This document shows, in pieces, positions 1 through 64,000 of a stretch of DNA of 64,000 nucleotides. Under the pieces are notes generated by a model. That model saw nothing but the letters and a program-made list of their open reading frames with translations. It was not told where the DNA came from and ran no database searches. The stretch lies in IMG/VR virus record IMGVR_UViG_2703718817_000003; one strand, 5' to 3'. Position 1 is the stretch's first letter. Every line of letters begins with the position of its first letter. Both the position numbers and the translations under genes were made by a program. Origin of the DNA: a virus. Taxonomy: Duplodnaviria; Heunggongvirae; Uroviricota; Caudoviricetes.

Positions 1-1
1 C

Positions 2-208
2 CGCAACCTGGTCAACGCTTACCGGATACCCACTGATACGCATGAGTTTTTGACGCCAGAGGGGGTATTGTCGCGTCGTACTATTGTGGCCTTATCTCCC
101 TTCATGAATGCCTTTACCCTGATGATGTCGGAGGCTGAACACCGAGGAAAACGCTGGTATCACCCAAGGATGGGACAATTCCAGGTGATCGGTTGGGGAG
201 GCGAGTGA
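2..208 (+). CDS. 3' fragment of a Rha-family regulator/antirepressor-like gene, truncated by the window edge; ends at TGA 206-208
   Basis: Frame-2 translation RNLVNAYRIPTDTHEFLTPEG...KRWYHPRMGQFQ parallels the C-terminal part of the 41191-42132 protein (CRNLVNAYRIPTDTHEFLTPDG...KRWYHPRMGLFQ); DNA roughly 80-90% identical by eye. Confidence 0.5.
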   Translation, partial: RNLVNAYRIPTDTHEFLTPEGVLSRRTIVALSPFMNAFTLMMSEAEHRGKRWYHPRMGQFQVIGWGGE

Positions 209-405
209 TGGACATCATGCAGGCGGTAAAAAAAATCAGGGAAGGACAGGCTGAAGTGTGCCGCCGTAAAGCATGGAGTGTTGGTATATGGATCTGGCCT
301 GATAATTGCTCTACTACCGGATGGTTTTGTATTAATGGATGCCAGATCCGGGAAGTCGATTTATCGATGGCGGATGCAGTCGGTAATGATTGGATCGTAA
401 CTTGA
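208..405 (+). CDS. Small DUF2829-like (Tad2-family-like) domain protein; ATG 208 overlaps the upstream stop (TGATG)
   Basis: ORF track 193-405 (TTG) with in-frame ATG at 208; product MDIMQAVKKIREGQAEVCRRKAWSVGIWIWPDN...NDWIVT resembles the C-terminal domain of the 41191-42132 protein and the DUF2829 pattern (K-x-RR-x-W ... DW-I-V). Confidence 0.4.
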   Translation: MDIMQAVKKIREGQAEVCRRKAWSVGIWIWPDNCSTTGWFCINGCQIREVDLSMADAVGNDWIVT

Positions 406-436
406 AGTGTGATGCCCCGGCCTGGCCGGGGCTTTT

Positions 437-922
437 TCATGCCTCATTAGTTGAGGTTGCTGCGTCTCCGACAGGTAACAGAGCTGTATTGCGTGGTTCG
501 CCAGCAGGCCAGCGATAGCCAGACACTCTTGATGTTGGGAATGCGCGAATATTAACAGCATCCCCCTGGTTCCCACCCAAGACAAGCAGATCGCCATTGG
601 CGCGGCGTCCGACAACAAAGCCTACATGCCCACCGCCTGCGCGAGTAAATACAACGATACATCCGTATGCCGGTGTATCTAATTTCTCGCCCCAATCCAG
701 ATAGGATTTTGCCGACTCAAATCTTGTTGAGCGGATACCTACACGTTCCAGCATTGCACCAACAAATGCAGCGCACCACGGCGTTTCGTCGTCTTTAATT
801 CCGCTGCGCTTAATATCCCGCCAGAACTGGACGATCTCAGGATTGTGTTTCGCTCCTTTTATTTCGGTGACTCCAATATTTTTACGGGCCTCAATAAGCC
901 AACGAGGTTCATTGTTTGCCAT
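437..922 (-). CDS. CHAP/NlpC-P60-like cysteine peptidase domain protein (TIGR02594-like)
   Basis: 161 aa ORF; Cys in TPWCAAFVGAM and His in GGGHVGFVVG are spaced as in CHAP-type peptidoglycan amidases. Confidence 0.45.
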   Translation of the reverse strand: MANNEPRWLIEARKNIGVTEIKGAKHNPEIVQFWRDIKRSGIKDDETPWCAAFVGAMLERVGIRSTRFESAKSYLDWGEKLDTPAYGCIVVFTRAGGGHVGFVVGRRANGDLLVLGGNQGDAVNIRAFPTSRVSGYRWPAGEPRNTALLPVGDAATSTNEA

Positions 923-1059
923 ATATTTCTCCCGGTCATGGGTTAATAAGTAGGCAAACTATGGTGAGTATATGATTTTGACGGTAGTATCGTTCATCCC
1001 TGAAAATAACATTCTCCATACCCTCTCAAACCGTACCGCTTAAGGCGGATTTAACGGTT

Positions 1060-4000
1060 TTGAGGGGGCTTCCTTTGGACAAAATAATTGATTCAATTAG
1101 CCAGGCCACCAGCATTGGGGCGCTGATTGAAATTGTTAGTCGGTTGCATAAACCGCGAGCTGTAGTGACCTTTGGCGTTAAGAAAGTCGATGGCGTCAGT
1201 ATTCAGAAAACACGCCGGGCAGCAAACAACGCCGCAGTAAATCTTCTTAATTCCCTTCCGCCTGGCTTCGATGGGGCGAAATTAACTGACGAACAGCGTC
1301 AGATTCTTGCCGGGTATACCGGTGAAGGCGGCCTGACAGATGGTGAGGGCAGCCAATACGAATACTATACGCCACAGTTTATGGCAGAAGGTATATGGGA
1401 TCTCTTCGGCGACTACGGTATTGATAGCGGTCACGTACTGGAACCGTCAGCAGGCACAGGTATTTTCCAGGAGACAAAACGGCAGGGCATGATAATGACC
1501 AGCGCCGAACTGTCTCCGATCTCCGGTCGAATAAACCAGCTTTTGCACCCGGAAGATGATGTGAATATCGGGGCGTTTGAGGCGCTGGCGGCGAAAGATG
1601 CAATGTATGACCACGCAGTTGGTAACGTACCGTTTGGCGAAGGGCGTTCCGGCGTCGCCGGGCTTGATCCGGCATATGCAAACGAGAAGAACGTTGGCAA
1701 TTATTTTGTGCTGCGCACGATCGACAAGGTTAAGCCTGGTGGACTAATTGTATTGGTGGTGCCGAATGGCATGACCGATGGTACGAAATACAAAAAATTG
1801 CGCGATAAAGTCAGCCGTAAAGCGGAATTTTTGGGCGCGCATCGTATGCCTTCTGGTACGTTCAGCGAATCCGGTACAGATACCGTGGTGGACGTATGGG
1901 TATTGCGTAAACACCCGGAAACCTTCCTGGAGATGATCCCCGACACGGATGATGCAACGCTCAAATCGGCAAACGTCCTTTGGGATACCTTCCTCAAAGG
2001 GAAATGGTTTACAACCGAAGGGAAGCGATTTGTTTACGGCGACATGGAACGCACCAGCTTCCGCAATACCCTGGTGGTGAAAAAGGACGGTCGTGTATCC
2101 AATGAGTCGATGAAAACCGCGTTATCACGCCGCTTTGAAAGCCGTATTAATTGGGATTTGCTCGGAGTAACTACCCAGGCATGGCAGGGCGCAAAAGTAG
2201 GGGATAAGCGTCTTGTAGGCGGTATCTGGCATGAGTTTGATGGCCTGAAATGGGTTAAGGACACGACAACCAAATCCTCCGCGCTTGATGTAAGTCGATA
2301 TGGTGTTTCGACGTTTGGCGATCTGCAGATCGCGTTCCAGTCAACAAACGGGATTCTGGCTTTGTCATGGGACCAGATATCGGCGATCGCGTCCGACTAT
2401 CCATCGGTTGTCAGTGATGAAGTGGCAGCAATGATTCGCTTTGCTGGCAAACAGCGAGAAAAAGACAGGGAGCGCGTTATGCGCGGTGCACTGATAGGTC
2501 AGTTGATCAACAAGGCACTTGATTTGCGTAACCTGGGGGTGAACGTTGATGACAAACTGGCAGATGCATCCCGCCTGGCGGCAGCAGAAGTTGCGAAGTA
2601 TGGACCACCGCACGCGATTAAGCTGAATGGGCTTGCAGAAGCTGGAGCTAAAAACTGGATGACGTTCACTGGCAATGTGAAACAGGATGGTTCCACTTCT
2701 GACCTTCTGGCAGGGCGACTTGATGTAACGGATGGTGCTGCCGGTATTGACTTTACACGTCCGGAACAAGTGATAGCACATCTTTTCAGTGATGTAGCCC
2801 TTTATCCTATAACGCTGGGCGACTTTCGTGAGGCGTTTGCTGGTGAACTGCCAGAGGACGACGACGCGGCCCTTGAATACCTGGCGAAATTTGATGATAT
2901 CGCTATTGATGGGTATGGCTGCCTGCTGCCGATGGACCGCGCCACCAGCGGCGATATTGCAACCAAAACAACATTGCTGGTGGGCTGGCGTGATGCGTCA
3001 ACAGGTGAACAGAAAGCGAACTTTGAGCGTCAGTTGGCGAAAATCGAAGAGAAACGCATTTTCACGCCACTAAATAAAGTCACCGTTAATCTGAACGCCC
3101 GCTGGCTGGATCGCCGCTTGATAAAAGAGTTCCTGGCAGAGCAGGGCTATGACGAGTTTAAGTACACTGAACCTGATCTGAAGGTCGTCGATGGCATTCT
3201 GGTATCTCCGGACGATTACGAAGGTAAGGACGGGGTATTTACCGGCTATCAGCTACGAACCGTAAACGGCAAAAACGGGAATGAGTTCAAGAAGGCCAAC
3301 AATAAAGACGGCTTCCTGAACCAGTTAGAAAACTACCTGAACGGTGTTAAACCGCGTGGGCAGAACGCTAACGAGTACCTGGATAAAATTGCTCAACTGG
3401 AAGTTAGCTTTAACGACTGGTTACGCACCCACCCGCAGGCGGATCAGATAGCCCGTGACTATAACGACGCATTCAATGGCTTCATTCCGTTCACGCACTC
3501 TAACGCACCGCTTGGCCTGGAAGGGATTAGTGGAAAGCGCATTCCTCTGACTTATCAGAATGAAGAAGTTCGTCGCTTGTCAGAAGATGGGCGCGGCATC
3601 ATGGGATTTGGTACCGGGCTGGGTAAAACCACGACCGCGCTTGCGCTTGAGGCGTATAACTTCGAAACAGGTCGTACTAAACGCACGTGTATTGTTGTTC
3701 CGAAGGCGGTTTATCAGAACTGGTATCACGAGGCACAGAGCTTCTACAGTGCTGATGCCTTCGCCAATATGATGTTTATCGGTCTGGATGAAGTTCGTGA
3801 TGAAGACGGCAATATTCTGACCGCGCCGGTGCTTGATGAAAATGGCGAACCCCGCCTCGACAGTAACGGGCAGCCTCTTACCAGAAATGTTGTGAAAGAG
3901 TCCGCCAGCGCCGTTATCGTTCAGCGCATGAACATGATCCCGTCGTCAAATTGGCGAACGGTCATCATGACAAAAGAACAATTCGCGTCTATCCCGCTAC

Positions 4001-7000
4001 GAGAAAAAACCATCGAGGAGAACTCACAGCAAGCTGTCTTTAATGCTGTGGAAATGGGGCGTCTTGACCTGGCGTCTGGTAAACACCGTGATGCGCAGAA
4101 GAAGAACAAGATTAAGGATCAGGCCGCGAATACCGGTACAACGAAGAAGCAGAATATCCCGTACTTTGAGGATATGAACTTCGATAGCGTGATTGCCGAC
4201 GAGGGGCATAACTACCGCAACTCCTTTAATGCCGGGCGTGAAGCGGGACAACTGGCATATTTGCCTAACCCGGCAGTATCCAAGATGGCCCGCGACATGG
4301 CTGTAAAAGCTGCGTACATGATGAAACGCAACAACGGGCGTGGTGTAGTCATGCTGACGGCAACTCCGCTGGTGAACAGTCCGATTGATGCCTTCAACAT
4401 GCTGTCTACTGTCATTCCGCAGGAAGAGTGGATGCGCATGGGCATTATTACGCCGGATGATTTCGTTCGCGTGTTCGGCAAAACAGCCACAGTTCAGGTT
4501 CAGAAAATTTCCGGTGAGGTGGAAGAGAAGCAGGGGCTGGTGGGCTTCCAGAACCTTGATGGTCTGCGTGGTATTTTCCACCGTTGGACCACTCTGAAGA
4601 CTGCCGCAGATGTCGGAGCGACGGTTAAAATTCCCGACATCATCGAGAACACCTTGCAGATCCCGATGACAGGGGAGCAGGAGGCTGCTTATGAAGAGCT
4701 TCGTAAGCGTGCTCAGGAGTTAAGTCGCAATGATGAGCTGACAGTCGATGAAAACGGGCATATCACTAACGACAAACCGGATGATTTCATCTTCTCCATC
4801 ATCCGCGACATGGATAAGGTTGCTATAGATCCGGATCTGTATGCCAGTGCGATTACATTCCAGTTCCCCGTTGAGCTTGCAGACAAGGTAAAAGCTATTG
4901 CGGATGCCCTGCCAAAAGTCGCAGGCGGTAAAGTGGCAGATGATGCAGACGAGGCCGAAGAAGACGGCGCTGGTGGACTGGTCAGTACGCGTACCAGCAA
5001 GGTAGTGAAGACCACCTTTAGTGAACATCCGGCGCATGTTGAAATACGCGCCAGCATTGAACTGGAAGCTGAAATACTGAAGGCCATTGCTGCCGCCGGG
5101 ATTGATCTGCAGCAGGTATCACACCCCATCCCGCCGAAGTATGCCGCGCTGATCGAAAACCTTCGTGAAGGTTTGAAGAACGGTAAACAAATTGTCTTCA
5201 TTGATGAAAAAGCCCAGCACCAGAAGCTGCGCCGTATTATCGCCAGTGCACTGCAAATGCCGGAGCAGGAGATAGGCATTATCAATGCGACGACCGTTAG
5301 CCAGGCTGGCGGCATCAAGCTGAAGAAGGTGAATAAGCCGACTGAACCTACTCCGAATAAAAACGGTGAATACAAAGAAGGGGCATGGGAAACCTACTAC
5401 AGCAAACTTGCCCAATATGAGGATTATCTCTCAGCTAAAAATGATGCTGGCCTTGAGGGTATGGAAGGCATTGCCGCCGACTATAACGAAGGGCGCACGC
5501 GCATCATTATCTGTAACAAGAAGGCTGAAGTAGGTATTAACCTGCATATCGGGACAACCGATATCCACCACCTGACACTACCCTGGACACCAGCCAGTAT
5601 CGACCAACGAAATGGGCGCGGTGCGCGCGTAGGTTCACCGCAAGAGAAGGTCAATGTTCACTACTATTGTGGCAAAGGCACATTCGACGACTTCCGTCTG
5701 GATACGCTGAAACGTAAGAAAGACTGGATCAAGATGGTGATGACCTCCGACATGTCAGAGATCGCCAATGGTGATGCGGATGATGCTGATGAACGCGCCA
5801 TTATGCTGGCGGCAAACCCGGAAGAACGCCGCGCAATCATGGCTCGCCAGGCGCAAGAGCGCGAAGAACGTCTGAAACTGAAAGCACAGCGCGAGGCCAA
5901 CAATGCTCTCGATATCTACCTGAAAGCGGCAAACGCCGCTGGAAAAGATATCGGCATGATGGAGACAGAACTGAAAAGCGCGATGGAACAGATAGAGTAT
6001 TACCAGCGAAATCTTGACGACCTGATAAAAGCGGGTACGAACAGGAATGGGCAAAAATTCGCGCTTGAGCAGTTGAGTAGCTACAGAAAACGTGCGCGGG
6101 TGCTGCGGTTTGCGATCACCAGGGCAAAAGACGCGGATACCATAATGAAACGCTCTCGTGGTGATGTGGAGCGAGCTATTAAGTCTGGTGTGCTGGATAT
6201 CAGTATCGATGTTATTCAGAACCCACAGGAATATATGCGCACTGACAAGAATATCCTGTTGCATAAAGGTAGTTATTACCGTGCAGTCATTGATGATCGC
6301 GAAACAACAGCGATTGTCCGGGTGGAAAAAATTGACGGTGAAAAAGCACAATACCTCTGCCGTATCGCCTGGCTGGATAGAGCAAGTCGTTACGCTCGAT
6401 CACCGGGGTCAATCGTTACATTGCCGTTTGACTCTGTGATTGAAGCGGTAACTTTTGAAGAGGGGGTAGCTGAATCGCGCGCAACGGCTGCGCGTGGTGT
6501 TCAGTGCCACCAGCTATCAACAATACTTACTCGCGATCAGTTCTATGATGCTATTCGCAATGGGGTAATGAATGTTATTGCTGGTAAACCTGGTAATGCA
6601 TGGGGCGGTGGGTCAGCTATTAAATACTGGGCATATCGCACAGATGATGGTCAGATCGCGCTGTCATCGGCCTATGATGGCGTGATAGGCCAAAAAATCG
6701 GGCGAGCATCGGATATAGCACCTGAACGATGGATATATCCAGATGGCAACGATGAGGCGCTGAAGCGTGAAGTGGCAAAAATACAAGCCAGTGATAACCC
6801 GCTGAATATCGTGGACGGCGAGGGATTCCTCCAGGCATTGTATGGGTATGATTACATCCAGGGAATGCAGGCATGGGGCGCACAGGCAACGATGGATGAT
6901 GTTGTCCAGGAGTTCGAAAACTGGATGGCTGGGCGTGGTCTGTCAGGTCGTTCGCTTAATAAAGTCACTTCTGAAGATATTCTTAGCTTGTTCCGCAAAC

Positions 7001-7911
7001 CGTCCGGAGAAGGTCTGGAATCATTCTGGAGGACCGTGCTGGCATACCGTTTATTCAAGGGCAGAATGAAAGCCTTTAGCAATATCGATGATATTGAACG
7101 GATGTTTAATCAGGTCAAGATCGCGAAAATTAAGACGAAGATCGAAAAAACACGTTCTGCGCTGGTGGCCTGGCGCGATGCATTGTTTGAGCAATATAAA
7201 TCACTCAGTGATGCAGATGGATGGGCGGCATTGGAACAGTTGGCGAATAATGGGGTAGATGGAGCGAAACTCGCCATAGTCCAGGCTGATAACCCCCTGG
7301 AATCACCGGCAGCACAGTGGATTAAGGTGGGGGCTGTCATCAATGCATTTGATGAAAAACACATTAGTAAGGACGATTTTGCTGATGCTGTTTCTGTTAA
7401 TCGCCTGGTAGAAATGGCTACCCGCCGCGCCCGTGAGTTGAAAGACGGTGACTATGTGAATGAGTTGCCGGATGCGCTCAAATCAGCAACGTGGCAAGAC
7501 TATGTATCGCTGAAAAACGGCGGGGCCACCGAATCAGAGATCGCGGAAAGGCTTGAACAGGCTGAAAGCAAAAGAGAAGAGCAGGCGGCAGTGGCTGAAG
7601 CCAGAGCTGATGAAGCGGCGAATGATGACTATATCATTGTGGTTAATGATAAGCCGATTCGCGCTAAGGCGCGTGTTCGCGGGCGCTGGTGGAGTGTCAG
7701 CGAGGACGTCGGTGCGGTTTATCTCATTGCCGACCAACCTGGTTCCTCGACAATACGGAACGCCAAAGACGCGATTAAGAAGATTGGCGGGCGTTTCTGG
7801 AATTTTGAAGCAAACCCGGTTGCTGATGTGAACTTTGACCGTCCGGCATGGATGGTATCTACGCGTTACTCGGTAGATGAACTGCGTAAAATAATCGCCG
7901 ATGCGGCCTAA
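1060..7911 (+). CDS. darB: DarB-like giant antirestriction protein: N-terminal N6-adenine methyltransferase domain plus SNF2-type helicase domains
   Basis: 2283 aa ORF. AdoMet motif LEPSAGTGIF and catalytic-like NVPFGE near the N-terminus; Walker A GFGTGLGKTTTA, DEGH box (IADEGHNYRN) and helicase motif VI QRNGRGARVGS. Size and architecture match P1 DarB. Start (TTG at 1060) is uncertain. Confidence 0.8.
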   Translation: MRGLPLDKIIDSISQATSIGALIEIVSRLHKPRAVVTFGVKKVDGVSIQKTRRAANNAAVNLLNSLPPGFDGAKLTDEQRQILAGYTGEGGLTDGEGSQYEYYTPQFMAEGIWDLFGDYGIDSGHVLEPSAGTGIFQETKRQGMIMTSAELSPISGRINQLLHPEDDVNIGAFEALAAKDAMYDHAVGNVPFGEGRSGVAGLDPAYANEKNVGNYFVLRTIDKVKPGGLIVLVVPNGMTDGTKYKKLRDKVSRKAEFLGAHRMPSGTFSESGTDTVVDVWVLRKHPETFLEMIPDTDDATLKSANVLWDTFLKGKWFTTEGKRFVYGDMERTSFRNTLVVKKDGRVSNESMKTALSRRFESRINWDLLGVTTQAWQGAKVGDKRLVGGIWHEFDGLKWVKDTTTKSSALDVSRYGVSTFGDLQIAFQSTNGILALSWDQISAIASDYPSVVSDEVAAMIRFAGKQREKDRERVMRGALIGQLINKALDLRNLGVNVDDKLADASRLAAAEVAKYGPPHAIKLNGLAEAGAKNWMTFTGNVKQDGSTSDLLAGRLDVTDGAAGIDFTRPEQVIAHLFSDVALYPITLGDFREAFAGELPEDDDAALEYLAKFDDIAIDGYGCLLPMDRATSGDIATKTTLLVGWRDASTGEQKANFERQLAKIEEKRIFTPLNKVTVNLNARWLDRRLIKEFLAEQGYDEFKYTEPDLKVVDGILVSPDDYEGKDGVFTGYQLRTVNGKNGNEFKKANNKDGFLNQLENYLNGVKPRGQNANEYLDKIAQLEVSFNDWLRTHPQADQIARDYNDAFNGFIPFTHSNAPLGLEGISGKRIPLTYQNEEVRRLSEDGRGIMGFGTGLGKTTTALALEAYNFETGRTKRTCIVVPKAVYQNWYHEAQSFYSADAFANMMFIGLDEVRDEDGNILTAPVLDENGEPRLDSNGQPLTRNVVKESASAVIVQRMNMIPSSNWRTVIMTKEQFASIPLREKTIEENSQQAVFNAVEMGRLDLASGKHRDAQKKNKIKDQAANTGTTKKQNIPYFEDMNFDSVIADEGHNYRNSFNAGREAGQLAYLPNPAVSKMARDMAVKAAYMMKRNNGRGVVMLTATPLVNSPIDAFNMLSTVIPQEEWMRMGIITPDDFVRVFGKTATVQVQKISGEVEEKQGLVGFQNLDGLRGIFHRWTTLKTAADVGATVKIPDIIENTLQIPMTGEQEAAYEELRKRAQELSRNDELTVDENGHITNDKPDDFIFSIIRDMDKVAIDPDLYASAITFQFPVELADKVKAIADALPKVAGGKVADDADEAEEDGAGGLVSTRTSKVVKTTFSEHPAHVEIRASIELEAEILKAIAAAGIDLQQVSHPIPPKYAALIENLREGLKNGKQIVFIDEKAQHQKLRRIIASALQMPEQEIGIINATTVSQAGGIKLKKVNKPTEPTPNKNGEYKEGAWETYYSKLAQYEDYLSAKNDAGLEGMEGIAADYNEGRTRIIICNKKAEVGINLHIGTTDIHHLTLPWTPASIDQRNGRGARVGSPQEKVNVHYYCGKGTFDDFRLDTLKRKKDWIKMVMTSDMSEIANGDADDADERAIMLAANPEERRAIMARQAQEREERLKLKAQREANNALDIYLKAANAAGKDIGMMETELKSAMEQIEYYQRNLDDLIKAGTNRNGQKFALEQLSSYRKRARVLRFAITRAKDADTIMKRSRGDVERAIKSGVLDISIDVIQNPQEYMRTDKNILLHKGSYYRAVIDDRETTAIVRVEKIDGEKAQYLCRIAWLDRASRYARSPGSIVTLPFDSVIEAVTFEEGVAESRATAARGVQCHQLSTILTRDQFYDAIRNGVMNVIAGKPGNAWGGGSAIKYWAYRTDDGQIALSSAYDGVIGQKIGRASDIAPERWIYPDGNDEALKREVAKIQASDNPLNIVDGEGFLQALYGYDYIQGMQAWGAQATMDDVVQEFENWMAGRGLSGRSLNKVTSEDILSLFRKPSGEGLESFWRTVLAYRLFKGRMKAFSNIDDIERMFNQVKIAKIKTKIEKTRSALVAWRDALFEQYKSLSDADGWAALEQLANNGVDGAKLAIVQADNPLESPAAQWIKVGAVINAFDEKHISKDDFADAVSVNRLVEMATRRARELKDGDYVNELPDALKSATWQDYVSLKNGGATESEIAERLEQAESKREEQAAVAEARADEAANDDYIIVVNDKPIRAKARVRGRWWSVSEDVGAVYLIADQPGSSTIRNAKDAIKKIGGRFWNFEANPVADVNFDRPAWMVSTRYSVDELRKIIADAA

Positions 7912-7947
7912 CAGATAAGGAGCGGCCCCAACCGGGGCCGAATTTGA

Positions 7948-8382
7948 ATGACGACATTAATTGACACTGTAAAACCGACGGAATCCTACCTTGAGGACAT
8001 TTTGCCGCAGGCGCTCAATGGCAGGAGTGAAGAGGCGTTTCTGGATGCATATCTGGATGGCATGGCGGAAAGGCTGAAAAGAGATCCACAGCTTTATCAT
8101 CTTTATGGGCCGTGGTGGCCTGCGCTTAAAACGTTATTGCTGGAGCGCGGCGACATATCATTTGGACAAGTTGTAGATAGTGATGTGGCAGAAATCTACA
8201 AAATGAGTCGCCCGGCGCTTACGGTTTTAGCCGGGCATCTGTATTCGAGCGATCGCCTGGAAAATGACGCGGTATACAATCCCGTTCATGCTCTGGAAGT
8301 CGCGCCTTATGCTGATGATACAGAGCCATACGTATACACAAGTTACGACGAGTCTATAGAGAAATATCGAATCGTGGGGTAG
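7948..8382 (+). CDS. hypothetical protein
   Basis: 144 aa ORF immediately after the darB-like gene; no recognised motif. Confidence 0.5.
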   Translation: MTTLIDTVKPTESYLEDILPQALNGRSEEAFLDAYLDGMAERLKRDPQLYHLYGPWWPALKTLLLERGDISFGQVVDSDVAEIYKMSRPALTVLAGHLYSSDRLENDAVYNPVHALEVAPYADDTEPYVYTSYDESIEKYRIVG

Positions 8383-8384
8383 CC

Positions 8385-8645
8385 ATGCGAAAGAATCGTA
8401 GGTTTACGATCGACGACTTAAAAGCGTACTCACAAGGGAAGGGATACGCCCTTGAATACCACCGTTATAAGCGGGTATTTACCCTGCGGCATATAGAAAA
8501 CCCTTCGAAATGGGGATGGATTTATTTTCCGCACACTGACGATAAGCTGGTGGGGCTTGTTGATGATTTATCCTATGAAGGATGGATGATTGCTATCGAC
8601 AAGGCGGTTACGGAAATTAACGAACCGGATAAAATAAACCATTAA
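8385..8645 (+). CDS. hypothetical protein
   Basis: 86 aa ORF, 3 nt after the upstream gene. Confidence 0.45.
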   Translation: MRKNRRFTIDDLKAYSQGKGYALEYHRYKRVFTLRHIENPSKWGWIYFPHTDDKLVGLVDDLSYEGWMIAIDKAVTEINEPDKINH

Positions 8646-8831
8646 AAATAACAAGTTGGGTAAATGACATACAATTTACCCGGCTTGTTGACCCGCATCA
8701 CCATTTACTCTAAAAACAAGTCCGACCTGTTGCATCCGCTTATCTCTTCAGTAGTATTCCCCTCGGTTTTGATAAAACTAACGCTCTTGTTATTATCGTT
8801 TTCATGATTTCAGGAAGTTTGTGTTAGAAAT

Positions 8832-9278
8832 TTGATGCGAAGACGCAGGCATCATAGTGCGTATTCTGAAATATCCCCGCACGCTGCTGCACTAAGAGAG
8901 TTAGAAAGAAATCCTGACTTATTAAAACGGAATTACGAACATTACGAACAGGTTCGCGTTCTGGATTGGCTGTATCGCAACATGCGATACGTGTATGAGC
9001 ACACACACTCAACACCGAACGGCGGCCTGAGAGGCAAAAGGACAGCCATTAAGATGGTGGCAGAAGGTCAGAAGAAGGGCTATCCGGACCTTTCTATTGA
9101 CCTTGCTCGTGGTGGGTATCACGGAATGCGCATTGAGATGAAGCACGGGAGAAACCGTCTGACTCCCGAACAGCTCGTCTGGATGACCCGCCTCACGGAA
9201 GCAGGCTATTACTGCTTTGAGGCGCGCAGTGCCGATGAAGCCATAAAAGCTATCACGGAATATGTAAATCTTGATTAA
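8832..9278 (+). CDS. VRR-NUC domain nuclease-like protein
   Basis: 148 aa; GYPDLSIDL...EMKHGRNRLTPEQLVWM fits the VRR-NUC (PD-(D/E)xK) pattern G-x-PDL ... E-x-K ... Q. Confidence 0.55.
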   Translation: MMRRRRHHSAYSEISPHAAALRELERNPDLLKRNYEHYEQVRVLDWLYRNMRYVYEHTHSTPNGGLRGKRTAIKMVAEGQKKGYPDLSIDLARGGYHGMRIEMKHGRNRLTPEQLVWMTRLTEAGYYCFEARSADEAIKAITEYVNLD

Positions 9279-9292
9279 ACGGAGAAATAGTT

Positions 9293-9493
9293 TTGCGTTT
9301 ACTTAACGTGGCTGAACTTATCCCTGCCGGTGCTAACGTTGTTGCTCGTCGCTGCTCATGGCCTCATTCTTTCTGTATAGAGCTTAAAAAGATGGATGAT
9401 GGGGCATTAGAAGCCCGAAACATAGTTACCGGCGACAAGGTATGCATTACCCCGGAAAGCGCGAAAGCCAATGATTGGGAGTTTGTTCATTGA
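9293..9493 (+). CDS. hypothetical small protein
   Basis: 66 aa ORF in the same operon orientation. Confidence 0.3.
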   Translation: MRLLNVAELIPAGANVVARRCSWPHSFCIELKKMDDGALEARNIVTGDKVCITPESAKANDWEFVH

Positions 9494-9801
9494 GCAGAAA
9501 ACACCACGTAAATCTGACGTTTGCTGATGACGCCGGAAGAACCAGAAGCATAACCATGAAAGTTGCTTCCAGGAAAGTAACCGCTCCACTTATACGAGAG
9601 GCCGTAAGTGAACTTGATATGAGTGAGAATGCAGCTCTGTTATCGGTAAGCTGGCTTGGGAAAATGACGGATCAGGAATACTCGGATGGTATACCCCACG
9701 GTGAGCGGCAGATAGTAAAGCGCGCGTTTAGAATTTCAGAGGTAGTTGTCGTACTGATAGCTTTGATTTATATGGCATACATGCTACTCCAACACGTCTA
9801 A
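9475..9801 (+). CDS. hypothetical protein with C-terminal hydrophobic segment
   Basis: 108 aa ORF; C-terminus VVVLIALIYMAYMLL is membrane-like; followed by a terminator. Confidence 0.35.
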   Translation: MGVCSLSRKHHVNLTFADDAGRTRSITMKVASRKVTAPLIREAVSELDMSENAALLSVSWLGKMTDQEYSDGIPHGERQIVKRAFRISEVVVVLIALIYMAYMLLQHV

Positions 9802-9810
9802 ACGGTCATA

Positions 9811-9836
9811 AACCCGCCAGTTGGCGGGTTTTTTGT
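9811..9836 (+). terminator. Rho-independent terminator
   Basis: CCCGCCA-GT-TGGCGGG stem followed by TTTTTTG. Confidence 0.6.
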
Positions 9837-9875
9837 TGCCTGAGTCTTTTTATTGAAATTGCATACTAATAAAAT

Positions 9876-9890
9876 ATGTTAGAAAACTAA
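9876..9890. promoter_or_regulatory. Operator-like motif ATGTTAGAAAACTAA upstream of the 9911 gene
   Basis: Member of the recurring motif family ATGTTAGAAAATTAA (see findings). Confidence 0.45.
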
Positions 9891-9910
9891 TTTCAAGAAA
9901 GGGAACAAAC

Positions 9911-11119
9911 ATGAGTCAGCAAGTAGAATCATCAAGCCTGGAGATCATCTCAACCGCAATTGAAACGCTGCGGACACAAATCGCGCTTATACAGAAACGA
10001 AATCCGGGCGATGACCTGTCAAAGCGACTGCATGAGAGCGTCATTGCCACTACAGATAACCTGGTGGCGGAAATCAACCAGCTCCTTGATGATGGGGCAG
10101 TTGATTACAATAAGCTGGTGGATCAGTTTGAGGAGTATCAGCAAGCCGTTAATGATGGCTTGATCCGTTTTTCTCAAGTCACTGGTGTATCAGCGACAGT
10201 TGAAAGCCTGGGGGATGCAGTTAATCAATTTGCCGCGAATATGCGTAATGAGATCGGCAATCTGGAGGCGCGTCTTGAGCAGGCAAATACACTGCGCAAA
10301 TCTGCTGAAGTCGATTTGAGTCGTTACAAAAAAGACTATCCGCCAAGCCTGACAAAACGACTGGATGTTGCGGAGAAAGATAACCGCACGCTGAAAAGAG
10401 AGCGTCGCGAACTAAAAGAGCGTTTAACCAAGCTAAATCAGCAATGCGTTGAGTATCAAGGCGAACTCGTCACACTGCGTAAAAAGTTAGCAGCGGCGCA
10501 GAGCATTATTGAAACATTGAAACGAGAGTGCTCAGAGCTTGGTCATGATCTGAATCGCGCCTGTGGCATGGGGCAAAGGCCAGAGACATTCCCGCTAATG
10601 TATGACGGAAGAGAAGCTATTGCCTATATCCATGAGTTTCCGCATGGTCTGGTCGCGGAGACTGGGCAACGTGGCGAAGCGTTGCTGACGGCAAATTACC
10701 ATCAGCAAATCAGAACCAGCCGCCTGCTGACGATGGATGTGATCCCGTCAGTATGGGGAACGCCGCTTTACTACCGAATTCCTGGCTTCGAAACTGACTG
10801 GAATACCGACATAGACGAATGTCTGGCAGATAAAATTATGGCGTACCTTGAAACGGATTTTCCACGCTTGCATCGCCGGATTATGGACTCTAAGGATGCA
10901 CCGATCGACGAATTGAAAATGCGTCCAGAGACGTTGGAGGCAATCAAGCAGACTGAGTTTGATACAGTGTTCAGTGTGGCCTGCATTCCAAGCAGCTTTC
11001 ATGAAAGCATTCCGTTCATGCAGGGCGATCGCCGTCAGGAAATAATTGATGCTTGCCGGGTATGGGCGAACGAGTGGGATAAGAAGAACGGTGGAGTTGA
11101 AAATCTTTACGGGAAATAA
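9911..11119 (+). CDS. hypothetical protein, N-terminal coiled coil
   Basis: 402 aa ORF with good ATG context (gaaagggaacaaacATG); heptad-rich N-terminal half; bracketed by operator-like motifs. Confidence 0.55.
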   Translation: MSQQVESSSLEIISTAIETLRTQIALIQKRNPGDDLSKRLHESVIATTDNLVAEINQLLDDGAVDYNKLVDQFEEYQQAVNDGLIRFSQVTGVSATVESLGDAVNQFAANMRNEIGNLEARLEQANTLRKSAEVDLSRYKKDYPPSLTKRLDVAEKDNRTLKRERRELKERLTKLNQQCVEYQGELVTLRKKLAAAQSIIETLKRECSELGHDLNRACGMGQRPETFPLMYDGREAIAYIHEFPHGLVAETGQRGEALLTANYHQQIRTSRLLTMDVIPSVWGTPLYYRIPGFETDWNTDIDECLADKIMAYLETDFPRLHRRIMDSKDAPIDELKMRPETLEAIKQTEFDTVFSVACIPSSFHESIPFMQGDRRQEIIDACRVWANEWDKKNGGVENLYGK

Positions 11120-11120
11120 T

Positions 11121-11152
11121 ATGTTAGAAAATTAAAATTGTTTTTCTAACAT
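11121..11152. promoter_or_regulatory. Inverted pair of operator-like motifs (ATGTTAGAAAATTAA ... TTTTCTAACAT)
   Basis: Near-perfect palindrome directly after the 9911-11119 stop. Confidence 0.5.
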
Positions 11153-11980
11153 ATTGATTATGGGGTTAACTTAACATAGAATTTTTCGTGCTGGTGGGGA
11201 GCTTCCCATGTCGCTTGCGGGTTTGATAGTCACTTCATTGTCTTTCCCCACCAGCATCAAACAAATTTAAGTGTTAGAAAGTAAATTTTAAGGTAAGGGA
11301 AAGCTCCGGCACCGTGCAAATACATGCCCGGCAGGTTTAGTGCGTAAAGTGGCTTCAGCGAGAGCATTTTACGGAGTAAACGACAGTGACTTGAGCCACG
11401 GAAGGTCTTTTTATGGTGTTCATTGATGATGATCTGGCAGTGAGTATGTTAAGTGGGCCAGGCTGCATCGGGTCATCATCAGTGCACATCCTCAACGTTA
11501 AGGAGGCGCAGAGTTGGGTTTTCCTCTTATTTTGCTGACTCTGAGTCTCCTTAACGTTGCGGTAATGCACCTATGCGGATGTGGCCTTGCATTGTGTCTT
11601 GAAAGAATGGGGTAAGGCCGGGGATATCCCCAGGGGGAGGCACCCCCGCTGCAACGAACAGCCACAGACGGCAGTCGAGTGATGGAAACGTGCAAAGACT
11701 TTAAACCTCGTTACGGCTGGCGTGGCAAACGCGACAACCGAGACAGAGCGGTGACGGGCGGAGAGAGAGCCGCTTCAAGATAAAAGCCGACTATGGATTC
11801 CTTTCTGCGGGCCTTTGAAAGTGAATCTTGCTCAGGCAGTCGGCTTTTATGTTGATACGTAGCGATAGCCGCGACAGGCGCGGCGGCAAGTATGGCGGGG
11901 TAGTGACTCCTTCCCCCTTATGACGCCGATTTGCCAGGCTGGCCATACGCCTAAGTGGCAATACCGCGAGTGGGATATTT

Positions 11981-12006
11981 GCCCACCTTCGGGTGGGTGT
12001 TTTTTC
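11981..12006 (+). terminator. Rho-independent terminator
   Basis: CCCACC-TTCG-GGTGGG stem followed by TGTTTTTTC, inside an ORF-free region. Confidence 0.55.
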
Positions 12007-12466
12007 AGGGTTTTCGTCATGGTTAGCGACTTTGCGGCGGTTTAGAACCCGACCATTAAAGTAAATGCAAACGATGATCTGATGATGGTAGCGGCCTAAG
12101 AAGCCTGACGCCACGGGGTATGAGTCGTCCCCCGTCAAAAAATCGACCGCAGAGTGTCCCCGTCTGTGTATTAGGGAACGGGGAGGCATAACAGGCAAGG
12201 GCGCTGGTGTGATTAACCAGATGAATGAGAAGGGTCAGGTCTTTCTGGTCAGCGCCCTTACCTGTTACGTCCTTACCGCGTAACAGCCATTGGTTAATGG
12301 CTTTCTGGAATAATGTCTTGTAACGGGTATATCCCGTCATGCTGAAGGCGCTAATCACGCTGGAAGCCAGGGTTATGCATCCCCTGTTACCGAATTGCAG
12401 CCAGGGCGCGGTGCGCCGAAAAGCATACGGAGGTGGAAGCCCTCGCCGGAGACGTACCCGGCAAGT

Positions 12467-12543
12467 GATGGTGTAGCTCAGTAGGATAGAGCAGCAGCCT
12501 TCTAAGCTGTCGGTCGGTGGTTCGAATCCACCCACCATCGCCA
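12467..12543 (+). tRNA. tRNA-Arg (anticodon UCU)
   Basis: Manual cloverleaf: acceptor GATGGTG/CACCATC, D-arm GCTC...GAGC, anticodon loop CTTCTAA, T-arm GGTGG-TTCGAAT-CCACC, encoded CCA. Confidence 0.8.
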
Positions 12544-12548
12544 ATTTA

Positions 12549-12635
12549 GGGGAGTTAGTCCGTAGGGGTAGCGGGGTAGACTGTAAATCTACTGTCATTG
12601 CGACTCGGATGGTTCGACTCCATCACTCCCCACCA
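12549..12635 (+). tRNA. tRNA-Tyr (anticodon GUA), class II with long variable arm; D-arm atypical
   Basis: Acceptor GGGGAGT/ACTCCCC, anticodon arm GTAGA-CTGTAAA-TCTAC, variable arm TGTCATTGCGACTCG, T-arm GATGG-TTCGACT-CCATC, CCA encoded. Confidence 0.6.
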
Positions 12636-12639
12636 AATT

Positions 12640-12715
12640 GCCGGTTTAGCTCAGTTGGTAGAGCAGTCGCTTTGTAAGCGAATGGTCAGCGGTTCGATCC
12701 CGTTAACCGGCACCA
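12640..12715 (+). tRNA. tRNA-Thr (anticodon UGU)
   Basis: Acceptor GCCGGTT/AACCGGC, D-arm GCTC-AGTTGGTA-GAGC, anticodon loop TTTGTAA, T-loop TTCGATC, CCA encoded. Confidence 0.85.
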
Positions 12716-12903
12716 ACACAACAGGTAAGGGTATTTTGCGACATCGGAGATCGCCGAGCTTGGCAGAGGGTTCGAATCCCTACGAAGTACCCTTGCCGTT
12801 GTGATGAATGCACAGGCTGATGTGCCGCAACTACAGTAGTGCGCGCTTTGCGGGGCTTGCTACAACCCTGTGTCGGAGTTCAGCACCGACCATCACAATC
12901 ACT

Positions 12904-12990
12904 GGAGAGTAGGGAGCATGGTGCTCAAGCGGTCTTGAAAACCGTCCCATTGCGCAAGCGATGATGGTTCGATTCCATTACTCTCCGCCA
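12904..12990 (+). tRNA. tRNA-Ser-like (anticodon UGA), class II; D-arm noncanonical
   Basis: Acceptor GGAGAGT/ACTCTCC plus GCCA; anticodon arm GCGGT-CTTGAAA-ACCGT; long variable region; T-arm GATGG-TTCGATT-CCATT. Confidence 0.55.
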
Positions 12991-13419
12991 GCGCAACGTT
13001 AAGAGTATTTGGCTAATTAAGCGAATGCCGGAAGCAGAACCGGATCACCAAATGCGTACAGGCGTCATCGCCGCCCAGTCAGCCAAATGCTCTTACCATT
13101 GCGGTGAATGCGGCTAAGCGCACGCGGAACAGTTAAAACAGTAAAGGTGGTCTTTTTACTGGCGTAACGAGCATCCATAAGTGATCCGGCGTTAATTGTT
13201 AACTGGTTAACGTCACCGGGAGGCACCCGGCACCGCAACCTAACAGCAATGGCGTTTTGTCTTAAAAGGTGGCTGCAAGTGATGGATTTTTGGGCGTTTG
13301 CCGATAAAAACCCGGAGTGGACATTATTGTTTCTGCTGGTGGTTGCATACGGGGTAGAGCAAGCGGCAAAAGCCTTACGCGGTTCTGGCAAAAAGCGTAA
13401 GCGTAATTAACAGTAATCT

Positions 13420-13495
13420 GGCCCTTTAGCTCAGTGGTTAGAGCGGGCGACTCATAATCGCACGGTCACCGGTTCAAGTCCGGTAGGGGCCACCA
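13420..13495 (+). tRNA. tRNA-Ile2-like (anticodon CAU, lysidine type) or tRNA-Met
   Basis: GGCCCTTTAGCTCAGTGGTTAGAGC...CTCATAA...GGTTCAAGTCCGG...AGGGGCCACCA; closely resembles enterobacterial ileX from memory. Confidence 0.75.
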
Positions 13496-13949
13496 CATTT
13501 GGTTGTAACACGGCGTATGGCACATGCGTCGTTAGCGGTCTGGTGTAGCTGTTAGGTGCCTTACTAACACTGCATGGGCACACCAGGTAGCCGGAATGTG
13601 CAAGTCACCGTTGGAGGGATAGCGGACTCAGGGACTCACCATCCTGGCGATTCGGTGTGACAGCCGGAATAGCACGGCGTACAACAGGAAAAGGTGTTTA
13701 ATTAATACGAGCGCCTTCTCCGTTGTGGTAATTGCGGCTATGCGCTCGTGACGAAGCCATTTTCATTCACTACGTTCTGATAAGTGTCGTCGCCGGGCGT
13801 GGCTAACCTGGCAGGTGGAGGCACCACCGCCACAACTCCTTTCAATTCATCATATAGCCGCTCAGGCTGTAACCCTTAATTAATACGAAGTTACGACGTC
13901 ACTACCGGTTCAGCCGGGGGATAGTCGCGCGTGTAAAAAAGGAGACGTT

Positions 13950-14525
13950 ATGTTAACGGCGAACGATAACGCGTATTCAGAAGATGATCTCGTTTTGAGT
14001 GACTTTATAGGGCGACGAGAATGCTGGACGCAAAAGCGCGAGGAGCTTTATGCAGCGTTAGTTCGTAAAGGCGTCAACATCGAAACCGCACAGAACGGTG
14101 ATATGACAGTGGTAAGTGTTGGACTGCACGGCGTAAGCGTGTCAGCAATCAATCATGAGCCGTACATTGCGTTATCCGAGTCAATGGTAAGGTTAGTTAA
14201 GTTCCTGAAGTACACAGAAGCGAATAACGTGCTCATCGCCAAAAAGAACATCCCGTTCTCATCGGCCTTTTACTGGATGATGAAGGGGCTTGATGCCCGG
14301 CGAACATCATGGCCTAAAGGGAGCTATATATCGATGCTCCGTGGCAGTGTTGGCAGCAAAGAAAAGCTCGTCGAATTCCTGCCGGAAGAGGCATTCGATA
14401 TTGTTGAAGGTTGTGATGTGATGGTTATGCCTCGCCTGGTAATGATGAATGGGGATTTACAGGCACAGACAGACTGGTTTGCAACTGGTGTTGATATTAT
14501 CGCTACTGACTGGGAGGTTTTTTGA
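13950..14525 (+). CDS. hypothetical protein with C-terminal DUF2829-like domain
   Basis: 191 aa; C-terminal FSSAFYWMMKGLDARRTSWPKGSY...TDWFATGVDIIATDWEVF has the W...RR..W...DW-x-V pattern. Confidence 0.5.
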   Translation: MLTANDNAYSEDDLVLSDFIGRRECWTQKREELYAALVRKGVNIETAQNGDMTVVSVGLHGVSVSAINHEPYIALSESMVRLVKFLKYTEANNVLIAKKNIPFSSAFYWMMKGLDARRTSWPKGSYISMLRGSVGSKEKLVEFLPEEAFDIVEGCDVMVMPRLVMMNGDLQAQTDWFATGVDIIATDWEVF

Positions 14526-14905
14526 TGTACGAGGCTACTAAATTACGCATTGAGGATGCGATGCACATTGGTTGGGACATCATCACCTGCAAGATAACAT
14601 CATGCAAGGCTACACGCACAGACGCCGGACACAAGAGCACAATATCAGGTTATGTCGTGATGTCAGTCAGGAGTGTGCGCATACGCTTCAGATGGAAAGC
14701 CTGCCAGGTTACATCATCAATGCCGCTTACCGTCGAGCAGGATTACTTATGCTTACCTGAAATAGACGGAGCGTTGCTGGTGGGTAATAGTGGTCGAAAA
14801 GCCGATTTTGAAGCCAGTCTGAAGATGGCCCAGACGGTGATCAACAAACATAAAGGGAAGTGGGAGGCAAAAGTTAAGCATGTTGTTCGTTTATCCCGCT
14901 GGTAG
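14522..14905 (+). CDS. hypothetical protein
   Basis: 127 aa ORF overlapping upstream stop by 4 nt (ATGA). Confidence 0.45.
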   Translation: MMYEATKLRIEDAMHIGWDIITCKITSCKATRTDAGHKSTISGYVVMSVRSVRIRFRWKACQVTSSMPLTVEQDYLCLPEIDGALLVGNSGRKADFEASLKMAQTVINKHKGKWEAKVKHVVRLSRW

Positions 14906-14936
14906 TGTTAGTAAATTAATATTAATTTTCTAATAC
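14905..14936. promoter_or_regulatory. Inverted pair of operator-like motifs (GTGTTAGTAAATTAA ... TTAATTTTCTAATAC)
   Basis: Palindromic copy of the recurring motif between the 14522-14905 gene and the pacAB operon. Confidence 0.45.
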
Positions 14937-15012
14937 ATCATGTTTTTGACAGTCTTCTCAGTATTAACAAGCTGATTATCATCCCCTCGGTCTTTTTCTA
15001 TCCGGGGGATAA

Positions 15013-15405
15013 ATGGAGCAAATCAGTAGCGCCGAAATAGCGGATATCATGATCAGGGCTGACTGCTATCTGACGGTCACCGAAATCACCAGCCGTGCAA
15101 AAGCACAATATCCTCACCTTCATGTGTCGCGCGTAAACGTAAATAACATCATACGTTTTTTTGTTCGTTCCAGTCGTGCCATTTGCGAAATAGACGACCG
15201 CGTATACCCCCGGAAATATTGGTTACATGGCCTGAATGGATACCAGTTCAAGGTGCGCGGGCGCACTCCTGAATTCGGTCGGCTGTTGGTGAAAAACACC
15301 AACCGAAAGATAGAAGCTCAATTACGAAAGGAGCAGCGTCAGTTGGTGGCGATGACTAACCAGCTATGGAACGCCGCTGTGAAAAAACGTGAGGCTTCCC
15401 TATGA
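15013..15405 (+). CDS. hypothetical protein upstream of pacA (position of P1 lpa)
   Basis: 130 aa ORF overlapping pacA start by 4 nt; function inferred from position only. Confidence 0.4.
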   Translation: MEQISSAEIADIMIRADCYLTVTEITSRAKAQYPHLHVSRVNVNNIIRFFVRSSRAICEIDDRVYPRKYWLHGLNGYQFKVRGRTPEFGRLLVKNTNRKIEAQLRKEQRQLVAMTNQLWNAAVKKREASL

Positions 15406-16766
15406 CGTTAATTAACTGGGAAGCGCATCGAGCTAAGTTCCTGGAGTTAAGAGAAGAAACCGGGATCACCATAAAAGAATATTGCGAGCAGCATGACCTC
15501 AGCTTTAACACCGCCAGAAAGCATCTCAATATGAAAAAAAATGAGGTTAAGGCGAAAGCAAAGGCTGCCGGGAAAAGTACAAAACAGCGCGCAAAAAGCA
15601 GCGCCACCGGCTCAAAAAAAGAGCAAAAAAAGGCTGATAAAAGCACAGAATTTACAAAAACTGACAAATCGTTAGCTGGTGGACGGTTCCGCGCCATGCC
15701 GCAAAAACAAAATGCGGATCACAAAGAAAAGCCAAGTAATAACAACAAGATACACAAGGATGTGAAGGGATCATTTTGTGATGAAATGGGAGAAATGATC
15801 CCTAAAAGCAGCGAAAAAGCCCAACGAAACAAGGGATCATTGCAAATGATCCCTGACTCATCAGCTCAAAGCGCCACTTTGCCTGCCACCAACGTCGCCC
15901 GTGAGATGATGAAGAACGGCGCGACTGAACATTTACGACTTGCGATACAGATGGCGCAGGAACGAGCAATTCAGTATCAGGCCATCGTTGACCAGGAAGC
16001 GGAGCGACTACAGGAAGAGATTGACGCCCTCGGCGATACACAGCCAGAGGGGATGCACCCAGGGCAGCGTCTTCTCGGCCTAATAAGCGATGCGGCCTAC
16101 TACATGAATGACTTTATCAGTAGGTTGGCAGCCATCTACCAGACCGAGCAGAAGCTACGCCAGGGGGATGAAAAACTTGCGCAGGGCGCGCGTCAGCAGG
16201 CATTCAGGGAGGCTGAGGCCAGAGAAAAACTGGCGATTGCCCGCCTGCAGGCCGAGCAGCGTGGCAAGGAGATTGAGTATCGCATTGGCGCTGACGCACG
16301 CGCCGCCAGGGTTATCGCCGCCGCTATACGTATGCGTGAGCGCGAGGAGCTGGACGATATAGGCGTAGCTGAATATATCGAGCGGCAGGGCGTCAGTGTC
16401 CCAGCTATCCTGGCGGCACGAGCGGCAAAAGCGATCTCACTTCTGGAGCCTCCGGTTTCTGACGTTAACGATGTTGATGATGAGCAACTGGATAAAGAGG
16501 CGAAGCAGTTTGCCGAGCAACAAGCTGGACTACCACAATGGCTTGCACAACGCCGGGCTGAAGTAGCGAAAATCGTTGATAGGCTTGGGATGGGGGATTA
16601 CGACCGGAACGGAGAACGTAAAGCCGGTGAATTTGAGGCCAATGATGAAGACCTGAATATAGACCCTTCCGCCACGGCTGATATCTACGGTGATTATGAC
16701 GCGGGGGATACCGGTTTTGATGCTGTAGATGACGAGATTGTGATAGACCAGCCGGAGGATGACTAA
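15402..16766 (+). CDS. pacA: Terminase small subunit PacA-like
   Basis: 454 aa; N-terminal HTH-like segment; lysine-rich linker; acidic C-terminus; translationally coupled to the large subunit (TAATG); contains a GATC cluster. Confidence 0.65.
   Translation: MTLINWEAHRAKFLELREETGITIKEYCEQHDLSFNTARKHLNMKKNEVKAKAKAAGKSTKQRAKSSATGSKKEQKKADKSTEFTKTDKSLAGGRFRAMPQKQNADHKEKPSNNNKIHKDVKGSFCDEMGEMIPKSSEKAQRNKGSLQMIPDSSAQSATLPATNVAREMMKNGATEHLRLAIQMAQERAIQYQAIVDQEAERLQEEIDALGDTQPEGMHPGQRLLGLISDAAYYMNDFISRLAAIYQTEQKLRQGDEKLAQGARQQAFREAEAREKLAIARLQAEQRGKEIEYRIGADARAARVIAAAIRMREREELDDIGVAEYIERQGVSVPAILAARAAKAISLLEPPVSDVNDVDDEQLDKEAKQFAEQQAGLPQWLAQRRAEVAKIVDRLGMGDYDRNGERKAGEFEANDEDLNIDPSATADIYGDYDAGDTGFDAVDDEIVIDQPEDD
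15765..15855. other. Candidate pac site: four GATC-containing elements in alternating orientation inside pacA
   Basis: GGGATCATT (15769), AATGATCCC (15797), GGGATCATT (15835), AATGATCCC (15848) within about 85 bp; P1 pac is a cluster of Dam-methylatable hexamers inside pacA. Confidence 0.45.
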
Positions 16767-18274
16767 TGGCTGGTGGTCGTAAGATTAAGTGCGTCACCAG
16801 TGATCCACGTTGGCGCGATATGGTTATCAGGTATCGATACAACTTTACCCAGGCGGTTGTCGATATTTTTGGGATGTTCCCCTCCCATCAGCAGCAGCAG
16901 ATCATTCAGTCAGTGCAGGAGACGGGGAGCAGGACGACCGTTACGTCCGGACACGGAACGGGTAAGTCATCCCTTACCGCGATGTTGCTACTAATTTTTA
17001 TGATCCTGTTCCCCGACGCCCGCGTCATTATTGTTGCGAACAAAATAGGCCAGGTAAAAACAGGCGTATTCAAATACGTGAAACAGTTTTGGGCGAATGC
17101 TGTTAAGCGCCACGGCTGGTTACAGACCTATTTTGTCCTGTCTGACACCATGTTTTATGAGCGTTCCCGTAAAGGGATATGGGAAGTGCTCTGTAAAGGT
17201 TATCGACTCGGTAACGAAGAGGCACTGGCGGGGGAGCACGCGGAGCATTTACTGCTAATCCTTGATGAAGCATCGGGCATATCCGATAAGGCGATTAACG
17301 TCATGACGGGGGCGTTAACGCAGAAAGATAACCGTATGCTCATGCTTTCCCAGCCTACGCGTCCAAGCGGTTACTTTTATGAATCCCACCATTCAAGGGC
17401 AAAGGCAGAAGGCAATCCGGAAGGAGTCTGGACGGCAATAGTCCTTAACTCTGAAGAATCTCCATTCGTTGAACCGAGCTTTATTCGTGAGAAATTGCTG
17501 GAGTACGGCGGCAGGGATTCGCTGGAGTACATGGTTAAGGTGCTGGGCCAGTTCCCGCGTGCAATTAACGGGTATTTGCTTGGTCGTGATGAGTGCGACC
17601 GCGCCGCACGGCGTAAAGTGTTGCTGGAGAAAGATTGGGGCTGGGTAGCGACCGCTGACGTCGGTAATGGTCGCGACAAATCGGTGCTCAATATATGCAA
17701 AGTATCCGGTTATCGTGAGAAACGACGCGTTGTGAACTTTAAGATACTGGAGATGCCAGGCACTATGGACCCGTTGGCTTTTGCCGACTTTATCTATAAC
17801 GAATGCACTCCTGATAAATACCCGAACATCACCATTGCTGTGGATGCTGATGGCTTTGGTTCAGATACGTGTGCGCAGCTTGTCCGCCGTGGTGCTAATC
17901 CCGTTCGCATCCGTTGGGGTAAGCCTATGTTTGCGCTAAGAGACAGAGAACGCTTTGTCAATCAGCGTGCTTACGCCAATATTATGGCAGGGGATGCCAT
18001 TAAATCAGGGCGTATGCGTATCGATAGTGACCCCAAAACCGCAGATCAGGCATCAAAAATCCCGTATATGCTTAACGAAGAAGGGAAGGTAGCGATGATG
18101 CGCAAGGAGCACATGCGGCAGAAGTTAAACATCAAGTCGCCGGACAGATGGGATACCTACTGCTTCACTATGCTGGTGGATTACGTGCCTGCTAATGAAG
18201 ACATTGGCGCAGAACTCGCAACATTCCGCGATCAGGTGTTGGCAGAAGTGGATATTCCTGATATTGACATTTAA
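16766..18274 (+). CDS. pacB: Terminase large subunit PacB-like
   Basis: 502 aa; Walker A TSGHGTGKSS; acidic motif LLLILDEASGI; position after pacA. Confidence 0.8.
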   Translation: MAGGRKIKCVTSDPRWRDMVIRYRYNFTQAVVDIFGMFPSHQQQQIIQSVQETGSRTTVTSGHGTGKSSLTAMLLLIFMILFPDARVIIVANKIGQVKTGVFKYVKQFWANAVKRHGWLQTYFVLSDTMFYERSRKGIWEVLCKGYRLGNEEALAGEHAEHLLLILDEASGISDKAINVMTGALTQKDNRMLMLSQPTRPSGYFYESHHSRAKAEGNPEGVWTAIVLNSEESPFVEPSFIREKLLEYGGRDSLEYMVKVLGQFPRAINGYLLGRDECDRAARRKVLLEKDWGWVATADVGNGRDKSVLNICKVSGYREKRRVVNFKILEMPGTMDPLAFADFIYNECTPDKYPNITIAVDADGFGSDTCAQLVRRGANPVRIRWGKPMFALRDRERFVNQRAYANIMAGDAIKSGRMRIDSDPKTADQASKIPYMLNEEGKVAMMRKEHMRQKLNIKSPDRWDTYCFTMLVDYVPANEDIGAELATFRDQVLAEVDIPDIDI

Positions 18275-18296
18275 AAGCCCCGGCGATTCGGGGCTT
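18275..18296. terminator. Bidirectional hairpin terminator between convergent pacB and the 18312-19349 gene
   Basis: AAGCCCCG-GCGATT-CGGGGCTT, A/T runs on both sides. Confidence 0.5.
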
Positions 18297-18311
18297 GTGG
18301 GTGGTTTGCGA

Positions 18312-19349
18312 TTACCAGAGTTTTGCCGCGTACATCGTTTGTGTGAATGTGTACCCATAGCGTTCTTCAACGCTTTTACCGTATTTTTTCCTGGCTTCAG
18401 TAAGGCGGATGCCTGTCAGGTCATCGCCGGAGGCAATCATAACTTCCAGTAGTTCCAGGTCCATTTTATCCAGCCTTGCCATTGCATCTTTAGCCTCTTG
18501 AATTTTCCGGCTAACGATCTGGTGTATGGCTGGATCGGCTTCGGCCAGCATTTTATCTGATTTGTTTTTTAAACTCTGATTGCGGATATCAATGTTTCTC
18601 AGGATATATGACTTCACGACATAGCTTGGCTGCTGCTTTTCCAGATCACGAACCCGATAAAGGTCAAATTCGCCGAGAAGTCCGCACGGAAGCGGTTTAA
18701 TGCCAGTGTAAATGGTAAGGGTACGGCGCTCACCAACGTTGTTAACAACGGGAATCTCTGTGTTTGCTTTTCTTGCAAAGATCAGCGCACCGTGCGCACC
18801 CACTCGGAAGCGTGAAAGTCCATTGTTGCCCTCGATATTGGTGGTAATCACCACATCGGTATAACCTTCTTTTCTTGCGCGGTATACCTCGCCCTCACGT
18901 TCAGCGGCGAAGAATCTGCGTTCTTCTTCAAGCGCACCGACAACCTGTGAAAATATCCTGTTTTTCATGCTTTTCTTTATAGTTTTATCGTATTTTTTCA
19001 GCAGGTCTTCGCGCGTAAATGTTCTCGTTGTGGTTGCGCTTTGCATAACGATATGCGTACTCTGATTAGTATCCTCAACAATGAATGGGATCGGTAAATA
19101 AACCGACTCAACAATGTTTGAGGCTTTGTCATCATCCTTGCGACACAGATCAACAAAGGCTTTCCATTCGGCTATGCATTTTTCAGCTTCTTCTAATACA
19201 GCCGGATCATGTGTTAATGCAACATGGCGAAATTCCTCGCCAACATAACTGGTATCATGGAAAACAGAGTTTGCGACCACCAGCTCTTTCCACCGTTCGG
19301 CGGTTTGCAGGAACCGTTTGTACTCATTCTCGATCGACTTCTTACTCAT
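18312..19349 (-). CDS. hypothetical protein; candidate C1-like immunity repressor by position
   Basis: 345 aa from ATG at 19349 (MSKKSIENEY...); the longer track ORF to 19637 is rejected. Lies between pacB and the lox-like site/cre, the position of c1 in P1; operator-like motif at 19364-19378 directly upstream. Confidence 0.4.
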   Translation of the reverse strand: MSKKSIENEYKRFLQTAERWKELVVANSVFHDTSYVGEEFRHVALTHDPAVLEEAEKCIAEWKAFVDLCRKDDDKASNIVESVYLPIPFIVEDTNQSTHIVMQSATTTRTFTREDLLKKYDKTIKKSMKNRIFSQVVGALEEERRFFAAEREGEVYRARKEGYTDVVITTNIEGNNGLSRFRVGAHGALIFARKANTEIPVVNNVGERRTLTIYTGIKPLPCGLLGEFDLYRVRDLEKQQPSYVVKSYILRNIDIRNQSLKNKSDKMLAEADPAIHQIVSRKIQEAKDAMARLDKMDLELLEVMIASGDDLTGIRLTEARKKYGKSVEERYGYTFTQTMYAAKLW

Positions 19350-19363
19350 TATTCCTACTCGAT

Positions 19364-19378
19364 TTAGTTTTCTAACAT
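19364..19378. promoter_or_regulatory. Operator-like motif TTAGTTTTCTAACAT upstream of the candidate repressor gene
   Basis: Recurring motif family; consistent with autoregulation. Confidence 0.45.
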
Positions 19379-19545
19379 AAAAGTCCTGTGACAAATTTAT
19401 GCTGAATAACAAGGTGAGTAAAGGATAAAACCGCTTTTTTTTGATTGTTCCTATTAGAAAATGTAGCCAGGAACGGCTACCGCATGGCTGACGGATTTGC
19501 GAAGTGATCTGGTCGGTGTTTTTTTGGGAAAAAAGCCCCGATTCC

Positions 19546-19575
19546 AACTTTAAATAATTGGCATTATTTAAAGTT
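19546..19575. other. lox-like recombination site candidate (perfect 13-4-13 palindrome, readable as 11-8-11)
   Basis: AACTTTAAATAAT-TGGC-ATTATTTAAAGTT, 155 bp upstream of the Cre-like gene; arm AACTTTAAATA matches 8 of 11 positions of the loxP arm AACTTCGTATA. Confidence 0.4.
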
Positions 19576-19728
19576 AGGCTATAATCTCCAGTAAACAGGT
19601 AGTATTGACAAGGATGAAAAATCATGCCTCGAATCAAAGGCTTGAATTTTGAAAATTAACTTATAACTACCCTGTCAGTTTTCTATTTTTCATGTAGCGT
19701 TATCTGTATATAGAGGTTTAATAGTTTC

Positions 19729-20757
19729 ATGGGTGAACTAGTTATCTCCGGCGGTTCTGGTGGTTTTCTGCGCGATATTGGCACCGAATACCAGGAAGCT
19801 GCAAAAAACTTTATGCAGTTCATGAACGACCAGGGAGCTTATGCCCCAAATACGCTTCGAGATCTCCGTCTGGTGTTTCATTCCTGGGCGCGGTGGTGTA
19901 ACTCGCGCCAGCGCCCCTGGTTCCCGATTACGCCGGAAATGGCCCGCGAGTATCTTCTCCAGTTGCATGAGGCCGATCTGGCTTCGACCACCATTGATAA
20001 GCACTATGCCATGCTTAACATGCTGCTTTCGCAATGTGGCCTCCCGCCGCTCTCGGACGATAAAAGTGTGTCTCTGGCCATGCGGCGCATCCGGCGCGAA
20101 GCGGCAACGGAAAAAGGCGAGCGAACAGGCCAGGCTATACCGTTGCGGTGGGATGATCTGAAATTGCTCGACGTGTTGCTGTCCCGTTCCGAGCGGCTGG
20201 TGGACCTGCGCAATCGGGCGTTTCTCTTCGTGGCATACAATACCCTGATGCGTATGTCAGAAATCTCGCGCATCCGCGTCGGAGATCTGGAACAAACAGG
20301 TGACACTGTAACGCTGCATATTTCACACACGAAGACCATCACGACCGCCGCCGGACTTGATAAGGTGCTTTCTCGTTACACTACCGCCGTACTGAACGAC
20401 TGGCTGGAGGTGTCCGGACTTCGAGAACATCCGGACGCGGTGCTATTCCCGCCAATACACCGCAGTAATAAGGCCAGAATCACGACAACGCCCCTTACTG
20501 CACCTGCAATGGAGAAAATATTCAGCGATGCCTGGGGGTTGCTGAACAAACGAGATGCCACGCCGAACAAAGGAAGATACCGGACGTGGACAGGCCATAG
20601 TGCGCGTGTTGGTGCGGCAATTGATATGGCTGAGAAACAGGTGTCAATGGTCGAGATCATGCAGGAAGGCACATGGAAAAAGCCCGAAACACTTATGCGA
20701 TATTTGCGCCGTAGCGGGGCATCCGTTGGTGCAAATAGTCGCCTGATGGATTCATAA
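19729..20757 (+). CDS. cre: Cre-like tyrosine site-specific recombinase
   Basis: 342 aa; colinear with P1 Cre as recalled (WFP...E...REYLL, AYNTLMRMSEISRIRVGDL, GHSARVGAAIDMA, C-terminal catalytic region). Confidence 0.9.
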   Translation: MGELVISGGSGGFLRDIGTEYQEAAKNFMQFMNDQGAYAPNTLRDLRLVFHSWARWCNSRQRPWFPITPEMAREYLLQLHEADLASTTIDKHYAMLNMLLSQCGLPPLSDDKSVSLAMRRIRREAATEKGERTGQAIPLRWDDLKLLDVLLSRSERLVDLRNRAFLFVAYNTLMRMSEISRIRVGDLEQTGDTVTLHISHTKTITTAAGLDKVLSRYTTAVLNDWLEVSGLREHPDAVLFPPIHRSNKARITTTPLTAPAMEKIFSDAWGLLNKRDATPNKGRYRTWTGHSARVGAAIDMAEKQVSMVEIMQEGTWKKPETLMRYLRRSGASVGANSRLMDS

Positions 20758-20758
20758 A

Positions 20759-20773
20759 TTAATTTTCTAACAA
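20759..20773. promoter_or_regulatory. Operator-like motif TTAATTTTCTAACAA just after the cre stop
   Basis: Recurring motif family; precedes the 20830 operon. Confidence 0.4.
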
Positions 20774-20829
20774 TCTTTTTAGACAGTGCATTTTAATGTA
20801 AAGTACCCTCGCCTATTGCGGAGGGTACT

Positions 20830-21174
20830 TTGCACAATCGTATTACGGAATCAAAACGCTTCACTGTTGACGGTTACACCATAACCTTCACTGCGGGCGT
20901 TAAGCGCGACCAGGCGGTCGTGGTGTTCGGTGTTATGACCGGACTTGATGCCGTTCCCGTATTTACCCTCGAAAAAAACTGGCGAAATCTGGAGGAAGCT
21001 GAACGCTACGTCCGGAAAGTAACCGTCATTGCTGCTGAAAAACTCCTGGCCCACTATCAGGAAAATTATCGCGCTATGACCGAGAAAATTAACCATGTTT
21101 TCACTCGCCCCACCAGCGGCTTCATTGCCCCTGATGCGAATGCCGGGCGCTATCCGGCAAGGGGGCGCAAATGA
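20830..21174 (+). CDS. hypothetical protein (cre-adjacent)
   Basis: 114 aa ORF. Confidence 0.45.
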   Translation: MHNRITESKRFTVDGYTITFTAGVKRDQAVVVFGVMTGLDAVPVFTLEKNWRNLEEAERYVRKVTVIAAEKLLAHYQENYRAMTEKINHVFTRPTSGFIAPDANAGRYPARGRK

Positions 21175-21659
21175 AAACTTACTACCCATCTCTGAACTGC
21201 TATCCAACCACTAATCCTGAGCTGTCAGGGAAACTTCTGTCCCTCCTGGCTGATAGTCCTGATGAATGGCATAAGCCTGGTGATATCAACACACAGTTCC
21301 CTGAGTACGGGTGTATCCGCACCCGAAATGAGCTGAAGAACCTCATTGCTCACGGTTTTGTCCGTCACCGTAGCGGGAAAGGCTATCAGTTGGCTATCCC
21401 ACAAGGAGAGGCAAGAGAACTCTTTGGCTATCGAGAAAGCCAGACGCAAGCGCGGGTGATCGCAGAAATTATCCGTAATGGCAGCGTCTATGCCCGCAAA
21501 TTCTGGCTGTCTGGCGGTGGCGATGCATCACAGTTCTTGCGTGCTGTGCGATCGCTGGAGGAACAAGGTGTAATCGAGAATACCTGCGTCTCCGTTCCGA
21601 CCGCTCCGCATATCAAACGCCGGATTTATACATTTACCCGGAGAGCTAAAAAGCAATGA
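21171..21659 (+). CDS. hypothetical protein
   Basis: 162 aa ORF, 4-nt overlaps with both neighbours. Confidence 0.5.
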   Translation: MKTYYPSLNCYPTTNPELSGKLLSLLADSPDEWHKPGDINTQFPEYGCIRTRNELKNLIAHGFVRHRSGKGYQLAIPQGEARELFGYRESQTQARVIAEIIRNGSVYARKFWLSGGGDASQFLRAVRSLEEQGVIENTCVSVPTAPHIKRRIYTFTRRAKKQ

Positions 21660-22150
21660 TTAACGTGAAAGTGAAACGCCTTCATCCGGCGGCAAAACTC
21701 CCCGTTTACGCCACCGCCGGATCGGCGGCGATGGATTTTGTTGCTGTTGAAATAACGCCTGGTATCGATAGCAATGGCGCTATTTCCTCAAGCTGGTGGG
21801 TGCATACCGGCCTCGCTATGGCGATCCCTCCTGGCTGGTGTCTGAAACTTTATCCTCGTTCCGGATTGGGCTGCAAAAAGCATACGCGCCTGGCTAACTG
21901 CGTAGGAATTATCGACGCCGATTATCGCGGTGAAATCATGGCAAAACTGATTACAGATCCTGGTGGTGAAGGTGTTTGCCTCAAGCCTGGAATGGCGGTC
22001 ATGCAAGGCATTTTTGAGCGTGTTGAACCGGTATCGCTGGTAGAAGTTGATGAACTCGATGAAACAGAGCGAGGTGCTGGTGGCTTTGGTAGCACATCGG
22101 AAGACCGCATTGAAATCAAGCGTACACCGCTTCAGTACGAAAAGTTTTAA
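21656..22150 (+). CDS. dut: dUTP diphosphatase (dUTPase)
   Basis: 164 aa; motif 3 GIIDADYRGEI and C-terminal motif RGAGGFGSTS. Confidence 0.8.
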   Translation: MINVKVKRLHPAAKLPVYATAGSAAMDFVAVEITPGIDSNGAISSSWWVHTGLAMAIPPGWCLKLYPRSGLGCKKHTRLANCVGIIDADYRGEIMAKLITDPGGEGVCLKPGMAVMQGIFERVEPVSLVEVDELDETERGAGGFGSTSEDRIEIKRTPLQYEKF

Positions 22151-22164
22151 GTAGAGGAAAGATT

Positions 22165-22851
22165 ATGGCCAGCACTTTTCAGGTGTTCCCCAAATACAAA
22201 AGCCACAGCATCATTCGGGCATCGAAAATCAAAGATATTGTTATTGTCGGCGAAGCTTATGCGCCCATTTTTGGCAGTATCGAAGTCGTGGAGCCAAAAG
22301 GAATGACGCTTCGTGTTGATGGTGTGTTCTTGGAAAAATTCCGACCGCAAATAGGAGGATATCTCGTCACTGCTGAAAATGGCTATCTGGTCTATGTGCC
22401 AGAGAAAGCATTTGAAAAATGCTATAGCCGGGTTAACGACGCCTCCGAAAATGGGGTATCGCTCAGCATTGAAGGTCACAATGGGGTGACATTCATTACA
22501 GCCAGGGACGTAACTATTTCTGCAGGCGGTATCGCTACTCTACAAGAAGAAATCGACCTTGAAGCAGCCGACTTTTCTGACGCGCTGATGTGGCTGAAGG
22601 ATGGCAAGAAAGTTGCCCGGCGCGGGTGGAATGGCGAAAACCAATTCTGCTGGCTGGTTCCAGACAAACAGGGCGCTTCAAGACTAACCCCTATAAAACA
22701 TGCCATCAATGGAGAGCTTGAAATCAATTTCGACTCTCCTCTTGCTCCTTATGGTACGCATTTCGCTTTGAAAAATGCACAAGGTGTAGTTGTTCCGTGG
22801 GTGCCTTCAGTTGGCGACCTGCTGGCCTGTGACTGGTTTGTTGTGGAGTGA
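22165..22851 (+). CDS. Two-domain protein with C-terminal DUF2829 (Tad2-family-like) domain
   Basis: 228 aa; C-terminal FSDALMWLKDGKKVARRGWNGENQFCWLV...VVPWVPSVGDLLACDWFVVE matches the DUF2829 pattern as recalled. Confidence 0.55.
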   Translation: MASTFQVFPKYKSHSIIRASKIKDIVIVGEAYAPIFGSIEVVEPKGMTLRVDGVFLEKFRPQIGGYLVTAENGYLVYVPEKAFEKCYSRVNDASENGVSLSIEGHNGVTFITARDVTISAGGIATLQEEIDLEAADFSDALMWLKDGKKVARRGWNGENQFCWLVPDKQGASRLTPIKHAINGELEINFDSPLAPYGTHFALKNAQGVVVPWVPSVGDLLACDWFVVE

Positions 22852-22857
22852 TTTAAC

Positions 22858-23655
22858 GTGGAAAATACCAAGAACATTCAATATCGCCTGCGTAACGGCC
22901 TGCTGGTGGATGTAAACGATGATATGTCCCTGCCCTTTGCCACCATTGAGCGAACCATCCTTACATACCTGGGTTTAGACGAAGAGTTAGATAGTGAGAA
23001 TGGCATTGCTATCTGGCGTGACGGAAAAACGGGAGTCAGACGTTTTATTACGGCAAGAGGCATTCAGTGCACACAGGAAGAATTGTTTGAACTGGCGCAG
23101 TCTTATGGATGCATCGCGTTAGATCCCCTGCATGACCCAGCCATAGCGCAACAACTCATTCGAGAGCTGTCGCTTTCGGTCACGCCAATAATCTTCCGCC
23201 AGGGAACCTTAACCGGCACATGGCGTGTAGAACGCATCTCTAAATATCAGCCATATAATATCCATTTGAACGGCACTATTACTGGTGTGGATCAACCAGT
23301 AGCAGGTGAAAACAAAGACCTGGAACTTGCAGTAATGATGGCTGCTTGTCGCGTGCTTGGCCTGGGCAAGCAGATGTTTATCCATTTCCCAAACGGCGCG
23401 GAAGGCGAAGTAGAGCTGATTTCCTGCGACTTTTCCTTAACCTGGATGCTTGATGAATTCCTGGACAAAACAGTATTCCGTGCTGAAGAACTGGATATGT
23501 ATGTCACCTCAAGTATTCCTAATGACGTGAAAGTTGAGGCCATCGCTACAGCCAGGGCGAAATGCCGTGCGGCGATTGCAGAACAGGCCAAAGAAGAACA
23601 GTCCGATGAAGTCGCGGCAGATGTGGAAGCAGAGGATGCTGATGCTGACGCCTAA
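22858..23655 (+). CDS. hypothetical protein with acidic C-terminal tail
   Basis: 265 aa; GTG start; C-terminus EEQSDEVAADVEAEDADADA. Confidence 0.5.
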   Translation: MENTKNIQYRLRNGLLVDVNDDMSLPFATIERTILTYLGLDEELDSENGIAIWRDGKTGVRRFITARGIQCTQEELFELAQSYGCIALDPLHDPAIAQQLIRELSLSVTPIIFRQGTLTGTWRVERISKYQPYNIHLNGTITGVDQPVAGENKDLELAVMMAACRVLGLGKQMFIHFPNGAEGEVELISCDFSLTWMLDEFLDKTVFRAEELDMYVTSSIPNDVKVEAIATARAKCRAAIAEQAKEEQSDEVAADVEAEDADADA

Positions 23656-23735
23656 AAGCAAGAAATTAGCTGGCTGACAGCAGAAAAAATCATTGAGTGA
23701 TAGTAGGAAGCCCGCTTGGTTGAGCGGGCTTCTTT

Positions 23736-24116
23736 TCAAATATTGGAACCATATAGTTCACGTAGTTTTTCCGCTACTGAAGATACGGGGATTTCACCAG
23801 TTGCAGCCCCCACCGCAAGTTCCACCAGCACGGGAGAATCATATACCTGTATACCGTTACGGCGTAGAAATAGCAGCGCACTGTTTAGCGCGGTACGCTT
23901 ATTGGCATCATTGAATATATGCCCTCTCGCAGTAGCCACCAGGTAGGTGGCGGAGACTTCGAAAAGGCCGGTGATCTCTTCGTAGGCAACTCTGGCCTGA
24001 ACTCTCCCGATAATGGCCTCTGCCCTACCCGGATCTGACATTCCCGGCAGGCCGCCGTAGCGGTTTATATTCGCATCATGAAGCGCAATAAGTTCTTCCG
24101 GTGATATATGCCTCAT
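23736..24116 (-). CDS. doc: Doc toxin (Fic-fold kinase) of the phd-doc addiction module
   Basis: 126 aa; near-identical to P1 Doc as recalled ([38 protein letters not shown]). Confidence 0.9.
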
Positions 24117-24337
24117 TATCGGTTAACCAGTTCCTTGTTAGTGGAGTCCAGGGTGTCAAACAGGGATGCAAATTCAGCATCCAGCGCCGCTTTTTTGTAG
24201 GCTTCGAAAGTAGCCTTGCTGACAATTACTGCTGGCTCACGGCCTCTGCGGGTGATTTCAACCTCTTCACCGGCTTCAACATTGTTGAGCACTTCAGAAA
24301 GGTTGCCACGCGCGGTACGGAAGTTAATGGATTGCAT
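24116..24337 (-). CDS. phd: Phd antitoxin
   Basis: [49 protein letters not shown]... matches P1 Phd as recalled; ATG at 24337 preferred over track start 24343; stop overlaps doc start. Confidence 0.9.
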
Positions 24338-24409
24338 AAACACCTCGTGTACTCGTTATGTGTACACAATTATAAACTTCACAGGCATAAAGCACCAGCA
24401 CTTTGCAGC

Positions 24410-24799
24410 TTAAATAACCGGACAATCATCAAATTCCCCACTCCGGGCATCATTGATGATGTGAGTGATCACGCCAAACACAGCATTGCTACCAGTATAT
24501 CCATCATCATCCACTGGCAACGCCTCTTTCTTCCCGGTGCTTAAATCTTCCAGGTGCTGGCTCGGATGCTTCCGGTATCTCTTTATGCGATATTCCCCCT
24601 CTATAGCGCATACAAGCAGTGAACCATCAACCGGAGTAAGTGAGGAATCAACCACCAGCAAAGCACCTTGCAATATTCCCTCACGGTGATGGCTGTCTGC
24701 CGCCCGCATGAAGTAGGTCGCTGAAGGATGTCTGATTAGTTGCTGATCAAGAGAAATACGGCTCTCTGCATAATCCGCCGCAGGAGAAGGGAAGCCCAT
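24410..24799 (-). CDS. humD: UmuD-like SOS mutagenesis protein (HumD-like)
   Basis: 129 aa; LexA/UmuD-type peptidase fold (...VVDSS...GSLLVCAIEGEYRIKRY...); gene order hot-lxr-humD-phd-doc as in P1. Confidence 0.75.
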   Translation of the reverse strand: MGFPSPAADYAESRISLDQQLIRHPSATYFMRAADSHHREGILQGALLVVDSSLTPVDGSLLVCAIEGEYRIKRYRKHPSQHLEDLSTGKKEALPVDDDGYTGSNAVFGVITHIINDARSGEFDDCPVI

Positions 24800-24898
24800 A
24801 GCGTTTTACCTCAATGATACTGTTTATTCATACAGTATACATTGAAAAGGCATAGTTTGTGAAAGCGGGGTTTGTACGCGCGCCACGCTGGGGGCTAA

Positions 24899-25249
24899 TC
24901 ACATTGGTGGCGTGAACGTGCCATTCATATATTGCAAAATGCTTGACTCGATTTTTTCATTAAAATCAGAATGATGCTCCTCAAGGACAAAGCGCGCCTT
25001 ATTGTTGCGCACAATAACCTCCGCCAACGGCTTAACCAGAGATGTGGAGTTAGAGATTTTCTCGGCGCGCTCTACATCGCTTTTAAACGTTACGATGAAG
25101 TGCTGGTGGCCTGGTGACCGGCGACACAACATGCGTCGCACTTCCACGGTATCTTCACGGCCTTGAGTATGTACAGGAAAGCTATCGACCACCGCTGTAT
25201 TGGTGCGGATTGTCTGCATAGAACGCGTGTTGTCGTGATAGTTAAGCAT
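24899..25249 (-). CDS. hypothetical protein (position of P1 lxr)
   Basis: ORF 24899-25291; start placed at ATG 25249 (MLNYHDN...), which has a GGGGGAG Shine-Dalgarno and avoids overlap with hot. Confidence 0.45.
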   Translation of the reverse strand: MLNYHDNTRSMQTIRTNTAVVDSFPVHTQGREDTVEVRRMLCRRSPGHQHFIVTFKSDVERAEKISNSTSLVKPLAEVIVRNNKARFVLEEHHSDFNEKIESSILQYMNGTFTPPM

Positions 25250-25274
25250 GTTTAATGTCTCCCCCATCTTGCCG

Positions 25275-25526
25275 TTATTTTTTTGGTGCATCCTCGTTCT
25301 GATACACCGGATCGCTCCCTTTTGGCAGCAGGAGGCTTAACTGCCGGTAGTGCCGTAGCCGTTCCATGAAATAGGCGCGCAGGTTTTCCGGTTGCTCACG
25401 GGCCACCTGCTCTGCAATCACAGGTATATTCAGTCGTTCTTTGTAAGCAACGCCGCTGGCGGCAAGGTCTACGTTCACCTTGTCTCGCTCTTCCTGGCTT
25501 TTAGCTGCTATATTTCGATCTGACAC
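25275..25526 (-). CDS. hot: Hot: homolog of DNA polymerase III theta subunit (HolE)
   Basis: 83 aa; [43 protein letters not shown] parallels E. coli HolE as recalled. Confidence 0.8.
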
Positions 25527-25558
25527 AAGAAACCTCCCGGAGTTAGTGGATCAGGCAC

Positions 25559-25909
25559 ATGCACAATAACGTTCTCAATGTTAGCCGTTCAATTCAGACA
25601 ATCAGAGACTGCACCAGTGTGGTGGCATCAATCCCATTGCGAAACAGCATAGACGAACTGCAAATTCGTGTATTGAATCTGAATCAGGCTAATAAGCAAT
25701 TGCGCTTTATTTTGACGCTGAAAAGTGAAACAGAGGGGATAAAGCACAGCGTAAAAGTATTTTCTGAGGCCATTCTGCTTAATGGGAAGCTCCGGCATCT
25801 GGTAAGGCCAGAACGTCAATATCCTGACGTCCTGGCGCGTGAAAAAGACCTTCTTTCCGAAGTTCAGAATAGGGTGATCGATTTCGTTAAATGCCACCCA
25901 CTACAATGA
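25559..25909 (+). CDS. hypothetical protein (uncertain; only plus-strand ORF in a minus-strand block)
   Basis: 116 aa ORF, largely overlapped by the antisense ORF 25628-25897. Confidence 0.3.
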   Translation: MHNNVLNVSRSIQTIRDCTSVVASIPLRNSIDELQIRVLNLNQANKQLRFILTLKSETEGIKHSVKVFSEAILLNGKLRHLVRPERQYPDVLAREKDLLSEVQNRVIDFVKCHPLQ

Positions 25910-25965
25910 TTTGTAGTAACCAGGGGTACTGCGGGTAGCCAAAACTACAAGCTCACCAGTCATCA

Positions 25966-26781
25966 TTAATACCGGCATTCATAGCATGAGTATCTCCACT
26001 GTTCATGGTCAAAGCACCAGAATGCTTCCCTGGGCAGATTGTGTTTGTTCATTAGCGCCAATACTTGCGTAGGCGTATTCGCGGGAATTTCTGGTAGTAA
26101 AGCCTTCGCCATTTCATGAACCAACATGGCATCAATGACGCCTAGCGTATGGCCTGCCTTAATCTTTAATGCAGTTTCAAGATAGCTCCTTTCCAGAGTT
26201 GTGCTTACTCTTGGCTTCGGCACCTCTTGTGGATGAGTATCCAGACGGTTGCCAGATTCATAGGCTACCCGCAGCCAGTGCATGAATGTTTCAGTAGACA
26301 CACAACCGCAGTCCAGGTCGATTTTTTCGCGTTGTTGCCCCAGCCATTGCTCAAAATTTAACTTATTGGATGCTTCAAGAGCCTCTTCGTATTGTTTGCG
26401 CGAAATTATTTCCGTGTATTCCTCGCGATAAAGGTTACTTATCGGAAGCCTGACCTCAAGGCAAAAATTGCGCCCACACGGGCTTTTCGCTGGATCAGAG
26501 CCAAAAGCAAAGAAACCATATGATGGTTCACAGCAGTCCTCTCTAACCATGCGACAATCGAGCATATCATCAGGCCACCCTCCACGCTTTGGCAGCTCCT
26601 GCACCAACAAGTCAATCAGCTTTATACTCTCACCGTCTTTGCAGGTTGCTAACGCTATTTGGGCAAGCTCCAATACCTCATCTGCCGTGTATCCAGCGCC
26701 GTGTCCATACATTTCGATGCGTGCAATAATCTCTGATATGCGGAATTTAGTGATTTTAGTCATAGTTTTATTTCCTTGCAT
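25966..26781 (-). CDS. hypothetical protein, Cys-rich
   Basis: 271 aa; several CxxC-like pairs; no recognised domain. Confidence 0.5.
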   Translation of the reverse strand: MQGNKTMTKITKFRISEIIARIEMYGHGAGYTADEVLELAQIALATCKDGESIKLIDLLVQELPKRGGWPDDMLDCRMVREDCCEPSYGFFAFGSDPAKSPCGRNFCLEVRLPISNLYREEYTEIISRKQYEEALEASNKLNFEQWLGQQREKIDLDCGCVSTETFMHWLRVAYESGNRLDTHPQEVPKPRVSTTLERSYLETALKIKAGHTLGVIDAMLVHEMAKALLPEIPANTPTQVLALMNKHNLPREAFWCFDHEQWRYSCYECRY

Positions 26782-26969
26782 GGTTCGCCTTTACGGCATA
26801 CAGCTACACGGTCATTTCTTACATTAACCACTGTCACCGTTCCGTCATCACATTGAATAACGATGAAAGGGTGTTCATTCTCTTTTGTGCAATGTTGCTG
26901 TTCTCCAGCCATTGCAGCCGGAGGAGCAAATAGCGCCAGAACAAATGCCAACCTTAAAAAATGCTTCAT
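26760..26969 (-). CDS. small secreted Cys-containing protein
   Basis: 69 aa; signal peptide MKHFLRLAFVLALFAPPAAMA; overlaps downstream gene by 22 nt. Confidence 0.45.
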   Translation of the reverse strand: MKHFLRLAFVLALFAPPAAMAGEQQHCTKENEHPFIVIQCDDGTVTVVNVRNDRVAVCRKGEPCKEIKL

Positions 26970-27210
26970 TTGGCCTTATCCGTTATCAAAATTGGAATAT
27001 CCGTTATCACGAGCGTGATATCCGTTATGAAGGGGGTAATAAAATTACTTAGTAATACCCTCCTCCAGACTGAACGCCAGCGATAACCCAGGCTGCAAGA
27101 AGCGTAAATCCACTCCCAGCTTCACATTCAAGCGTTCCCCATTCAACACCACCAGCCAACAAAACAAATAACAAACAAAAAAGTAATCCAAAATTTCTTT
27201 CTGTTTTTCA

Positions 27211-27510
27211 TTATGGTTGACTCCAGTTATCTTCAATAACAATGCTCAATCTTTGTAGCCATTCTGCTAACTTCAGCATTGCTTCTCTTTCGCTTAAACC
27301 ACGAGGGAAATCATCAAGCGATATTGTTGGCTTGAAATTCCCGAAATTATCCATTTCAACGGTCAGATTTTGCTCCAGCACGGTATTCCTTACGCGGCTA
27401 TTGTGCCGGAGCAAATATACTGAGCGCGATTTATTGGTTTTGTGGTCTAGCTTATATTCGGTAAGTATCATATGGCTTCTGCCATGATTATTACCGCGCC
27501 ACATAATCAC
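27211..27510 (-). CDS. hypothetical protein
   Basis: 99 aa ORF. Confidence 0.4.
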   Translation of the reverse strand: MIMWRGNNHGRSHMILTEYKLDHKTNKSRSVYLLRHNSRVRNTVLEQNLTVEMDNFGNFKPTISLDDFPRGLSEREAMLKLAEWLQRLSIVIEDNWSQP

Positions 27511-27516
27511 TCCGTG

Positions 27517-27918
27517 TTAATAAGAAAAGTAGACCGTTGCGACTCTGTTATATTGATCGAACGAAATAGCATTTACTTCATAGCTGGTGGGTATCTTTTC
27601 GCCAAGAATGTAACCAGGCCATGATTTCCACGGAATTTCTGCTCGTTCGTCATGCCACACTGCGCAACCAAGAGAACCGACCGTCTCTCCATACCGTTTT
27701 CCGCAAGTAACAAAGCCTATATTTGGCTTATCTTGCGTGACTGCTACAGTGGTAGTATTTGCGGATGCATTGATTGCAGTGCGTTGCTCCTGCTCGCTTG
27801 CGGCTGAGGCGCTAATTGCTGCCGTTGTTGCGGCGGTTGCAACAATAACCGATGCATGTGATAAATGGCAGGCAGATAACATTGCCAGAAAAATAATAGT
27901 TCTCCGAAATTTAGCCAT
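27517..27918 (-). CDS. secreted protein (signal peptide)
   Basis: Start chosen at ATG 27918 (MAKFRRTIIFLAMLSACHLSHA...); Ala/Thr-rich linker then Cys-containing domain. Confidence 0.45.
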   Translation of the reverse strand: MAKFRRTIIFLAMLSACHLSHASVIVATAATTAAISASAASEQEQRTAINASANTTTVAVTQDKPNIGFVTCGKRYGETVGSLGCAVWHDERAEIPWKSWPGYILGEKIPTSYEVNAISFDQYNRVATVYFSY

Positions 27919-28094
27919 TGATTTACCCTTTATTGCGAACATATTTAGCTGTGTGTTGCCGATGCGCGGAGATTCTCTTATATCAATTCCACGCGCTCTG
28001 CTAACGAGCAATCCAAATAATCATCCGGATGCTTGTCGGTGTTATTAATGATGCGAATCCTCAAATCTTTTCACCTTTGAGGATAAGTTGCAGG

Positions 28095-28773
28095 TTAGCC
28101 ACGGTTAACTCCTTGCTGTGTGGCGTCGAGTAATAAATCCCACAACCGCTGAGAGCAATTTCCGCATGTACAGCGTTGACCCACAACGTTTATCGCGTTG
28201 CTGATTTCCGGCGTTACCTGTTTAGGAACCATAACCCAACCATCCGGAGTTACCGGAAGCGAGAACGGCAGCACATCTCTGTGAACAAGTTTTTGCTGTG
28301 ACAGGTTATCCAGAACTTTCTGTACTGCTGCATCACCGAATACACCAAGCGCATCTGCCATAACTCCTACAACCTGATAAGCCTCAGCGCATACCGTGGA
28401 TAAACCATCCGGAATTACCGGAGAGTTGCCTGCCAGTCTACGCAAAACAGTCTTAACCGCCTCAATACGGTCATCATCGCAACTTTCCAGCGTATCTATG
28501 CGATCGAGCATGATGATGGCGTTATCAATATCAGGATTGCCGGTCCACTCATTACCGCGATTGGATTCGGCAGCCTGGTTGCCGCGTACTGGTTGATTCT
28601 CGGCTTTACCCTGTCTGTCGTCGCTGCATGAATGCCCTTCCAGCCAGACCAGTGCTTGTCGCATGAAATACGCAATATGCTTGCCGTGGTAATCGTCTTC
28701 ATCGATGTGAAAAGCGATACTGCGGATATATTCAATTGCGTTTTCAATGGCCTCCGGCGTTATCGGTGCTGAC
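28095..28773 (-). pseudogene. 3' portion of a gene split by the IS2 insertion
   Basis: Reading frame stays open from 28664 up to the IS2 boundary at 28773 and is in phase with the 5' portion at 30105-30477 once one CTGAC copy is removed. Confidence 0.6.
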
Positions 28774-28784
28774 TGGATTTGCCC

Positions 28785-29690
28785 CTATATTTCCAGACAC
28801 CTGTTATCACTTAACCCATTACTGGCCTGCTGCCGCAGATATTCCCGTGGCGAGCGATAACCCAGTGCACTATGCGGATGCCATTCGTTATAATGCTCGA
28901 ACGCCTCTGCAAGGTTCTTTGCTGCCGTTAACCCGTCTGGTTTAGGCATGATACTGATGTAGTCACGCTTTATCGTTTTCACGAAGCTCTCTGCTATGCC
29001 GTTACTCTCCGGACTCCGCACCGCCGTGTTCTTCGGTTCAAGCCCCAACATCCGGGCAAACTGCCGTGTTTCATTAGCCCGGTAGCATGAACCATTATCC
29101 GTCAGCCACTCTACTGGAGACGCCGGAAGCTCGTTGCCGAAGCGGCGTTCCACCGCTCCCAGCATTACGTCCTGTACTGTTTCACTGTCGAAGCCGCCCG
29201 TAGTGACTGCCCAGTGCAGTGCCTCACGGTCACAGCAGTCCAGCGCGAACGTGACTCGCAGTTTTTCTCCGTTATCACAGCGGAACTCGAACCCGTCAGA
29301 GCACCATCGTTGATTGCTTTCTTTCACGGCCACTTTGCCAGTATGTGCCCGTTTCGATGGCGGTACAGCGGTTTTTCGCTCAAGCAACAGCGCATTCTGG
29401 CGCATGATCCGGTAAACACGTTTGGCATTGATCGCAGGCATACCATCAAGTTCGGCCTGTCTGCGAAGCAGCGCCCATACCCGACGATAACCATACGTGG
29501 GCAGCTCTCCGATAACATGGTGTATACGGAGAAGCACATCCGTATCATCTGAGTGACGGCTGCGGCGACCATCTTTCCAGTCATCGGTTCGTCTGAGAAT
29601 TACGTGCAACTGCGCACGCGACACCCGGAGACAACGGCTGACTAAGCTTACTCCCCATCCCCGGGCAATAAGGGCGCGTGCGCTATCCAC
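28785..29690 (-). CDS. insD: IS2 transposase OrfB (InsD), DDE integrase core
   Basis: 301 aa; IS3-family catalytic region (...[25 protein letters not shown]...[14 protein letters not shown]...). Confidence 0.85.
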
Positions 29691-30013
29691 TTTTTTGCAC
29701 GCCCGTATTCAACGGCTTCTTTAAGGAGTTCATTTTCCATCGTTTTTTTGCCGAGCAGGCGCTGGAGTTCTTTAATCTGCTTCATGGCAACAGCAAGTTC
29801 AGAGGCAGGAACGACCTGCTCTCCTGCGGCCACAGCAGTAAGACTTCCCTCCTGGTATTGCTTGCGCCAGAGAAATAACTGGCTGGCTGCCACACCGTGT
29901 TGCCGGGCAACAAGGGAGACCGTCATTCCCGGTTCAAAACTCTGCTGAACAATAGCGATCTTTTCCTGTGTAGTACGCCGTCTGCGTTTCTCCGGTCCTA
30001 AGACATCAATCAT
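29648..30013 (-). CDS. insC: IS2 transposase OrfA (InsC), HTH
   Basis: [53 protein letters not shown]...; start at ATG 30013 with GGAGAG Shine-Dalgarno. Confidence 0.85.
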
Positions 30014-30104
30014 CTGCTCTCCAATGACTAGTCTAAAAACTAGTATTAAGACTATCACTTATTTAAGTGATATTGGTTGTCTGGAGATTCAGGGGGCCAG
30101 TCTA

Positions 30105-30477
30105 CTGACATATTTTTATTTTGGAGTGCCAAGACGCGGCTGGCATCCTCTACGCCTTTAACTGCATCTGCGCAGTAGTTATAGCGATTGCATTCCACTA
30201 ACTTCTGCTTGAGATTTTCAATTGCTTGTGCGACATCAGCCTGCAATTCCGGAACTGGCGGAGTGGCATATAACGGCACCCACTTTGGTGCTTTATCCCC
30301 GACCGAACGCTGATACCAGTCACCCGGTTTGTATTCATAAAAATCACCAACTGGCTCTGCTTCCAGAGATGCCAGCGCAATTTCATAAGCACGGCGCTCA
30401 ATATTGTCTCGCACGTCCAGACTGCCTATGCGCTCTTTGATTTCTTTAATCAGTTCTTTGTCGGTTAAAGTGGTCAT
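30105..30477 (-). pseudogene. 5' portion of the gene split by IS2
   Basis: 124 native codons (MTTLTDKELIKEIKERIGSL...) then read-through into the IS2 end; see finding. Confidence 0.6.
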
Positions 30478-30487
30478 AAATTATGCC

Positions 30488-31021
30488 TCAGTTGTATCCG
30501 ATTGGATTAACCGCAACAATAACGCCATCCGCGAACAAATCTTTAATGAGGTGTTCGCTCGGCTCGCCTTTTTCGTACTCTTCAATAAGGTAAGTGTCTC
30601 CATCCTCATTGATATAAACTGGAAGAATGGAACCGTTGATGAAGTAGGTTCCGTTGTTATCGAGGATTTTTGCCTCGGCGATTTGTTTTTTGGTAAAACG
30701 ATCTTCTTTTTTCAAAGTTGCCATATCTGTTTCCTTATGTGGGTTAATTTTATTGTGTAGCTTCCTGAATGGGGTCCACACTATATCGATATACAGTTCA
30801 ACTAACGGTTCAAATACTTTCCCCATTAGAACAGTCACTAATATTGAGGCTATTGGTATCAGCAACACGAAAAACAGAATGATAAACAGCAATTCTAGTG
30901 CTCTACTCTTTCGCGGATATTCTTTTCTGAATAAAGTGGGCATTTCCTCCCCATTAAATGCCTCAATGATTTCTCCAGTGTTTTGCGCTGCACCTGAATT
31001 ATCTTTAAATCCTTCTTTCAT
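30488..31021 (-). CDS. membrane protein, hypothetical
   Basis: 177 aa with one strong transmembrane segment (LLFIILFFVLLIPIASILVTVLMG). Confidence 0.45.
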   Translation of the reverse strand: MKEGFKDNSGAAQNTGEIIEAFNGEEMPTLFRKEYPRKSRALELLFIILFFVLLIPIASILVTVLMGKVFEPLVELYIDIVWTPFRKLHNKINPHKETDMATLKKEDRFTKKQIAEAKILDNNGTYFINGSILPVYINEDGDTYLIEEYEKGEPSEHLIKDLFADGVIVAVNPIGYN

Positions 31022-31716
31022 CGTTTGCTATCTTCCTCACACCCAAGATATGAAAGAGATGTAATTGCTTTTGCACGGAAACCACCAACCTTGCTAAGTG
31101 CGCTTTTAAGTGCGTCAAGGTCAGATTGTGATTTGATCATGAAAGTTAACCGCGCAATTCCAGACATAGAGTCAGAACCATTCACTGCGTTGTAGTGATA
31201 TATGTATCGGGTGACTGATTGAGTCACGCCCTCCTGCTGGTGGTTTATATTGGCGTCCTGTCTTGTGTTGGCCTGCTCCAACTCTTCGATACGTTCAGCC
31301 ATCGCAGCACACTCTTCAAAGTTGCTTAATGCTTTTCGCTCCGATTCAGCGCATTGTTTTTCCAGTTCTGCTATGCGCTTACCTCCATCCGCGATTACTC
31401 CCTCGTAATGCTCGCGCTGCTCGTTGAGTTTTGATTTTGCCGACTCCAGTTGTTTTGTTAGTTCCACAATACGGCAAACATCGTTGATACGCGTTTCCTC
31501 TAATGCGTTGATCTCATCCAGTAGTGCCAAAGCAACCTTGGGATTAAAGGCAGCAATAAATTCAGCGTTGTTTTTCAGAACGTGTTGCGCAATGGCCTGA
31601 CTACTTAGTCGGACCTCATAACCACGTGCGCCACGGTGTGGTTTATATGAGTCCCAGTCTCCCCACGTTGCTTTCACTGCCGCCTCACGCAGTGCCTGGT
31701 AATTAATTTCGCTCAC
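31018..31716 (-). CDS. Ead/Ea22-like coiled-coil protein
   Basis: GTG start; N-terminus [15 protein letters not shown] shared with the 31703 and 37245 paralogs; coiled-coil centre. Confidence 0.55.
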   Translation of the reverse strand: MSEINYQALREAAVKATWGDWDSYKPHRGARGYEVRLSSQAIAQHVLKNNAEFIAAFNPKVALALLDEINALEETRINDVCRIVELTKQLESAKSKLNEQREHYEGVIADGGKRIAELEKQCAESERKALSNFEECAAMAERIEELEQANTRQDANINHQQEGVTQSVTRYIYHYNAVNGSDSMSGIARLTFMIKSQSDLDALKSALSKVGGFRAKAITSLSYLGCEEDSKR

Positions 31717-32161
31717 TGGTTGCCTCCTTATTAATCAGTTTATACAGGTGCACCACAGTCACAGAGAGTGCATCCATCGCTCGTTTATCCAGGCGCGGGG
31801 CCAGAGCAACCAGTTCATTTATTGCAATCTGAATACGCTGCTCCGCCGCCAGCGTCGCGCGATTGCTCTCCAGTTCTGCAATTCGGCACATGGCATCAAT
31901 ATTTGCGTCTTCCAGGCGCTTAATTTCGCCCAGTAGCGCCAGCGCAACTTTTGGTGGGATAGCCGCGATATAACGGGCATTGGCACCAGCGTTTCTCAGC
32001 CCATCAATACCAGGCCAGTCAATAAAGTATCCGCAATGCCTACCCTCAGACGTGCGCGCAGGATAAATGCCGTTATGACCCGGCAAAATATATGCTACCC
32101 ATTCATCTTGCGTTGCCTGTTCCGCCGCCTCGCGCAGTTCTTGATAGTTAATTTTGATCAC
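31703..32161 (-). CDS. Ead/Ea22-like coiled-coil protein
   Basis: GTG start; N-terminus IKINYQELREAAEQA; coiled coil CRIAELESNRATLAAE. Confidence 0.55.
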   Translation of the reverse strand: MIKINYQELREAAEQATQDEWVAYILPGHNGIYPARTSEGRHCGYFIDWPGIDGLRNAGANARYIAAIPPKVALALLGEIKRLEDANIDAMCRIAELESNRATLAAEQRIQIAINELVALAPRLDKRAMDALSVTVVHLYKLINKEATSERN

Positions 32162-32414
32162 TGGTTGCCTCCGCTTCCCACGTTTTCAGACTTTCACCAC
32201 AGAACGGGCAAAATGAAATTCGAATCGGCGATTTAGAAAACTCGCCTGACCGCAGCATGATCAGGTCTTGTGAATGAATTAATGCATGGTTATAGATTTT
32301 GTATTTCAGCAGACCTTTTCGCGTCGTGTATTCAGCGTCATGTTCCAGGGATTGCGTCAACGCCGCGCACGGTTCTATCTTGTTGCCATTAATTTGGCAT
32401 TTTGACTCACTCAC
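32148..32414 (-). CDS. small zinc-ribbon-like protein
   Basis: Start placed at GTG 32414 after GGAGG (SESKCQINGNK...); C-terminal CPFCGESL plus upstream Cys residues. Confidence 0.4.
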   Translation of the reverse strand: MSESKCQINGNKIEPCAALTQSLEHDAEYTTRKGLLKYKIYNHALIHSQDLIMLRSGEFSKSPIRISFCPFCGESLKTWEAEATSDQN

Positions 32415-32650
32415 TGGTTGCCTCCTTTGCGGAGTTGCGCTGCGATGCACGAAAAAAAAGACTCCCGAGTATGACAGTTAAGAGCTGGTGCGAACGCCGC
32501 GTTAAGAACGGCGGCATCACAGCCGTCATCAATATAGAGCGCAATTTTTTTCTCCAGGCGCGCTTTGGCTTCCTGCAACTGCATACCCCGGCACGCACGC
32601 GGGATATAATCAGCAATTTGAGCGATAGCTTTTTCGTTCTGTTTAAACAT
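32411..32650 (-). CDS. hypothetical protein ending in QLRKGGNQ
   Basis: 79 aa; C-terminus [10 protein letters not shown] shared with the 36213 and 37727 proteins; stop overlaps downstream GTG (GTGA). Confidence 0.45.
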   Translation of the reverse strand: MFKQNEKAIAQIADYIPRACRGMQLQEAKARLEKKIALYIDDGCDAAVLNAAFAPALNCHTRESFFSCIAAQLRKGGNQ

Positions 32651-32846
32651 GCTTCACCTCGATAGGCTTGATGGTGTCTAACAGCAGTCGGCGGCGCGTA
32701 TTTTCTGCAAAATGGCGGCGTCCAGTTTCTTTGTGGTAAAACTCGTTTTTGCCAACGACCCACATCCGCTCTGTTTGGTGCAGTTTTTTTACCTGCGGGC
32801 CATCTTTGGTGATCACGGTACCGGTATGGGTTTTTACGATTGTCAT
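32643..32846 (-). CDS. hypothetical small protein
   Basis: 67 aa ORF, 8-nt overlap with downstream gene. Confidence 0.4.
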   Translation of the reverse strand: MTIVKTHTGTVITKDGPQVKKLHQTERMWVVGKNEFYHKETGRRHFAENTRRRLLLDTIKPIEVKHV

Positions 32847-32895
32847 GCCACTACCTATTCGAACAGATGAACGAGATTTGATGCATACTCACGGT

Positions 32896-33624
32896 TTATT
32901 CCTGAATGCGCTTAAACTCGATTACCCACACCCAGGGATTAGCGTTCCAGCTTTCTTCACCATAGATGGATTCCCACAGGCGCTGGAACGCAACCTTGGC
33001 CATTGCGAAATCCCCCTTGGGAGTAAGGAATGTTCCCGGGTGATCAGGGAGCAAACTTCCAGCAGGCGGAACGCCCTCATCCCTTGCATCGCATTCGCTG
33101 ATATCGTTCAACCGCTCAACGCGCACGTTGGTAATTTCCAACAGGATGCGTGATGCCCATCGCGGCATGTGAATTGATGGACGCCACCCACCATCAAACT
33201 TTTCATTCACAGTGTGAGGTTTCCAGTCGGCATCATCGGGTATCGACCATAAACCGTAATCACCAGGCTTTTGCTCACAACTGGCCCGATAAATCCTTGC
33301 TGCGTTCTTCTCATCGCCACGACAAAGGTTGTCGTTCCAGTCCACACTGCAACCATCTTCATTGCCTAATATCGCCCATGTTTCACGAACCCAAATTCGA
33401 TCGCCGACGATACCAAAGGGGCAATTGAAAACACTGCTTACACCATCAGCCCCGTACCACTGAAAACCTGCACCAATTTCCCTAACCATCACTGGTGCTT
33501 CTGGACCAACTTCCGCAGGCTGATTTTTCATTATCCGCCGCGTCTGCGTTTTCCTTCCTTCGAGGATGGCTCGGACCATCTCATCGTTAAAAATCATCCC
33601 GCGTTCTTTCATTTTTTGATCCAC
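32896..33624 (-). CDS. ASCH-like domain protein (hypothetical)
   Basis: 242 aa; N-terminal FNDEMVRAILEGRKTQTRR resembles the ASCH/PUA-like signature (ILxGxKTxTxR). Confidence 0.45.
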   Translation of the reverse strand: MDQKMKERGMIFNDEMVRAILEGRKTQTRRIMKNQPAEVGPEAPVMVREIGAGFQWYGADGVSSVFNCPFGIVGDRIWVRETWAILGNEDGCSVDWNDNLCRGDEKNAARIYRASCEQKPGDYGLWSIPDDADWKPHTVNEKFDGGWRPSIHMPRWASRILLEITNVRVERLNDISECDARDEGVPPAGSLLPDHPGTFLTPKGDFAMAKVAFQRLWESIYGEESWNANPWVWVIEFKRIQE

Positions 33625-33628
33625 ACCA

Positions 33629-34624
33629 TCAGTTATTGAACGTGATCACTCCGCGCTCGATGGCGAAGTCGAAAAGCTGGTTGGCGGCTACGTAAAGGCG
33701 TATGCCATGTGCTTTTTCCCATGCCCGGACATCGTTTTCTGCGCTTCTGGCGCATTCATCGCAAAGAGGAACGGCCCAGCGATCGTGTTCGTTTAACGAG
33801 CGGGCGCGGTACATGAACGGGTGATTAACTTTGCCTCCGCATCCGATGCACGGACGAGAAATCACAAACCGGAGATAAGCCGGGCTTTTACCGAGAACCG
33901 CTTTTGGTCGGCGCATATACAGCAGGCCGGAATCCTCATCTACAGACAGGTTGACGATCTGCTCTGCGGTTATGTCCACCAGCTCACGGGTGCTGTGCTC
34001 CCAGGTGATATCCGATTCTTTCAGTGTGCCGGTAGGGATTTCCTGTTTTGGCTGACAAAATGCAATGCGACCGGCTTCATCTGGCAGCTCGTCTTTCAGA
34101 TTCCGGCGAATGGCCCAAAAAGTGAGTTCAACCATGCTCAGATCGCGTTCTGGCGGTAGTTTTAACTCGCTCGCAGCCCAGTTCATAACCCAGTTGGCAC
34201 GATTCAGGGATAACTGGTCATCCAGCTTGCCGTACCCCTTCATCATGTATTCCGCATCATGCTTCCAGCACAGGCGAACGGCAGAGCCGTTATAGAAATG
34301 AGTGGTTAGCTGGTGGCTGCAATCGCGCTTATCGTGCGCCTGGCAATCGTGGATATTGGAACTTACCCAATGAACAAGCGAATCTTCACCGCCTAATGCG
34401 TTAAATACGCGCTCGCTTTGAAAAAATGCTTTCAGAGACTGGTTGGCAACCAGCGAATAGTTCAGATCCACTACGCCATCTGGCGTGTTTTCAGCCTGTT
34501 CGCGCGGAAGTGGAGAGATAATGAAACGGCGACCTGCGCCAATGTAGTTGCTGGTGGGCTTGTCTACCGGAAAGACAGCCACACCAGCTCCGTTTACGAA
34601 ATGAGGTGTGATTATTGCACTCAT
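33629..34624 (-). CDS. hypothetical protein with C-terminal Cys cluster
   Basis: 331 aa; CIGCGG...PLCDEC suggests a zinc-binding module; first gene downstream of an operator-like palindrome. Confidence 0.5.
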   Translation of the reverse strand: MSAIITPHFVNGAGVAVFPVDKPTSNYIGAGRRFIISPLPREQAENTPDGVVDLNYSLVANQSLKAFFQSERVFNALGGEDSLVHWVSSNIHDCQAHDKRDCSHQLTTHFYNGSAVRLCWKHDAEYMMKGYGKLDDQLSLNRANWVMNWAASELKLPPERDLSMVELTFWAIRRNLKDELPDEAGRIAFCQPKQEIPTGTLKESDITWEHSTRELVDITAEQIVNLSVDEDSGLLYMRRPKAVLGKSPAYLRFVISRPCIGCGGKVNHPFMYRARSLNEHDRWAVPLCDECARSAENDVRAWEKAHGIRLYVAANQLFDFAIERGVITFNN

Positions 34625-34665
34625 AATGTATACCGACTCTGTTTTGTTCCGAGCGGTAAAATAAT

Positions 34666-34697
34666 ATGTTAGAAAATTAAAATCAATATTCTAACAC
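34666..34697. promoter_or_regulatory. Inverted pair of operator-like motifs (ATGTTAGAAAATTAA ... ATATTCTAACAC)
   Basis: In the gap between the ppp gene stop and the 33629-34624 gene start. Confidence 0.5.
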
Positions 34698-34728
34698 GGT
34701 TTTGAGTGCATAAACGATGTGTTCAGGA

Positions 34729-35445
34729 TTACGGCTGGCCTCCCTTCACCTGCTTTAGCGTCAGATTTCCGCAAAAAACCGCGCCAGTGTCTATGTAGTG
34801 CTGGTTCCAGAAAGATTTCGGGCTGTTTACTGGCGTATGCCCGAAAATAAAGCTATCTGCACCAGTGATCATTCCACCAACACCATCAACCGCGTCATAA
34901 AATCGCTCACGCCGCCAGGTAACATTGAGATCGCTAACAGGTTTACCAAACTGGTATTCGTTATCAGGATAGTCGGCATGGGCTATAACGATAGTTTCAT
35001 GCCCGGTGTTCAACTCAATGATATAGGGTAAACGTCTTACCAGCTCCACCAGCGCCCTGGCTAATATTTCCCGATCAGCGTCCAGCATGAAGAACCATTG
35101 GCCGCCATTCATTAGCCAGTTATTCACGTTGCCTGCGGGGCTTAACGCATCGATCATTAATCGCTCGTGGTTTCCCATAACCGACCGAAACCAGGGCATC
35201 TGCAATAGCTCCAGGCATTCAACATTTTCGGTGCCGCGATCGATAAGGTCGCCAACCGATATCAGTAAATCCTGTGTCGGGTCAAAGTCCACACGATGAA
35301 GTTCAGACATCAATCTGGTGTAGCAACCATGCAGATCACCAACAACCCATATGTTTCTGTAGCCTGAACCATCAATACTGCTATATAAATTCACTTCATG
35401 CAGCGCCTGGGTCATGCGGCAACCTTCTCCCGCAGCCAGATACAA
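34729..35445 (-). CDS. ppp: Ser/Thr protein phosphatase (lambda PPase/calcineurin-like; P1 Ppp-like)
   Basis: 238 aa; metallophosphatase motifs GDLHG, GDLIDRG, GNHE. Confidence 0.8.
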
Positions 35446-35723
35446 ACCGGGCCATCTTCAGTGTCATGAATAGAGCCAACAAACCATCCTTCGCCCTCTG
35501 GTCGCTCTGGTTCCCAGGCGGCAATATCGGGACCATCTGCGTCCAGATTAAAATGATCTTCATCCATACTGCGAATAGTCCACTGAAGATTATTTTCCTT
35601 CATCCAGGCGTCAAATTCCTCAGTGGATATATATTCACGACCTGCGCAAAACTTTTCATACTCCGGATGTGTCCAGCAGCCATATTCATCACGTTCTACC
35701 GGCATTTCTTTAATGATGCTCAC
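35412..35723 (-). CDS. hypothetical protein
   Basis: 103 aa ORF in operon context. Confidence 0.4.
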
Positions 35724-35944
35724 TCTTCATCCTCCAAGTCGGCAACGGCCTCCATCACATCAGAACCGCGAATAACCTCAAAAGCACGGCAGGCCATTTC
35801 AAACACCTGTTGTTCTTGCGGATGCGGTGACTCCCAATACTTAAAACCAGGTCGATGCTCGTAACCCAACATGGAATAAAAATCGCCAGCAAGCTCAATC
35901 GCGGCATCAACAAGTTCGCGATTTGTCATCGTCTGTTCTGTCAT
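35720..35944 (-). CDS. hypothetical protein
   Basis: 74 aa ORF; 4-nt overlaps with both neighbours. Confidence 0.4.
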   Translation of the reverse strand: MTEQTMTNRELVDAAIELAGDFYSMLGYEHRPGFKYWESPHPQEQQVFEMACRAFEVIRGSDVMEAVADLEDEE

Positions 35945-36216
35945 TTTGTTTTCTCCTGTCTGAACATCACTATCATCAGGTCGCCTTTTGTCGCTATCCT
36001 GGCTGTTGTACCTGGTTCAATGCGGCTAAGCTCAAATGCGTCATAGAACGCTTCTAATGCCTTCTGGCGTAGTTCCTGTTTGCGCCGTTTTTTCCACTGT
36101 TTCAGGAAAATGGAACCCAGCCATCGCCATGTACGGGACATGATGTAAAGCCAACCGAGAAGTGCCAGACCGGTATTTAGGAGCGTATCGATCGTTATTG
36201 TCGTGTCGATATTCAC
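35941..36216 (-). CDS. small membrane protein
   Basis: 91 aa; GTG start in the conserved GGAGGCAGCCAGTGA junction; hydrophobic N-terminal half. Confidence 0.45.
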   Translation of the reverse strand: MNIDTTITIDTLLNTGLALLGWLYIMSRTWRWLGSIFLKQWKKRRKQELRQKALEAFYDAFELSRIEPGTTARIATKGDLMIVMFRQEKTK

Positions 36217-36923
36217 TGGCTGCCTCCTTTGCGAAGCTGTTCAGCAATACTTACGCATATCTCTGCGCCTCTAATCAGCCCCGGAACGTTCTTGTTTGGC
36301 CCAACTTCACCATCGACAAAATCAATCATCGCGTTACGAGCCATATCCACGCCCTGCGCACGTACTTCAGCCAGGAAAGCATCGGTGGCTGGGGTATCAA
36401 CACGGATACTGTCGCGCAAGATGAAAAATGCATTGAGCATTCCAGTCTCTGGCACTTCATCCTGATGCTTCTCATACGCATCAAGAGCCTTCATCATCTC
36501 AGCTCCGAATGGTTGAGGGTGCACAGACTTCAGCTCCGCATTCTCCGCCGCCAGCACCGCGCGTTCGCTCTCCAGTTCTGTAATGCGCCGTCTTGCAGCA
36601 TCCAGTTCAATCGACAATTTTCCCAACTGCTCTTTATGCTTCTTGTATTCCTGATATGCGTGCCAAGACTGACCTTTGCGCACACTATCCGTGATATCAG
36701 TAATCTGTTCTGGTGTTAGCGTGGTCAGTGGCTGTGCTGGGAAAATCAGCACTTTCCCGGCATCCCAATCAAAACCCACCTGAATTGACTGAACCTCAAC
36801 TGATGGTGTTGAACCGATGCGACCAGGCGAATGAACAACGATCGTTACATCCATATCGCGACGATGGCTGTGGTTGTTGGACAAAATACGATTCACCAAC
36901 TCAGAAAATTTGGAAAATTTCAT
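36213..36923 (-). CDS. Ea22-like coiled-coil protein ending in QLRKGGSQ
   Basis: Start placed at ATG 36923 ([10 protein letters not shown]...), overlapping the upstream stop (ATGA); coiled coil [30 protein letters not shown]. Confidence 0.5.
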
Positions 36924-37276
36924 GCTGATTCCCTTTGCTCTTCCAGGATAATGTTGTTGCAATCTTTCACGCACTCGTTGCAGATGAAAACGTTGTCCCC
37001 GGCAATTAACTTTTTAACGGTGTGCTGGGATTTGTTGCAGAAGCTGCAATAAAGCGTTGGACTGGCTGATACGGATGGTGCGCCAGATGTCAGCCGCGCG
37101 ATGTCGTTCTTGCGACGCAATATCACACGGCTGCACTCGACCAGCATCTCCGGGGATATATCCTCCTCCGTGGCGAGCGCCTCCAGACGTTCGAGCAAGC
37201 GAAATACTTTTTCCCGGGTGATTGCAGAATGCGATGTGGTCATCTCACTCTCCTTTGAGGCGAATGCCTGTTGCAA
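36920..37276 (-). CDS. ClpX-type zinc-finger domain protein
   Basis: 118 aa; C-terminal [26 protein letters not shown] matches the ClpX zinc-finger pattern. Confidence 0.5.
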
Positions 37277-37730
37277 TGCTGTTTATGATGCTGTCAGTGC
37301 ATGGGGTAGAAAGCTGGGCATCTCCAGCAATTTTCATGACCTCAACATCTGCATATCGAATACCGAGGTGTATCAGACCGGCTATGCCTGACTTAAGCCG
37401 AGCATTTTCCATAAATAGAACCTTTGCCCGCTGTTTTTCTGCTTCAAGCTCAACGCGCAGCTTCCCTACCGTTAGCGCAATATCCTCGTTCTCCTGGTCG
37501 CGGCGTTTGATGTATTGCTGGTTTCTTTCCCGTTCATCCAGTAGTGCCAGCACGGTTTCTGGTCCGGCCAGAAATTTGAAGGCGTTGAGCGCATCAATAT
37601 CCACACCGTAATCTTTAAGTTCCTGTTCACTTAACAAATCATCATCAGCTGGCAACATTAACAGGCGTTCCATTGCTGGAATTGCACGTTCCGCCGCCTC
37701 ACGCAGTGCCTGGTAATTAATTTCGCTCAC
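37245..37730 (-). CDS. Ead/Ea22-like protein
   Basis: GTG start overlapping upstream stop; first ~50 bp of gene plus junction identical to the 31018-31716 paralog. Confidence 0.55.
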
Positions 37731-38401
37731 TGGTTGCCTCCTTTGCGAAGCTGGGCAGCGAACCTATCAGCTGCATCCGCGCAAGCAGAAGCAACGGAAT
37801 CAAAAAATGGATCATCTCCTGTATCGCGCATCGTCAAAGCGAATGCCTCCACCCCTTGTGCCTGTATTTCTACAAGGGATGCCTTAGATGTAGTGCTTTT
37901 CGCCTCGCCTAATTCGTTATGAGCGATGTTCGCTATACATGCGATGTCTATATCTGGATGATTAATTGGGCAATGGCTAAGAATTGCCTCAAGTGCTGCT
38001 TTTTTGCTTTGGCATTCCGCCACCAGCGCCCCGCAATTGCTTTCCAGCTCTGCAATACACTTTTTAGCGGCCTCCAGCTCAACACGCAGATTCTCAAGCG
38101 TTAGAGCCTTCTCCACGTTCTCGTCCAGCAGTTCAATCACATCAGGATCGCTACCATCAACTACTGATATGCGCGAATTTTTGTAATGCTCGTCAGCATA
38201 AGTTCGTCCAGTTTTGAAGCATCCGTCATCCTCCATGCCGGAACAGGCATAAACAACATGTGATCCAGATATGCGCTGCATTGACATTTCCTCGCCACAA
38301 ACAGGGCATTTAGGCGCTGGTTTCGGTGAATAACGTTCACGTAACGGATAGTAAAGCTCGATCTCCGCCAGTTGCTCTGGCGTTAAACCTTCAGACTTCA
38401 T
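37727..38401 (-). CDS. zinc-ribbon / coiled-coil protein ending in QLRKGGNQ
   Basis: 224 aa; N-terminal CPVCGEE...C...C ribbon; coiled coil; shared C-terminal domain. Confidence 0.5.
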   Translation of the reverse strand: MKSEGLTPEQLAEIELYYPLRERYSPKPAPKCPVCGEEMSMQRISGSHVVYACSGMEDDGCFKTGRTYADEHYKNSRISVVDGSDPDVIELLDENVEKALTLENLRVELEAAKKCIAELESNCGALVAECQSKKAALEAILSHCPINHPDIDIACIANIAHNELGEAKSTTSKASLVEIQAQGVEAFALTMRDTGDDPFFDSVASACADAADRFAAQLRKGGNQ

Positions 38402-38708
38402 GTACTCTCCTTTCGAAATAAACGTACTGATTAATCATTCCCAGGGGCATTTCGAGTTTTTCTGCGATCTCACGGCGGGGAACACCACACTGATGAAGCT
38501 GCCGCGCCAGTTCTATATCGCTCTGCCGGTATTTGGCTGACTGGTGAAAGTCTCCTTTCAGAATCATGCTGATCCGCAGTTGCCGCGCTTTAGTCCTGAC
38601 AGCACCACCGGTACGCCCGATCAGTCTCCCAATACCCTCGACTGTCATAGTCCCGGCGCACTGGCGGAGCATCATGATTTCTGCCCTTCCCCATCCCCGC
38701 CAGCTCAC
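38391..38708 (-). CDS. helix-turn-helix protein (hypothetical regulator)
   Basis: 105 aa; two HTH-like segments. Confidence 0.45.
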   Translation of the reverse strand: MSWRGWGRAEIMMLRQCAGTMTVEGIGRLIGRTGGAVRTKARQLRISMILKGDFHQSAKYRQSDIELARQLHQCGVPRREIAEKLEMPLGMINQYVYFERRVHEV

Positions 38709-39316
38709 GCAGAACTCCTTCTAACCAAAAGAACGCCATCTTCAGAAACAATGTTGCAGGACTTCAGGTAATTCATTGCTACTTTCGGTAATGGATTCTT
38801 TGGATCGGCGTTTGCCAGGGATTTCGATAACCTCATGATAAATTTGATCATTACCTTCTGACGGAGCTTGTGCTCATGAGATGCAGACAGGTAATAGGAA
38901 ATGGTATGGGCTAAACGCTCACGAAGCTGTTCTGTGCCGTGATATACAGCAGCGATATCACGCAGTGCATTGACCAGTTCCCGGTAAATATGCGGAGCAA
39001 CCTGGCATTCAATGTTGGTTGGTGACTCATAAATTACATTCAGCCCCAGCTTTTGAGCCAGCTCGTGCTCTGCACGAGCGCCAACTGATTCCTCCCACCC
39101 CTTGAGCAAATAGACCGCATTAGCCGAACGCACCATTGCAAGGCAAATATCCATGTATTCGCTCTCGCAGAGGCCAGCAGGTAACAGCGCCGGATTCAGA
39201 ACAATATGCCCTACCTCCATCAGCTCTTTTGCTTTCGAAAAAAACGCTGTGCGGTTGTAGTCGGGATAACCAGTCATCGGCCCTGCGATGTAAATTTTCA
39301 TAATGCGTTTTGACAT
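38705..39316 (-). CDS. DUF4406-like (nucleoside 2-deoxyribosyltransferase-like fold) protein
   Basis: Start placed at ATG 39316 (MSKRIMKIYIAGPMTGYPDYNR...), overlapping the upstream small ORF stop. Confidence 0.5.
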   Translation of the reverse strand: MSKRIMKIYIAGPMTGYPDYNRTAFFSKAKELMEVGHIVLNPALLPAGLCESEYMDICLAMVRSANAVYLLKGWEESVGARAEHELAQKLGLNVIYESPTNIECQVAPHIYRELVNALRDIAAVYHGTEQLRERLAHTISYYLSASHEHKLRQKVMIKFIMRLSKSLANADPKNPLPKVAMNYLKSCNIVSEDGVLLVRRSSA

Positions 39317-39471
39317 CAAAGTTTCCCCAGGAACGTTACGCAAAAGTTGATGAGAGCAAAGAGTTCAATGCCCAGCTCAAACAACGCCAGGACAGTGAAA
39401 AACAGGGCATATAGCAACCCAATTTCTGTACCGGATTGCTGGTGGATTGCACTTATTGCGACAAGCATCAT
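39316..39471 (-). CDS. small hydrophobic protein (51 aa), first gene downstream of the 39512 operator
   Basis: Not in ORF track (<60 aa). ATG 39471 preceded by AGGAGG; product MMLVAISAIHQQSGTEIGLLYALFFTVLALFELGIELFALINFCVTFLGKL; TGATG coupling to next gene. Confidence 0.35.
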   Translation of the reverse strand: MMLVAISAIHQQSGTEIGLLYALFFTVLALFELGIELFALINFCVTFLGKL

Positions 39472-39511
39472 GACCTCCTGATATAGCGTCTGAAAAAAGT
39501 ATCTTCATTTT

Positions 39512-39543
39512 GTGTTAGAAAATCAATTTTGATTTTCTAACAC
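39512..39543. promoter_or_regulatory. Near-perfect operator palindrome GTGTTAGAAAATCAA-TT-TTGATTTTCTAACAC in a divergent promoter region
   Basis: Best-formed copy of the recurring motif, between the minus-strand operon head and the Ref-like gene. Confidence 0.55.
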
Positions 39544-39587
39544 GTTTGATCAACCATAGCGGCGATGTAGACAAACCGGGTATTTCT

Positions 39588-40163
39588 ATGAAGCAAAGCT
39601 ATTGGGAGAAACAGACACAAAAAGCCCTGCAAAAACTGGCTGATCCGAAATGGCGGGAGGAACAAAGGGCAAAGCGTCTTCAGCAAGCTCAACGCCTGCA
39701 GCAGCGTGCGCGAGAAAAAGCCGCATCGCCTGAATATCGGCAAAAGAAAATTGAAAAAGCGAAGCAATATGAACAGCGAAGAAAAGAGAAGGCCGCTTCT
39801 GCTCCTGTCAAAAAAACTCGCGCGTCACGCGGCCTGAAAGGCAGAACACTCACAGCAGATGAGCGCCGGATACAAACTGCCATCGGTGCTCTCCCCTGCA
39901 TTGCCTGCCATATGCACGGACAGCATAGCCCTGTGGTATCCCTGCACCACATCTTCGGAAGAACAGCAGAGAACGCGCATAAATACGTCCTCCCTTTGTG
40001 TAAATGGCACCATCAACACGCAGCGCCAGCAGAGATCCGCGAGCAATACCCCTGGTTGGTTCCTGTTCATGCTGATGGAAAAATAGGCGGCAAAGCAGAT
40101 TTCAGGCGGCACAATGCTGATGAAATGACGTTGTATCAGATGGTGACTGAATTAATAAATTAA
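39588..40163 (+). CDS. ref: Ref-like HNH endonuclease (basic disordered N-terminus plus HNH/His-Me finger)
   Basis: K/R/Q-rich N-terminal ~75 aa; C-terminal CIACHMHGQHSPVVSLHHIFGR...LPLCKWHHQH HNH-type motif; alternative TTG start at 39546. Confidence 0.55.
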   Translation: MKQSYWEKQTQKALQKLADPKWREEQRAKRLQQAQRLQQRAREKAASPEYRQKKIEKAKQYEQRRKEKAASAPVKKTRASRGLKGRTLTADERRIQTAIGALPCIACHMHGQHSPVVSLHHIFGRTAENAHKYVLPLCKWHHQHAAPAEIREQYPWLVPVHADGKIGGKADFRRHNADEMTLYQMVTELIN

Positions 40164-40174
40164 TTTTCTAACAT
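40160..40174. promoter_or_regulatory. Operator-like motif TTAATTTTCTAACAT overlapping the ref stop
   Basis: Recurring motif family. Confidence 0.4.
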
Positions 40175-40494
40175 TTTAAGTTGAATTGTGAGATCCGCCG
40201 TTGTACATTCACAACCGATTGGTACACCGGTCAACTTTTTGAGACAAACCGTTTGGTTTTTCGTATGATTGCCGCCGCCATACCAATGGCGGTGCAATAT
40301 AGGTGGCTGAAAAGCCCCCGTTGACTCACGGTGTTCCAACCTTTATTGCGCCGCCACCAGACCGTGGAACAGTCGATGGCGGCTCCGAAAGCAAGGAGTC
40401 ACTACACTATGAACAGCTACTGTCTTTTCCCATCACTCGTTATCCGCCACTCACGCGATAATCTGCATTCTTTACTCGCGCTGGGGGTGTCAAA

Positions 40495-40662
40495 ATGACC
40501 GTTCGCTATCTCAACTTTCAAATCCAGAACATCACTGGCGGTTGCTATGACTGGTTTGTCACTCTCGGAAAAGAAGTGATCACCGGAAAGCTGGATGAAG
40601 TGAAAGCTAAAGCAATGGCCTACGCCTGCAAGCAAGCCCAAAAGAAGAAAAGAAAAGCATAA
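40495..40662 (+). CDS. small basic protein (55 aa), hypothetical
   Basis: Not in ORF track; MTVRYLNFQIQNITGGCYDWFVTLGKEVITGKLDEVKAKAMAYACKQAQKKKRKA; followed by a terminator. Confidence 0.3.
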   Translation: MTVRYLNFQIQNITGGCYDWFVTLGKEVITGKLDEVKAKAMAYACKQAQKKKRKA

Positions 40663-40763
40663 TAAAACACACAGTTGCGCCCTGGCATTATCGTGGGGTA
40701 TATTTCTACGGCACCTTAGAAAAACGGGTGCCGGGATTGGAACCCCGGATAATGTCAAAGGCG

Positions 40764-40796
40764 ACACAGACGCCGAAAGCGTCTTTTTTTGTGTCA
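40764..40796 (+). terminator. Rho-independent terminator
   Basis: GACACAGACGC-CGAAA-GCGTCTTTTTTTGTGTC. Confidence 0.6.
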
Positions 40797-40975
40797 TGCC
40801 ATCGCGCAGCCATACGTAGCGTTTAGCTCAGAGATCAATGGTAGTGCTGGCTGGGCTGCCGAAAGGCAGGCCGGTTCCCTTTGACGCCGGTAGTTCCAAC
40901 CCAGTCAGTGCTACCGCCATTGAGATTGGAACCTCACGCGGTAGCTCCTTAACTTAGTCAAAGGAGGCTGCCAAT

Positions 40976-41191
40976 ATGGCTACTATCCCCACCCCAACTC
41001 ATTCTGAATTTATCTGGCGTTTCTATTCCTGCCAAAAACACCTCTATATCTGCGTCATGGCTGCTACCGAAGCAGAAGCGCGCTCATACCTTCCCGAAGA
41101 ACCCTGCATTTTTGCTGCTCGCTTCACTCTTGATGCGATGGAGATCCTCAATTACTGGAATCTGCCGATGAACTGCGTGGAGGTGCACTGA
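40976..41191 (+). CDS. hypothetical small protein
   Basis: 71 aa ORF with AAAGGAGG Shine-Dalgarno; coupled to the next gene. Confidence 0.45.
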   Translation: MATIPTPTHSEFIWRFYSCQKHLYICVMAATEAEARSYLPEEPCIFAARFTLDAMEILNYWNLPMNCVEVH

Positions 41192-42132
41192 TGAATCTGT
41201 CCATCTCTCAAAAAGCGACAATGACCAGTATTGAAATCGCGGAACTGGTAGGTAAGCGTCATGATAATGTGAAGCGTACCATTGAAGTATTAACTAAAGG
41301 TGGTGTCATTCAATTTCCTCAAATTGAGGAAATTGAAAATAAACAATCAGTTGGCCCTCGTCGATTTTCCAAGGCTTACATCTTTGAAGGCGAACAAGGC
41401 AAGCGTGACAGTATCATTGTCGTTGCGCAGCTCTCTCCGGAATTCACCGCCCGGCTGGTGGACCGCTGGCGCGAACTGGAGAATGCCAGGGGACCGTTAA
41501 AATCAAAAGCCGAAATCCTGGCTGAAATGGCGCAAATGCATCTTGAGCATGAACGCCGGATCAACGCTGTTAATGCCCAGGTAGCCGAAGTATCGGCACA
41601 AGTGTCCAAAGTCGCTGAAACCGTCGAGCAGATCAAGAAAGGCAACATACCAGAAGGTTACATTGGCTATCGCCAGTTAGCGGCGAAATGCGGCCTGACT
41701 GAAGCCAAATGCCGCAACCTGGTCAACGCTTACCGGATCCCCACAGATACGCATGAGTTTTTGACTCCCGACGGTTTGCTTGCGCGACGCTCAATTGTGG
41801 CCCTGGCCCCCTTCCGGAAAGCCTTTAAGCAGGTGATGTCGGAGGCAGAACCACGTAACAAACGCTGGTATCATCCCAGGATGGGGCTATTTCAGGCCAT
41901 TCACCATCCTGTGCCTGAAAGTCCAAAGGCAAACCTGTCGTTGCATACCGCCAGAGAGAAGATTAAAACAGGGTATGCAACCGTATGCCGTCGAGCATCC
42001 TGGCCTGAAAGTGTCTGGGTATGGCCCGAAAGAGGCTCACGGAAAAACTGGCGCACCATTCGCGACGGCAAGATCTGTGCGATTGATTTACAGCCAGAAG
42101 ATGTAGCAGCGACCGACTGGATTGTTAGTTAA
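41191..42132 (+). CDS. Rha-family phage regulatory protein (antirepressor-like) fused to a C-terminal DUF2829-like domain
   Basis: 313 aa; N-terminal TSIEIAELVGKRHDNVKRTIEVL matches the Rha signature; central coiled coil; C-terminal ...VCRRASWPESVWVWPE...ATDWIVS. Confidence 0.6.
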   Translation: MNLSISQKATMTSIEIAELVGKRHDNVKRTIEVLTKGGVIQFPQIEEIENKQSVGPRRFSKAYIFEGEQGKRDSIIVVAQLSPEFTARLVDRWRELENARGPLKSKAEILAEMAQMHLEHERRINAVNAQVAEVSAQVSKVAETVEQIKKGNIPEGYIGYRQLAAKCGLTEAKCRNLVNAYRIPTDTHEFLTPDGLLARRSIVALAPFRKAFKQVMSEAEPRNKRWYHPRMGLFQAIHHPVPESPKANLSLHTAREKIKTGYATVCRRASWPESVWVWPERGSRKNWRTIRDGKICAIDLQPEDVAATDWIVS

Positions 42133-42170
42133 TAGATTTGCCCCGGTCATGCCGGGGCTTTAACTACTAA

Positions 42171-42509
42171 GTGACCGGACACAGCAAAATGTATGCCACG
42201 AAAAAAATTGATTTCACTTATTCTTCCGCCACAATTGAGCGGCGCTTCACCCTCATTAGAGAGTTGGAACTGTCAAAAGTCTGGTATCAAATTCTACTGG
42301 ATGAAGAGTTCTCACTGATGATAATGGCTGAAAAAGAAGCAATGCCGAATGACCGGCATAAAGTCATTGCCAGCCTTGACCTGGTGACAAACAGATACTG
42401 GGAGACAGAGGAACTGCGTGAAGCGGGAGTAATTCGTGACCTGATGGAGAGTTCCGTTCCCCGCCGCTATCGTGCGGGAAACGAAATCTCCGTGATTAAA
42501 GGGGCTTAA
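42171..42509 (+). CDS. hypothetical protein
   Basis: 112 aa ORF. Confidence 0.4.
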   Translation: MTGHSKMYATKKIDFTYSSATIERRFTLIRELELSKVWYQILLDEEFSLMIMAEKEAMPNDRHKVIASLDLVTNRYWETEELREAGVIRDLMESSVPRRYRAGNEISVIKGA

Positions 42510-42898
42510 AGCTCACCAGCACGCTGTTTTTCAAGCGTAGATTTAACATTGGGCGCTTTCCCTTTAAAAGAATGGAAAGTGCCACATTTTTCTGTTTTAA
42601 CCTCGCGCAGAGCTTCGCCATCGGCATTCTGCCATTGATGAGATAACGTCATATCACCACGAGAAGGAACATCCAGCGAGTACAACGTGTAAGTTCCCCC
42701 CATCTCGGCATACTCCTGGAACACATAGCTCATTACGTCAGATTCAGTTTTCCGGTGCGCGTTATCGACCTTATTCCCATTCAGAAATATGGCGTTCGGA
42801 TAGATTTTTATATCAAACCTACCGCACTTCACTTGTAAATTCCCGGCATGAGCGATCAAAGGGAAAGCTGCCAATAAAGCAATAGCTAATCTTTTCAA
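42506..42898 (-). CDS. secreted protein (signal peptide), hypothetical
   Basis: 130 aa; MKRLAIALLAAFPLIAHA signal peptide. Confidence 0.45.
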   Translation of the reverse strand: MKRLAIALLAAFPLIAHAGNLQVKCGRFDIKIYPNAIFLNGNKVDNAHRKTESDVMSYVFQEYAEMGGTYTLYSLDVPSRGDMTLSHQWQNADGEALREVKTEKCGTFHSFKGKAPNVKSTLEKQRAGEL

Positions 42899-42918
42899 TT
42901 CTGCCTCCGCTGCGTAAC

Positions 42919-43539
42919 TTATTGCCCGTATTGTTTACACCATTGCTCTGCCATTTGTGGGGCTAAAGGCCCAGCCACTGCGCTGTATTCTGCTGTTTTG
43001 CTTTGCACGCATGAGGCAGATGGTTTTTTATTGCGCTGTTCCTTGAGTTGTTTTTCATAGGCAACGATGGCATCGAAACCAGCTACATCTTCCTCCCTCA
43101 TGAACCCTTTCTTGATCAGAAACTGCTGACCTTCCGGCACCAATGCTAGAGCATACAACGGCTGCAACAGCTCCCCCAATCCTTCCCGGCTATAAACTTG
43201 AAACTGCATCCAGCTTTTACTTAACGCTGTCATAGTGTCTTTGGTGGAATAGCCAGCCTTGCGTATAGCCTTGTCTAATCGATCTGCTGAATACGCAAAC
43301 AAACAGAAATCGCCCTTTCCTGTAAACCCCGGTTCAACCGGTTGCAACGTGATATTTTCTTTTTCGCAAAAGTCTATAAATTCATCAGGTCTATCGGTTT
43401 TATAGTCCCGCAATACCTTCAGTCCAGCCTCATACTTTGCAGGTAACGCGCCTGCATAGGCAGCATTAAGAGAAACTCCCCCCAATATAACCGCGAGCAC
43501 TGCTCCCAAAACCCTTAACTTCACAAAACCATCCTTCAT
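42919..43539 (-). CDS. secreted protein (signal peptide), hypothetical
   Basis: Start placed at ATG 43539 (MKDGFVKLRVLGAVLAVILGGVSLNAAYA...). Confidence 0.45.
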   Translation of the reverse strand: MKDGFVKLRVLGAVLAVILGGVSLNAAYAGALPAKYEAGLKVLRDYKTDRPDEFIDFCEKENITLQPVEPGFTGKGDFCLFAYSADRLDKAIRKAGYSTKDTMTALSKSWMQFQVYSREGLGELLQPLYALALVPEGQQFLIKKGFMREEDVAGFDAIVAYEKQLKEQRNKKPSASCVQSKTAEYSAVAGPLAPQMAEQWCKQYGQ

Positions 43540-43804
43540 GTAAAAAAACTGAAGTTTTATGTTACAAAAGCAAACATGTACGCCAAAATGACCTAGGCCA
43601 AATTCAGCGCGAATAAAAAATTCAAAAAAATTGTTGACACTATTCTGGAAATCACAATCTGGACAAAATCCATTACGCAAACGGCTCCCGTTGAAGGTTC
43701 TTTTGACGACTAACTTTCAGCCGATGCGCGGTAGGGAGTCATAACGCCAAAGCAGGCCGCCATGTGCGGCCTTTTTTTGTGCCTGCTATCGTGGAGTAAA
43801 AGCC

Positions 43805-44458
43805 ATGCAAAAGATCGCAATATTCAGCCTTTCTACTAACAAGCCGCTGATGGCTACAGCAGTCCTGAAAGACGGCGCGCTTGTAATTGACAAAGTAAAG
43901 CCCCTCCCTGCATCTGCAATTGAGCAAAAACGAAAAATTCCACCAGCAATTGCCGAGCTGCGTAAAAGTGAATTTAAGGTGCTGGTTGACGAAATCACGC
44001 CAACCATTTCAGCCGGTACAGGGGCCAGTCAGGTAACATTAAAAACACGGCACGCCGACGGCAGAGCGGCGATCATTGTCGGCATGGAGAGATACCGAGA
44101 GCTGAAACTACAAAGACTGCTATCCCTGCCTGACAAGAACAAAGGGGCATTCGAGATCCCCGACTCTATCGTCGATACCGAATACAACGGCAACGGTGAA
44201 GAGGTTTATCGAGTTAACTGGCAAGATATCCGACCAGAGCACATCCTGATGATTCTGTGCTGCTATGCAACGGTATACCACAATGTTGCCAGCGCGGATT
44301 ACCTGAAACAAATGACAGGAGCGGTAGAGAAAGAAAACAAAGCAGGGATAATGGCCTCGTTCCTGTCAATTATCAGCGATCAAAAAGCTAAAGCAGGAAA
44401 TACCCAACCAAAATCGCTGGCCGGGCAAGTAATTGATGAAGATACGGTGATACTTTAA
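43805..44458 (+). CDS. hypothetical protein
   Basis: 217 aa ORF preceded by a hairpin terminator-like element. Confidence 0.5.
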   Translation: MQKIAIFSLSTNKPLMATAVLKDGALVIDKVKPLPASAIEQKRKIPPAIAELRKSEFKVLVDEITPTISAGTGASQVTLKTRHADGRAAIIVGMERYRELKLQRLLSLPDKNKGAFEIPDSIVDTEYNGNGEEVYRVNWQDIRPEHILMILCCYATVYHNVASADYLKQMTGAVEKENKAGIMASFLSIISDQKAKAGNTQPKSLAGQVIDEDTVIL

Positions 44459-44794
44459 TCAACTCAGTAGCTTTGTTAACTCCCTTAATACAAGGTAGAA
44501 GAGTAACAAAAACACTGACGTGGATACCTGCTGAGTTAAAGAAGCACTAATGAATTTATTCAATAAATCAATCAGCTTATTAAAAATATTCATCTTTTCG
44601 AATCCATTCGATCGGTAAATAACACCCAGCTCACTATCGAGCTGGTCCATGCCTTAAGATTAATGAAAGTCACTTGTTGACAGTCAATAAATTCCAGGGC
44701 GGCGAAAAAACTCTGTCTATACGGATAGTGCTTGCATTTTGCTCTTTCTGCGTGTAGCGTATATACACAGGTTACACGCACGAATGGAATTATT

Positions 44795-45076
44795 TTGATT
44801 AAGTCATTTCGCCATAAAGGGCTTGAACGCTTTTTCAAGACAGGTTCAACCGCAGGCATTCAGGCCAAACATGCGGTTAAGCTACGCATTCAATTGACTG
44901 CGCTTAATACAGCTAAACGCCCGGACGATATGTCTGCGCCTGGATGGGAATTGCACCCTCTAAAGGGGGCGGACCTTAAAGGTCACTGGGCAATATCGGT
45001 AAACGGTAACTGGCGACTTACCTTCCGATTTGAAGGAGAAGACGCAATTCTAGTTGACTATCAGGATTATCATTGA
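44795..45076 (+). CDS. higB: HigB-like (RelE/ParE superfamily) toxin
   Basis: [39 protein letters not shown]...[41 protein letters not shown] matches the plasmid-killer HigB pattern; start uncertain (TTG 44795 or upstream ATG 44732). Confidence 0.7.
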
Positions 45077-45084
45077 GGAACACT

Positions 45085-45366
45085 ATGAGTCGTATGCATA
45101 ATCCCGCGCATCCAGGCGCGGTTCTTCGTGAATATTTGGGAGACATGTCAGTCACAGACGCCGCTGCTGCATTAGGCATTACTCGCACGGCGCTTTCCCG
45201 AATTCTGAACGAAAAAGCAGGTATTTCTGCTGATATGGCACTTCGTCTGGAGTCCGCTCTTGGAACCAGTGCCGAAATGTGGACCGGTATGCAATCCCAG
45301 TATGAGCTTTGGGTTGCTTCGCAAACCACTCGCCCAAACATCCGTCCATTATTTTTCCACGCATAA
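45085..45366 (+). CDS. higA: HigA-like HTH antitoxin
   Basis: [66 protein letters not shown] matches the HigA antidote pattern; toxin-first order typical of higBA. Confidence 0.7.
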
Positions 45367-45458
45367 TTTCACAGCGTCACCAAGCCAGGTGGCGCTGCTT
45401 TCTCGCATTTCACACCCTGCATACAGTTCCCCCCAGGTTATGACTGTGAGGAACTGTT

Positions 45459-45788
45459 ATGAGTTACAGCAGGCTCGACGATCGATGCATTGAAGACGAT
45501 GTGCTGCGCGCACTATTCCATCAGGAGATGATCAAGCGGGTATCGGAGTATCACTCCGATAATTTCCAGTACACGATAAAAATTGATGAGGTTTATCGCT
45601 CAGACCTGGCGGCCTATCGCGCCTATGGCAACGCTGATTTGCGCTGGGTATTTCGCGTGCTGGTGGGCCATGAGTCAGAAATGGAAGAAATGCCGGTCGG
45701 GACAACGTTAACTCTTCCTGACGCAGCATGGCTAAGAAACAAGATTCGCGATTACGCTGGCTCGGCACCGGAGATAGAAAATGCCTGA
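45459..45788 (+). CDS. hypothetical protein
   Basis: 109 aa ORF overlapping the next gene by 8 nt. Confidence 0.45.
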   Translation: MSYSRLDDRCIEDDVLRALFHQEMIKRVSEYHSDNFQYTIKIDEVYRSDLAAYRAYGNADLRWVFRVLVGHESEMEEMPVGTTLTLPDAAWLRNKIRDYAGSAPEIENA

Positions 45789-46986
45789 CTTCCTGAAAAA
45801 TCAGGACGGGCGATATATCACTGACGGCCTGTCCTCTAAGGATTTCACACGCGTATTTGAACTCATCAGGAAAGAGCAAAACCGCAAACGCCGCCAGGCG
45901 CACAGGACACTCACGCCGGGCAGGCTTAGGAATAAATCAGCCGAAGACATTCTTAAGCTGGGGAAAAAGAAAGGCGGCACGTTCTTTACGCGTGACGATC
46001 TGAAAGGCTTCGAAAAGCTGCGAAGCAAAGCTCGCGAAAAATACGACAGCAAGACGGCTGGCATTACATACGCACAACTGGTAGCGTCCAGCCAGGCTAT
46101 CGATATTAAGCGAGCAAATAACGCCGTAGACGACGGTTCTGGTATCAAAAGAGCTACGCCCGTATCTCTTCGTCACAATGTGATTAATATCCGCGTGGAA
46201 GCGTCCGATATATCCGTTCACCAGCACCACATTGTCCGGGTACGTTTTGAAGAATGGGATCAGATGGTCGATGACATCGCAGAAGACGATAAATCAGCCC
46301 TGAAAGTCACAAAATCACTGTGTGCCGGGCGAGTGTCTTTCGATTGTGACTGCGGTCGCCATCAATACTGGTATCGCTACATCGCCACTGCGGGTAACTT
46401 TGCCCTGGCCCCGCCAAAAGAATACGCCTATCCAAAAGTTCGCAACCCTAAGCTGCAAGGCGTCGCCTGTAAACATGTGATCCACTCAATGACACGACTA
46501 CAGTCTGCCAGTTGGCAGATGAGTATTGCTCGCGCCCTGCAAAAAGCTGCAACGCAAGTTGCCTTTGGTGACGATCGCCGCCGCACGACAAAACACTTCA
46601 CAAAAGAAGACGAGAAGGCGTTCAATCGAAACCGTAGCAGCAAAACGAATGTTGAGGCAGCTAAACGTGAATGGAAGCTCTATCAGAAACGCCAGGCCGC
46701 TTTAAGCTCAAAACTGGCAAAGGACAACGGTAAGATCGACAAGCTGCGCGACCAACTGACCAGGGCCAGAAAGTTATCCGACGCACAGAAAAAACGGGCA
46801 GCGGCAAAAGAAGCTGCTTTGCAACGGGAGAAGCAGAAAAACAAGGAACTTCAGCAACGCCTTGCTGATCAGTTCGCACTGAAGAAGCAGGCGTTCATTG
46901 ATGCGCTTGTTATGGCAGGAACACCACCAGCACAAGCCGAAAAGATGTTCATGGCGTATGTGAAGAACAACGTAAAAAATGTATAA
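45781..46986 (+). CDS. SWIM zinc-finger-like protein with basic coiled-coil C-terminus
   Basis: 401 aa; CDCGRHQYWYRY...CKHVIH fits the CxCxnCxH SWIM pattern; K/R/Q-rich coiled coil at the C-terminus. Confidence 0.5.
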   Translation: MPDFLKNQDGRYITDGLSSKDFTRVFELIRKEQNRKRRQAHRTLTPGRLRNKSAEDILKLGKKKGGTFFTRDDLKGFEKLRSKAREKYDSKTAGITYAQLVASSQAIDIKRANNAVDDGSGIKRATPVSLRHNVINIRVEASDISVHQHHIVRVRFEEWDQMVDDIAEDDKSALKVTKSLCAGRVSFDCDCGRHQYWYRYIATAGNFALAPPKEYAYPKVRNPKLQGVACKHVIHSMTRLQSASWQMSIARALQKAATQVAFGDDRRRTTKHFTKEDEKAFNRNRSSKTNVEAAKREWKLYQKRQAALSSKLAKDNGKIDKLRDQLTRARKLSDAQKKRAAAKEAALQREKQKNKELQQRLADQFALKKQAFIDALVMAGTPPAQAEKMFMAYVKNNVKNV

Positions 46987-47187
46987 GTGTTTGCAAGGAC
47001 ATGAATAGTACACTATTATGATGGTGAAGGAATGGTACATGTTGAACCAAACCTTCGAGGATGCAGCAGACTGAAGAAATTCAGACATCCCGCAACCAGC
47101 TATCATAACAGGTCAAACCAGTTGTGATACTTGGTCAAGGCAAAGTCCGGTAATGGCGTTCTGAATACCAGAAAATAATTTCTGGCG

Positions 47188-47217
47188 AAGCCCACCTTAA
47201 GGTGGGCTTTGTTATTT
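47188..47217. terminator. Bidirectional Rho-independent terminator
   Basis: AAGCCCACC-TTAA-GGTGGGCTT with T-rich tracts on both sides, between convergent genes. Confidence 0.6.
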
Positions 47218-47751
47218 TGGTGGCTTAGGAAGCGGTTTGTTCCTTAACAGATTGTATGCGATTGCGAAAAACTTCACTGACCTGCCATTTGGTTTTTCTG
47301 ATACCGGGTAGGCGCTAGTGATGTGTAACCGCAACTTTTTCTTTTCCCTGAAAGCCTTAAACGCAACAAAATAATACTCCTTGTTACCCTCCCCAATATT
47401 TACCTCAATAACGGCATAGCTTCCGTATCCGGCATGGATCACCTTACCTTCCGACAATGACAGAATTGCCTCTTTTAAGTGAAGTTTGGCAAGATTATAG
47501 CGACGCTCACAAAATGGACGAGACTCTTTAGGGGCGTGGTACATTAACGCCAGTTTCTCTTCCTCAGTCTGGTGTGCATAGTCTTTTGTGAAGCAGTGAA
47601 AAGAGTACGTAACCCAAAAGCGATACTCTATCGGTTGCTTTCCTTCTTGTTGCTGAACAAACACAGCCTGATGAGCATCAAGAAATGACAAATCACGAAT
47701 AACACCATCAGGGTGTTCAAATGCTCGCCACTTTTCAACTTCCTGACTCAC
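47212..47751 (-). CDS. hypothetical protein
   Basis: 179 aa ORF. Confidence 0.45.
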   Translation of the reverse strand: MSQEVEKWRAFEHPDGVIRDLSFLDAHQAVFVQQQEGKQPIEYRFWVTYSFHCFTKDYAHQTEEEKLALMYHAPKESRPFCERRYNLAKLHLKEAILSLSEGKVIHAGYGSYAVIEVNIGEGNKEYYFVAFKAFREKKKLRLHITSAYPVSEKPNGRSVKFFAIAYNLLRNKPLPKPPK

Positions 47752-47890
47752 TGTCTCTCCTTAAATTTCAACCGAGCAATGATACCGCACCTCTGATAGT
47801 TTTCGCCTCCCCAATCTACATAAATCTCCTGTCAGCAAACAAATCACAATCTCCCGAAAATCTTCCTTTCGATACCTGATAAATCGACCT

Positions 47891-48697
47891 TTGAGGACGC
47901 TTATGGGCCGTTTTGATGAATGGCTTGCTGATGATGCAAGCCTGATGAGAAAGGGAACAGAACATGACAGCACGCAGAGAGAAGAGACAACGACGGTTGA
48001 AGCGAATGAAGGAAGCACAACGGAAAATGGGAAGGTCAGTACAGGGCCATTCAGTATTCTGGAAGAACGCGCTGCCACCGAAGCAGATAGCCGCCATGAT
48101 AATTGGTCTGATAATGCTGGTGACTCTGTTACGGAAGTGATTGAACCTGACATCGCTCCCCTACCGGCATCGCTCGCTAACAGAGAACCAAACCAGCAGC
48201 TTAAAACCCGATATAACGGACACAAAGCGTTCAACGACCAGATCCGCGCCGATTGGATGCTCATTATTGAATCAAGCCCTGACGCATTCGAGGCGCTTTT
48301 ATATCGCCCGGCTGATGGCACCTATGGCGTCGTAAACGATGAAACAGGTGAAGAGTCATTCACGCAACTGGACAACAACCAGCGTGAGCTTACCTATCTG
48401 GAACCGGAAATCGTATACGTCCTGGACAACCCGGACGGAAGGGATTCGTTTCATGCCATTGATGCCGATGGAGAACAGGATGGTCTTGCTGATGAAGTGC
48501 TAATCCTGCGTATTGCTGCAAACAACGTACCTGTTGGTTCAATCCTGGAATGGAACGAAGAAATGGCGAATGGCCTCGCCCGCCGCTGGTGGTACGTGCA
48601 CCGAATCTTCAGCTACGGAACACAACACGTCGGCTCCCTTTATTACTGCATCCCGGCCAGGAACTTTGATACCACTCAAAACGGAGTGATCGAATGA
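47891..48697 (+). CDS. hypothetical protein (probable virion/baseplate operon member)
   Basis: 268 aa; first gene of a coupled plus-strand block ending in the gpV-like spike gene. Confidence 0.5.
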   Translation: MRTLMGRFDEWLADDASLMRKGTEHDSTQREETTTVEANEGSTTENGKVSTGPFSILEERAATEADSRHDNWSDNAGDSVTEVIEPDIAPLPASLANREPNQQLKTRYNGHKAFNDQIRADWMLIIESSPDAFEALLYRPADGTYGVVNDETGEESFTQLDNNQRELTYLEPEIVYVLDNPDGRDSFHAIDADGEQDGLADEVLILRIAANNVPVGSILEWNEEMANGLARRWWYVHRIFSYGTQHVGSLYYCIPARNFDTTQNGVIE

Positions 48698-49461
48698 CAT
48701 CCAACAAAACTCTCCTGTCCCGCATTGGCGAGTGGCAGACAACGCGTACTGGAAAATTCCAGACAACTGGTCTGGAAAGAGTGGATAACGCTTTTGCTAC
48801 GCTAATCAGCGACATTTTTTCTGACGTAACGCTGGTGGAACCAGCAAAAGAAGAAAGGCGCTTTGCATCATTCCTGAGTCGCCCACCAGCGGAGCGTGTT
48901 TATGTTGCCCGTTTTGATAACGCGGTCGAGTTCCTTAAATCGGTTCGCCGTGCTAATGCCGGGCAAGGGAGAAAGCCAGAGAATCCGAACATTAATCGCG
49001 ATGCGCTCCCTCTGATTAATATCTCGCGCTCAATGGATATCAGCTATATCAACAATGACCAGCAGATAGACCGCAAAAGCTGTGATCACTTCTGCGAACC
49101 TGGCAGCGGTATGCCTTTAGTAGCCCTGGAATACACCCAGGCAAATCTGACGTATGACGTTACGTTAATGGCGACGGATAAGGCGACCATGAGTCTGATG
49201 TGTAATTCGCTAGGAGCACGTCTTCGCTTGATGGCAGGAACGCAGTTTGAAGCAACAACCCCGCTGGTACGAGTACCCGTCCCGCTAATTTGCGCGATTC
49301 AGGATGCTAAAGACATCAGTTTTACTGATGTTTCAGCCCCAATTGGGGAAGAGCGTATTTATGCTGCACAAACGGCAATTAGTGTTATAGCAGACGTGAT
49401 CACCGCCTGGGAGCTGGACGCGAAACGAATTATTACTGAAACCTCTCTGAGAATGGGGTAA
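48694..49461 (+). CDS. hypothetical protein (baseplate operon)
   Basis: 255 aa; 4-nt overlap with upstream gene. Confidence 0.5.
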   Translation: MTSNKTLLSRIGEWQTTRTGKFQTTGLERVDNAFATLISDIFSDVTLVEPAKEERRFASFLSRPPAERVYVARFDNAVEFLKSVRRANAGQGRKPENPNINRDALPLINISRSMDISYINNDQQIDRKSCDHFCEPGSGMPLVALEYTQANLTYDVTLMATDKATMSLMCNSLGARLRLMAGTQFEATTPLVRVPVPLICAIQDAKDISFTDVSAPIGEERIYAAQTAISVIADVITAWELDAKRIITETSLRMG

Positions 49462-49464
49462 GCC

Positions 49465-50445
49465 ATGTCCCAGGAGCTACAGCAATACTTTCTACAGTCC
49501 GTTACCATCAACGGAAACAAAGTACCCAGGGAGTGGATATTCACTGCCGTATATGTGGAAAAGGCAAACCTGCGTGCACCATTGCTGAAACTGGAAATTC
49601 ACGACATTACCGGCACCATAATTGATGACTGGAAAACAAAATACGGCGCAGCACTGGTTGCAGAGATGGGAGATCCACAAGGCAATTCAGGCACGTTTAA
49701 AACAACTTTTTTCGTAACATCTGCGGTGCTGGCTGGTGATGTCATCACGGTCATTGCAGTCAGTGAAGACGTTCGGATATTTAAGATCCCCGCTATACGG
49801 GCTAACCTGCATACAAATAAAACGCCTGATACCATTTTCAAGACGTATACCGGTACACTGAAAATCGCCTCCAGCGCATTGAAACGAAGCTGTACGTACC
49901 ATCTTTCCGCCGGGGAAAAACCCTCCAAAATGCTATCTGAAATGGCCCGCGACAAAGGCGCTTTATGCTGGGCCTGCCGTGGTCAGTTTAACTTTTATAC
50001 ATTAGCTGACCTTATGAAAGCCAAACCATCATTCACCTATGAAGGGAACAACCCCAGGGCGGAATACACGATTTCAAAAATGAGGCTTATACAGCAAGAG
50101 TATGCCGTTACGGCAAATACTCAGTATCGATTTACCGGCTATTCAATGACTGAAGGCTATGTCGAATATGGCGATAGCTCACTTCCAATACGCTATATAT
50201 CCGATCCGGATATGGAAACTCTGCGCAATATGCAATTGTCGCTCGTACCCAAAATGGATATTGAGGTCGCGGGTAATCCCGACATCACGCCGGGAATGGT
50301 TATTGAGATCCTCGTGTATCGTTACGACCAGGAAAATAAGCTGGACGAATCGTTGCCTCGTAAGCTGTTGGTGAAAAACGTAGCCCATTTTGAGGACCGG
50401 ATCGGATATACAACACGAATGATATTAGGAGTACCCAACCAGTGA
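49465..50445 (+). CDS. putative tail/baseplate protein (gpD-like position)
   Basis: 326 aa; immediately upstream of and overlapping the gpV-like spike gene. Confidence 0.45.
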   Translation: MSQELQQYFLQSVTINGNKVPREWIFTAVYVEKANLRAPLLKLEIHDITGTIIDDWKTKYGAALVAEMGDPQGNSGTFKTTFFVTSAVLAGDVITVIAVSEDVRIFKIPAIRANLHTNKTPDTIFKTYTGTLKIASSALKRSCTYHLSAGEKPSKMLSEMARDKGALCWACRGQFNFYTLADLMKAKPSFTYEGNNPRAEYTISKMRLIQQEYAVTANTQYRFTGYSMTEGYVEYGDSSLPIRYISDPDMETLRNMQLSLVPKMDIEVAGNPDITPGMVIEILVYRYDQENKLDESLPRKLLVKNVAHFEDRIGYTTRMILGVPNQ

Positions 50446-51119
50446 AACGCAGAGCGCAAATCGTAGGGACCAAACACCCTGCCGGACTTATGCGAGCGCA
50501 GGTCCGCATACTGCCTGACTGGAACGGTGTACCGGATGAAGACCTCCCATGGGCAGAGTATCAAATGCCTATCGGTAACGCCTTTACACCTACAGTCAGC
50601 GGCGATTTAGTCTGGGTAGAATTTCCTTATCTGGATGCTAAAGGCAGGATAGACACGCGCCGACCTTTAATCGTTGGTGCGGCGCAGGATGCCCCAGGAG
50701 GCGTACCAAATGTGCCTCCGGAAGCCTCCGGACAAGGAAGTGGATGGTCGCCAGAAGAAGTTGATGGTGCTCCTGCCCGCCCCCAGTTTTCGGCGACTGA
50801 AGATTTTGTTATTCACCGAAACAATATCCTTGAGGTCAGAACGGCTGGCGGTGGCTATGAAATAGCAAACACCGCCGCAGGATCAAGGATAGGGATGAAC
50901 GAATCCGGCCAGATTTACATAATCGGCCCGGCGAATATAGTGCTTAATGCTGGAGGTGAGGTTAACGTCAAATCAAGCAGCAAAACCAATGTATCCTCTG
51001 ATGGAGACGTTAATGTAAAAGGCAGCAATGTAACCGTCGCCGCTGATGGTGATATAGCCCTGAAAGCTGGTGGCGCGCTAAAAGCAACAGCGAGCAATTT
51101 CTCCTTTGTGAAGGGATAG
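50442..51119 (+). CDS. Baseplate spike protein, gpV / Mu gp45-like (OB-fold plus beta-helix)
   Basis: 225 aa; N-terminal GLMRAQVRILPDWNGVPDEDLPWAEYQMPIGN...GDLVWVEF; C-terminal repeats NVKSSSKTNVSSDGDVNVKGSNVTVAADGDIALKAGG. Confidence 0.6.
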   Translation: MKRRAQIVGTKHPAGLMRAQVRILPDWNGVPDEDLPWAEYQMPIGNAFTPTVSGDLVWVEFPYLDAKGRIDTRRPLIVGAAQDAPGGVPNVPPEASGQGSGWSPEEVDGAPARPQFSATEDFVIHRNNILEVRTAGGGYEIANTAAGSRIGMNESGQIYIIGPANIVLNAGGEVNVKSSSKTNVSSDGDVNVKGSNVTVAADGDIALKAGGALKATASNFSFVKG

Positions 51120-51133
51120 CAAAATGCAAAACT

Positions 51134-51165
51134 GTGTTAGATAATTGAGTTTTATTTTCTAACAC
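51134..51165. promoter_or_regulatory. Inverted pair of operator-like motifs (GTGTTAGATAATTGA ... TTATTTTCTAACAC)
   Basis: Directly upstream of the rdgC-like start. Confidence 0.5.
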
Positions 51166-51178
51166 AGTTTTGCGAAAC

Positions 51179-52084
51179 ATGAGATTAGTCGCCTTTAAAA
51201 ACATATACGTCTATCGCCTTGCCCGCGAAATTAAACTGGACTCAACCACCGTTAGTGATGCCTTAAGCCAATTCACATTCACTCCATGCGCATCACAAGA
51301 AATGGCAAAAGTCGGATGGGTGCCGGTTCTGGCTGACAACCTGATCCATGAATACCACGGTTTTCTACTTCTCCAGCAACAGCGAGAAATTAAGCTCCTG
51401 CCCTCTCATGTCATTAAGGAGGAAGTGCAGAAAAAAGTGGAAAAGCTCGAAAATGAGCAATCTCGTAAGCTGAAGAAGTCGGAAAAAAACACCCTGAAGG
51501 ATGAAGTTCTCCACTCTTTGTTGCCTCGCGCATTCACTCGCAAATCATTGTCGCGAATCCTTATTGATCGCGACAACTATCTGGTCTTCGTAGAAGCTTC
51601 CAGCGCCAGAAAAGCAGAAGAAATGCTGGCGCTCTTACGTAAATCACTTGGCAGCCTGCCAGTGATTCCATTCACGCCGATAGAACCGCTCGAAATGACT
51701 ATGACCGAATGGTTCAAGTCAACATTTCCTCAAGGCTTTAAAGCAGGCGAAGAAGCCATATTGAAATCGCTGTTCGATGACGGCGGCGCAGTTCGTTGCA
51801 AGAAAGTAGACCTACAGTCAGAGGAAATAATGACTCATATTGAAGCCGGAAAAGTTGCAACAACAGTTGCAATCAACTGGCAGGACCGCGCGACCTTCAG
51901 GTTAAACGATGATATGAGCATCAAAGCACTGACGTTTTGCGATGATCTCTATGACCAGAACGATGACATCGACCGTGAAGATGTTGCCCAGCGATTTGAT
52001 GCTGACTTCATTCTGTTCACAAGCGAATTATCCGCGATGTTTAGCTCGCTGGTGGAGGCCATTGGCGGTGAAGCAGAGCATTAA
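51179..52084 (+). CDS. rdgC: RdgC-like recombination-associated protein
   Basis: Colinear with E. coli RdgC as recalled (FKNIYVYRL, LKDEVLHSLLPRAF, LALLRKSLGSLPV, IEAGKV, DQNDDIDREDVAQRFDADFIL); ATG 51179 preferred over TTG 51170. Confidence 0.8.
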   Translation: MRLVAFKNIYVYRLAREIKLDSTTVSDALSQFTFTPCASQEMAKVGWVPVLADNLIHEYHGFLLLQQQREIKLLPSHVIKEEVQKKVEKLENEQSRKLKKSEKNTLKDEVLHSLLPRAFTRKSLSRILIDRDNYLVFVEASSARKAEEMLALLRKSLGSLPVIPFTPIEPLEMTMTEWFKSTFPQGFKAGEEAILKSLFDDGGAVRCKKVDLQSEEIMTHIEAGKVATTVAINWQDRATFRLNDDMSIKALTFCDDLYDQNDDIDREDVAQRFDADFILFTSELSAMFSSLVEAIGGEAEH

Positions 52085-52100
52085 TAACCGACCGCTGGCG

Positions 52101-52748
52101 GTGAGTCTTTGTGATTATACAGGGAATATGGTTTCCCCCTGGCTGGAACACGGCATTGATGCAGTCATTGTCGATCCGCAACACCAGGAGTCCGGCAGCC
52201 AATTGATGGAGTCAGGTGCTGTACTCACACGTATCAGCGCAATTATTGACAGTGATGAGGTCTACAATTTCCTTCGGAAAAATTTGCACAGAGTTGTATT
52301 TTTAGCCGGTTTCCCTCCATGTACTGACCTGGCTGTATCTGGCGCACGCTGGTTCGCAGATAAAGCGAAAAAAGATCCGGTTTTCCAGTTCAAAGCAATG
52401 CAGGTTGTCTGGCAGTGTTACGACATTGCAAAGATGATTGGTTGCCCGTACATGATTGAAAACCCGGTCAGCCAAATATCGACATTCTGGCGTAAACCTG
52501 ATCACATATTCCATCCTTATCACTTCACTGCATATTGCAAGGAAGACAATTACACCAAAAAAACATGCCTGTGGAGCGGACAAGGATTCATCATGCCAAC
52601 TCCGCGAATCGACGAGTCGTTAGGTGATCCAGACAACCGAATACACAAGGCACCGCCAGGACCTGAAAGAGCGAATTTTCGTAGCGCAACACCTTACGGT
52701 TTTGCAAGAGCTGTATTTGAAGCAAATAAGGAGGGAATCCGTGGCTGA
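52101..52748 (+). CDS. Short DNA (cytosine-5)-methyltransferase-like protein
   Basis: Motif IV-like GFPPC...SGA and motif VI-like YMIENPV; shorter than typical C5-MTases; GTG start inferred. Confidence 0.45.
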   Translation: MSLCDYTGNMVSPWLEHGIDAVIVDPQHQESGSQLMESGAVLTRISAIIDSDEVYNFLRKNLHRVVFLAGFPPCTDLAVSGARWFADKAKKDPVFQFKAMQVVWQCYDIAKMIGCPYMIENPVSQISTFWRKPDHIFHPYHFTAYCKEDNYTKKTCLWSGQGFIMPTPRIDESLGDPDNRIHKAPPGPERANFRSATPYGFARAVFEANKEGIRG

Positions 52749-52815
52749 TATTGGTGCTAAATTTATTTCTTATAGCGACAATCATCGTCCTGCGGCGGAA
52801 GCCACTATCAACCAT

Positions 52816-53658
52816 ATGCGACGTATTCGCTCGGAGGACGAATTTGATCGCCCCGTCTTTAAGTGGGTCGGCGGCAAATTTTCTGCACTGCCCATTATCT
52901 TCGAACACCTGCCCCACGGAAAACGGTTGATAGAACCTTTCGTTGGAGGTGGCGCTGTTTTCACTAATGCCGGATTTAAAAGCAACCTGCTGAACGATAT
53001 CAATAATGACCTGATTAACTTCTATCAGACATTGCAGCGTGAAGGGCATTCTCTTATCACACTGGCATATCGTTTTTTTCAGGATTACAACTCTGCTGAT
53101 GCATTTTTGAATGTTCGCAATGCATTCAACAATGGTGCTTATGATTCTCTTCACCATGCGGCGGCGTTCCTGTATCTCAATCGTCATTGTTTTAATGGCG
53201 TCACTCGCTATAACCGTAAAGGAGAGTTCAACGTCGGATATGGAAAGCAGAAATCTCCCTACTTCCCTCTCGCGGAAATGGAGGCGTTCCTGGATGACGA
53301 TATTTCAAAGTATTCGGAGTTTGTGTCCGGCGATTTTGCTGGTGTAATTGAGGCTGCCGGGAATGATGATGTGATTTTCTGCGATCCCCCCTATGAACCA
53401 TTGCCTGACACTACCGGATTTACAAATTACTCAGGGCATAGCTTTAGGTTTGAAGATCAACAACGGCTGGTGTCACTGCTGGTGGATGCCCACAGACGCG
53501 GAGCGAAAATTGTGATAACAAACAGTGGTGCGCCTAACATTCGCGAACTTTACGTTGGCAATGGCTTCAAGGTGTATCCTATGCCATCCCGTCGCTCTGT
53601 ATCCTGTAAAGCATCAACGCGAATGATAGCTAACGACATTATAGCCACGCTTAATTAA
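52816..53658 (+). CDS. dam: Dam-family DNA adenine (N6) methyltransferase
   Basis: FKWVGGK, EPFVGGGAV, NDINNDLINFY and catalytic DPPY; alternative in-frame GTG start at 52741. Confidence 0.8.
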   Translation: MRRIRSEDEFDRPVFKWVGGKFSALPIIFEHLPHGKRLIEPFVGGGAVFTNAGFKSNLLNDINNDLINFYQTLQREGHSLITLAYRFFQDYNSADAFLNVRNAFNNGAYDSLHHAAAFLYLNRHCFNGVTRYNRKGEFNVGYGKQKSPYFPLAEMEAFLDDDISKYSEFVSGDFAGVIEAAGNDDVIFCDPPYEPLPDTTGFTNYSGHSFRFEDQQRLVSLLVDAHRRGAKIVITNSGAPNIRELYVGNGFKVYPMPSRRSVSCKASTRMIANDIIATLN

Positions 53659-53660
53659 GA

Positions 53661-53683
53661 AAAGCCCCATATGGGGCTTTTAT
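53661..53683. terminator. Bidirectional terminator
   Basis: AAAAGCCCCAT-ATGGGGCTTTTAT perfect palindrome. Confidence 0.6.
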
Positions 53684-53793
53684 AACATCAAACAAGCACC
53701 GTTACGGTACACTAATAACACCATTCTGGTACTAAAAAGGAACCAAAGCAGCCTCAAAATAACACATGGAACCAAAACGGTGTTATTCCGGCG

Positions 53794-54081
53794 TCATTTT
53801 GTATCCTCAGACTCTGCAAGCATGAGGATAGCATGGCGGATCATATTCAATTTGCTGCGATTATGCTTTTTGCTTAACGCATCAAGTACCTGGTACTCGT
53901 ATTCATTGAAGCCAACACGAATGGATTTAAAATCACGTGGGGCGTCCTTATCGAGCACTTTGTTGTCTTCTGGTTGCTCACCCGGCACCAAATCAGCTTT
54001 GCTGGCAAAAGCCTCAATTCGGCGTTCAAGATCGAGGTCTTTTACTTCGGGGGCTTTTACCGATTTACGAGGCTTAATCAC
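53794..54081 (-). CDS. ParG-like ribbon-helix-helix centromere-binding protein (type Ib partition)
   Basis: 95 aa; C-terminal RHH-like FKSIRVGFNEYEYQVLDALSKKHNRSKLNMIRHAIL; follows a small ParA-type ATPase gene. Confidence 0.55.
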   Translation of the reverse strand: MIKPRKSVKAPEVKDLDLERRIEAFASKADLVPGEQPEDNKVLDKDAPRDFKSIRVGFNEYEYQVLDALSKKHNRSKLNMIRHAILMLAESEDTK

Positions 54082-54715
54082 TTAATAACTCCTTAACCAA
54101 CATCTGGATTTCACCTTTAGCTTTCCCGTTGTCCATCTCAACAACGCCCTTCCCTTCAGCCATACAATCGCGGTAAACCTTGCGATCGCGAATGATGGTT
54201 TTCAGCAACTTCAGTTGCGGATATTCAGCAAGGTACTCTTTGGCCTCATTGGCTTCATTCACAACCGGATTGGATGGGGCCATTGTTAAGACTGCGCACG
54301 CCTTAATGCTAGGATTAGGCATCAGATCCAAAGCCTCTTCAAAGACTTCAACAAAATGCGCCAGCGTGTCTAAATCTGGCTGAGATGGCCTGAATGGAAC
54401 AAGCAAAACATCCGCCGCAGTAATACCGGTGCGCATCTCTTTGCTATCACGACCAGCGGTATCAACAACCACAAATTCATAACGCTTGTCCAGATCAAGA
54501 AGTGTTTCACGAATATTCCCAAACTTCTGGACGCAATGAATTACTGGAGAAACCTCTGCCGCATTACGGTCCGATGCCCAACGGGCAGATGTTCCTTGCT
54601 TATCTGCATCAAGTAGAACTACGTCCTTATTTGCGCGGGCAAGCTCCGCACAAATGTTTACGCTGGTGGTTGATTTGCCACAGCCACCTTTTTGGCTGGC
54701 TACCAATATAATCAT
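54074..54715 (-). CDS. parA: ParA/ParF-type partition ATPase
   Basis: 213 aa; deviant Walker A SQKGGCGKSTTS; Walker B VVVDTAG. Confidence 0.85.
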   Translation of the reverse strand: MIILVASQKGGCGKSTTSVNICAELARANKDVVLLDADKQGTSARWASDRNAAEVSPVIHCVQKFGNIRETLLDLDKRYEFVVVDTAGRDSKEMRTGITAADVLLVPFRPSQPDLDTLAHFVEVFEEALDLMPNPSIKACAVLTMAPSNPVVNEANEAKEYLAEYPQLKLLKTIIRDRKVYRDCMAEGKGVVEMDNGKAKGEIQMLVKELLSD

Positions 54716-55000
54716 ATCCGTTCCTCGGTGTTATTTTGGTATCAAAATGGTTCCAAACAGAAGCCTTATTGATGCGGTTTTGGCTCTATAGTGGAGTCAC
54801 TATGCTTTGCAAAAGTATAACACTAAACACTCTAAATTTGCCCTCTGTTGCATCCTGTTTAACACGAAATCAGCCTCAAAGTGGAACCAGACACAAAACA
54901 GCACCATAACAACACCGTTTTGGTACTAAAAGAACACCAAATTAGAACCATAACAGTATAAAAAAGGCTGCAAATTGCAGCCTTTGAAGATGTAGATTTG
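54716..55000. repeat. Repeat-rich centromere/operator-like region upstream of parA
   Basis: Repeated GGTACTAAAA, GGAACCA/TGGTTCC and AACACC motifs (54726-54757, 54871-54938); related repeats recur downstream of the parG-like gene at 53720-53790. Confidence 0.4.
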
Positions 55001-55366
55001 TTAATCAGGGAGTGAGTTTGCCAAATTCTGTGCAGAGCGGCTTTTCGAAACGCCAGGTTTTTTAACATCCGCTGAGGCAGAGGGGTTTCCTTCAGGGTTT
55101 TCCCGAACTTCAGGCGAAATTTCAAGAAATGAAACCAGCATTTTTCTGATCACTTCAGGGCTATTATCACCGGATAAAAGCGATGCCAACATGGGAGGTA
55201 ATCTGCTATCAACCTCGCCAAGAGCGATACCTGCAAGCATCGCTGTGCGCGCCATATCATTGCGATCTCTTAATGGATGGCCCTCAAGTTTTGCATCAGC
55301 ATATTGCTCACTGGCGTTAAGACCAGGACGAAGATAAAACAATACTTTTCGACGTTCCTGAGACAT
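55001..55366 (-). CDS. parR: ParR-like centromere-binding adaptor (type II partition)
   Basis: 121 aa ORF immediately downstream of the ParM-like gene. Confidence 0.5.
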   Translation of the reverse strand: MSQERRKVLFYLRPGLNASEQYADAKLEGHPLRDRNDMARTAMLAGIALGEVDSRLPPMLASLLSGDNSPEVIRKMLVSFLEISPEVRENPEGNPSASADVKKPGVSKSRSAQNLANSLPD

Positions 55367-55376
55367 GGCAACCTCA

Positions 55377-56336
55377 TCAACCGATAGATTTTAGACCATA
55401 GACAAGAGCAAGTTGTGGATCATCAGCAACGAAAAACCTATCGTCACGAATGTTTACCTGCTCACGGATAGCATCAGCAACAAGCGGCGCGCCGCCACCA
55501 ATGACCATAACATGCGTGTATCCTTTGAAATCACTGATCACATCCAGTACGCGTGTACGGAGTCGTTCTATGCTTGACGAAATGGCTTTCTTAACATCAT
55601 CAATAGCAGACGGATCGTTAATATTGTCGGTCAAATAATCCTCATCATCACGATTAATGATTAATTGATCGACATTATAATTAGAGGTTTCGGTATTCGC
55701 TTTTGCAAGTGCCTGTCTGACCTCTTTAGTTACCAGCGAAACGCCGAGATTAGAATCGCCAAATACGCGAGAAACGGCGGTCATTTGCCCGGCGACCATC
55801 GACACATCCAGAGTAGTCCCACCAAGATCAACAATAAGCACAGAATGCGCTGGCACAAGGCTGTCGCACAGACCGATCCCTGCGGGTATTGACTCCGGGC
55901 GCACAGTCACTTTTTTGATAGTAAAAACCTGACCTTTGTTAAGGGTGACTGGTCGCATCAGGCTGGCCTTTTTCCGCTCAATATTTTTCATGTTGTATTG
56001 TGCGTCGTCGTCATAAAACTCTGCCAGTGGCAACGTGACAACTATTTCCACTTCTTGAGGCTCAATGCCACTTGTAAGCAGGGCATGATGAACAGCAAGC
56101 ACATTAAGCGGGCTGTATTGCCATTCAACGTTATTCGTCGGCAGCACATCCGGCGAGATCAAGTCATATGAATATTTTTCGTCATCAATGATGTAGTTAA
56201 ACGGCTTTCCTGCGCCAAATGTGGCGGACCATCCACGTTTAAAACTGTTCGGACAGATATGGGTTCGAGTTTCCCCGTCTTGTTCCCACAGCATTTTGAT
56301 ATTGGTAGAACCATCGTCGATAAAAATGCGCATCAT
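55377..56336 (-). CDS. parM: ParM/StbA-like actin-type segregation ATPase
   Basis: Start at ATG 56336 (MMRIFIDDGSTNIK...); actin-fold phosphate motifs (IFIDDGSTN, VLIVDLGGTTLD, VMVIGGGA). Confidence 0.75.
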   Translation of the reverse strand: MMRIFIDDGSTNIKMLWEQDGETRTHICPNSFKRGWSATFGAGKPFNYIIDDEKYSYDLISPDVLPTNNVEWQYSPLNVLAVHHALLTSGIEPQEVEIVVTLPLAEFYDDDAQYNMKNIERKKASLMRPVTLNKGQVFTIKKVTVRPESIPAGIGLCDSLVPAHSVLIVDLGGTTLDVSMVAGQMTAVSRVFGDSNLGVSLVTKEVRQALAKANTETSNYNVDQLIINRDDEDYLTDNINDPSAIDDVKKAISSSIERLRTRVLDVISDFKGYTHVMVIGGGAPLVADAIREQVNIRDDRFFVADDPQLALVYGLKSIG

Positions 56337-56393
56337 ATTGCTCCACTTCTGAGACACATTTGAGAAAGAATTGAATTTTATATGAGAAAACAA

Positions 56394-56585
56394 AATAAGA
56401 CCAGAAGTTAGATAGCGTAAAAAGCATCAAACTAGAGACGTAAAAGAGACACAAAAGAGACTTAGATGATACATGATGTACCCACGATACCCATTTGAGA
56501 CAAATCAGAGACAAATATGAGAAGTAAGAAATCTGAAGAGTGAAAATCACAAAGTGGAGAAGATTTAAGAAAAAGGAGGTGTTAG
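56394..56585. repeat. parC-like iteron array upstream of parM
   Basis: AGAGAC-containing units at roughly 11-bp spacing (tagagacgtaa aagagacacaa aagagacttag ... tttgagacaaa tcagagacaaa). Confidence 0.5.
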
Positions 56586-56870
56586 ATGAGTGCAATAGCG
56601 ACCAGTGACACAGTTTGTTCTGGTCATGGAGGATTCCCTCCGCGACCTGTAGCAGAAACAGTTTCCTGGTTTACCGTAAATGGAAAGCCAGTGGTTGTAG
56701 ATGGGGGAGCGTTCCCCAGCCATACAGACGGAAATAGCGCGCACCCCGGATCAGCCGTATCGACGCGCTCATGGTTTGCAATAGGCGGAAAAGGAGTTGT
56801 TTGTGTGGGAGATCCCCTTTCTTGTGGCTCAGTCATCGCCAATGGTGAGGCAATTTTTCAGGTGTCATAA
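56586..56870 (+). CDS. PAAR-like spike-tip protein
   Basis: 94 aa; Gly/His/Cys-rich with repeated motifs (GHGGFPP..., VVVDGG, HPGSAV, CVGDPLSCGS); strong AAGGAGG Shine-Dalgarno. Confidence 0.45.
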   Translation: MSAIATSDTVCSGHGGFPPRPVAETVSWFTVNGKPVVVDGGAFPSHTDGNSAHPGSAVSTRSWFAIGGKGVVCVGDPLSCGSVIANGEAIFQVS

Positions 56871-57664
56871 TGCTTGATTCAATCGCTGAAGTTAATGCAT
56901 TCAAAATTCTAAATGCATCAGGCACAACTACGCCTGCATCTATCACGCTAAGTAAAACAGCGTCATCCAATGCCAGTTCTCTGGAAGAGAATATCCAGGC
57001 TCTTATCCTGAAGGATAAAGCATACCCGGCGTCGGTGGTTTCATGGGTCAATCAGCTTTCTGTCTTTTCAGAACAACTGAAAACTGTCAGTGCAGAAGCA
57101 ACCAATTTAGCCGACTCGCTGTCTCCGTATACTTCGCCAACTGAATTACTTCAGATGAAAATTGGCTGGGAATGTTACGTCAAAGGTAATGAGTTATCTC
57201 CTGCGCCAGAATTTGCTCTCGTAACAGTTATGGGAGATACCCTGCATCCGCAATCGCTTATTGACGCGTTGGCTGCATTTGAACTGGTGCCAATCACTTC
57301 AGCCATGGCCGCTATAAATGCAAAAGTTCAGGCGTCAAGCGGGGAGGCTTCAGGCAACGGAAGTTCCACCGGAACAACACAGCAACCAGCACTAACAGAA
57401 GAAGAGATCAAAGCACTAAAAGACGCTGTGGAAGCAGCAACAGAACAAATAAATGCAATAAACAACACGAGCAGTAGTCTCTCAACACTTGCACAGCAAG
57501 TTAAGGACTCTACCGGAAAAGCCAAACAGGGACTGGAAAATGCTGTAGCTATTACGTTAACCGGTTCTCTACTGGGCGATGAAGTAATGAGTCCGGCAAT
57601 CAGTTTGATCATGCCACAAGGTGTAATCGATGCGCTCCAAAGCAACACTAAAAAGGAATCATAA
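56870..57664 (+). CDS. hypothetical protein
   Basis: 264 aa ORF, ATG overlaps upstream TAA. Confidence 0.5.
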   Translation: MLDSIAEVNAFKILNASGTTTPASITLSKTASSNASSLEENIQALILKDKAYPASVVSWVNQLSVFSEQLKTVSAEATNLADSLSPYTSPTELLQMKIGWECYVKGNELSPAPEFALVTVMGDTLHPQSLIDALAAFELVPITSAMAAINAKVQASSGEASGNGSSTGTTQQPALTEEEIKALKDAVEAATEQINAINNTSSSLSTLAQQVKDSTGKAKQGLENAVAITLTGSLLGDEVMSPAISLIMPQGVIDALQSNTKKES

Positions 57665-57734
57665 CCACACCATTTAAGCCCATAAATGGTTACAAATTGG
57701 TACACATATCACACCAACAAAAAATCTGAAGAGG

Positions 57735-58193
57735 ATGGTTTTGAAAAAGATAATTTTGATAGTAGTTGCGCTTTTAGCCATTTATGGAATTTACCGTACT
57801 ACGGCGGCAGTTATCGATCACATCAGGTATATCCGTTCCCTGGAAGACTCAAAATCACAACTTGAAAGCGAGAACAACACGCTTTCTACCGCATTGCAGT
57901 TAAGTGAAAAATCGCGATCTGCCATGATGGCTGAAAACGAAAGAATTAAAACACTGGAGAAGGAGTACCAGCGCAAAACAGCAGAACTGAATACCAGCCT
58001 GATCAAACAACGGGAGGAAAGCCAGAATGAAATCAATCGTCTTGAAACTGCGTTACGTAATGCCGGGGTTAATGATGTGCGTGTGCCTGATGACGTTATC
58101 AGGATGCAGCGGGAACGGGCAAAAGAAATCAATCAGCGTGCCAATGCAAATTACCGTAGAAGCCACCAGCAAACCGCAGGGAAATCTGATTGA
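57735..58193 (+). CDS. i-spanin (Rz-like): N-terminal transmembrane anchor plus periplasmic coiled coil
   Basis: 152 aa; KKIILIVVALLAIYGIY membrane segment then heptad-rich region. Confidence 0.55.
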   Translation: MVLKKIILIVVALLAIYGIYRTTAAVIDHIRYIRSLEDSKSQLESENNTLSTALQLSEKSRSAMMAENERIKTLEKEYQRKTAELNTSLIKQREESQNEINRLETALRNAGVNDVRVPDDVIRMQRERAKEINQRANANYRRSHQQTAGKSD

Positions 58194-58359
58194 TTATACC
58201 CCTTGCATAGTGCCAGAGGACACACCTGTGCTGTTAAACAAGTATCCGGCATACACTGAACAGTTATTCAGCACTATCGATGAATGCAACCAACGAAATG
58301 CACTGAATAACCAAAGGAACAGGGAAATTTGGGAAGGGAAGGGGGATCACGGCTCCTGA
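58027..58359 (+). CDS. o-spanin (Rz1-like) lipoprotein, overlapped with the i-spanin gene in another frame
   Basis: ATG 58027 after GGAGG; lipobox LMTLSG-C; starts inside the i-spanin gene and extends past its stop. Confidence 0.45.
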   Translation: MKSIVLKLRYVMPGLMMCVCLMTLSGCSGNGQKKSISVPMQITVEATSKPQGNLIDYTPCIVPEDTPVLLNKYPAYTEQLFSTIDECNQRNALNNQRNREIWEGKGDHGS

Positions 58360-58829
58360 AGCCAGATATCCTGGCTGTCAGCTTCTTCAAAACCGTGACA
58401 GACGTTAAAGTCACTCAAGCGATACTGGCGCTGACGGCCTCTATTTCGCTCATGCCAATGCATATATCCACCGGCAAATGCCAGCGGACAATCGCTATAG
58501 TCGATGTAGCCAATACCATTACCCAAACGCGCTTCGCGCGCCCCGGCTTTCCAGGACAGTAGAAAAGAGTCACGATCTGCCAGCATGACTACAAAATCAT
58601 CTGGATCGCCTATGCAGTGAAGAATGCCTGCCTTGCATAACTGTTTGAGTGCCTTAGACTGGCTCAGGATGTCTTCACCGTAATACTGAAAACAATCATC
58701 AACAATAGCGGGATAGCCAGCGGGTGGATTCAGGCTGGTTGGTATAGCTGACGCGATAGCCAGCATTAAACGATATTGTGTTTTCGATGGGTTCGCGTGA
58801 CTCATGTTTCCTCTACTCACTGTCTCCAT
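58347..58829 (-). CDS. hypothetical protein
   Basis: 160 aa ORF. Confidence 0.5.
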   Translation of the reverse strand: METVSRGNMSHANPSKTQYRLMLAIASAIPTSLNPPAGYPAIVDDCFQYYGEDILSQSKALKQLCKAGILHCIGDPDDFVVMLADRDSFLLSWKAGAREARLGNGIGYIDYSDCPLAFAGGYMHWHERNRGRQRQYRLSDFNVCHGFEEADSQDIWLQEP

Positions 58830-59209
58830 GCATTTTTCAGCTCCGGAATATCAGCCATTTCCACTAACTTCCGAAGCCCCGCGCTGACCTTCCCATTACC
58901 AACCGCAGCAAGCCAATCCCTTACTGACTTCGGCATATAAAGAGTGGTCGTTACAGGATCTTCCACTCTTACAGGCGTGCCAATTTGAGGCCACTTAACA
59001 GATGCCAAAACGTCAGAAGGCGGGGTAAGCGCGGGAACATTAAGAATAGCCTTTCCTGAATGGAGAATCACGATTCGTTCAGCCAGGGAAAGAATGTCTC
59101 TTTCAGTAAGGATTGATGACAGTTGAGCTTCTACAAGGCATCTGCTGCTTGTATTCAGAGAATGGCTTTTAGCACCATTTTTGTATGAAACGAAGATCTT
59201 GTACGCCAT
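58817..59209 (-). CDS. hypothetical protein
   Basis: 130 aa ORF; start faces the operator-rich region at 59211-59290. Confidence 0.45.
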   Translation of the reverse strand: MAYKIFVSYKNGAKSHSLNTSSRCLVEAQLSSILTERDILSLAERIVILHSGKAILNVPALTPPSDVLASVKWPQIGTPVRVEDPVTTTLYMPKSVRDWLAAVGNGKVSAGLRKLVEMADIPELKNAWRQ

Positions 59210-59224
59210 TTGTTCTAATGTTTT

Positions 59225-59290
59225 ATGTTAGAAAATTAAGATTAAAACATACTAACACAAGATTGTTAACGAAAATTATTTTTCTAATGC
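59225..59290. promoter_or_regulatory. Cluster of operator-like motifs in a divergent promoter region
   Basis: ATGTTAGAAAATTAA (59225-59239), AACATACTAACAC (59246-59258) and TTATTTTTCTAATGC (59277-59290). Confidence 0.5.
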
Positions 59291-59368
59291 TATTGACTAA
59301 ATAACAAAGTGAGTATTGTCACCTCGTCAAAAGAATCTTCACGCCGCGCCCGAATTTAGGGTTTAACC

Positions 59369-61066
59369 GTGAACAAGAACATTGAGCCAGCTCGTAAGCG
59401 CGAGCGCGAGATTATGAATCGGGCGGCAAGCGTCATGGCTATGACCGTCGATCCAACCACTGATGCTGCCGGTAACATGATTGCCGACAACGAAGTGATG
59501 ATGGCTAACCTGGAAAAAGCTATCCAGAAAGAGCCTATGTTTGAAGGCGTTGAACCAGAAGCAGCTCGCCAGATCATTGGTAGCTGGGCCATGTCTATTC
59601 ATGAATACAAACGCCAGTATGGGCATTATCCGGCAAGCGATGTATTAGCCAACGCCCATGTAGCACTTGAGCGCCTGATGATGGAGTCCGCTAAAGAGAC
59701 TCATGAAGGCGCTGGCAAAGCCATGTTTGAATCAGTAGCCAAGGACATGCGCACCTCCGATGGTGTAATGAAGGTTGCACAATATGCCGCACTGATCCTG
59801 CCTGCTTCTCTCGGCGCAGCCACCAGCGACGCATGTACGTTTATCCCTTGTGATCGTGATGAAACCAATATTTACGAGCTGACCAACGTTGCTGGTACAA
59901 AATTCGGTACATTCGAGCAGGGCGATGAACTGAACATGCAGTCTGCTGGAGTGTATTCGCAGATGAAACGCCTGTACATCCTGACCGAAAAAGGAGATGG
60001 CAGCAAAACCACCTTCCAGTTTGATATCCAGAACTTCGAAGGCCAGGCCTGCCCACTGCGCCAGGGCTACAACAAACTGCTGATTAACCGCAAACCGTCC
60101 AAAGTAGATGATGGTGACGGCAACCTGTATTTCAACGACAAAGACGTCAACGGCAACTCTTTCTCTGTGACGGCAAAGGTTCGATACGATACCGGCGTTA
60201 TCGATATCACCTTTAATGAAGCACCAGCAGAAGGCACAGAAATCGCTGTTCAGGTTGAAATCAACATTGAACGCAATCCGAACCTGATACCTGTCATTAA
60301 CCAGTCCATGCGCAATTACGCCCTGCGCCCGTCGGAGTACGTGATCGCATCCGAACATACGGTTATGGCTGCATCTGACCTGAGCCGTGAACACGGACTC
60401 GAACTGGCAGCATTGCAATTCTCTGCAATGCGCAACTGGATTTCCCACGAAATCGATATGATGCGCCTGCGCACTCTGGTATTCCACACCGTTTACGGTC
60501 GTGAATTTGATGTGGCACTGCCAGAAGCGCAGAACTACGAGTCGTGGGTTGGTTTAATTCGCCATGTTGTGAACGCGCTGTCACAGGAGATGGCTGACCG
60601 CACCCTGACTACCGGTATCCGTGGTGGCTTTGCTGGTGGCGATGCTGCTAACTTCCTGCGTTCCTTACCGCCGCAGCACTTCCAGTTGGCACCGGGCTAT
60701 GTACAGTCGCCGTACATTCAATACATCGGCACCCTGTTTGGTTCCATTCGTATCTACGAAGTGCCGAAGCCTATCTGCAAACAATTCCAGAAATATGGCT
60801 ACGACTTCGGCCTGGACGACATCTATTTCTATGGTCGTGGCGAAGGCATTGGTAAAGCAGGCCTGGTCGCAGGTGATGCTGTGCCTGCTATTCCGTATGT
60901 CCACGAAACAAATCCAGCCCTGGTGAACCGCACCACTTTCTGGGGCAAAGCAATCAACGATGTGCATCCGCGCAACGGTGAGAACTATTTCACTCGCCTT
61001 CGCCTGACACGTTCGAAAGAAGGTGCGATTGACATGTTGAGCGGGCAAATCAACGAAAAAAAGTAG
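59369..61066 (+). CDS. putative major capsid protein (P1 gp23-like by size and position)
   Basis: 565 aa ORF (GTG start) heading the structural block before the Ig-like and sheath genes; assignment is positional. Confidence 0.45.
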   Translation: MNKNIEPARKREREIMNRAASVMAMTVDPTTDAAGNMIADNEVMMANLEKAIQKEPMFEGVEPEAARQIIGSWAMSIHEYKRQYGHYPASDVLANAHVALERLMMESAKETHEGAGKAMFESVAKDMRTSDGVMKVAQYAALILPASLGAATSDACTFIPCDRDETNIYELTNVAGTKFGTFEQGDELNMQSAGVYSQMKRLYILTEKGDGSKTTFQFDIQNFEGQACPLRQGYNKLLINRKPSKVDDGDGNLYFNDKDVNGNSFSVTAKVRYDTGVIDITFNEAPAEGTEIAVQVEINIERNPNLIPVINQSMRNYALRPSEYVIASEHTVMAASDLSREHGLELAALQFSAMRNWISHEIDMMRLRTLVFHTVYGREFDVALPEAQNYESWVGLIRHVVNALSQEMADRTLTTGIRGGFAGGDAANFLRSLPPQHFQLAPGYVQSPYIQYIGTLFGSIRIYEVPKPICKQFQKYGYDFGLDDIYFYGRGEGIGKAGLVAGDAVPAIPYVHETNPALVNRTTFWGKAINDVHPRNGENYFTRLRLTRSKEGAIDMLSGQINEKK

Positions 61067-61195
61067 CAGTGGCGAACGTGTCAGTTTCACCAACGGCAAT
61101 TGAAGTAAACGAAGGTGAAACTATCGCCGCGAGCACTTCAAAGACACGAAAAACACCCAAAAAGAAGTAAAACCAGCCCCTGAATAGGGGGCTAT

Positions 61196-61486
61196 ATGGA
61201 GGAAAAAATGGCTGATATCAAAGTAACTATTACCCCACCAAATGCGACAGATAAAACTTTCACTGTCGAATCCGATCATCCGGAAATTGTGAGAGTTGAT
61301 GGAACCACATGCACCGCAGTATCTGCTGGTACTGCGGTACTAACCATCAAAACTACAGATGGAAATAAAACCGCAACGTGCACTGTAACGGTTAATGAAG
61401 CCGTAGTAAGTGTCGACTCTGTCAGCGTTGATCCGTCAACCAAAGAAGTGACGGTAGGTGACAGCTTCACGGTCGGCGAAGCCTGA
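61196..61486 (+). CDS. Ig-like (Big_2-type) domain protein, possible virion decoration protein
   Basis: 96 aa; beta-sandwich pattern TFTVESDHPEIVRVDGTTCTAVSAGTAVLTIKTTDGNKTATCTVTV. Confidence 0.55.
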   Translation: MEEKMADIKVTITPPNATDKTFTVESDHPEIVRVDGTTCTAVSAGTAVLTIKTTDGNKTATCTVTVNEAVVSVDSVSVDPSTKEVTVGDSFTVGEA

Positions 61487-61488
61487 TA

Positions 61489-61522
61489 AAAGCCTCCCCA
61501 TGCAAATGGGGAGGCTTCTCTC
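61489..61522 (+). terminator. Hairpin terminator/attenuator
   Basis: AGCCTCCCCAT-GCAA-ATGGGGAGGCT followed by TCTCTCAT (weak T tract). Confidence 0.4.
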
Positions 61523-61551
61523 ATCCGCTCGATAAAGAGGAAAAGAGCAGC

Positions 61552-63207
61552 ATGAATAAAATTGGTTTTTCTGTTGGTCAGGCTGCGGGCGTTGCGGTAG
61601 CGGACGTTAATGCCGATGCTACTCTGACTAACACATCTGGCGGTGCTTCCGTCTTTGCCGGGCTGGTCATTTCCCGCAGAGGGGCGCCAGGTAAGGTTTT
61701 GCAGGTTACAGCAGCCAACTATCAGAGCGTGTTAGGTTCACCTCTTCACCCGCGCACCGGGGCCGCATTTGAACCATATCGCCACGTTGAACGCGCAGTA
61801 AAAGGCGGCAGCGGTTATGTGGTTCGCGTATGCGCAAAAGACATGAAAGTACCGGGCATTGCCGTTTCTGTTCAGGCCAAGTCGAAAAGCACTAAGTCTG
61901 CAAAAACTCTGCAAATTGCTCCGACCGAAGCAACGGTAAACATCGGCGATACACTGACCGTTCGTGCCGTTTCTGGTGCCACTTCTACGGTAACTTTCGC
62001 TGCAAGCGAAACACCTGAAATTTCCGGCAGTGAACTGGCTATTTTCTACATAAAGGACGGTGATGCTTCGACAAACCGCACGTTATCACTGACCCGTGAG
62101 GACGAAGAAAATGACCTGTTCACTCTGGAACTGAAAGAGACACAGACCGATGGTTCTGTAGAAACTCTGGAAAGCTACCAGGTTTCTTTCGATCCGGATG
62201 CAACGAACGATATGGGCCAGCCAGCATGGATTCCTGCGTTGTTAGAAAGTCAGTCCACCAGGCTTGGAGCTGTACTGGCTGATGGTGCCGAAGACTCCGC
62301 TCACTTGCTGACTTTCGAAGATGTAGCGTTTGAAGGCGGTACAGATGGCGATCTGTCCTCAATTGACGCTGATGATTATCTGAAAGCGTTAGAGGTTCTC
62401 GAAGCGTCAGAAGTTAATTATACCGCGCTGCTTTCTCTGGGCTGCTACGACGCATCCGTGCTGGCAAAAATCAATTCGCTGGCAGAAGACGTTCGCGTGG
62501 ATATGTTCTACGACCTGAAATGTGCTCAGACTGGTGAAAACGCTATCGCAGAAGCTAAATCACATGGTTTCGGCAAATCCCACCAGGCTGCACGTTATCA
62601 CTTCCCGTACTCATGCCGTGACACTTTCAGCGGTATGAATGTGGTTTACGGAATCAGTTGCGACGCATTTGTGGCAAAAGCGAAAGGCGTTGCGCTTGTG
62701 TCTGATGTAGGCGGCTGGCATTACGCCCCGGCTGGTCTGTCTCGCGCAATCATTGATCGCCAGAACATCACCAGACTCTCCGGGATTGGCACAATCGATC
62801 GTGAAGCGTATGTAACCGCTCGTATTAACCCTGTAAGCGTTGCAGCGGATGGTTCTGTCTACATCGACGACTCCCTGACGACATACAGCAAAAATAACCA
62901 TCTGCGATTCCAGCACGTTTCATCACTGATGAATGCAATTGCCCGCAATTTCTATGAAGTTGCTCAGGCAATCAAGCATGAACCTGATGGCGTAACGCAG
63001 GAAAGTCTGACTAACGCACTGACAGATCTTCTGGACCGTTTTTATGCGGCTGGTGCGCTGGTTACACCACGCGATGAATCTCAAGGTTCAGACCCTTATG
63101 TGGTCAAGGTAACTCAAAAAGACATCGACTTGTGGGAAGTGGAATGGTCCGTGTGCCCAACAGGCACTGCTCGTCGAATCCTCGGCAAACCAATCCTGAT
63201 GCGTTGA
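61552..63207 (+). CDS. Tail sheath protein with an inserted Ig-like domain
   Basis: 551 aa; C-terminal region has the contractile-sheath pattern (GWHYAPAGLSRAI, ARINPV, HEPDG, WEVEWSVCPTGTARRILGKPILM); internal Big_2-like segment. Confidence 0.55.
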   Translation: MNKIGFSVGQAAGVAVADVNADATLTNTSGGASVFAGLVISRRGAPGKVLQVTAANYQSVLGSPLHPRTGAAFEPYRHVERAVKGGSGYVVRVCAKDMKVPGIAVSVQAKSKSTKSAKTLQIAPTEATVNIGDTLTVRAVSGATSTVTFAASETPEISGSELAIFYIKDGDASTNRTLSLTREDEENDLFTLELKETQTDGSVETLESYQVSFDPDATNDMGQPAWIPALLESQSTRLGAVLADGAEDSAHLLTFEDVAFEGGTDGDLSSIDADDYLKALEVLEASEVNYTALLSLGCYDASVLAKINSLAEDVRVDMFYDLKCAQTGENAIAEAKSHGFGKSHQAARYHFPYSCRDTFSGMNVVYGISCDAFVAKAKGVALVSDVGGWHYAPAGLSRAIIDRQNITRLSGIGTIDREAYVTARINPVSVAADGSVYIDDSLTTYSKNNHLRFQHVSSLMNAIARNFYEVAQAIKHEPDGVTQESLTNALTDLLDRFYAAGALVTPRDESQGSDPYVVKVTQKDIDLWEVEWSVCPTGTARRILGKPILMR

Positions 63208-63250
63208 TTTATCTTCCCCGCTGAAACGCGGGGATGAATGAGGTTTCCTA

Positions 63251-63997
63251 ATGAAAAACTATTCTGTTGTTGATCCATTCATGCGCGCGCTATTTGCAGG
63301 CAAAACAGCCGATAACGCAGATACAGCCATACTGGAAAGCGCCAAAGATTCTGGTTGTTTTGAAAGTGGCGATAACGCCATCCTGGAAAGTGCCAAGAAT
63401 GGAACCGATGGCGCGGATATCGAAGCCGCAATGATGGAAGCGGTGGAATCCCGTGCACAAAGTGACATCCGCAGTCTGGCAGCTTCAATGCTGGCGAGCT
63501 GGGTAGAAGATGGCGACCCTGAAGCGGATTCATTTGATGCGCTGGCAATCACAATGGCTGGCCTGGCCGACATTGACGAAGACACAGAACTGACCGACGA
63601 ACAGGTTGACGCATATAACGACGCACTCGCGGCGTTGGCTAACGCGGCTGTGGCCCTGGGCGCTGATCAGGACGACGTCACCGAGATGATCGATGACGAA
63701 GATGACGCGGCAGCAGAACGCGTATTTGACGCACTGTCAGAAAGCGATAGCGAAATGATGGAAGAAGCCATTGCAATTTACACCGTTGCTGGTGGCAATA
63801 CAGCAATGCTCGAAGCTGTAAGCAAAAAAGTCGTCCGTGATGGCAAGGTTACTATCATCCGCAAACGCCCGCGCCCGCGTCGCATGACGTCCTTACAAAA
63901 GCAGGCGCTGAAAAAAGCGCGCCTTAAGGCGCATACGTCGATAGCTAACACTCGCCGCCGGAAGTCTATCCGCATTCGCAAAAAACGCGGCCTGTAA
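63251..63997 (+). CDS. hypothetical acidic protein with strongly basic C-terminal tail
   Basis: 248 aa; D/E-rich body and C-terminus RKRPRPRRMTSLQKQALKKARLKAHTSIANTRRRKSIRIRKKRGL. Confidence 0.5.
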   Translation: MKNYSVVDPFMRALFAGKTADNADTAILESAKDSGCFESGDNAILESAKNGTDGADIEAAMMEAVESRAQSDIRSLAASMLASWVEDGDPEADSFDALAITMAGLADIDEDTELTDEQVDAYNDALAALANAAVALGADQDDVTEMIDDEDDAAAERVFDALSESDSEMMEEAIAIYTVAGGNTAMLEAVSKKVVRDGKVTIIRKRPRPRRMTSLQKQALKKARLKAHTSIANTRRRKSIRIRKKRGL

Positions 63998-64000
63998 TTA

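What the first reader, a model, noticed from the sequence alone, without database searches (positions are those of the whole stretch)
12467..13495. tRNA cluster with noncanonical members and extra tRNA-like fragments
Five tRNA genes are called (Arg-UCU, Tyr-GUA, Thr-UGU, Ser-UGA, Ile2/Met-CAU); P1 is recalled to carry only three. The Tyr- and Ser-like genes have atypical D-arms. Two further elements look tRNA-derived but incomplete: 12722-12797 (10-bp acceptor-like stem GGTAAGGGTA/TACCCTTGCC with a TTCGAAT T-loop, no anticodon arm) and 12791-12897 (acceptor-like TGTGATG/CATCACA with internal hairpins).
Basis: partly seen in the sequence, partly recalled or inferred. Interest (0 to 1): 0.45.

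Follow-up and report, generated by a model that had tools for sequence, protein, structure and literature searches.

The report
Phage tRNA array with conserved RNA modules
The five tRNA genes are real and already annotated in related plasmids, but the two "broken tRNA" pieces between them are one conserved folded RNA module shared by many unrelated gut-bacterial phages and absent from RNA family databases, and a tmRNA-style tag template lies just upstream.

Summary
ARAGORN calls Arg-UCU, Tyr-GUA, Thr-UGU, Ser-UGA and CAU tRNAs at the stated coordinates, and P1 carries only Asn, Thr and Ile. The window is a P1/D6-like phage-plasmid. RefSeq already annotates the same five-tRNA layout in E. coli plasmids that are 97.8% identical.

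- **Codon match:** AGA, AUA, ACA and UCA are 2.2 to 3.7 times commoner in the window's ORFs than in a K-12 sample.
- **Ser tRNA:** it is selenocysteine/allo-tRNA-like (A8, compact D arm) and fits the published phage (8/4) tRNA-Ser class.
- **Arg tRNA:** it is a P1 tRNA-Asn body carrying an Arg D-loop and anticodon arm.

They are not decayed tRNA genes. Together they form one module: a long leader hairpin with a T-arm-like insert (12717-12803) and a tRNA-shaped core (12798-12899). At least 120 IMG/VR phage contigs carry it, and 42 distinct versions show abundant compensatory base changes. No Rfam family covers it. The nearest known relative by architecture is the prophage sRNA STnc100.

The locus holds further copies of the module. 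Upstream lies a conserved ten-codon tmRNA-like tag frame (ANDDLMMVAA) with no recognisable tRNA-like partner. The module's function is inferred, not shown.

The parts
12467..12543 (+). tRNA-Arg(UCU). A chimera: the acceptor stem, D stem and most of the T arm match the P1/D6 tRNA-Asn(GUU). The D loop (which gains A20) and the anticodon arm are of the Arg type seen in rV5 and KP591P3.
   Evidence: ARAGORN; Rfam 72.1 bits; alignment A5
12549..12635 (+). tRNA-Tyr(GUA), class II with a long variable arm and an extended connector before the D stem. Closest non-P1 relative is the rV5 trnY.
   Evidence: ARAGORN; Rfam 43.8 bits (gathering score 29); 82.5% identity to rV5 Arg-Tyr; annotated tRNA-Tyr in RefSeq
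12640..12715 (+). tRNA-Thr(UGU), the P1 trnT homologue.
   Evidence: ARAGORN; Rfam 67.2 bits
12717..12803 (+). P0 pairs CACAAC 12717-12722 with GTTGTG 12798-12803. A 12723 is bulged. The P1 stem pairs 12724-12736 with 12785-12797. The apical insert carries the T-arm-like hairpin AGGGTTCGAATCCCT.
   Evidence: fold z = -4.2; 10 of 13 P1 pairs show compensatory changes; model R1 scores 56 bits; T-arm-like hairpin in 13 of 66 inserts against 0.075 expected
The closing helix P2 pairs 12798-12806 with 12891-12899. Then come an AAU linker, hairpin P3 (12810-12825, loop GGCUGA), a variable insert, and hairpin P4 (12872-12890, loop AGUUCAGCA) that abuts P2. The two loops are complementary (GCUGA/UCAGC).
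   Evidence: 96.3% of cells paired against 31-53% when the partners are slid; 0 of 500 shuffles reach the observed value
12904..12990 (+). tRNA-Ser(UGA), Sec/allo-tRNA-like. It has A8, a compact D arm, a 6-bp variable stem with a GCAA loop, G73 and an encoded CCA. It is compatible with an 8/4 acceptor/T-stem branch.
   Evidence: 100% identical in P7, 90% in rV5; D6 record note
12993..13103 (+). Second leader hairpin of the same type (GTTAAGAGTATTTGGCT 12998-13014 pairs with AGCCAAATGCTCTTACC 13081-13097). Its 5' part is the flank shared with the rV5 trnS.
   Evidence: read from the sequence; weak R1 hit 12991-13123; rV5 flank homology
13098..13239 (+). STnc100-like unit with the same architecture as the core. 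Closing helix UUGCGGUG/CACCGCAA, AAU linker, and a final hairpin CCGGG-AGGCA-CCCGG that abuts the closing helix.
   Evidence: Rfam RF02076 40.8 bits, E 4.5e-7, below the gathering score of 47
13420..13495 (+). tRNA with CAU anticodon, homologue of P1 trnI (Ile2, ileX-like). RefSeq annotates it as tRNA-Ile.
13679..13837 (+). Third, diverged copy of the module (leader hairpin plus core). It follows a 170-nt domain (13506-13678) that is homologous to a non-coding region of epsilon15-like phages.
   Evidence: R1 31 bits, E 2e-5; BUCT554 homology
12186..12270 (+). Leader-type hairpin without a core (AACAGGCAAGGGCGCTG pairs with CAGCGCCCTTACCTGTT).
   Evidence: R1 21.4 bits, E 0.003
12012..12195 (+). 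tmRNA message-like unit. The tag frame runs from GCA at 12067 to TAA at 12097-12099 and encodes ANDDLMMVAA. The stop codon sits in a hairpin loop.
   Evidence: Rfam tmRNA_permuted 24.1 bits, E 0.014; eight tag variants all exactly ten codons long; fold and covariation; ARAGORN resume-codon consensus

Best explanation
The region is a mosaic array of RNA cassettes in the long non-coding stretch (about 11.1-13.95 kb) of a P1/D6-like phage-plasmid. This stretch is the counterpart of the repressor-controlled leader of the ban operon in P1.

(1) Five functional tRNA genes supply decoders for AGA, AUA, ACA and UCA, codons that the phage uses 2.2 to 3.7 times more often than the host, plus a Tyr tRNA. 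They were assembled by exchange with other phage tRNA clusters. Arg is a P1 tRNA-Asn body with an Arg D-loop and anticodon arm. Tyr and Ser, with Ser's 3' flank, are of the rV5 type. Ser belongs to the Sec-like (8/4) class of phage tRNA-Ser.

(2) The two fragments are one conserved non-tRNA module. It has a leader hairpin of about 20 bp whose apex often carries a T-arm-like hairpin. Next comes a tRNA-shaped core: a closing helix, a D-like hairpin and a T-like hairpin with complementary loops.

(3) Inferred mechanism. The array is transcribed as one precursor. The leader hairpin sequesters the first six bases of the core (CACAAC pairs with GUUGUG). I propose it serves as a handle for RNase III or RNase P type processing. 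After cleavage, the same six bases would re-pair with the core's 3' end (GUUGUGRUG with CAYCACAAY), releasing a compact, stable, tRNA-shaped small RNA of the STnc100/PasD kind whose variable inserts carry its specificity.

Steps (1) and (2) are shown by computation. Step (3) is inference.
For: **tRNAs.** RefSeq annotates the same layout. Codon enrichment over a K-12 sample is AGA x2.2, ATA x3.7, ACA x3.4 and TCA x2.2, with p from 2e-4 to 1e-17.

**Mosaicism.** The rV5 cluster is Arg-Tyr-Ser-Thr-Met-Pro, and the window's Arg-Tyr and Ser-plus-flank segments are 82-83% identical to it. The 91 P1-like contigs show the slot pattern Asn or Arg, optional Tyr, Thr, module, optional Ser, CAU.

**Module.** It sits just behind tRNA-Thr in P1-like contigs, in 30 versions that differ only by point changes. 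It also occurs in BUCT554, KP591P3, HK629 and at least 120 IMG/VR loci that fall into 74 clusters. Pair counts on 42 distinct versions give 96.3% of cells paired and 14 pairs with changes on both sides, with 0 of 500 shuffles reaching the observed value; slid controls pair at 31-53%.

**P0 against P2.** P0 extends P1 at 95% paired, and it uses the same GUUGUG that P2 uses.

**Leader hairpins.** They also precede the tmRNA-like unit in other phages, with flanks that covary. T-arm-like hairpins lie 2-4 nt from the 3' strand in 10 of the 13 inserts that carry one (13 of 66 inserts; 0.075 expected by shuffling).

**Copies and relatives.** Model R1 finds copies only inside this locus of the 64-kb window. 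An STnc100-like copy with the same architecture lies in the same locus.

**Transcription signals.** A promoter-like TTGATT-N17-TAGAAT overlaps the end of an inverted repeat at 11112-11180. P1 annotates a C1-controlled Pban promoter upstream of its own tRNAs.
Against: - There are no expression or processing data for the window's element. The role of RNase III or RNase P is inferred from shape alone.
- The simple promoter scan found nothing between 11500 and 14500, and no P1-type C1 operator consensus is present.
- The 8/4 fold of Ser cannot be told apart from a 7/5 fold with a G.U pair, because positions 8, 60 and 76 never vary.
- The complementary loops show no covariation, partly because the retrieval pattern fixed one of them.
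- Rfam's STnc100 model does not score the core, in this window or in three other phages.
- Only 13 of 114 non-P1 loci have a tRNA within 1.5 kb, so the module is not a dedicated tRNA-processing signal.
- The alignment used for the pair counts had its variable inserts replaced by N, and its members were retrieved with a 27-nt pattern, which limits the visible variation in P2 and P3.
Confidence: 0.6

Rival explanations
1. The fragments are decaying tRNA pseudogenes or recombination scars left by tRNA gene turnover.
For: Fragment 1 has a canonical T-loop hairpin placed, as in a tRNA, just 5' of the 3' strand of a long terminal stem. The KP591P3 version gets a faint tRNA-Sec score of 23 bits. Homology breakpoints with P1 and D6 fall at the module edges.
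Against: ARAGORN and Rfam's tRNA model reject both fragments. The sequence is nearly invariant in 91 P1-like contigs. It is conserved in unrelated phages, with compensatory rather than random substitutions. Most copies have no tRNA nearby.
Confidence: 0.07
2. The module acts at the DNA level as a cassette boundary or recombination site, in the manner of an integron attC site or lambdoid boundary sequences. It would promote the shuffling of tRNAs and morons between phages.
For: Direct repeats of CACAAC mark both ends, and the 3' end of one module doubles as the 5' end of the next in tandem arrays. Mosaic breakpoints coincide with the conserved cores. Different payloads sit between identical conserved flanks. 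In lambdoid phages it lies in the moron-insertion region after pR'.
Against: No dedicated recombinase is linked to it. Compensatory changes preserve pairing in four separate helices, and the loops are conserved. That is more than homologous recombination needs and more typical of an RNA. In epsilon15-like phages it has a promoter-like sequence and terminator hairpins of its own, read from the sequence.
Confidence: 0.12
3. The tRNA-shaped core is a tRNA mimic used in counter-defence or host takeover. It could be a decoy for anticodon nucleases or for tRNA-binding enzymes. Alternatively, it could work with the upstream tag template as an unorthodox phage trans-translation system.
For: The core has a tRNA-like layout: a closing helix, a 3-nt linker, a D-like and a T-like hairpin with complementary loops, and the T-like hairpin stacked on the closing helix. 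Its inserts are hypervariable. An anti-Thoeris Tad2 gene lies 110 bp downstream of the locus. The tag frame always has a core downstream in loci long enough to show it. The Tyr tRNA is not explained by codon usage.
Against: There is no G3.U70 pair, no conserved CCA and no conserved anticodon-like loop. ARAGORN finds no tmRNA at default or 90% thresholds, and its tRNA-domain assignments at 80% disagree between loci. Most cores occur without a tag.
Confidence: 0.15
4. The stretch encodes proteins on the minus strand, as the P1 record annotates (plp, upl).
For: The P1 record places plp and upl over the homologous sequence. BUCT554 and other records annotate hypothetical proteins there.
Against: In the window the longest minus-strand ORFs over 12716-12903 are 36 and 39 aa. 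The annotated P1 ORFs span three tandem RNA modules. Variation is of the paired-stem type and the inserts vary freely in length. RefSeq leaves the region unannotated in E. coli genomes.
Confidence: 0.04

Closest known systems
P1 / P7 / D6 tRNA region (trnA-trnT ... trnI within the ban operon leader)
   Same: Same genomic position and the same Thr and CAU tRNAs. The Ser tRNA is 100% identical to an unannotated P7 sequence and 98.9% identical to the D6 tRNA-Ser. The same five-gene layout is annotated in RefSeq plasmids that are 97.8% identical.
   Different: P1 has Asn-Thr ... Ile only. Here Asn is converted to Arg, and Tyr and Ser are added. P1's plp/upl/tciA segment is replaced.
(8/4) tRNA-Ser / allo-tRNA class (Mukai et al. 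2017, PMC5389517)
   Same: It scores close to the tRNA-Sec model and has a long D stem with a short loop, a long variable arm, G73 and a serine anticodon. The paper reports this class in bacteriophages.
   Different: The 8/4 split itself could not be proved here, because the deciding positions never vary. I found no mention of coliphages or P1-like elements in the paper's main text, and its supplement was not available.
STnc100 (Rfam RF02076) and PasD prophage sRNAs
   Same: The locus contains an STnc100-like copy at 13098-13239. It has the same closing helix (UGGUG/CACCA type), AAU linker, first hairpin and last hairpin abutting the closing helix as fragment 2. Both kinds occur in lambdoid prophage moron regions near TerB/tciA-type genes (preprint 10.64898/2026.05.13.724894).
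   Different: RF02076 gives no match with E up to 10 to 12798-12899, and none with E up to 1 to the BUCT554, KP591P3 or HK629 copies. Here the core is followed by a tRNA rather than a terminator. The preprint, as far as read here, does not describe the leader hairpin.
tmRNA (SsrA), including permuted two-piece forms
   Same: The upstream unit has a GCA resume codon, an A-rich leader, a ten-codon frame starting ANDD/ANEE and ending in hydrophobic residues plus AA or VA, and a stop codon in a hairpin loop. E. coli's tag is ANDENYALAA.
   Different: It has no recognisable tRNA-like domain (no G3.U70 pair, no T arm followed by ACCA). It falls below the Rfam and ARAGORN thresholds and has no BLAST similarity to E. 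coli ssrA.
RNase P processing of the P1/P7 C4 antisense RNA, and the stable species 1 and 2 RNAs of the T4 tRNA cluster (both recalled from my own knowledge, not tested here)
   Same: These are phage non-tRNA RNAs that are co-transcribed with, or shaped like, tRNAs and are matured by tRNA-processing enzymes. That is the working model proposed for this module.
   Different: There is no sequence relationship. The C4 RNA of this window lies elsewhere, at 40834-40921.

Membership tests
Canonical tRNA (Rfam RF00005 / ARAGORN cloverleaf) | Passes the curated covariance-model threshold and is called with an anticodon | tested here: met
   Arg 72.1, Thr 67.2, CAU 66.7 and Tyr 43.8 bits against a gathering score of 29. 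All five are called by ARAGORN. Ser is not reported by RF00005 at the gathering score.
Canonical tRNA, applied to the two fragments (12722-12797 and 12791-12897) | Cloverleaf with an anticodon arm, detectable by a scanner or covariance model | tested here: not met
   No ARAGORN call. No RF00005 match with E up to 10.
(8/4) tRNA-Ser / allo-tRNA | 12-bp acceptor branch split as 8 + 4 instead of 7 + 5 | tested here: inconclusive
   The A8:U pair is possible in 8 of 9 homologues and the variable-stem C:G pair is kept in 9 of 9, but none of these positions varies. A 7/5 fold with a G.U pair is equally allowed.
(8/4) tRNA-Ser / allo-tRNA | Sec-like D arm (long stem, roughly four-base loop), long variable arm, G73 or U73, Ser anticodon for the tRNA-Ser subgroup | tested here: met
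   The D stem of 4-6 bp covaries (GAGC/GCUC, GCUC/GAGC, GCUA/UAGC). The loop is AUGG-like. The variable stem is 6 bp, the discriminator is G and the anticodon is UGA.
tRNA-Sec (RF01852) | Score at or above the gathering score, and a UCA anticodon | tested here: not met
   44.6 bits, below 47. The anticodon is UGA.
STnc100 (RF02076) | Match to the curated covariance model | tested here: not met
   No match to 12798-12899 with E up to 10. None in L004, L107 or L108 with E up to 1. The sister copy at 13100-13237 reaches 40.8 bits, below the gathering score of 47, with E 4.5e-7.
tmRNA | Tag reading frame with a resume codon and a stop codon in a hairpin | tested here: met
   Eight variants are all ten codons long and start at GCA. 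ARAGORN recognises the resume consensus. The hairpin covaries.
tmRNA | tRNA-like domain with a G3.U70 acceptor stem, a T arm and 3' ACCA; detection by ARAGORN or Rfam at curated thresholds | tested here: not met
   No tmRNA at default, 95% or 90% thresholds, and inconsistent domains at 80%. RF04321 gives 24.1 bits, below 47. The core's closing helix has no G.U pair at position 3.
AgvB / AsxR anti-sRNAs (RF02702, RF02703) and YrlA (RF02553) | Match to the curated covariance model | tested here: not met
   No AgvB or AsxR match. The YrlA hit of 16.8 bits (gathering score 69) overlaps real tRNAs only.

The most novel reading that the evidence does not exclude
P1-family phage-plasmids and several other enterobacterial phages encode their own trans-translation-like device or a mimic of one. 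Its parts would be a tmRNA-style tag template (ANDDLMMVAA and relatives) and a separately folded tRNA-shaped RNA. Both would be released from a common precursor by a conserved leader hairpin. The device would retag, or block the tagging of, stalled-ribosome products during phage development. More broadly, the leader hairpin plus tRNA-shaped core would be a new, widespread class of modular phage RNA with exchangeable specificity inserts.
Probability: 0.15. Interest if true: 0.85.

Novelty: new variant of a known kind. Interest (0 to 1): 0.6.

Why it matters
The tRNA genes themselves are ordinary and already annotated. What matters is what lies between and before them.

- **An undescribed RNA module.** It is strongly covarying, is present in at least 120 viral contigs from at least four unrelated phage types, is missing from Rfam 15, and is unannotated in RefSeq E. 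coli genomes.
- **Implications for P1.** Part of the classic P1 map (plp, upl) may be annotated as protein over tandem RNA modules.
- **A wider RNA family.** The module gives the poorly understood STnc100/PasD prophage sRNAs a broader structural family and a candidate maturation signal.
- **A testable lead.** It exposes a tmRNA-like tag template in a well-studied model phage family. Whether phages manipulate ribosome rescue then becomes directly testable.
- **tRNA evolution.** The Asn-to-Arg chimera and the Sec-like Ser tRNA are clean natural examples of change in tRNA identity and architecture in a tractable system.

Tried and rejected
- **GcvB mimic or sponge.** The module's CACAACA matches the published GcvB target consensus, and GUUGUGAUG occurs in GcvB R1. 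However, 8-10-mers shared with or complementary to K-12 gcvB are no more frequent in the locus than in the rest of the window, apart from a single complementary 10-mer at 12714. Kept only as a remark.
- **Direct homology to host ssrA.** BLAST of E. coli ssrA against the window, P1, D6, KP591P3, BUCT554 and HK629 found nothing meaningful.
- **Known RNA families.** Sensitive cmscan runs over the locus and three other phages returned only tRNAs, the STnc100-like copy and faint tmRNA and DicF hits.
- **Genome-wide pattern scan for fragment 1.** In one genome per species there were only two hits, one P1-like and one unrelated. A first fixed-spacing pattern found nothing.
- **Literature.** No paper in the library contains the tag peptides or the core motif. 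Papers on P1/D6-like plasmids only list the tRNAs. The P1vir hfq RNA-seq preprint has no processing data. The supplement of the allo-tRNA paper is not held.
- **P1 C1 operator consensus.** Absent from the window.
- **N-utilisation (boxA/boxB) reading of the core.** Dropped, because the boxA-like bases covary as part of stem P1.
- **A tag frame hidden in the core's variable insert.** No consistent frame across versions.
Full report
**What the window is.** The 1.4-kb stretch around the finding matches P1, P7, D6 and related phage-plasmids at 85-92% identity in pieces. It matches E. coli plasmids of about 90 kb end to end at 97.8%. In those RefSeq records the same five genes are already annotated: tRNA-Arg, Tyr, Thr, Ser and Ile. 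A Thoeris anti-defence Tad2 gene follows them.

The P1 reference record carries only trnA (Asn), trnT (Thr) and trnI (Ile2, CAU). They lie downstream of the C1-controlled ban promoter and a "dicF-like" region. D6 has Asn, Thr and a Ser whose record note says tRNAscan-SE did not call the amino acid.

**The observation.** ARAGORN calls Arg-tct 12467-12543, Tyr-gta 12549-12635, Thr-tgt 12640-12715, Ser-tga 12904-12990 and CAU 13420-13495, all on the + strand. Rfam's tRNA model passes for four of them. Ser instead scores 44.6 bits on the selenocysteine tRNA model, just under its threshold of 47.

**The unusual tRNAs.**
- **Ser.** It has A rather than U at position 8 and a 4-6 bp D stem with a loop of about four bases. 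It also has a 6-bp variable stem, G73 and an encoded CCA. Its homologues come from rV5-like, T5-like and T4-like Klebsiella phages and from Acinetobacter, Pseudomonas and Streptomyces phages. Among them the D stem covaries and the A8:U pair of an eight-pair acceptor stem is always possible. The deciding positions never vary, so 8/4 and 7/5 folds cannot be separated (ARAGORN draws 7/5). Mukai et al. described exactly this kind of Sec-like (8/4) tRNA-Ser in bacteriophages (PMC5389517).
- **Tyr.** It is a class II tRNA with an extended connector before the D stem.
- **Arg.** It is a chimera. Its acceptor stem and D stem are identical to those of the P1/D6 tRNA-Asn, and its T stem differs by one compensated pair. 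Its D loop (now with A20) and its anticodon arm are of the Arg type found in rV5 and KP591P3.

**Origin and use of the tRNAs.** Phage rV5 has the cluster Arg-Tyr-Ser-Thr-Met-Pro. The window's Arg-Tyr block is 82.5% identical to it, and the Ser gene with 83 nt of 3' flank is 83.3% identical. Across 91 P1-like IMG/VR contigs the array is modular: Asn or Arg, optional Tyr, Thr, fragment 1, optional Ser, then CAU.

I compared 42 window ORFs with 45 ORFs from a 50-kb K-12 segment. The phage genes use AGA 2.2 times, ATA 3.7 times, ACA 3.4 times and TCA 2.2 times more often (p from 2e-4 to 1e-17). Tyr codons do not differ. Four of the five tRNAs therefore fit classical codon compensation. Tyr does not.

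**The two fragments are one module.** Fragment 1 folds far better than shuffled sequence (z = -4.2). Fragment 2 alone does not (z = -1.8). Comparison settles the matter.

- *Linkage in P1-like contigs.* Fragment 1 directly follows tRNA-Thr wherever the flank is visible. It occurs in 30 versions that differ only by point changes.
- *Other phages.* An 84%-identical copy in Enterobacter phage BUCT554 (epsilon15-like, no tRNAs) keeps the long stem through three double substitutions. Klebsiella phage KP591P3 and lambdoid HK629 carry the same conserved flanks around different inserts.
With loci already held, this gave 114 distinct sequences in 74 clusters.

**Anatomy of the module.**
- P0 pairs CACAAC with GUUGUG, with a bulged A.
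- A 13-bp stem, P1, carries a variable apical insert.
- P2 (GUUGUGRUG pairing with CAYCACAAY) closes a junction.
- The junction holds an AAU linker, hairpin P3 (loop GGCUGA), a second variable insert, and hairpin P4 (loop AGAUCAGCA) that abuts P2 directly.

On 42 distinct versions, with the inserts masked, 96.3% of cells are paired against 31-53% when the partners are slid. Ten of the 13 P1 pairs show changes on both sides, and P2, P3 and P4 each show at least one such pair. None of 500 shuffles reaches the observed values. P0 is 95% paired and uses the same GUUGUG as P2. The two loops are complementary in 95.7% of cells but show no covariation.

Thirteen of 66 distinct apical inserts contain a canonical T-arm-like hairpin, against 0.075 expected. 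In ten of them it lies 2-4 nt from the 3' strand, where a tRNA's T arm sits. The element is still not a broken gene.

**Copies in the window.** A covariance model built from the alignment finds the module only in this locus: 12716 onward (56 bits), 13679-13780 (31 bits, E 2e-5), and a hairpin-only copy at 12186-12288 (21 bits).

Reading the sequence shows a fourth copy. A leader hairpin at 12993-13103 is followed by the STnc100-like unit at 13098-13239 (Rfam 40.8 bits). That unit has the same closing helix, AAU linker and terminal hairpin.

P1 itself carries three tandem modules where its record places plp and upl on the minus strand. In the window the longest minus-strand ORFs there are 36 and 39 aa.

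**What is known about it.**
- No Rfam 15 family matches the module in the window or in three other phages.
- RefSeq leaves it unannotated in 340 E. coli genomes.
- No paper in the library contains the motif.
- The nearest described relatives are STnc100 and PasD. A 2026 preprint groups these Hfq-associated prophage sRNAs of lambdoid moron regions by structure. Membership by the Rfam model is not met.
- Only 13 of 114 non-P1 loci have a tRNA within 1.5 kb. The module is a general enterobacterial phage RNA that is sometimes embedded in tRNA clusters.

**The upstream tag template.** A weak Rfam hit to permuted tmRNA (24.1 bits, E 0.014) at 11957-12099 covers GCA AAC GAU GAU CUG AUG AUG GUA GCG GCC UAA, which encodes ANDDLMMVAA.

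The same frame is always ten codons long, starts at GCA and has no AUG. It recurs as ANDDLMMAAA, ANDDLMLMAA, ANDDVVLMAA, ANEEMYLAVA, ANEEVYLAVA, ANDEQFLAVA and ANDDQFLAVA in about 100 loci, including P1, D6 and KP591P3-like phages. The E. coli tag is ANDENYALAA.

The stop codon lies in a covarying hairpin, and ARAGORN recognises the resume consensus. No convincing tRNA-like domain was found. In several phages this unit too is preceded by a leader hairpin whose lower stem pairs with the unit's first bases.

**Mechanism.** Three things are shown.
- The tRNAs are real.
- The module is a selected fold.
- The leader hairpin precedes two different downstream units, and its lower stem competes with the core's closing helix.

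The rest is inferred. I propose one repressor-controlled precursor. A promoter-like TTGATT-N17-TAGAAT overlaps the end of an inverted repeat at 11112-11180, and P1 has Pban in the equivalent place. The leader hairpin would act as a handle for RNase III or RNase P type cleavage. The core would then refold into a compact tRNA-shaped small RNA whose inserts give it specificity.

The rivals are a DNA-level cassette boundary, a tRNA decoy or trans-translation device, a pseudogene, and a minus-strand protein. They are weighed in their own sections.

**Verdict.** The cluster as such is already known. The Ser tRNA is a member of a known unusual class. The two fragments open onto an undescribed, widespread, well-supported RNA module related in architecture to STnc100, and onto a tmRNA-like tag unit. 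Both deserve experimental follow-up.

Noticed in passing
window 12012-12195 (tag frame 12067-12099): A tmRNA message-like unit encodes ANDDLMMVAA. It is conserved, with eight tag variants of exactly ten codons, across P1-like and Klebsiella/Escherichia siphophage contigs. No tRNA-like domain was found, and no paper mentions these tags.
   Followed up: partly
window 12467-12543 compared with L002 1645-1720 and L003 1656-1728: The tRNA-Arg(UCU) is a P1/D6 tRNA-Asn body (identical acceptor and D stems) with an Arg-type D loop and anticodon arm. This looks like a natural identity switch by exchange of an internal segment.
   Followed up: partly
L002 (P1) 1790-2400, i.e. P1 69493-70103: P1's annotated minus-strand genes plp and upl lie over three tandem copies of the RNA module, so they may not be protein-coding.
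   Followed up: partly
window 12993-13239: A further leader hairpin is followed by an STnc100-like unit (Rfam 40.8 bits, gathering score 47). Its 5' part is the flank shared with the trnS of rV5-like phages.
   Followed up: partly
window 13506-13837: A 170-nt conserved domain downstream of the CAU tRNA is homologous to non-coding DNA of epsilon15-like phages (BUCT554; epsilon15 annotates an RNase III site nearby). A diverged third module copy follows it.
   Followed up: partly
window 11112-11180: An inverted repeat of about 18 bp (AATATGTTAGAAAA...TTTTTCTAACATATT) is followed, with a few bases of overlap, by a promoter-like TTGATT-N17-TAGAAT just after the pmgS-like ORF. This is a candidate repressor-controlled promoter for the whole RNA array.
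   Followed up: no
window 11980-12009: A terminator-like hairpin with a T run corresponds to the end of P1's annotated "dicF-like region". Rfam's DicF model does not match it.
   Followed up: no
window 13950-14525: A 191-aa ORF immediately downstream occupies the position of the gene that RefSeq annotates as Thoeris anti-defence Tad2 in the 97.8%-identical plasmid NZ_LR890273.
   Followed up: no
window 13249-13410: A small ORF (43-53 aa, hydrophobic then basic) sits just before the CAU tRNA, at the position of P1 tciB/tciC. RefSeq calls it a hypothetical protein.
   Followed up: no
window 40711-40921 and 47025-47210: Rfam gathering-level hits elsewhere in the window: isrK (62.7 bits), C4 antisense RNA (77.1 bits) and sroH (113 bits). 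The first two fit a P1-type immunity region.
   Followed up: no
window 12714-12723: CAACACAACA at the junction between tRNA-Thr and the module is a 10-mer complementary to the GcvB R1 seed. CACAACA is the published GcvB target consensus and is conserved at module starts. There is no overall enrichment of GcvB-related k-mers in the locus.
   Followed up: partly

What the first reader, a model, noticed from the sequence alone, without database searches (positions are those of the whole stretch)
15765..15855. Candidate pac site: four GATC elements in palindromic arrangement inside pacA
GGGATCATT / AATGATCCC / GGGATCATT / AATGATCCC within about 85 bp mirrors the organisation of the P1 pac site (Dam-methylatable repeats flanking the cleavage point inside pacA), but with a different repeat unit from the P1 hexamer as recalled. 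A Dam-like methyltransferase is also encoded, so methylation-controlled packaging is plausible.
Basis: partly seen in the sequence, partly recalled or inferred. Interest (0 to 1): 0.45.

Follow-up and report, generated by a model that had tools for sequence, protein, structure and literature searches.

The report
Likely packaging-site arm in D6-like pacA
The four GATC repeats are real, conserved at the DNA level and most likely part of the site where this P1/D6-type phage-plasmid starts DNA packaging, so this is a relative of the known P1 pac site with a different repeat and layout.

Summary
GGGATCATT and its reverse complement AATGATCCC occur four times in the 64 kb window, all within 15767-15853. 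They lie inside a pacA homologue (74% aa identity to phage D6 PacA) in a D6-like phage-plasmid that also encodes a Dam-family methyltransferase.

This part of PacA is the least conserved at protein level. Even so, the GATC elements are invariant DNA islands across nine lineages, down to 43% aa identity. Gly/Arg swaps keep GATC, Ile is always ATC, and the same motif sits in other reading frames in Enterobacter relatives.

All PacA relatives examined have several GATCs in the same part of pacA, though the excess is weak in some. The P1 side uses TGATCA/G and the D6 side uses WGATCC(C).

The pac reading is supported but needs refining:
- There is a fifth conserved element at 15716-15721.
- Non-E. 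coli relatives have two GATC arms around a conserved central island, as P1 does. In the window this island is at 15648-15668 and contains ACTGACAA, the reverse complement of the P1 cleavage sequence.
- The window's clade lacks the left arm, so the four repeats are probably the right arm (HEX3 equivalent), not flanks of the cut.
- No IHF consensus was found.

The function is inferred, not demonstrated.

The parts
15402..16766 (+). pacA (small pacase/terminase subunit, 454 aa). It hosts the candidate pac site in its hypervariable linker.
   Evidence: ORF. It is 74% aa identical to D6 PacA and 24% to P1 PacA. It matches phrog_1711 terminase at E = 1.9e-167 and shows 80.6% nt identity to D6 pacAB.
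16766..18274 (+). pacB (large pacase/terminase subunit, 502 aa)
   Evidence: It matches phrog_2 terminase large subunit at E = 4e-41 and gives a weak Terminase_6N hit.
15648..15668 (.). Conserved central island GAATTTACAAAAACTGACAAA. TTACA and TGACA are invariant in 9 lineages. It is the candidate cleavage or host-factor region (inferred, low to moderate confidence).
   Evidence: The invariant runs TTACA (15652-56) and TGACA (15662-66) sit in an otherwise hypervariable linker. Five of six consecutive codons have invariant third positions although the amino acids change. The island lies between the left and right GATC arms in L088 and L097-L100. ACTGACAA is the reverse complement of P1 TTGTCAGT, which spans the annotated P1 cleavage points. 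No conserved antisense ORF and no promoter-like site explain it.
   Evidence: It is invariant in the four E. coli D6-type lineages and present in 29 of 30 distinct pacA sequences. It is absent from the non-E. coli lineages.
15739..15745 (.). ATAACAA box. AACA is invariant in 9 lineages. Role unknown.
   Evidence: The invariant run is at 15741-15744, and the Asn codon AAC has an invariant third position.
15765..15775 (.). el1: AAGGGATCATT. The GGATCA core is universal.
   Evidence: GGATCA is present in all 9 lineages. The Gly-to-Arg change (GGA to AGA) keeps GATC, and the Ser codon is TCA in 29 of 30 sequences.
15793..15803 (.). el2: AAATGATCCCT. The GATCC core is universal.
   Evidence: GATCC is invariant in 9 lineages. 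The 10-nt run AAATGATCCC is invariant in 4 lineages and is among the longest invariant runs in the gene. The Ile codon is ATC in 29 of 30 sequences.
15831..15841 (.). el3: AAGGGATCATT, specific to the E. coli D6-type lineages
   Evidence: GGA or AGA followed by TCA or TCT keeps GATC. Other lineages carry extra elements at non-homologous positions.
15844..15854 (.). el4: AAATGATCCCT. The GATC core is universal.
   Evidence: GATC is invariant in 9 lineages. The run AATGATCCCTG is invariant for 11 nt in 4 lineages. The Ile codon is ATC in 30 of 30 sequences.
15462..15469 (.). GGGATCAC in the conserved N-terminal domain. It is a possible distal extra element (weak evidence).
   Evidence: The E. 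coli lineages that lack the left arm encode G-I-T as GGG ATC ACN, which matches the element consensus. L088 and L098 encode the same G-I-T as GGC ATT or GGC ATC, without GATC. This is one clade, so it counts as one evolutionary event.
52624..53658 (+). Dam-family N6-adenine DNA methyltransferase (the true start is probably downstream of 52624)
   Evidence: PF02086 at E = 7e-54. TIGR00571 dam at 231.7 bits against a cut-off of 114.85. GATC specificity is inferred from family membership and was not tested.
19545..19576 (.). rox-like recombination site about 3.7 kb downstream of the cluster (context: it mirrors the pac-lox arrangement in P1)
   Evidence: It has one mismatch to the D6 rox site, and none of 100 shuffles produced a match. 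A Dre-like tyrosine recombinase lies at 19729-20757.

Best explanation
The window is a D6-like, P1-family phage-plasmid. The four repeats, together with a fifth GATC element at 15716-15721, are most likely the PacA/PacB (pacase) recognition elements of its pac site. They are embedded in the poorly conserved linker of pacA, exactly as in P1.

By homology with P1, the proposed mechanism runs as follows. Host Dam, the phage-encoded Dam-family enzyme, or both methylate the GATC cores. PacA (N-terminal HTH) together with PacB binds the array. Cutting happens only when the site is sufficiently methylated, and headful packaging then proceeds towards pacB-c1-rox.

The element is WGATCC(C), which appears in the window as aAATGATCCC, rather than P1's TGATCA/G. 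The comparative data suggest that the cluster corresponds to the right arm (P1 HEX3 equivalent). They also suggest that the cut is made about 50-60 bp upstream of el0, near the conserved island at 15648-15668. The window's clade appears to have lost the left arm that its non-E. coli relatives retain.

Shown here: the presence of the elements, their DNA-level conservation, their position in pacA, their recurrence across the family, and the methyltransferase gene.

Inferred: binding, methylation control, cut position and packaging direction.
For: - Identity and context. pacAB is 80.6% nt identical to D6. The gene order lpa-pacA-pacB-c1-rox-dre matches D6 and P1.
- The motif is unique to this spot in 64 kb.
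- Conserved islands. In the hypervariable linker, 27 of 30 hexamer positions are invariant in 4 lineages, against a 42% background. Only 5 of 100,000 random placements did as well.
- Longest runs. AAATGATCCC and AATGATCCCTG are among the longest invariant runs of the whole gene.
- The constraint is on nucleotides, not amino acids. GGA/AGA (Gly/Arg) swaps keep GATC. Ile is ATC at 59 of 60 sites, although ATT, ATC and ATA are used 46, 50 and 31 times in the gene. Ser is TCN at these sites wherever Ser is encoded.
- Other reading frames. Enterobacter relatives carry GGGATCATT as GGG GAT CAT T, in a different frame.
- Synonymous sites across 9 lineages. Eleven of 72 degenerate codons inside 15630-15855 have invariant third positions, against 5 of 328 elsewhere (Fisher p = 6.6e-6). 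Amino-acid invariance is lower inside this span, 10.5% against 26%.
- Family pattern. P1, Pantoea, Acinetobacter, Leclercia, Citrobacter, Klebsiella and Enterobacter PacA relatives all have several GATC at pacA nt ~150-500. The excess over background is clear in P1, Enterobacter and Pantoea (Poisson P about 1e-5 to 7e-5) but not in Citrobacter, Leclercia or Acinetobacter (P 0.03-0.13).
- P1's functional pac site, with its annotated cleavage points, lies at the equivalent place in pacA (P1 pac properties from PMC10028697).
- A Dam-family methyltransferase is encoded in the window.
- The two-arm layout with a central island in five relatives mirrors P1's HEX4-cleavage-HEX3 arrangement.
Against: - There is no experimental evidence for cleavage, binding or methylation dependence in any D6-like element that I could access. 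Neither D6 GenBank record annotates a pac site.
- The exact P1 hexamer, the 4+3 arrangement and the IHF consensus are absent.
- The window's clade has no left arm, so a P1-style two-armed complex cannot form as it does in P1.
- Two natural variants have each lost one GATC (L029, L032), so individual elements are dispensable, or those copies are decaying.
- The ACTGACAA match to the P1 cut site is in the opposite orientation. It was noticed post hoc, and by my rough arithmetic the chance of such a match is about 0.01-0.2, depending on how the search space is counted.
- The lineages are phylogenetically related, so the conservation statistics overstate independence.
Confidence: 0.72

Rival explanations
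1. The repeats reflect protein-level selection. On this view PacA carries a duplicated peptide motif (K-G-S-x...M-I-P) in its linker, and the DNA repeats are a by-product.
For: M-I-P is conserved twice in all lineages, and G/R-S recurs. The two halves look like a tandem duplication, with direct repeats D4 and D5.
Against: Gly/Arg replacements keep GATC. Ile is always ATC and Ser is always TCN at these sites. The Pro third position varies freely, yet the upstream A/AA is conserved. The same 9-mer is read in another frame (G-D-H) in the Enterobacter lineages. P1-side relatives have GATC clusters that encode quite different peptides. The synonymous-site excess has p = 6.6e-6 in the region of lowest amino-acid conservation.
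Confidence: 0.05
2. The cluster is a Dam/SeqA-responsive element with a different role, not the pacase recognition site. Possible roles include sequestration of hemimethylated DNA, timing of pacB or antisense transcription, or a replication-linked function.
For: From general knowledge, GATC clusters also mark Dam-controlled origins and promoters. The P1 plasmid origin, for example, carries clustered GATC. The window's layout departs from P1's 4+3 arrangement and has no IHF consensus.
Against: No sigma-70-like promoter was found on either strand in 15300-16100. The position in pacA corresponds to the experimentally defined P1 pac site. The recurrence across the family tracks pacA, not replication genes. 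The conserved flanks (GATCCC) imply a specific reader other than SeqA or Dam, which need only GATC.
Confidence: 0.12
3. The inverted repeats act as a structure. This could be a hairpin in pacA mRNA or a cruciform/ssDNA hairpin, for example one that slows translation or terminates antisense transcripts.
For: The el3/el4 pair folds as a 10-bp stem (-9 kcal/mol, z = -4.6) and el1/el2 as an 11-bp stem (z = -3.9). A terminator-like pattern is seen on the minus strand.
Against: Arm changes are not compensated. GGG becomes GAG or AGA in the left arms while CCC stays in the right arms, and in D6 the stem shrinks to 7 bp with a 9-nt loop. In non-E. coli lineages el3 is absent and the el2-el4 spacing changes from 51 to 63 nt, so the pairing partners are not conserved. 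No Rfam family matches here.
Confidence: 0.05
4. The cluster is a chance product, or the residue of a recent local duplication, and has no function.
For: GATC count alone is only weakly significant (Poisson about 0.007 for the segment). One duplication of a palindromic unit would create all four copies at once.
Against: The elements are conserved across nine lineages down to 43% aa identity, in the most variable part of the gene.
Confidence: 0.02

Closest known systems
Bacteriophage P1 pac site (161-162 bp inside pacA; seven TGATCA/G hexamers as HEX4 + HEX3; central IHF site and cleavage points; cleavage controlled by Dam methylation)
   Same: Both lie in the variable linker of the 5' third of pacA, upstream of pacB-c1 and a site-specific recombination site. 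Both have clustered repeats with a GATC (TGATC) core. Both genomes encode a Dam-family methyltransferase. More divergent D6-side relatives even show the two-arm layout with a conserved centre.
   Different: The repeat is WGATCC(C)/aAATGATCCC, which is asymmetric and occurs in both orientations, not TGATCA/G. The window has five elements spread over about 140 bp on one side only, rather than 4+3 flanking the cut. No IHF consensus is present. PacA is only 24% identical. The function is untested.
Escherichia phage D6 pacA region (MF356679 / AY753669)
   Same: The gene and the elements are orthologous. All five GATC elements and the island are present at the same codons.
   Different: The two are about 75% nt identical in pacA. 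The D6 left-facing elements are more degenerate (GAGATCATT and GGGATCTTC), so the perfect 9- to 11-nt palindromes are specific to the window's sub-lineage. No pac site is annotated in either D6 record.
pac sites of other headful phages that lie inside the small-terminase gene (e.g. P22, SPP1; from general knowledge)
   Same: In each case the cis-acting packaging signal is embedded in the coding sequence of the small terminase subunit.
   Different: As far as I know, those sites are not GATC arrays and are not methylation-controlled. Their terminase small subunits are unrelated in sequence. These comparisons were not tested here.

Membership tests
P1-type pac site | Located inside pacA, in the 5' third of the gene, next to pacB | tested here: met
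   The elements lie at pacA nt 315-453, and the P1 hexamers at nt 194-381. Both fall in the poorly conserved linker after the N-terminal HTH.
P1-type pac site | Cluster of short repeats, each containing a Dam GATC site | tested here: met
   There are five GATC elements in 137 bp, all with a TGATC core on one strand, and they are conserved as DNA.
P1-type pac site | Repeat unit is the hexamer TGATCA/G | tested here: not met
   All five are TGATCC/GGATCA with the consensus aAATGATCCC. D6-side relatives use (G)GGGATC/GATCCC(C).
P1-type pac site | Two arms (4 + 3 repeats) flanking a central cleavage region | tested here: not met
   The window, D6, L087 and L089 have no upstream arm. The feature is met in the relatives L088 and L097-L100, which have left and right arms around the conserved island.
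P1-type pac site | IHF-binding site in the centre | tested here: not met
   A scan for WATCAANNNNTTR with at most 1 mismatch recovers the annotated P1 site but finds nothing in the window, D6, L088 or L089 pac regions. A degenerate or different host-factor site cannot be excluded.
P1-type pac site | Cognate PacA/PacB pacase encoded | tested here: met
P1-type pac site | Dam methylation available (host or phage Dam-family enzyme) | tested here: met
   A Dam-family methyltransferase lies at 52624-53658. Close relatives are plasmids of Escherichia, Salmonella and Shigella, which have Dam by general knowledge.
P1-type pac site | Cut by pacase in vivo and in vitro, with cleavage dependent on the methylation state | not testable with these tools
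   This needs virion-end mapping and cleavage assays in dam+ and dam- backgrounds.
P1-type pac site | A few kb upstream of the lox-type site, so that the first headful carries it in the terminal redundancy | tested here: inconclusive
   A rox-like site lies 3.7 kb downstream with the Dre-like gene next to it. The direction of packaging cannot be determined from sequence.

The most novel reading that the evidence does not exclude
The D6-type pac site may be a rewired version of the P1 site. Recognition would have shifted from the palindromic TGATCA to an asymmetric GATCCC-type element. In the E. coli D6 clade, the upstream arm would have been lost and replaced by extra downstream elements (el0, el3, and possibly GGGATCAC at 15462). 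This would give a one-sided, methylation-sensing array that directs cutting at a conserved ACTGACAA-containing island about 50 bp away. If so, P1 and D6 pacases would be orthogonal, and the turnover of pac arms within one gene would be a tractable case of co-evolution between a terminase and its site.
Probability: 0.3. Interest if true: 0.55.

Novelty: new variant of a known kind. Interest (0 to 1): 0.4.

Why it matters
P1's pac site is the textbook example of methylation-controlled packaging and underlies P1 phagemids and transduction tools. D6-like phage-plasmids are common in E. coli and Salmonella (121 PLSDB plasmids matched), yet no pac site is annotated in the D6 records or described in the literature I could search.

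A defined D6-type pac site, with a distinct repeat and probably a different architecture, would have three uses:
- It would allow the design of packaging-specific D6 phagemids that may be orthogonal to P1.
- It would explain which host DNA these elements can transduce, through pseudo-pac sites containing GATCCC arrays.
- It would give a natural series (two-armed versus one-armed sites, TGATCA versus GATCCC) for studying how a small terminase and its site co-evolve while the site sits inside the terminase gene itself.

Tried and rejected
- IHF consensus scan. Nothing was found at up to 1 mismatch in the window, D6, L088 or L089, although the scan recovers the P1 site.
- Promoter scan of 15300-16100. 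No sigma-70-like sites were found. The one terminator-like hit, on the minus strand, is just the el3/el4 palindrome.
- Rfam at gathering thresholds. No family matches in pacA.
- Antisense ORF 15356-15697 as an explanation for the island's synonymous conservation. The ORF is interrupted by stops in L087, L089 and L088, so this was rejected.
- Hairpin or cruciform as the selected feature. The stems are not maintained by compensation, and the pairing partners change between lineages.
- P1-like loci from IMG/VR as a positive control for the conservation method. All are at least 94% identical to P1, so they were uninformative.
- Genome-contig scan. It returned only two P1-like loci.
- Phage-collection tblastn. 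It returned only D6.
- Literature. The D6 genome paper (PMC5800970 / PMID 29304472), the P1 genome paper (PMC523184) and the 1990 PNAS methylation paper (PMC54894) are not held. Full-text searches for a D6 pac description found none.
- GATC count alone as evidence. It is weak, with Poisson P about 0.007, so I relied on motif identity and conservation instead.
Full report
**What is there**

GGGATCATT is at 15767-15775 and 15833-15841. AATGATCCC is at 15794-15802 and 15845-15853. The repeats extend to 11 nt (AAGGGATCATT twice, AAATGATCCCT twice) and form perfect inverted arms. These four are the only exact occurrences of the 9-mer on either strand in the 64 kb window. This is the densest GATC cluster in the window. 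GATC count alone is only modestly unusual: five GATC fall where 1.2 are expected, giving Poisson P about 0.007. The case therefore rests on motif identity and conservation. A fifth GATC element, GGATCA at 15716-15721, belongs to the same set.

**Context**

The ORF at 15402-16766 is pacA and the ORF at 16766-18274 is pacB. Together they are 80.6% nt identical to Escherichia phage D6. PacA is 74% aa identical to D6 PacA and 24% to P1 PacA, and it matches phrog_1711 'terminase'.

- Upstream is lpa (PF25716).
- Downstream are a c1-like ORF, a rox-like site at 19545-19576 with one mismatch to D6 rox, and a Dre-like recombinase.
- The closest relatives are roughly 90-kb non-mobilizable plasmids of E. 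coli and E. marmotae, at 98% identity.
- A Dam-family methyltransferase is encoded at 52624-53658.

The window is therefore a D6-like, P1-family phage-plasmid.

**Selection acts on the DNA, not the protein**

I built a codon alignment of 30 distinct D6-like pacA genes from IMG/VR, PLSDB and GenBank. The interval 15550-15880 is the most variable part of the gene, yet the GATC elements stand out as invariant islands.

- In four lineages, 27 of 30 hexamer positions are invariant, against 42% of the other linker positions. Only 5 of 100,000 random placements of five hexamers did as well.
- AAATGATCCC and AATGATCCCTG are among the longest invariant runs of the whole gene.
- The constraint is on nucleotides. 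Gly/Arg replacements (GGA/AGA) keep GATC. The Ile codon is ATC at 59 of 60 sites, although ATT, ATC and ATA are used 46, 50 and 31 times in the gene. Ser is TCN at these sites wherever Ser is encoded, while the third base of the following Pro codon varies freely.
- In the Enterobacter plasmids L088 and L091 the same GGGATCATT motif is read in a different frame (GGG GAT CAT T) at non-homologous positions.

I then added more divergent lineages found by protein search (57-43% aa identity in the alignment). In this nine-lineage alignment, only 16 of 400 degenerate codons have an invariant third position. Eleven of those 16 lie inside 15630-15855, which gives 11 of 72 inside against 5 of 328 outside (Fisher p = 6.6e-6). 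Amino-acid invariance is lower in this span than elsewhere, 10.5% against 26%. This is the signature of a cis-acting DNA element embedded in a weakly constrained coding linker.

The lineages are related, so these statistics overstate independence. Even so, the pattern is consistent across at least six well-separated branches.

**A feature of the whole family**

All PacA relatives I could retrieve have several GATC sites at pacA nt ~150-500.

- P1 has eight.
- A Pantoea plasmid has nine, seven of them at a 12-nt period.
- Acinetobacter, Leclercia and Citrobacter plasmids, Klebsiella and Enterobacter elements, and two metagenomic lineages at 34-35% identity also carry them.

The excess over the local background is clear in P1, Enterobacter and Pantoea (Poisson P about 1e-5 to 7e-5). 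It is weak in Citrobacter, Leclercia and Acinetobacter (P 0.03-0.13).

The flanks split the family into two groups. The P1 side uses TGATCA/G. The D6 side uses (G)GGGATC / GATCCC(C), and the window's version is aAATGATCCC.

In P1 this region is the experimentally defined pac site. It is 161 bp long, with seven TGATCA/G hexamers (HEX4 and HEX3), a central IHF site and cleavage points, and its cleavage depends on Dam methylation (PMC10028697). The cleavage points and IHF site are annotated in NC_005856.

**Architecture**

The nine-lineage alignment shows three universally conserved right-hand elements. In window coordinates these are el1 GGATCA at 15768, el2 GATCC at 15797 and el4 GATC at 15848. 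Elements el0 (15716) and el3 (15834) occur only in the four E. coli D6-type lineages.

The five non-E. coli lineages (L088, L097-L100) also have a left arm of two or three GGGGATC/GATCCCC elements at pacA nt 157-237. Their sites are therefore two-armed, like P1's.

Midway between the arms lies a conserved island, which in the window reads GAATTTACAAAAACTGACAAA (15648-15668).

- TTACA and TGACA are invariant in all nine lineages.
- Five of six consecutive codons keep their third base while the amino acids change.
- No conserved antisense ORF and no promoter-like site explain this.
- ACTGACAA is the reverse complement of TTGTCAGT, the sequence that spans the annotated P1 cleavage points at P1 pacA nt 275-282.
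- The island is within a few codons of that position in the PacA alignment.
- It lies 48 bp upstream of el0. In P1 the cut region lies 41 bp upstream of the first HEX3 hexamer.

The orientation of the ACTGACAA match is inverted and I noticed it post hoc, so I treat it as a lead only.

The window's clade has no left arm. Instead it has the two extra right-hand elements. It also encodes a conserved G-I-T as GGG ATC ACN (15462-15469, matching the element consensus), where L088 and L098 use GGC ATT or GGC ATC for the same residues. That difference is a single clade-level event and is weak evidence.

**Most likely mechanism**

The GATC elements are probably the pacase recognition array of a P1-type pac site sensitive to Dam methylation, and they correspond to P1's HEX3 arm. 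The cut is more likely near 15650-15680 than inside the four-repeat cluster. Packaging would then run towards pacB-c1-rox, so that rox falls in the terminal redundancy. This last point is by analogy with pac and lox in P1, from general knowledge.

Shown here: the elements, their DNA-level conservation, their position, their recurrence across the family, and the methyltransferase gene.

Inferred: PacA/PacB binding, methylation control, cut position and direction.

I put confidence that the cluster is part of pac at about 0.7, and confidence in the specific right-arm and upstream-cut architecture at about 0.4.

**Rivals**

- A protein-level repeat is contradicted by the codon evidence above.
- A structural hairpin is contradicted by uncompensated arm changes and by pairing partners that change between lineages.
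- A different Dam/SeqA-linked role cannot be excluded. It is disfavoured by the positional homology to P1 pac, by the conserved non-GATC flanks, and by the absence of promoter-like sites.
- Chance is excluded by the conservation.

**Differences from P1**

The hexamer is TGATCC rather than TGATCA/G. The window has no 4+3 two-arm layout. No IHF consensus is present with up to 1 mismatch, although the same scan recovers P1's site. For these reasons I do not file it as a canonical P1 pac site. I file it as a variant of that kind.

**Novelty and limits**

Neither D6 GenBank record annotates a pac site, and full-text searches found no description of one. I could not read the D6 genome paper, so a prior description cannot be excluded. 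The finding is a reasonable, useful and testable annotation. It is not a surprise to a P1 specialist. The motif switch and the apparent loss and replacement of one pac arm are the more interesting parts.

Noticed in passing
window 15648-15668: The island GAATTTACAAAAACTGACAAA lies in the hypervariable PacA linker. TTACA and TGACA are invariant in nine lineages, and third codon positions are conserved while the amino acids change. It contains the reverse complement of the sequence at the P1 pac cleavage points and lies between the two GATC arms in non-E. coli relatives.
   Followed up: partly
window 15462-15469: GGGATCAC encodes a conserved G-I-T. Only the four E. coli lineages that lack the left pac arm use GGG ATC here. 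L088 and L098 encode the same residues as GGC ATT or GGC ATC, without GATC. It may be a displaced extra element or a coincidence.
   Followed up: partly
window 15739-15745: ATAACAA box between el0 and el1. AACA and the synonymous third base of the Asn codon are invariant in nine lineages. Its role is unknown.
   Followed up: no
L088 1940-2265 (Enterobacter hormaechei p60214CZ_1); L097-L100: More divergent D6-side relatives carry 5-8 GATC elements in two arms (pacA nt ~157-237 and ~370-500), with (G)GGGATC/GATCCC(C) flanks. L101 and L102 (34-35% identity) have five elements at nt 184-268 plus one at nt 369.
   Followed up: yes
L029 and L032 (IMG/VR D6-like UViGs), el1 and el2 positions: Each has a single GATC-to-GACC change in one element. 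These may be tolerated losses, decay in plasmid-only copies, or sequencing errors.
   Followed up: no
window 13950-14525: The ORF upstream of lpa has a Tad2-like (Thoeris anti-defence 2) domain at E = 4e-10. Its orthologues in related plasmids are annotated 'MW1434 family type I TA system toxin'.
   Followed up: no
window 51942-53658: The Dam-family ORF (52624-53658) matches only the C-terminal third of the 779-aa phrog_116 methyltransferase profile. It overlaps an upstream 268-aa ORF (51942-52748) that has no Pfam hit. This could be a split or frameshifted Dmt-like gene.
   Followed up: no
window 12467-13492; 40711-40921; 47025-47210: Rfam hits: four tRNA hits, the C4 antisense RNA (the immunity RNA of P1/P7-type phages), isrK and sroH.
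   Followed up: no
window 19545-19576 and 19729-20757: A rox-like site (CAACTTTAAATAATTGGCATTATTTAAAGTTA) with one mismatch to D6 rox, next to a Dre-like tyrosine recombinase.
   Followed up: partly
window 2320-2505: A secondary GATC cluster, with four sites in about 200 bp and two only 10 bp apart. It was not examined.
   Followed up: no
L086 (Salmonella pSa1423-90k, NZ_MK356557.1) 1491-2860: The pacA homologue is riddled with frameshifts, with 18 in-frame stops. It is either a low-quality assembly or a pseudogene. I excluded it from the alignments.
   Followed up: no

What the first reader, a model, noticed from the sequence alone, without database searches (positions are those of the whole stretch)
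19546..19575. lox-like palindrome upstream of the Cre-like recombinase
AACTTTAAATAAT-TGGC-ATTATTTAAAGTT is a perfect 13-4-13 inverted repeat, readable as 11-8-11, lying 155 bp upstream of cre. The arm shares the AACTT...ATA core of loxP (8 of 11 positions), but the site clearly differs, suggesting a heterospecific Cre/lox pair with possible tool value. The candidate repressor gene sits on the other side, as c1 does in P1.
Basis: partly seen in the sequence, partly recalled or inferred. Interest (0 to 1): 0.55.

Follow-up and report, generated by a model that had tools for sequence, protein, structure and literature searches.

The report
Known Dre/rox recombination site
The palindrome is real, but it is the already characterised rox target site of the Dre recombinase (the Cre/loxP counterpart from phage D6, long used as a genome-engineering tool), found here in a D6-like phage-plasmid with a single base changed at its outer edge.

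Summary
AACTTTAAATAAT-TGGC-ATTATTTAAAGTT lies at 19546-19575 as a perfect 13-4-13 inverted repeat. It occurs once in the window, and no simulated sequence produced an equivalent repeat. It is not new. In the 32-bp frame 19545-19576 it matches 31 of 32 bases of the rox site annotated in phage D6 and quoted in the Dre/rox literature; only the outermost base of the left arm differs (T to C). The gene 153 bp downstream (19729-20757) encodes a protein 94% identical to Dre and 42% identical to Cre. It keeps the catalytic residues and the three residues (R44, P259, K263) reported to discriminate rox from loxP. The divergent neighbour (18312-19349, minus strand) is 81% identical to D6 C1, and the gene order pacA-pacB-c1-site-recombinase matches P1. 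The site keeps the same position in all 35 viral-contig relatives that include the upstream region (56-99% protein identity). It is the best conserved island of the intergenic region and is single-copy in the complete genomes checked. The most likely function, by analogy with P1 Cre/lox, is dimer resolution and cyclisation of the phage-plasmid. Interest is low. The only loose end is a strong promoter-like element whose -35 hexamer spans the rox spacer.

The parts
19545..19576 (+). rox-type recombination site in the canonical 32-bp frame (14-4-14): CAACTTTAAATAAT TGGC ATTATTTAAAGTTA. It matches D6 rox at 31 of 32 bases; base 1 is C instead of T.
   Evidence: D6 record AY753669 annotates 4909-4940 TAACTTTAAATAATTGGCATTATTTAAAGTTA as the 'region of crossover (rox) site for Dre recombinase'. 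Published wild-type rox is the reverse complement of the same sequence (PMC4777119; PMC3082901).
19546..19558 (+). left arm of the perfect inverted repeat (AACTTTAAATAAT)
19559..19562 (+). asymmetric 4-bp centre (TGGC), which gives the site its direction. It lies within the functional ~8-bp crossover region ATTGGCAT (19557-19564).
   Evidence: spacer mutagenesis in PMC4777119
19563..19575 (+). right arm of the perfect inverted repeat (ATTATTTAAAGTT)
19558..19585 (+). sigma-70 promoter-like element TTGGCA-16 nt-TATAAT (11 of 12 matches) pointing towards the recombinase gene. Its -35 hexamer spans the rox spacer, and its -10 starts 4 bp after the 32-bp site (19580-19585). Function is inferred only.
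   Evidence: The -10 is conserved in D6 and in the 88% and 70% relatives, but not in the ~45% Pantoea-type relatives.
19729..20757 (+). Dre-type tyrosine recombinase gene (342 aa)
   Evidence: 94% identity to D6 Dre and 42% to P1 Cre. Pfam Phage_integrase and SAM-like N-terminal domain. Best PDB matches are Cre, E about 4e-72. R175, H290, R293, W316, Y325 and R44, P259, K263 are present.
18312..19349 (-). c1-type prophage repressor gene (345 aa), divergent from the recombinase gene
   Evidence: 81% identity to D6 C1. Distant homology to P1 C1: 21% over 241 aa, pairwise E 2e-7. PHROG 1678, no Pfam family.
15402..16766 (+). pacA (small terminase subunit) homologue; part of the conserved pacA-pacB-c1-site-recombinase arrangement
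   Evidence: collinear with D6 pacA
16766..18274 (+). pacB (large terminase subunit) homologue
   Evidence: 56% identity to P1 PacB; collinear with D6 pacB
19367..19377 (-). copy of the dispersed TGTTAGAAAAY motif (candidate C1 operator) just upstream of the c1 start codon. Further copies lie at 19452-19462 (+) and 20762-20772 (-). None overlaps rox.

Best explanation
The palindrome is the rox site of a D6-like phage-plasmid: the single cis-acting target of the Dre-type tyrosine recombinase encoded 153 bp downstream. By analogy with Cre/loxP, one recombinase monomer binds each inverted arm. Two sites synapse as a tetramer. Strands are cleaved and exchanged within the central ~8 bp (ATTGGCAT) through a Holliday intermediate, and the asymmetric TGGC core sets the direction. 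No accessory factor is needed. In the element's life cycle this most likely resolves plasmid-prophage dimers into monomers for stable inheritance. It probably also circularises terminally redundant virion DNA when both ends carry the site, since rox lies about 4 kb downstream of the start of pacA, as lox does in P1. What is shown here: sequence identity with rox, orthology of the enzyme, conserved position, and single copy. What is shown in the literature for the near-identical D6 pair: efficient, Cre-independent recombination in E. coli and in mammalian cells. What is inferred: activity of this particular allele pair, the biological roles (taken from P1), and possible autoregulation through the overlapping promoter.
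For: 31 of 32 bases match the rox annotated in D6 and used experimentally. The recombinase is 94% identical to Dre, with the catalytic residues and the rox/loxP-discriminating residues R44, P259 and K263 intact (PMC4957104; PMC7438526). In all 35 IMG/VR relatives (56-99% protein identity) that include the upstream region, a rox-type site ends 152-154 bp before the start codon. It is the conserved island in an otherwise diverging spacer. There is one site in the window and one in each of the complete D6 and NZ_CP056699 genomes. The gene order pacA-pacB-c1(-)-site-recombinase is the same as in P1. Dre is reported to recombine sites with 2-4 mismatches per half-site (PMC10250229). Relatives in Rahnella naturally carry C at the same outermost position, so the single T-to-C change is unlikely to disable the site.
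Against: No recombination was or could be tested for this allele pair. The outermost-base change, with a neighbouring 1-nt deletion, is found in none of the sampled IMG/VR relatives or sequence-checked plasmids, and no record in the three searched collections matched the 151-bp region exactly; it could be a sequencing error or a slightly weakened arm. The roles in dimer resolution and cyclisation are transferred from P1 and were not tested for D6-type elements in anything I could read. I found no P1-style TGATCA/G hexamer cluster in pacA, so the position of pac, and hence the terminal-redundancy argument, is unverified.
Confidence: 0.93

Rival explanations
1. It is a new heterospecific recombinase/site pair, functionally distinct from Dre/rox. 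This is the novelty the first reader hoped for: the T-to-C change and the 21 amino-acid changes together shift specificity.
For: The site differs from canonical rox at one base, and the protein differs from Dre at 21 of 342 residues.
Against: The five 99%-identical recombinases in IMG/VR and three closely related plasmids (loci L113-L115) sit next to canonical rox with T at that position, so the enzyme allele did not co-evolve with the C. None of the 21 substitutions is a catalytic residue or one of the three specificity residues, and none falls at the contact positions of the published model that I checked by eye. Both 12-bp inner half-sites and the 8-bp centre are identical to rox. Dre is reported to be tolerant of half-site mismatches.
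Confidence: 0.03
2. It is mainly a transcriptional control element: an operator or promoter palindrome regulating dre and/or c1, with recombination secondary.
For: An 11 of 12 sigma-70-like promoter (TTGGCA-16-TATAAT) overlaps the site, with its -35 in the spacer. The -10 is conserved within the D6 clade. P1 also has cre promoters flanking lox.
Against: The same sequence is an experimentally validated recombination substrate (PMC4777119, PMC3082901, PMC4957104). The candidate repressor-operator motif of this element is different (TGTTAGAAAAY). In distant relatives the site persists without any promoter match. The two roles are not mutually exclusive: promoter occlusion by bound Dre could coexist with recombination.
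Confidence: 0.03
3. It is a decayed, non-functional rox remnant, or the difference is an assembly error at that base.
For: The C, and an adjacent 1-nt deletion in a T run, are unique to this sequence among the sampled IMG/VR relatives and sequence-checked plasmids, and no record in the searched collections matched the 151-bp region exactly.
Against: The recombinase ORF is intact, with all catalytic residues. Thirteen of the 14 left-arm bases, the whole right arm and the spacer are intact. The outermost position also varies naturally in functional-looking sites of relatives.
Confidence: 0.01

Closest known systems
Dre/rox of Escherichia phage D6 (Sauer & McDermott 2004, Nucleic Acids Res 32:6086; GenBank AY753669, MF356679)
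   Same: The 32-bp site matches at 31 of 32 bases, including the TGGC spacer and its orientation relative to the gene. It sits at the same distance from the start codon (153 bp). The flanking genes are the same (pacA, pacB, c1 on one side; dre, two small ORFs and dut on the other). The recombinase is 94% identical, and 51.6 of the window's 64 kb aligns with D6 in the same order.
   Different: The outermost left-arm base is C instead of T, and one T is missing just outside the site. The recombinase has 21 substitutions. The c1-rox spacer is strongly diverged from D6. The element carries accessory segments that D6 lacks.
Cre/loxP of phage P1
   Same: The protein family and fold class are the same (42% identity; best PDB matches are all Cre or Cre-derived Tre chains). 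The arms share TAACTT...ATA (9 of 12). The functional crossover region is about 8 bp. The site is single-copy and upstream of the recombinase gene, divergent from c1 and about 4 kb from the start of pacA. The presumed roles are the same: dimer resolution and cyclisation.
   Different: Three arm positions differ (CGT in loxP, TAA in rox). The formal architecture is 14-4-14 rather than 13-8-13. The specificity residues are R/P/K instead of K43/R259/G263, and the literature reports no cross-recombination (PMC7438526). P1 has cra, coi and imcAB plus Dam and LexA sites around lox. A cra-sized ORF cannot fit in the 153 bp between rox and the start codon, and D6 annotates no coi/imc genes here; I did not search for Dam or LexA sites systematically.
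Panto/pox (Pantoea sp. aB) and related chromosomal or plasmid Cre-type systems of Pantoea, Rahnella, Mixta and Erwinia
   Same: They have palindromic 12-8-12 sites with arms TAACTTTATATA, one base from rox per half-site, lying 200-250 bp upstream of the recombinase gene. Dre and Panto are reported to cross-recombine rox and pox (PMC4957104).
   Different: The recombinases are only about 43-48% identical to the window protein. The spacers differ. The genomic context is not a D6/P1-type phage-plasmid, and no overlapping promoter match is present.

Membership tests
Dre/rox system (phage D6 type) | 32-bp target: 14-bp inverted repeats TAACTTTAAATAAT flanking the 4-bp asymmetric spacer TGGC/GCCA | tested here: met
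   31 of 32 bases identical; only base 1 of the left arm differs (C for T). Spacer and right arm are identical.
Dre/rox system (phage D6 type) | Recombinase orthologous to Dre, with the catalytic R175, H290, R293, W316 and Y325 | tested here: met
   321 of 342 residues identical to AAV84949 Dre; all five residues present (residue list from PMC4777119).
Dre/rox system (phage D6 type) | rox-versus-loxP specificity residues R, P, K at Cre positions 43, 259, 263 | tested here: met
   R44, P259 and K263 in the window protein (alignment); the residues are defined in PMC4957104 and PMC7438526.
Dre/rox system (phage D6 type) | Site located between c1 and dre, immediately upstream of dre, single copy per genome | tested here: met
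   153 bp upstream, as in 31 of the 35 relatives with upstream sequence (152-154 bp in all 35). One site in the window, in D6 and in NZ_CP056699. About 30 kb of this element lies outside the window and was not seen.
Dre/rox system (phage D6 type) | Recombinase-dependent, accessory-factor-independent recombination between two sites, with no activity on loxP | not testable with these tools
   Shown in the literature for canonical Dre/rox only (PMC3082901, PMC4957104, PMC4777119).
Cre/loxP (phage P1) | loxP sequence: 13-bp arms ATAACTTCGTATA around the 8-bp spacer GCATACAT | tested here: not met
   The arms differ at the CGT/TAA triplet (9 of 12 shared) and the spacer is unrelated.
Cre/loxP (phage P1) | Cre protein with specificity residues K43, R259, G263 | tested here: not met
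   42% identity to Cre, with R, P and K at those positions.
Cre/loxP (phage P1) | Genomic arrangement pacA-pacB-c1(-)-site-recombinase in a P1-type phage-plasmid | tested here: met
   Same order and orientations. PacB is 56% identical to the P1 protein and C1 is 21% identical.
Panto/pox | pox-type arms (TAACTTTATATA) and a Panto-like recombinase | tested here: not met
   The window arm is TAACTTTAAATA-type, and the Pantoea-type recombinases are about 43-48% identical.

The most novel reading that the evidence does not exclude
In D6-type elements the rox site doubles as the core of the dre promoter: the -35 hexamer TTGGCA spans the crossover region and a perfect TATAAT starts 4 bp outside the site. 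Dre bound to rox would then shut off its own transcription, keeping recombinase levels low, and natural spacer variants would change promoter strength and site compatibility together. I found no description of this in the papers I could read, but the original 2004 paper was not available to me.
Probability: 0.25. Interest if true: 0.3.

Novelty: already known. Interest (0 to 1): 0.08.

Why it matters
It matters little beyond correct annotation. Dre/rox has been a standard orthogonal partner of Cre/loxP in mouse genetics and microbial engineering for many years. D6-like phage-plasmids carrying it are common in Escherichia, Salmonella and Shigella: 193 PLSDB plasmids matched the 2.5-kb c1-rox-recombinase region, and 113 of 5,426 complete E. 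coli genomes matched the 151-bp rox region. There are three modest points of value. This is a natural Dre allele (21 substitutions) beside a natural 1-nt rox variant, which adds a data point on tolerance at the outermost arm position. The graded natural series of rox variants collected here (56-99% relatives) is a ready-made set for specificity studies. The promoter overlap suggests a testable autoregulatory loop.

Tried and rejected
1. Hairpin or terminator reading: the terminator scan did not call the palindrome, which is AT-rich with no trailing T run.
2. C1-operator reading: the dispersed candidate operator motif is TGTTAGAAAAY, unrelated to the rox arms, and none overlaps the site.
3. Second or pseudo-sites: no other full site within 7 mismatches that resembles rox, and no extra half-site within 1 mismatch, in the window or in NZ_CP056699. 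D6 has one stray half-site at 20519 without a partner.
4. P1-type pac hexamers (TGATCA/G) in pacA: none found, so I could not place pac and left the cyclisation geometry as an inference.
5. The original Sauer & McDermott paper could not be opened by DOI or by PMC id, so its content is cited only through later papers.
6. The genome-contig scan returned only ~45% relatives (Pantoea-type) and no D6-type elements. These were useful for comparison, not for the rox survey itself.
7. Promoter-in-site conservation beyond the D6 clade: absent.
8. No structure prediction or large protein search was run. Identity to Dre made them unnecessary.

Full report
**Observation**

The sequence AACTTTAAATAAT-TGGC-ATTATTTAAAGTT is at 19546-19575 exactly as described. 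The repeat finder reports two 13-nt arms, 100% complementary, 4 nt apart. The 30-mer occurs once in the window even with 3 mismatches allowed, and never in 100 shuffles. Perfect inverted repeats with arms of at least 13 nt and loops of at most 10 nt number four in the window; none appeared in 100 first-order Markov simulations. The feature is real and non-random. The loxP comparison (8 of 11) is also arithmetically right; it is 9 of 12 in the frame the literature uses.

**Identity**

A megablast of 18300-20800 against phage records hits only Escherichia phage D6. Under the match are the annotations 'c1: phage repressor protein', 'dre: tyrosine recombinase' and 'region of crossover (rox) site for Dre recombinase'.

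The annotated D6 rox (AY753669 4909-4940) reads TAACTTTAAATAATTGGCATTATTTAAAGTTA. The window reads CAACTTTAAATAATTGGCATTATTTAAAGTTA at 19545-19576. That is 31 of 32 identical, with the same spacer, in the same orientation relative to the downstream gene. The literature gives wild-type rox as 5'-TAACTTTAAATAATGCCAATTATTTAAAGTTA-3', the reverse complement of the same sequence (PMC4777119). It is also quoted as (A)TAACTTTAAATAAT TGGC ATTATTTAAAGTTA(G) 'in D6 phage' (PMC3082901).

The complete D6 genome record is numbered from the centre of rox, and its notes call it 'lox in P1'.

**The recombinase**

ORF 19729-20757 (342 aa) is 321/342 (94%) identical to D6 Dre, without gaps, and 42% identical to P1 Cre.
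- It carries the Pfam Phage_integrase and N-terminal SAM-like domains.
- Its only solved-structure relatives are Cre and Cre-derived Tre chains (E about 4e-72). No Dre structure appears in the PDB copy searched.
- The catalytic residues listed for Dre (R175, H290, R293, W316, Y325; PMC4777119) are all present.
- The three residues shown experimentally to discriminate rox from loxP are Cre K43/R259/G263, which are R/P/K in Dre and Panto (PMC4957104; PMC7438526). In the window protein they are R44, P259 and K263.
- The 21 substitutions relative to Dre are at positions 2, 5, 9, 16, 19, 26, 30, 58, 59, 62, 63, 68, 76, 81, 102, 188, 217, 227, 270, 329 and 331. None is a catalytic or specificity residue, and none coincides with the DNA-contacting positions named in the published Dre/rox model, as far as I could check by eye.

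**Context**

The divergent ORF 18312-19349 (minus strand, 345 aa) is 81% identical to D6 C1. It is a distant but significant homologue of P1 C1: 21% identity over 241 aa, pairwise E 2e-7. It has no Pfam family and falls in PHROG 1678, which has no assigned function. Upstream lie pacA and pacB homologues; PacB is 56% identical to the P1 protein. The order pacA-pacB-c1(-)-site-recombinase is exactly that of P1, where lox lies between the c1/coi/imc block and cra-cre.

The whole window is collinear with D6: 51.6 of 64 kb aligns at 74-97% identity, running through the D6 coordinate origin at rox. Over the 2.5-kb region 18300-20800, it is about 99% identical to ~90-94 kb plasmids of E. coli and E. 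marmotae. The element is a D6-like phage-plasmid.

**Conservation**

In all 35 IMG/VR contigs that encode relatives of the recombinase (56-99% identity) and include the upstream region, a rox-type site ends 152-154 bp before the start codon.

In a nine-sequence alignment of the c1-dre spacer, the site and the following GGCTATAAT form the conserved island, while the sequence to its left diverges beyond recognition.

Natural variants exist:
- A-to-G at left-arm position 9 in ten loci.
- Spacer variants GGGG and TAGC, and a further variant whose centre and right arm also differ (L107).
- A TAACTTTATATAA-type arm in the 56% relatives.

The window's C at position 1, with a 1-nt deletion just outside the site, appears in no other sequence examined. 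The five IMG/VR loci encoding 99%-identical recombinases and three closely related plasmids all carry T. No record matched the 151-bp region at 100% among 72,556 plasmids or 5,426 E. coli genomes.

Dre is reported to recombine sites with 2-4 half-site mismatches (PMC10250229). Rahnella relatives naturally have C at the same outermost position. I therefore expect the site to be functional, but this is an inference.

**Copy number**

A scan for paired half-sites (spacing 6-10, up to 7 mismatches) finds only the one site in the window, one in the complete D6 genome and one in the complete plasmid NZ_CP056699. About 30 kb of this particular element lies outside the window.

**Mechanism**

By homology with Cre/loxP, each arm binds one recombinase monomer. 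Two sites synapse in a tetramer. Cleavage and strand exchange occur in the central region through a Holliday junction, and the asymmetric core gives directionality.

Spacer mutagenesis indicates that the bases flanking the 4-bp core behave like loxP spacer positions 2 and 7. The functional crossover region is therefore about 8 bp (PMC4777119), and junction sequencing in B. subtilis fits that picture (PMC12331466).

The biological roles rest on established knowledge of P1 and on conserved geometry, not on a test. They are dimer resolution for stable plasmid inheritance, and cyclisation of terminally redundant virion DNA. I could not locate a P1-style pac hexamer cluster in pacA.

**Promoter overlap**

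The consensus scan finds TTGGCA-16 nt-TATAAT at 19558-19585 (11 of 12 matches) on the strand of the recombinase gene. The -35 hexamer spans the rox spacer, and the -10 starts 4 bp after the site. The -10 is conserved in D6 and in the 88% and 70% relatives. It is absent from the 56% relatives and from the ~45% Pantoea-type systems. This suggests, but does not show, that bound Dre could occlude its own promoter. It is the only aspect for which I found no published description, and I could not read the original 2004 paper.

**Comparison and verdict**

The feature meets every sequence-level criterion for Dre/rox. It fails the sequence criteria for Cre/loxP and Panto/pox while sharing their mechanism class. 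Karimova et al. had already found Dre and rox in E. coli genomes by database mining (PMC4957104). Jelicic et al. systematically mined Cre-type recombinases with upstream palindromes (PMC10250229). The finding is a correct rediscovery of a known system, and its novelty is nil apart from a private single-base variant. Interest is low.

Noticed in passing
window 3323-62250, 21 sites; inverted pairs at 11122/11141, 14906/14925, 34667/34686, 39513/39532, 51135/51154; single copies at 19367, 19452 and 20762 around c1/dre: The motif TGTTAGAAAAY (extended consensus about TGTTAGAAAATTAAT.T) occurs 21 times, against 2.35 expected. It is often arranged as inverted pairs 19 bp apart, and two of these pairs form the strongest palindromes in the window. 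The dispersed pattern and the copy just upstream of the c1 start codon resemble P1's monovalent and bivalent C1 operators, but the sequence differs from the P1 operator consensus. These are probably the immunity operators of this D6-type repressor.
   Followed up: partly
window 19558-19585: A near-consensus sigma-70 promoter (TTGGCA-16-TATAAT) has its -35 hexamer inside the rox crossover region. It is conserved in the D6 clade only. Dre may autoregulate through it.
   Followed up: partly
window 28785-30058 (minus strand): An insertion-sequence-like pair of ORFs. A 301-aa transposase has HTH_21 and rve integrase-core domains (PHROG 157 transposase), overlapped by an upstream 136-aa ORF. It lies in a segment with no counterpart in D6.
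   Followed up: partly
window 25910-28402, 30943-32129, 32394-33625, 42424-43487, 44521-45398, 46968-47840: Mosaic accessory segments without DNA similarity to D6. They include an Ead/Ea22-like protein (31018-31716), a HigB-like toxin (44732-45076) and several ORFs with no family or only unannotated PHROGs.
   Followed up: partly
window 40711-40789, 40834-40921 and 47025-47210: Rfam matches above gathering score: isrK Hfq-binding RNA, then C4 antisense RNA (the P1-type immI antirepressor-control RNA), and an sroH RNA in a non-D6 segment.
   Followed up: no
window 12467-13495: A cluster of five tRNA genes (Arg-tct, Tyr-gta, Thr-tgt, Ser-tga, Met-cat). D6 annotates three at the corresponding place (Ser, Thr, Asn), so the tRNA complement differs.
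   Followed up: no
window 41309-41337: A perfect palindrome with 14-nt arms and a 1-nt centre, TTCAATTTCCTCAA A TTGAGGAAATTGAA. It is unrelated to rox or to the operator motif and lies near the anti-repressor/icd region. Unexplained.
   Followed up: no
loci L003-L076 (Pantoea, Rahnella, Mixta, Erwinia and others), sites about 190-300 bp upstream of the recombinase genes: Recombinases 43-48% identical to the window protein sit downstream of 12-8-12 palindromes. Their arms form a graded series TAACTT[TAT/CAT/CGT]ATA running from rox/pox-like to loxP-like. Several (e.g. L042, L045, L065) carry loxP-type arms TAACTTCGTATA, and several share the exact rox centre ATTGGCAT with different arms. Many sites are followed by a GGATCC...GATCC inverted repeat.
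   Followed up: partly
loci L084-L112 (IMG/VR D6-like contigs): Natural rox variants: left-arm TAACTTTAGATAAT in ten loci (an asymmetric site); spacers GGGG (L091) and TAGC (L109), plus a further variant in L107 whose centre and right arm also differ; and TAACTTTATATAA-type arms next to recombinases 56% identical (L111, L112). This is a possible natural resource for compatibility and specificity studies.
   Followed up: partly
window 15300-16800: No TGATCA/G hexamers of the kind that make up the P1 pac site were found in or near the pacA homologue, so the packaging site of this element is probably different from P1's.
   Followed up: partly
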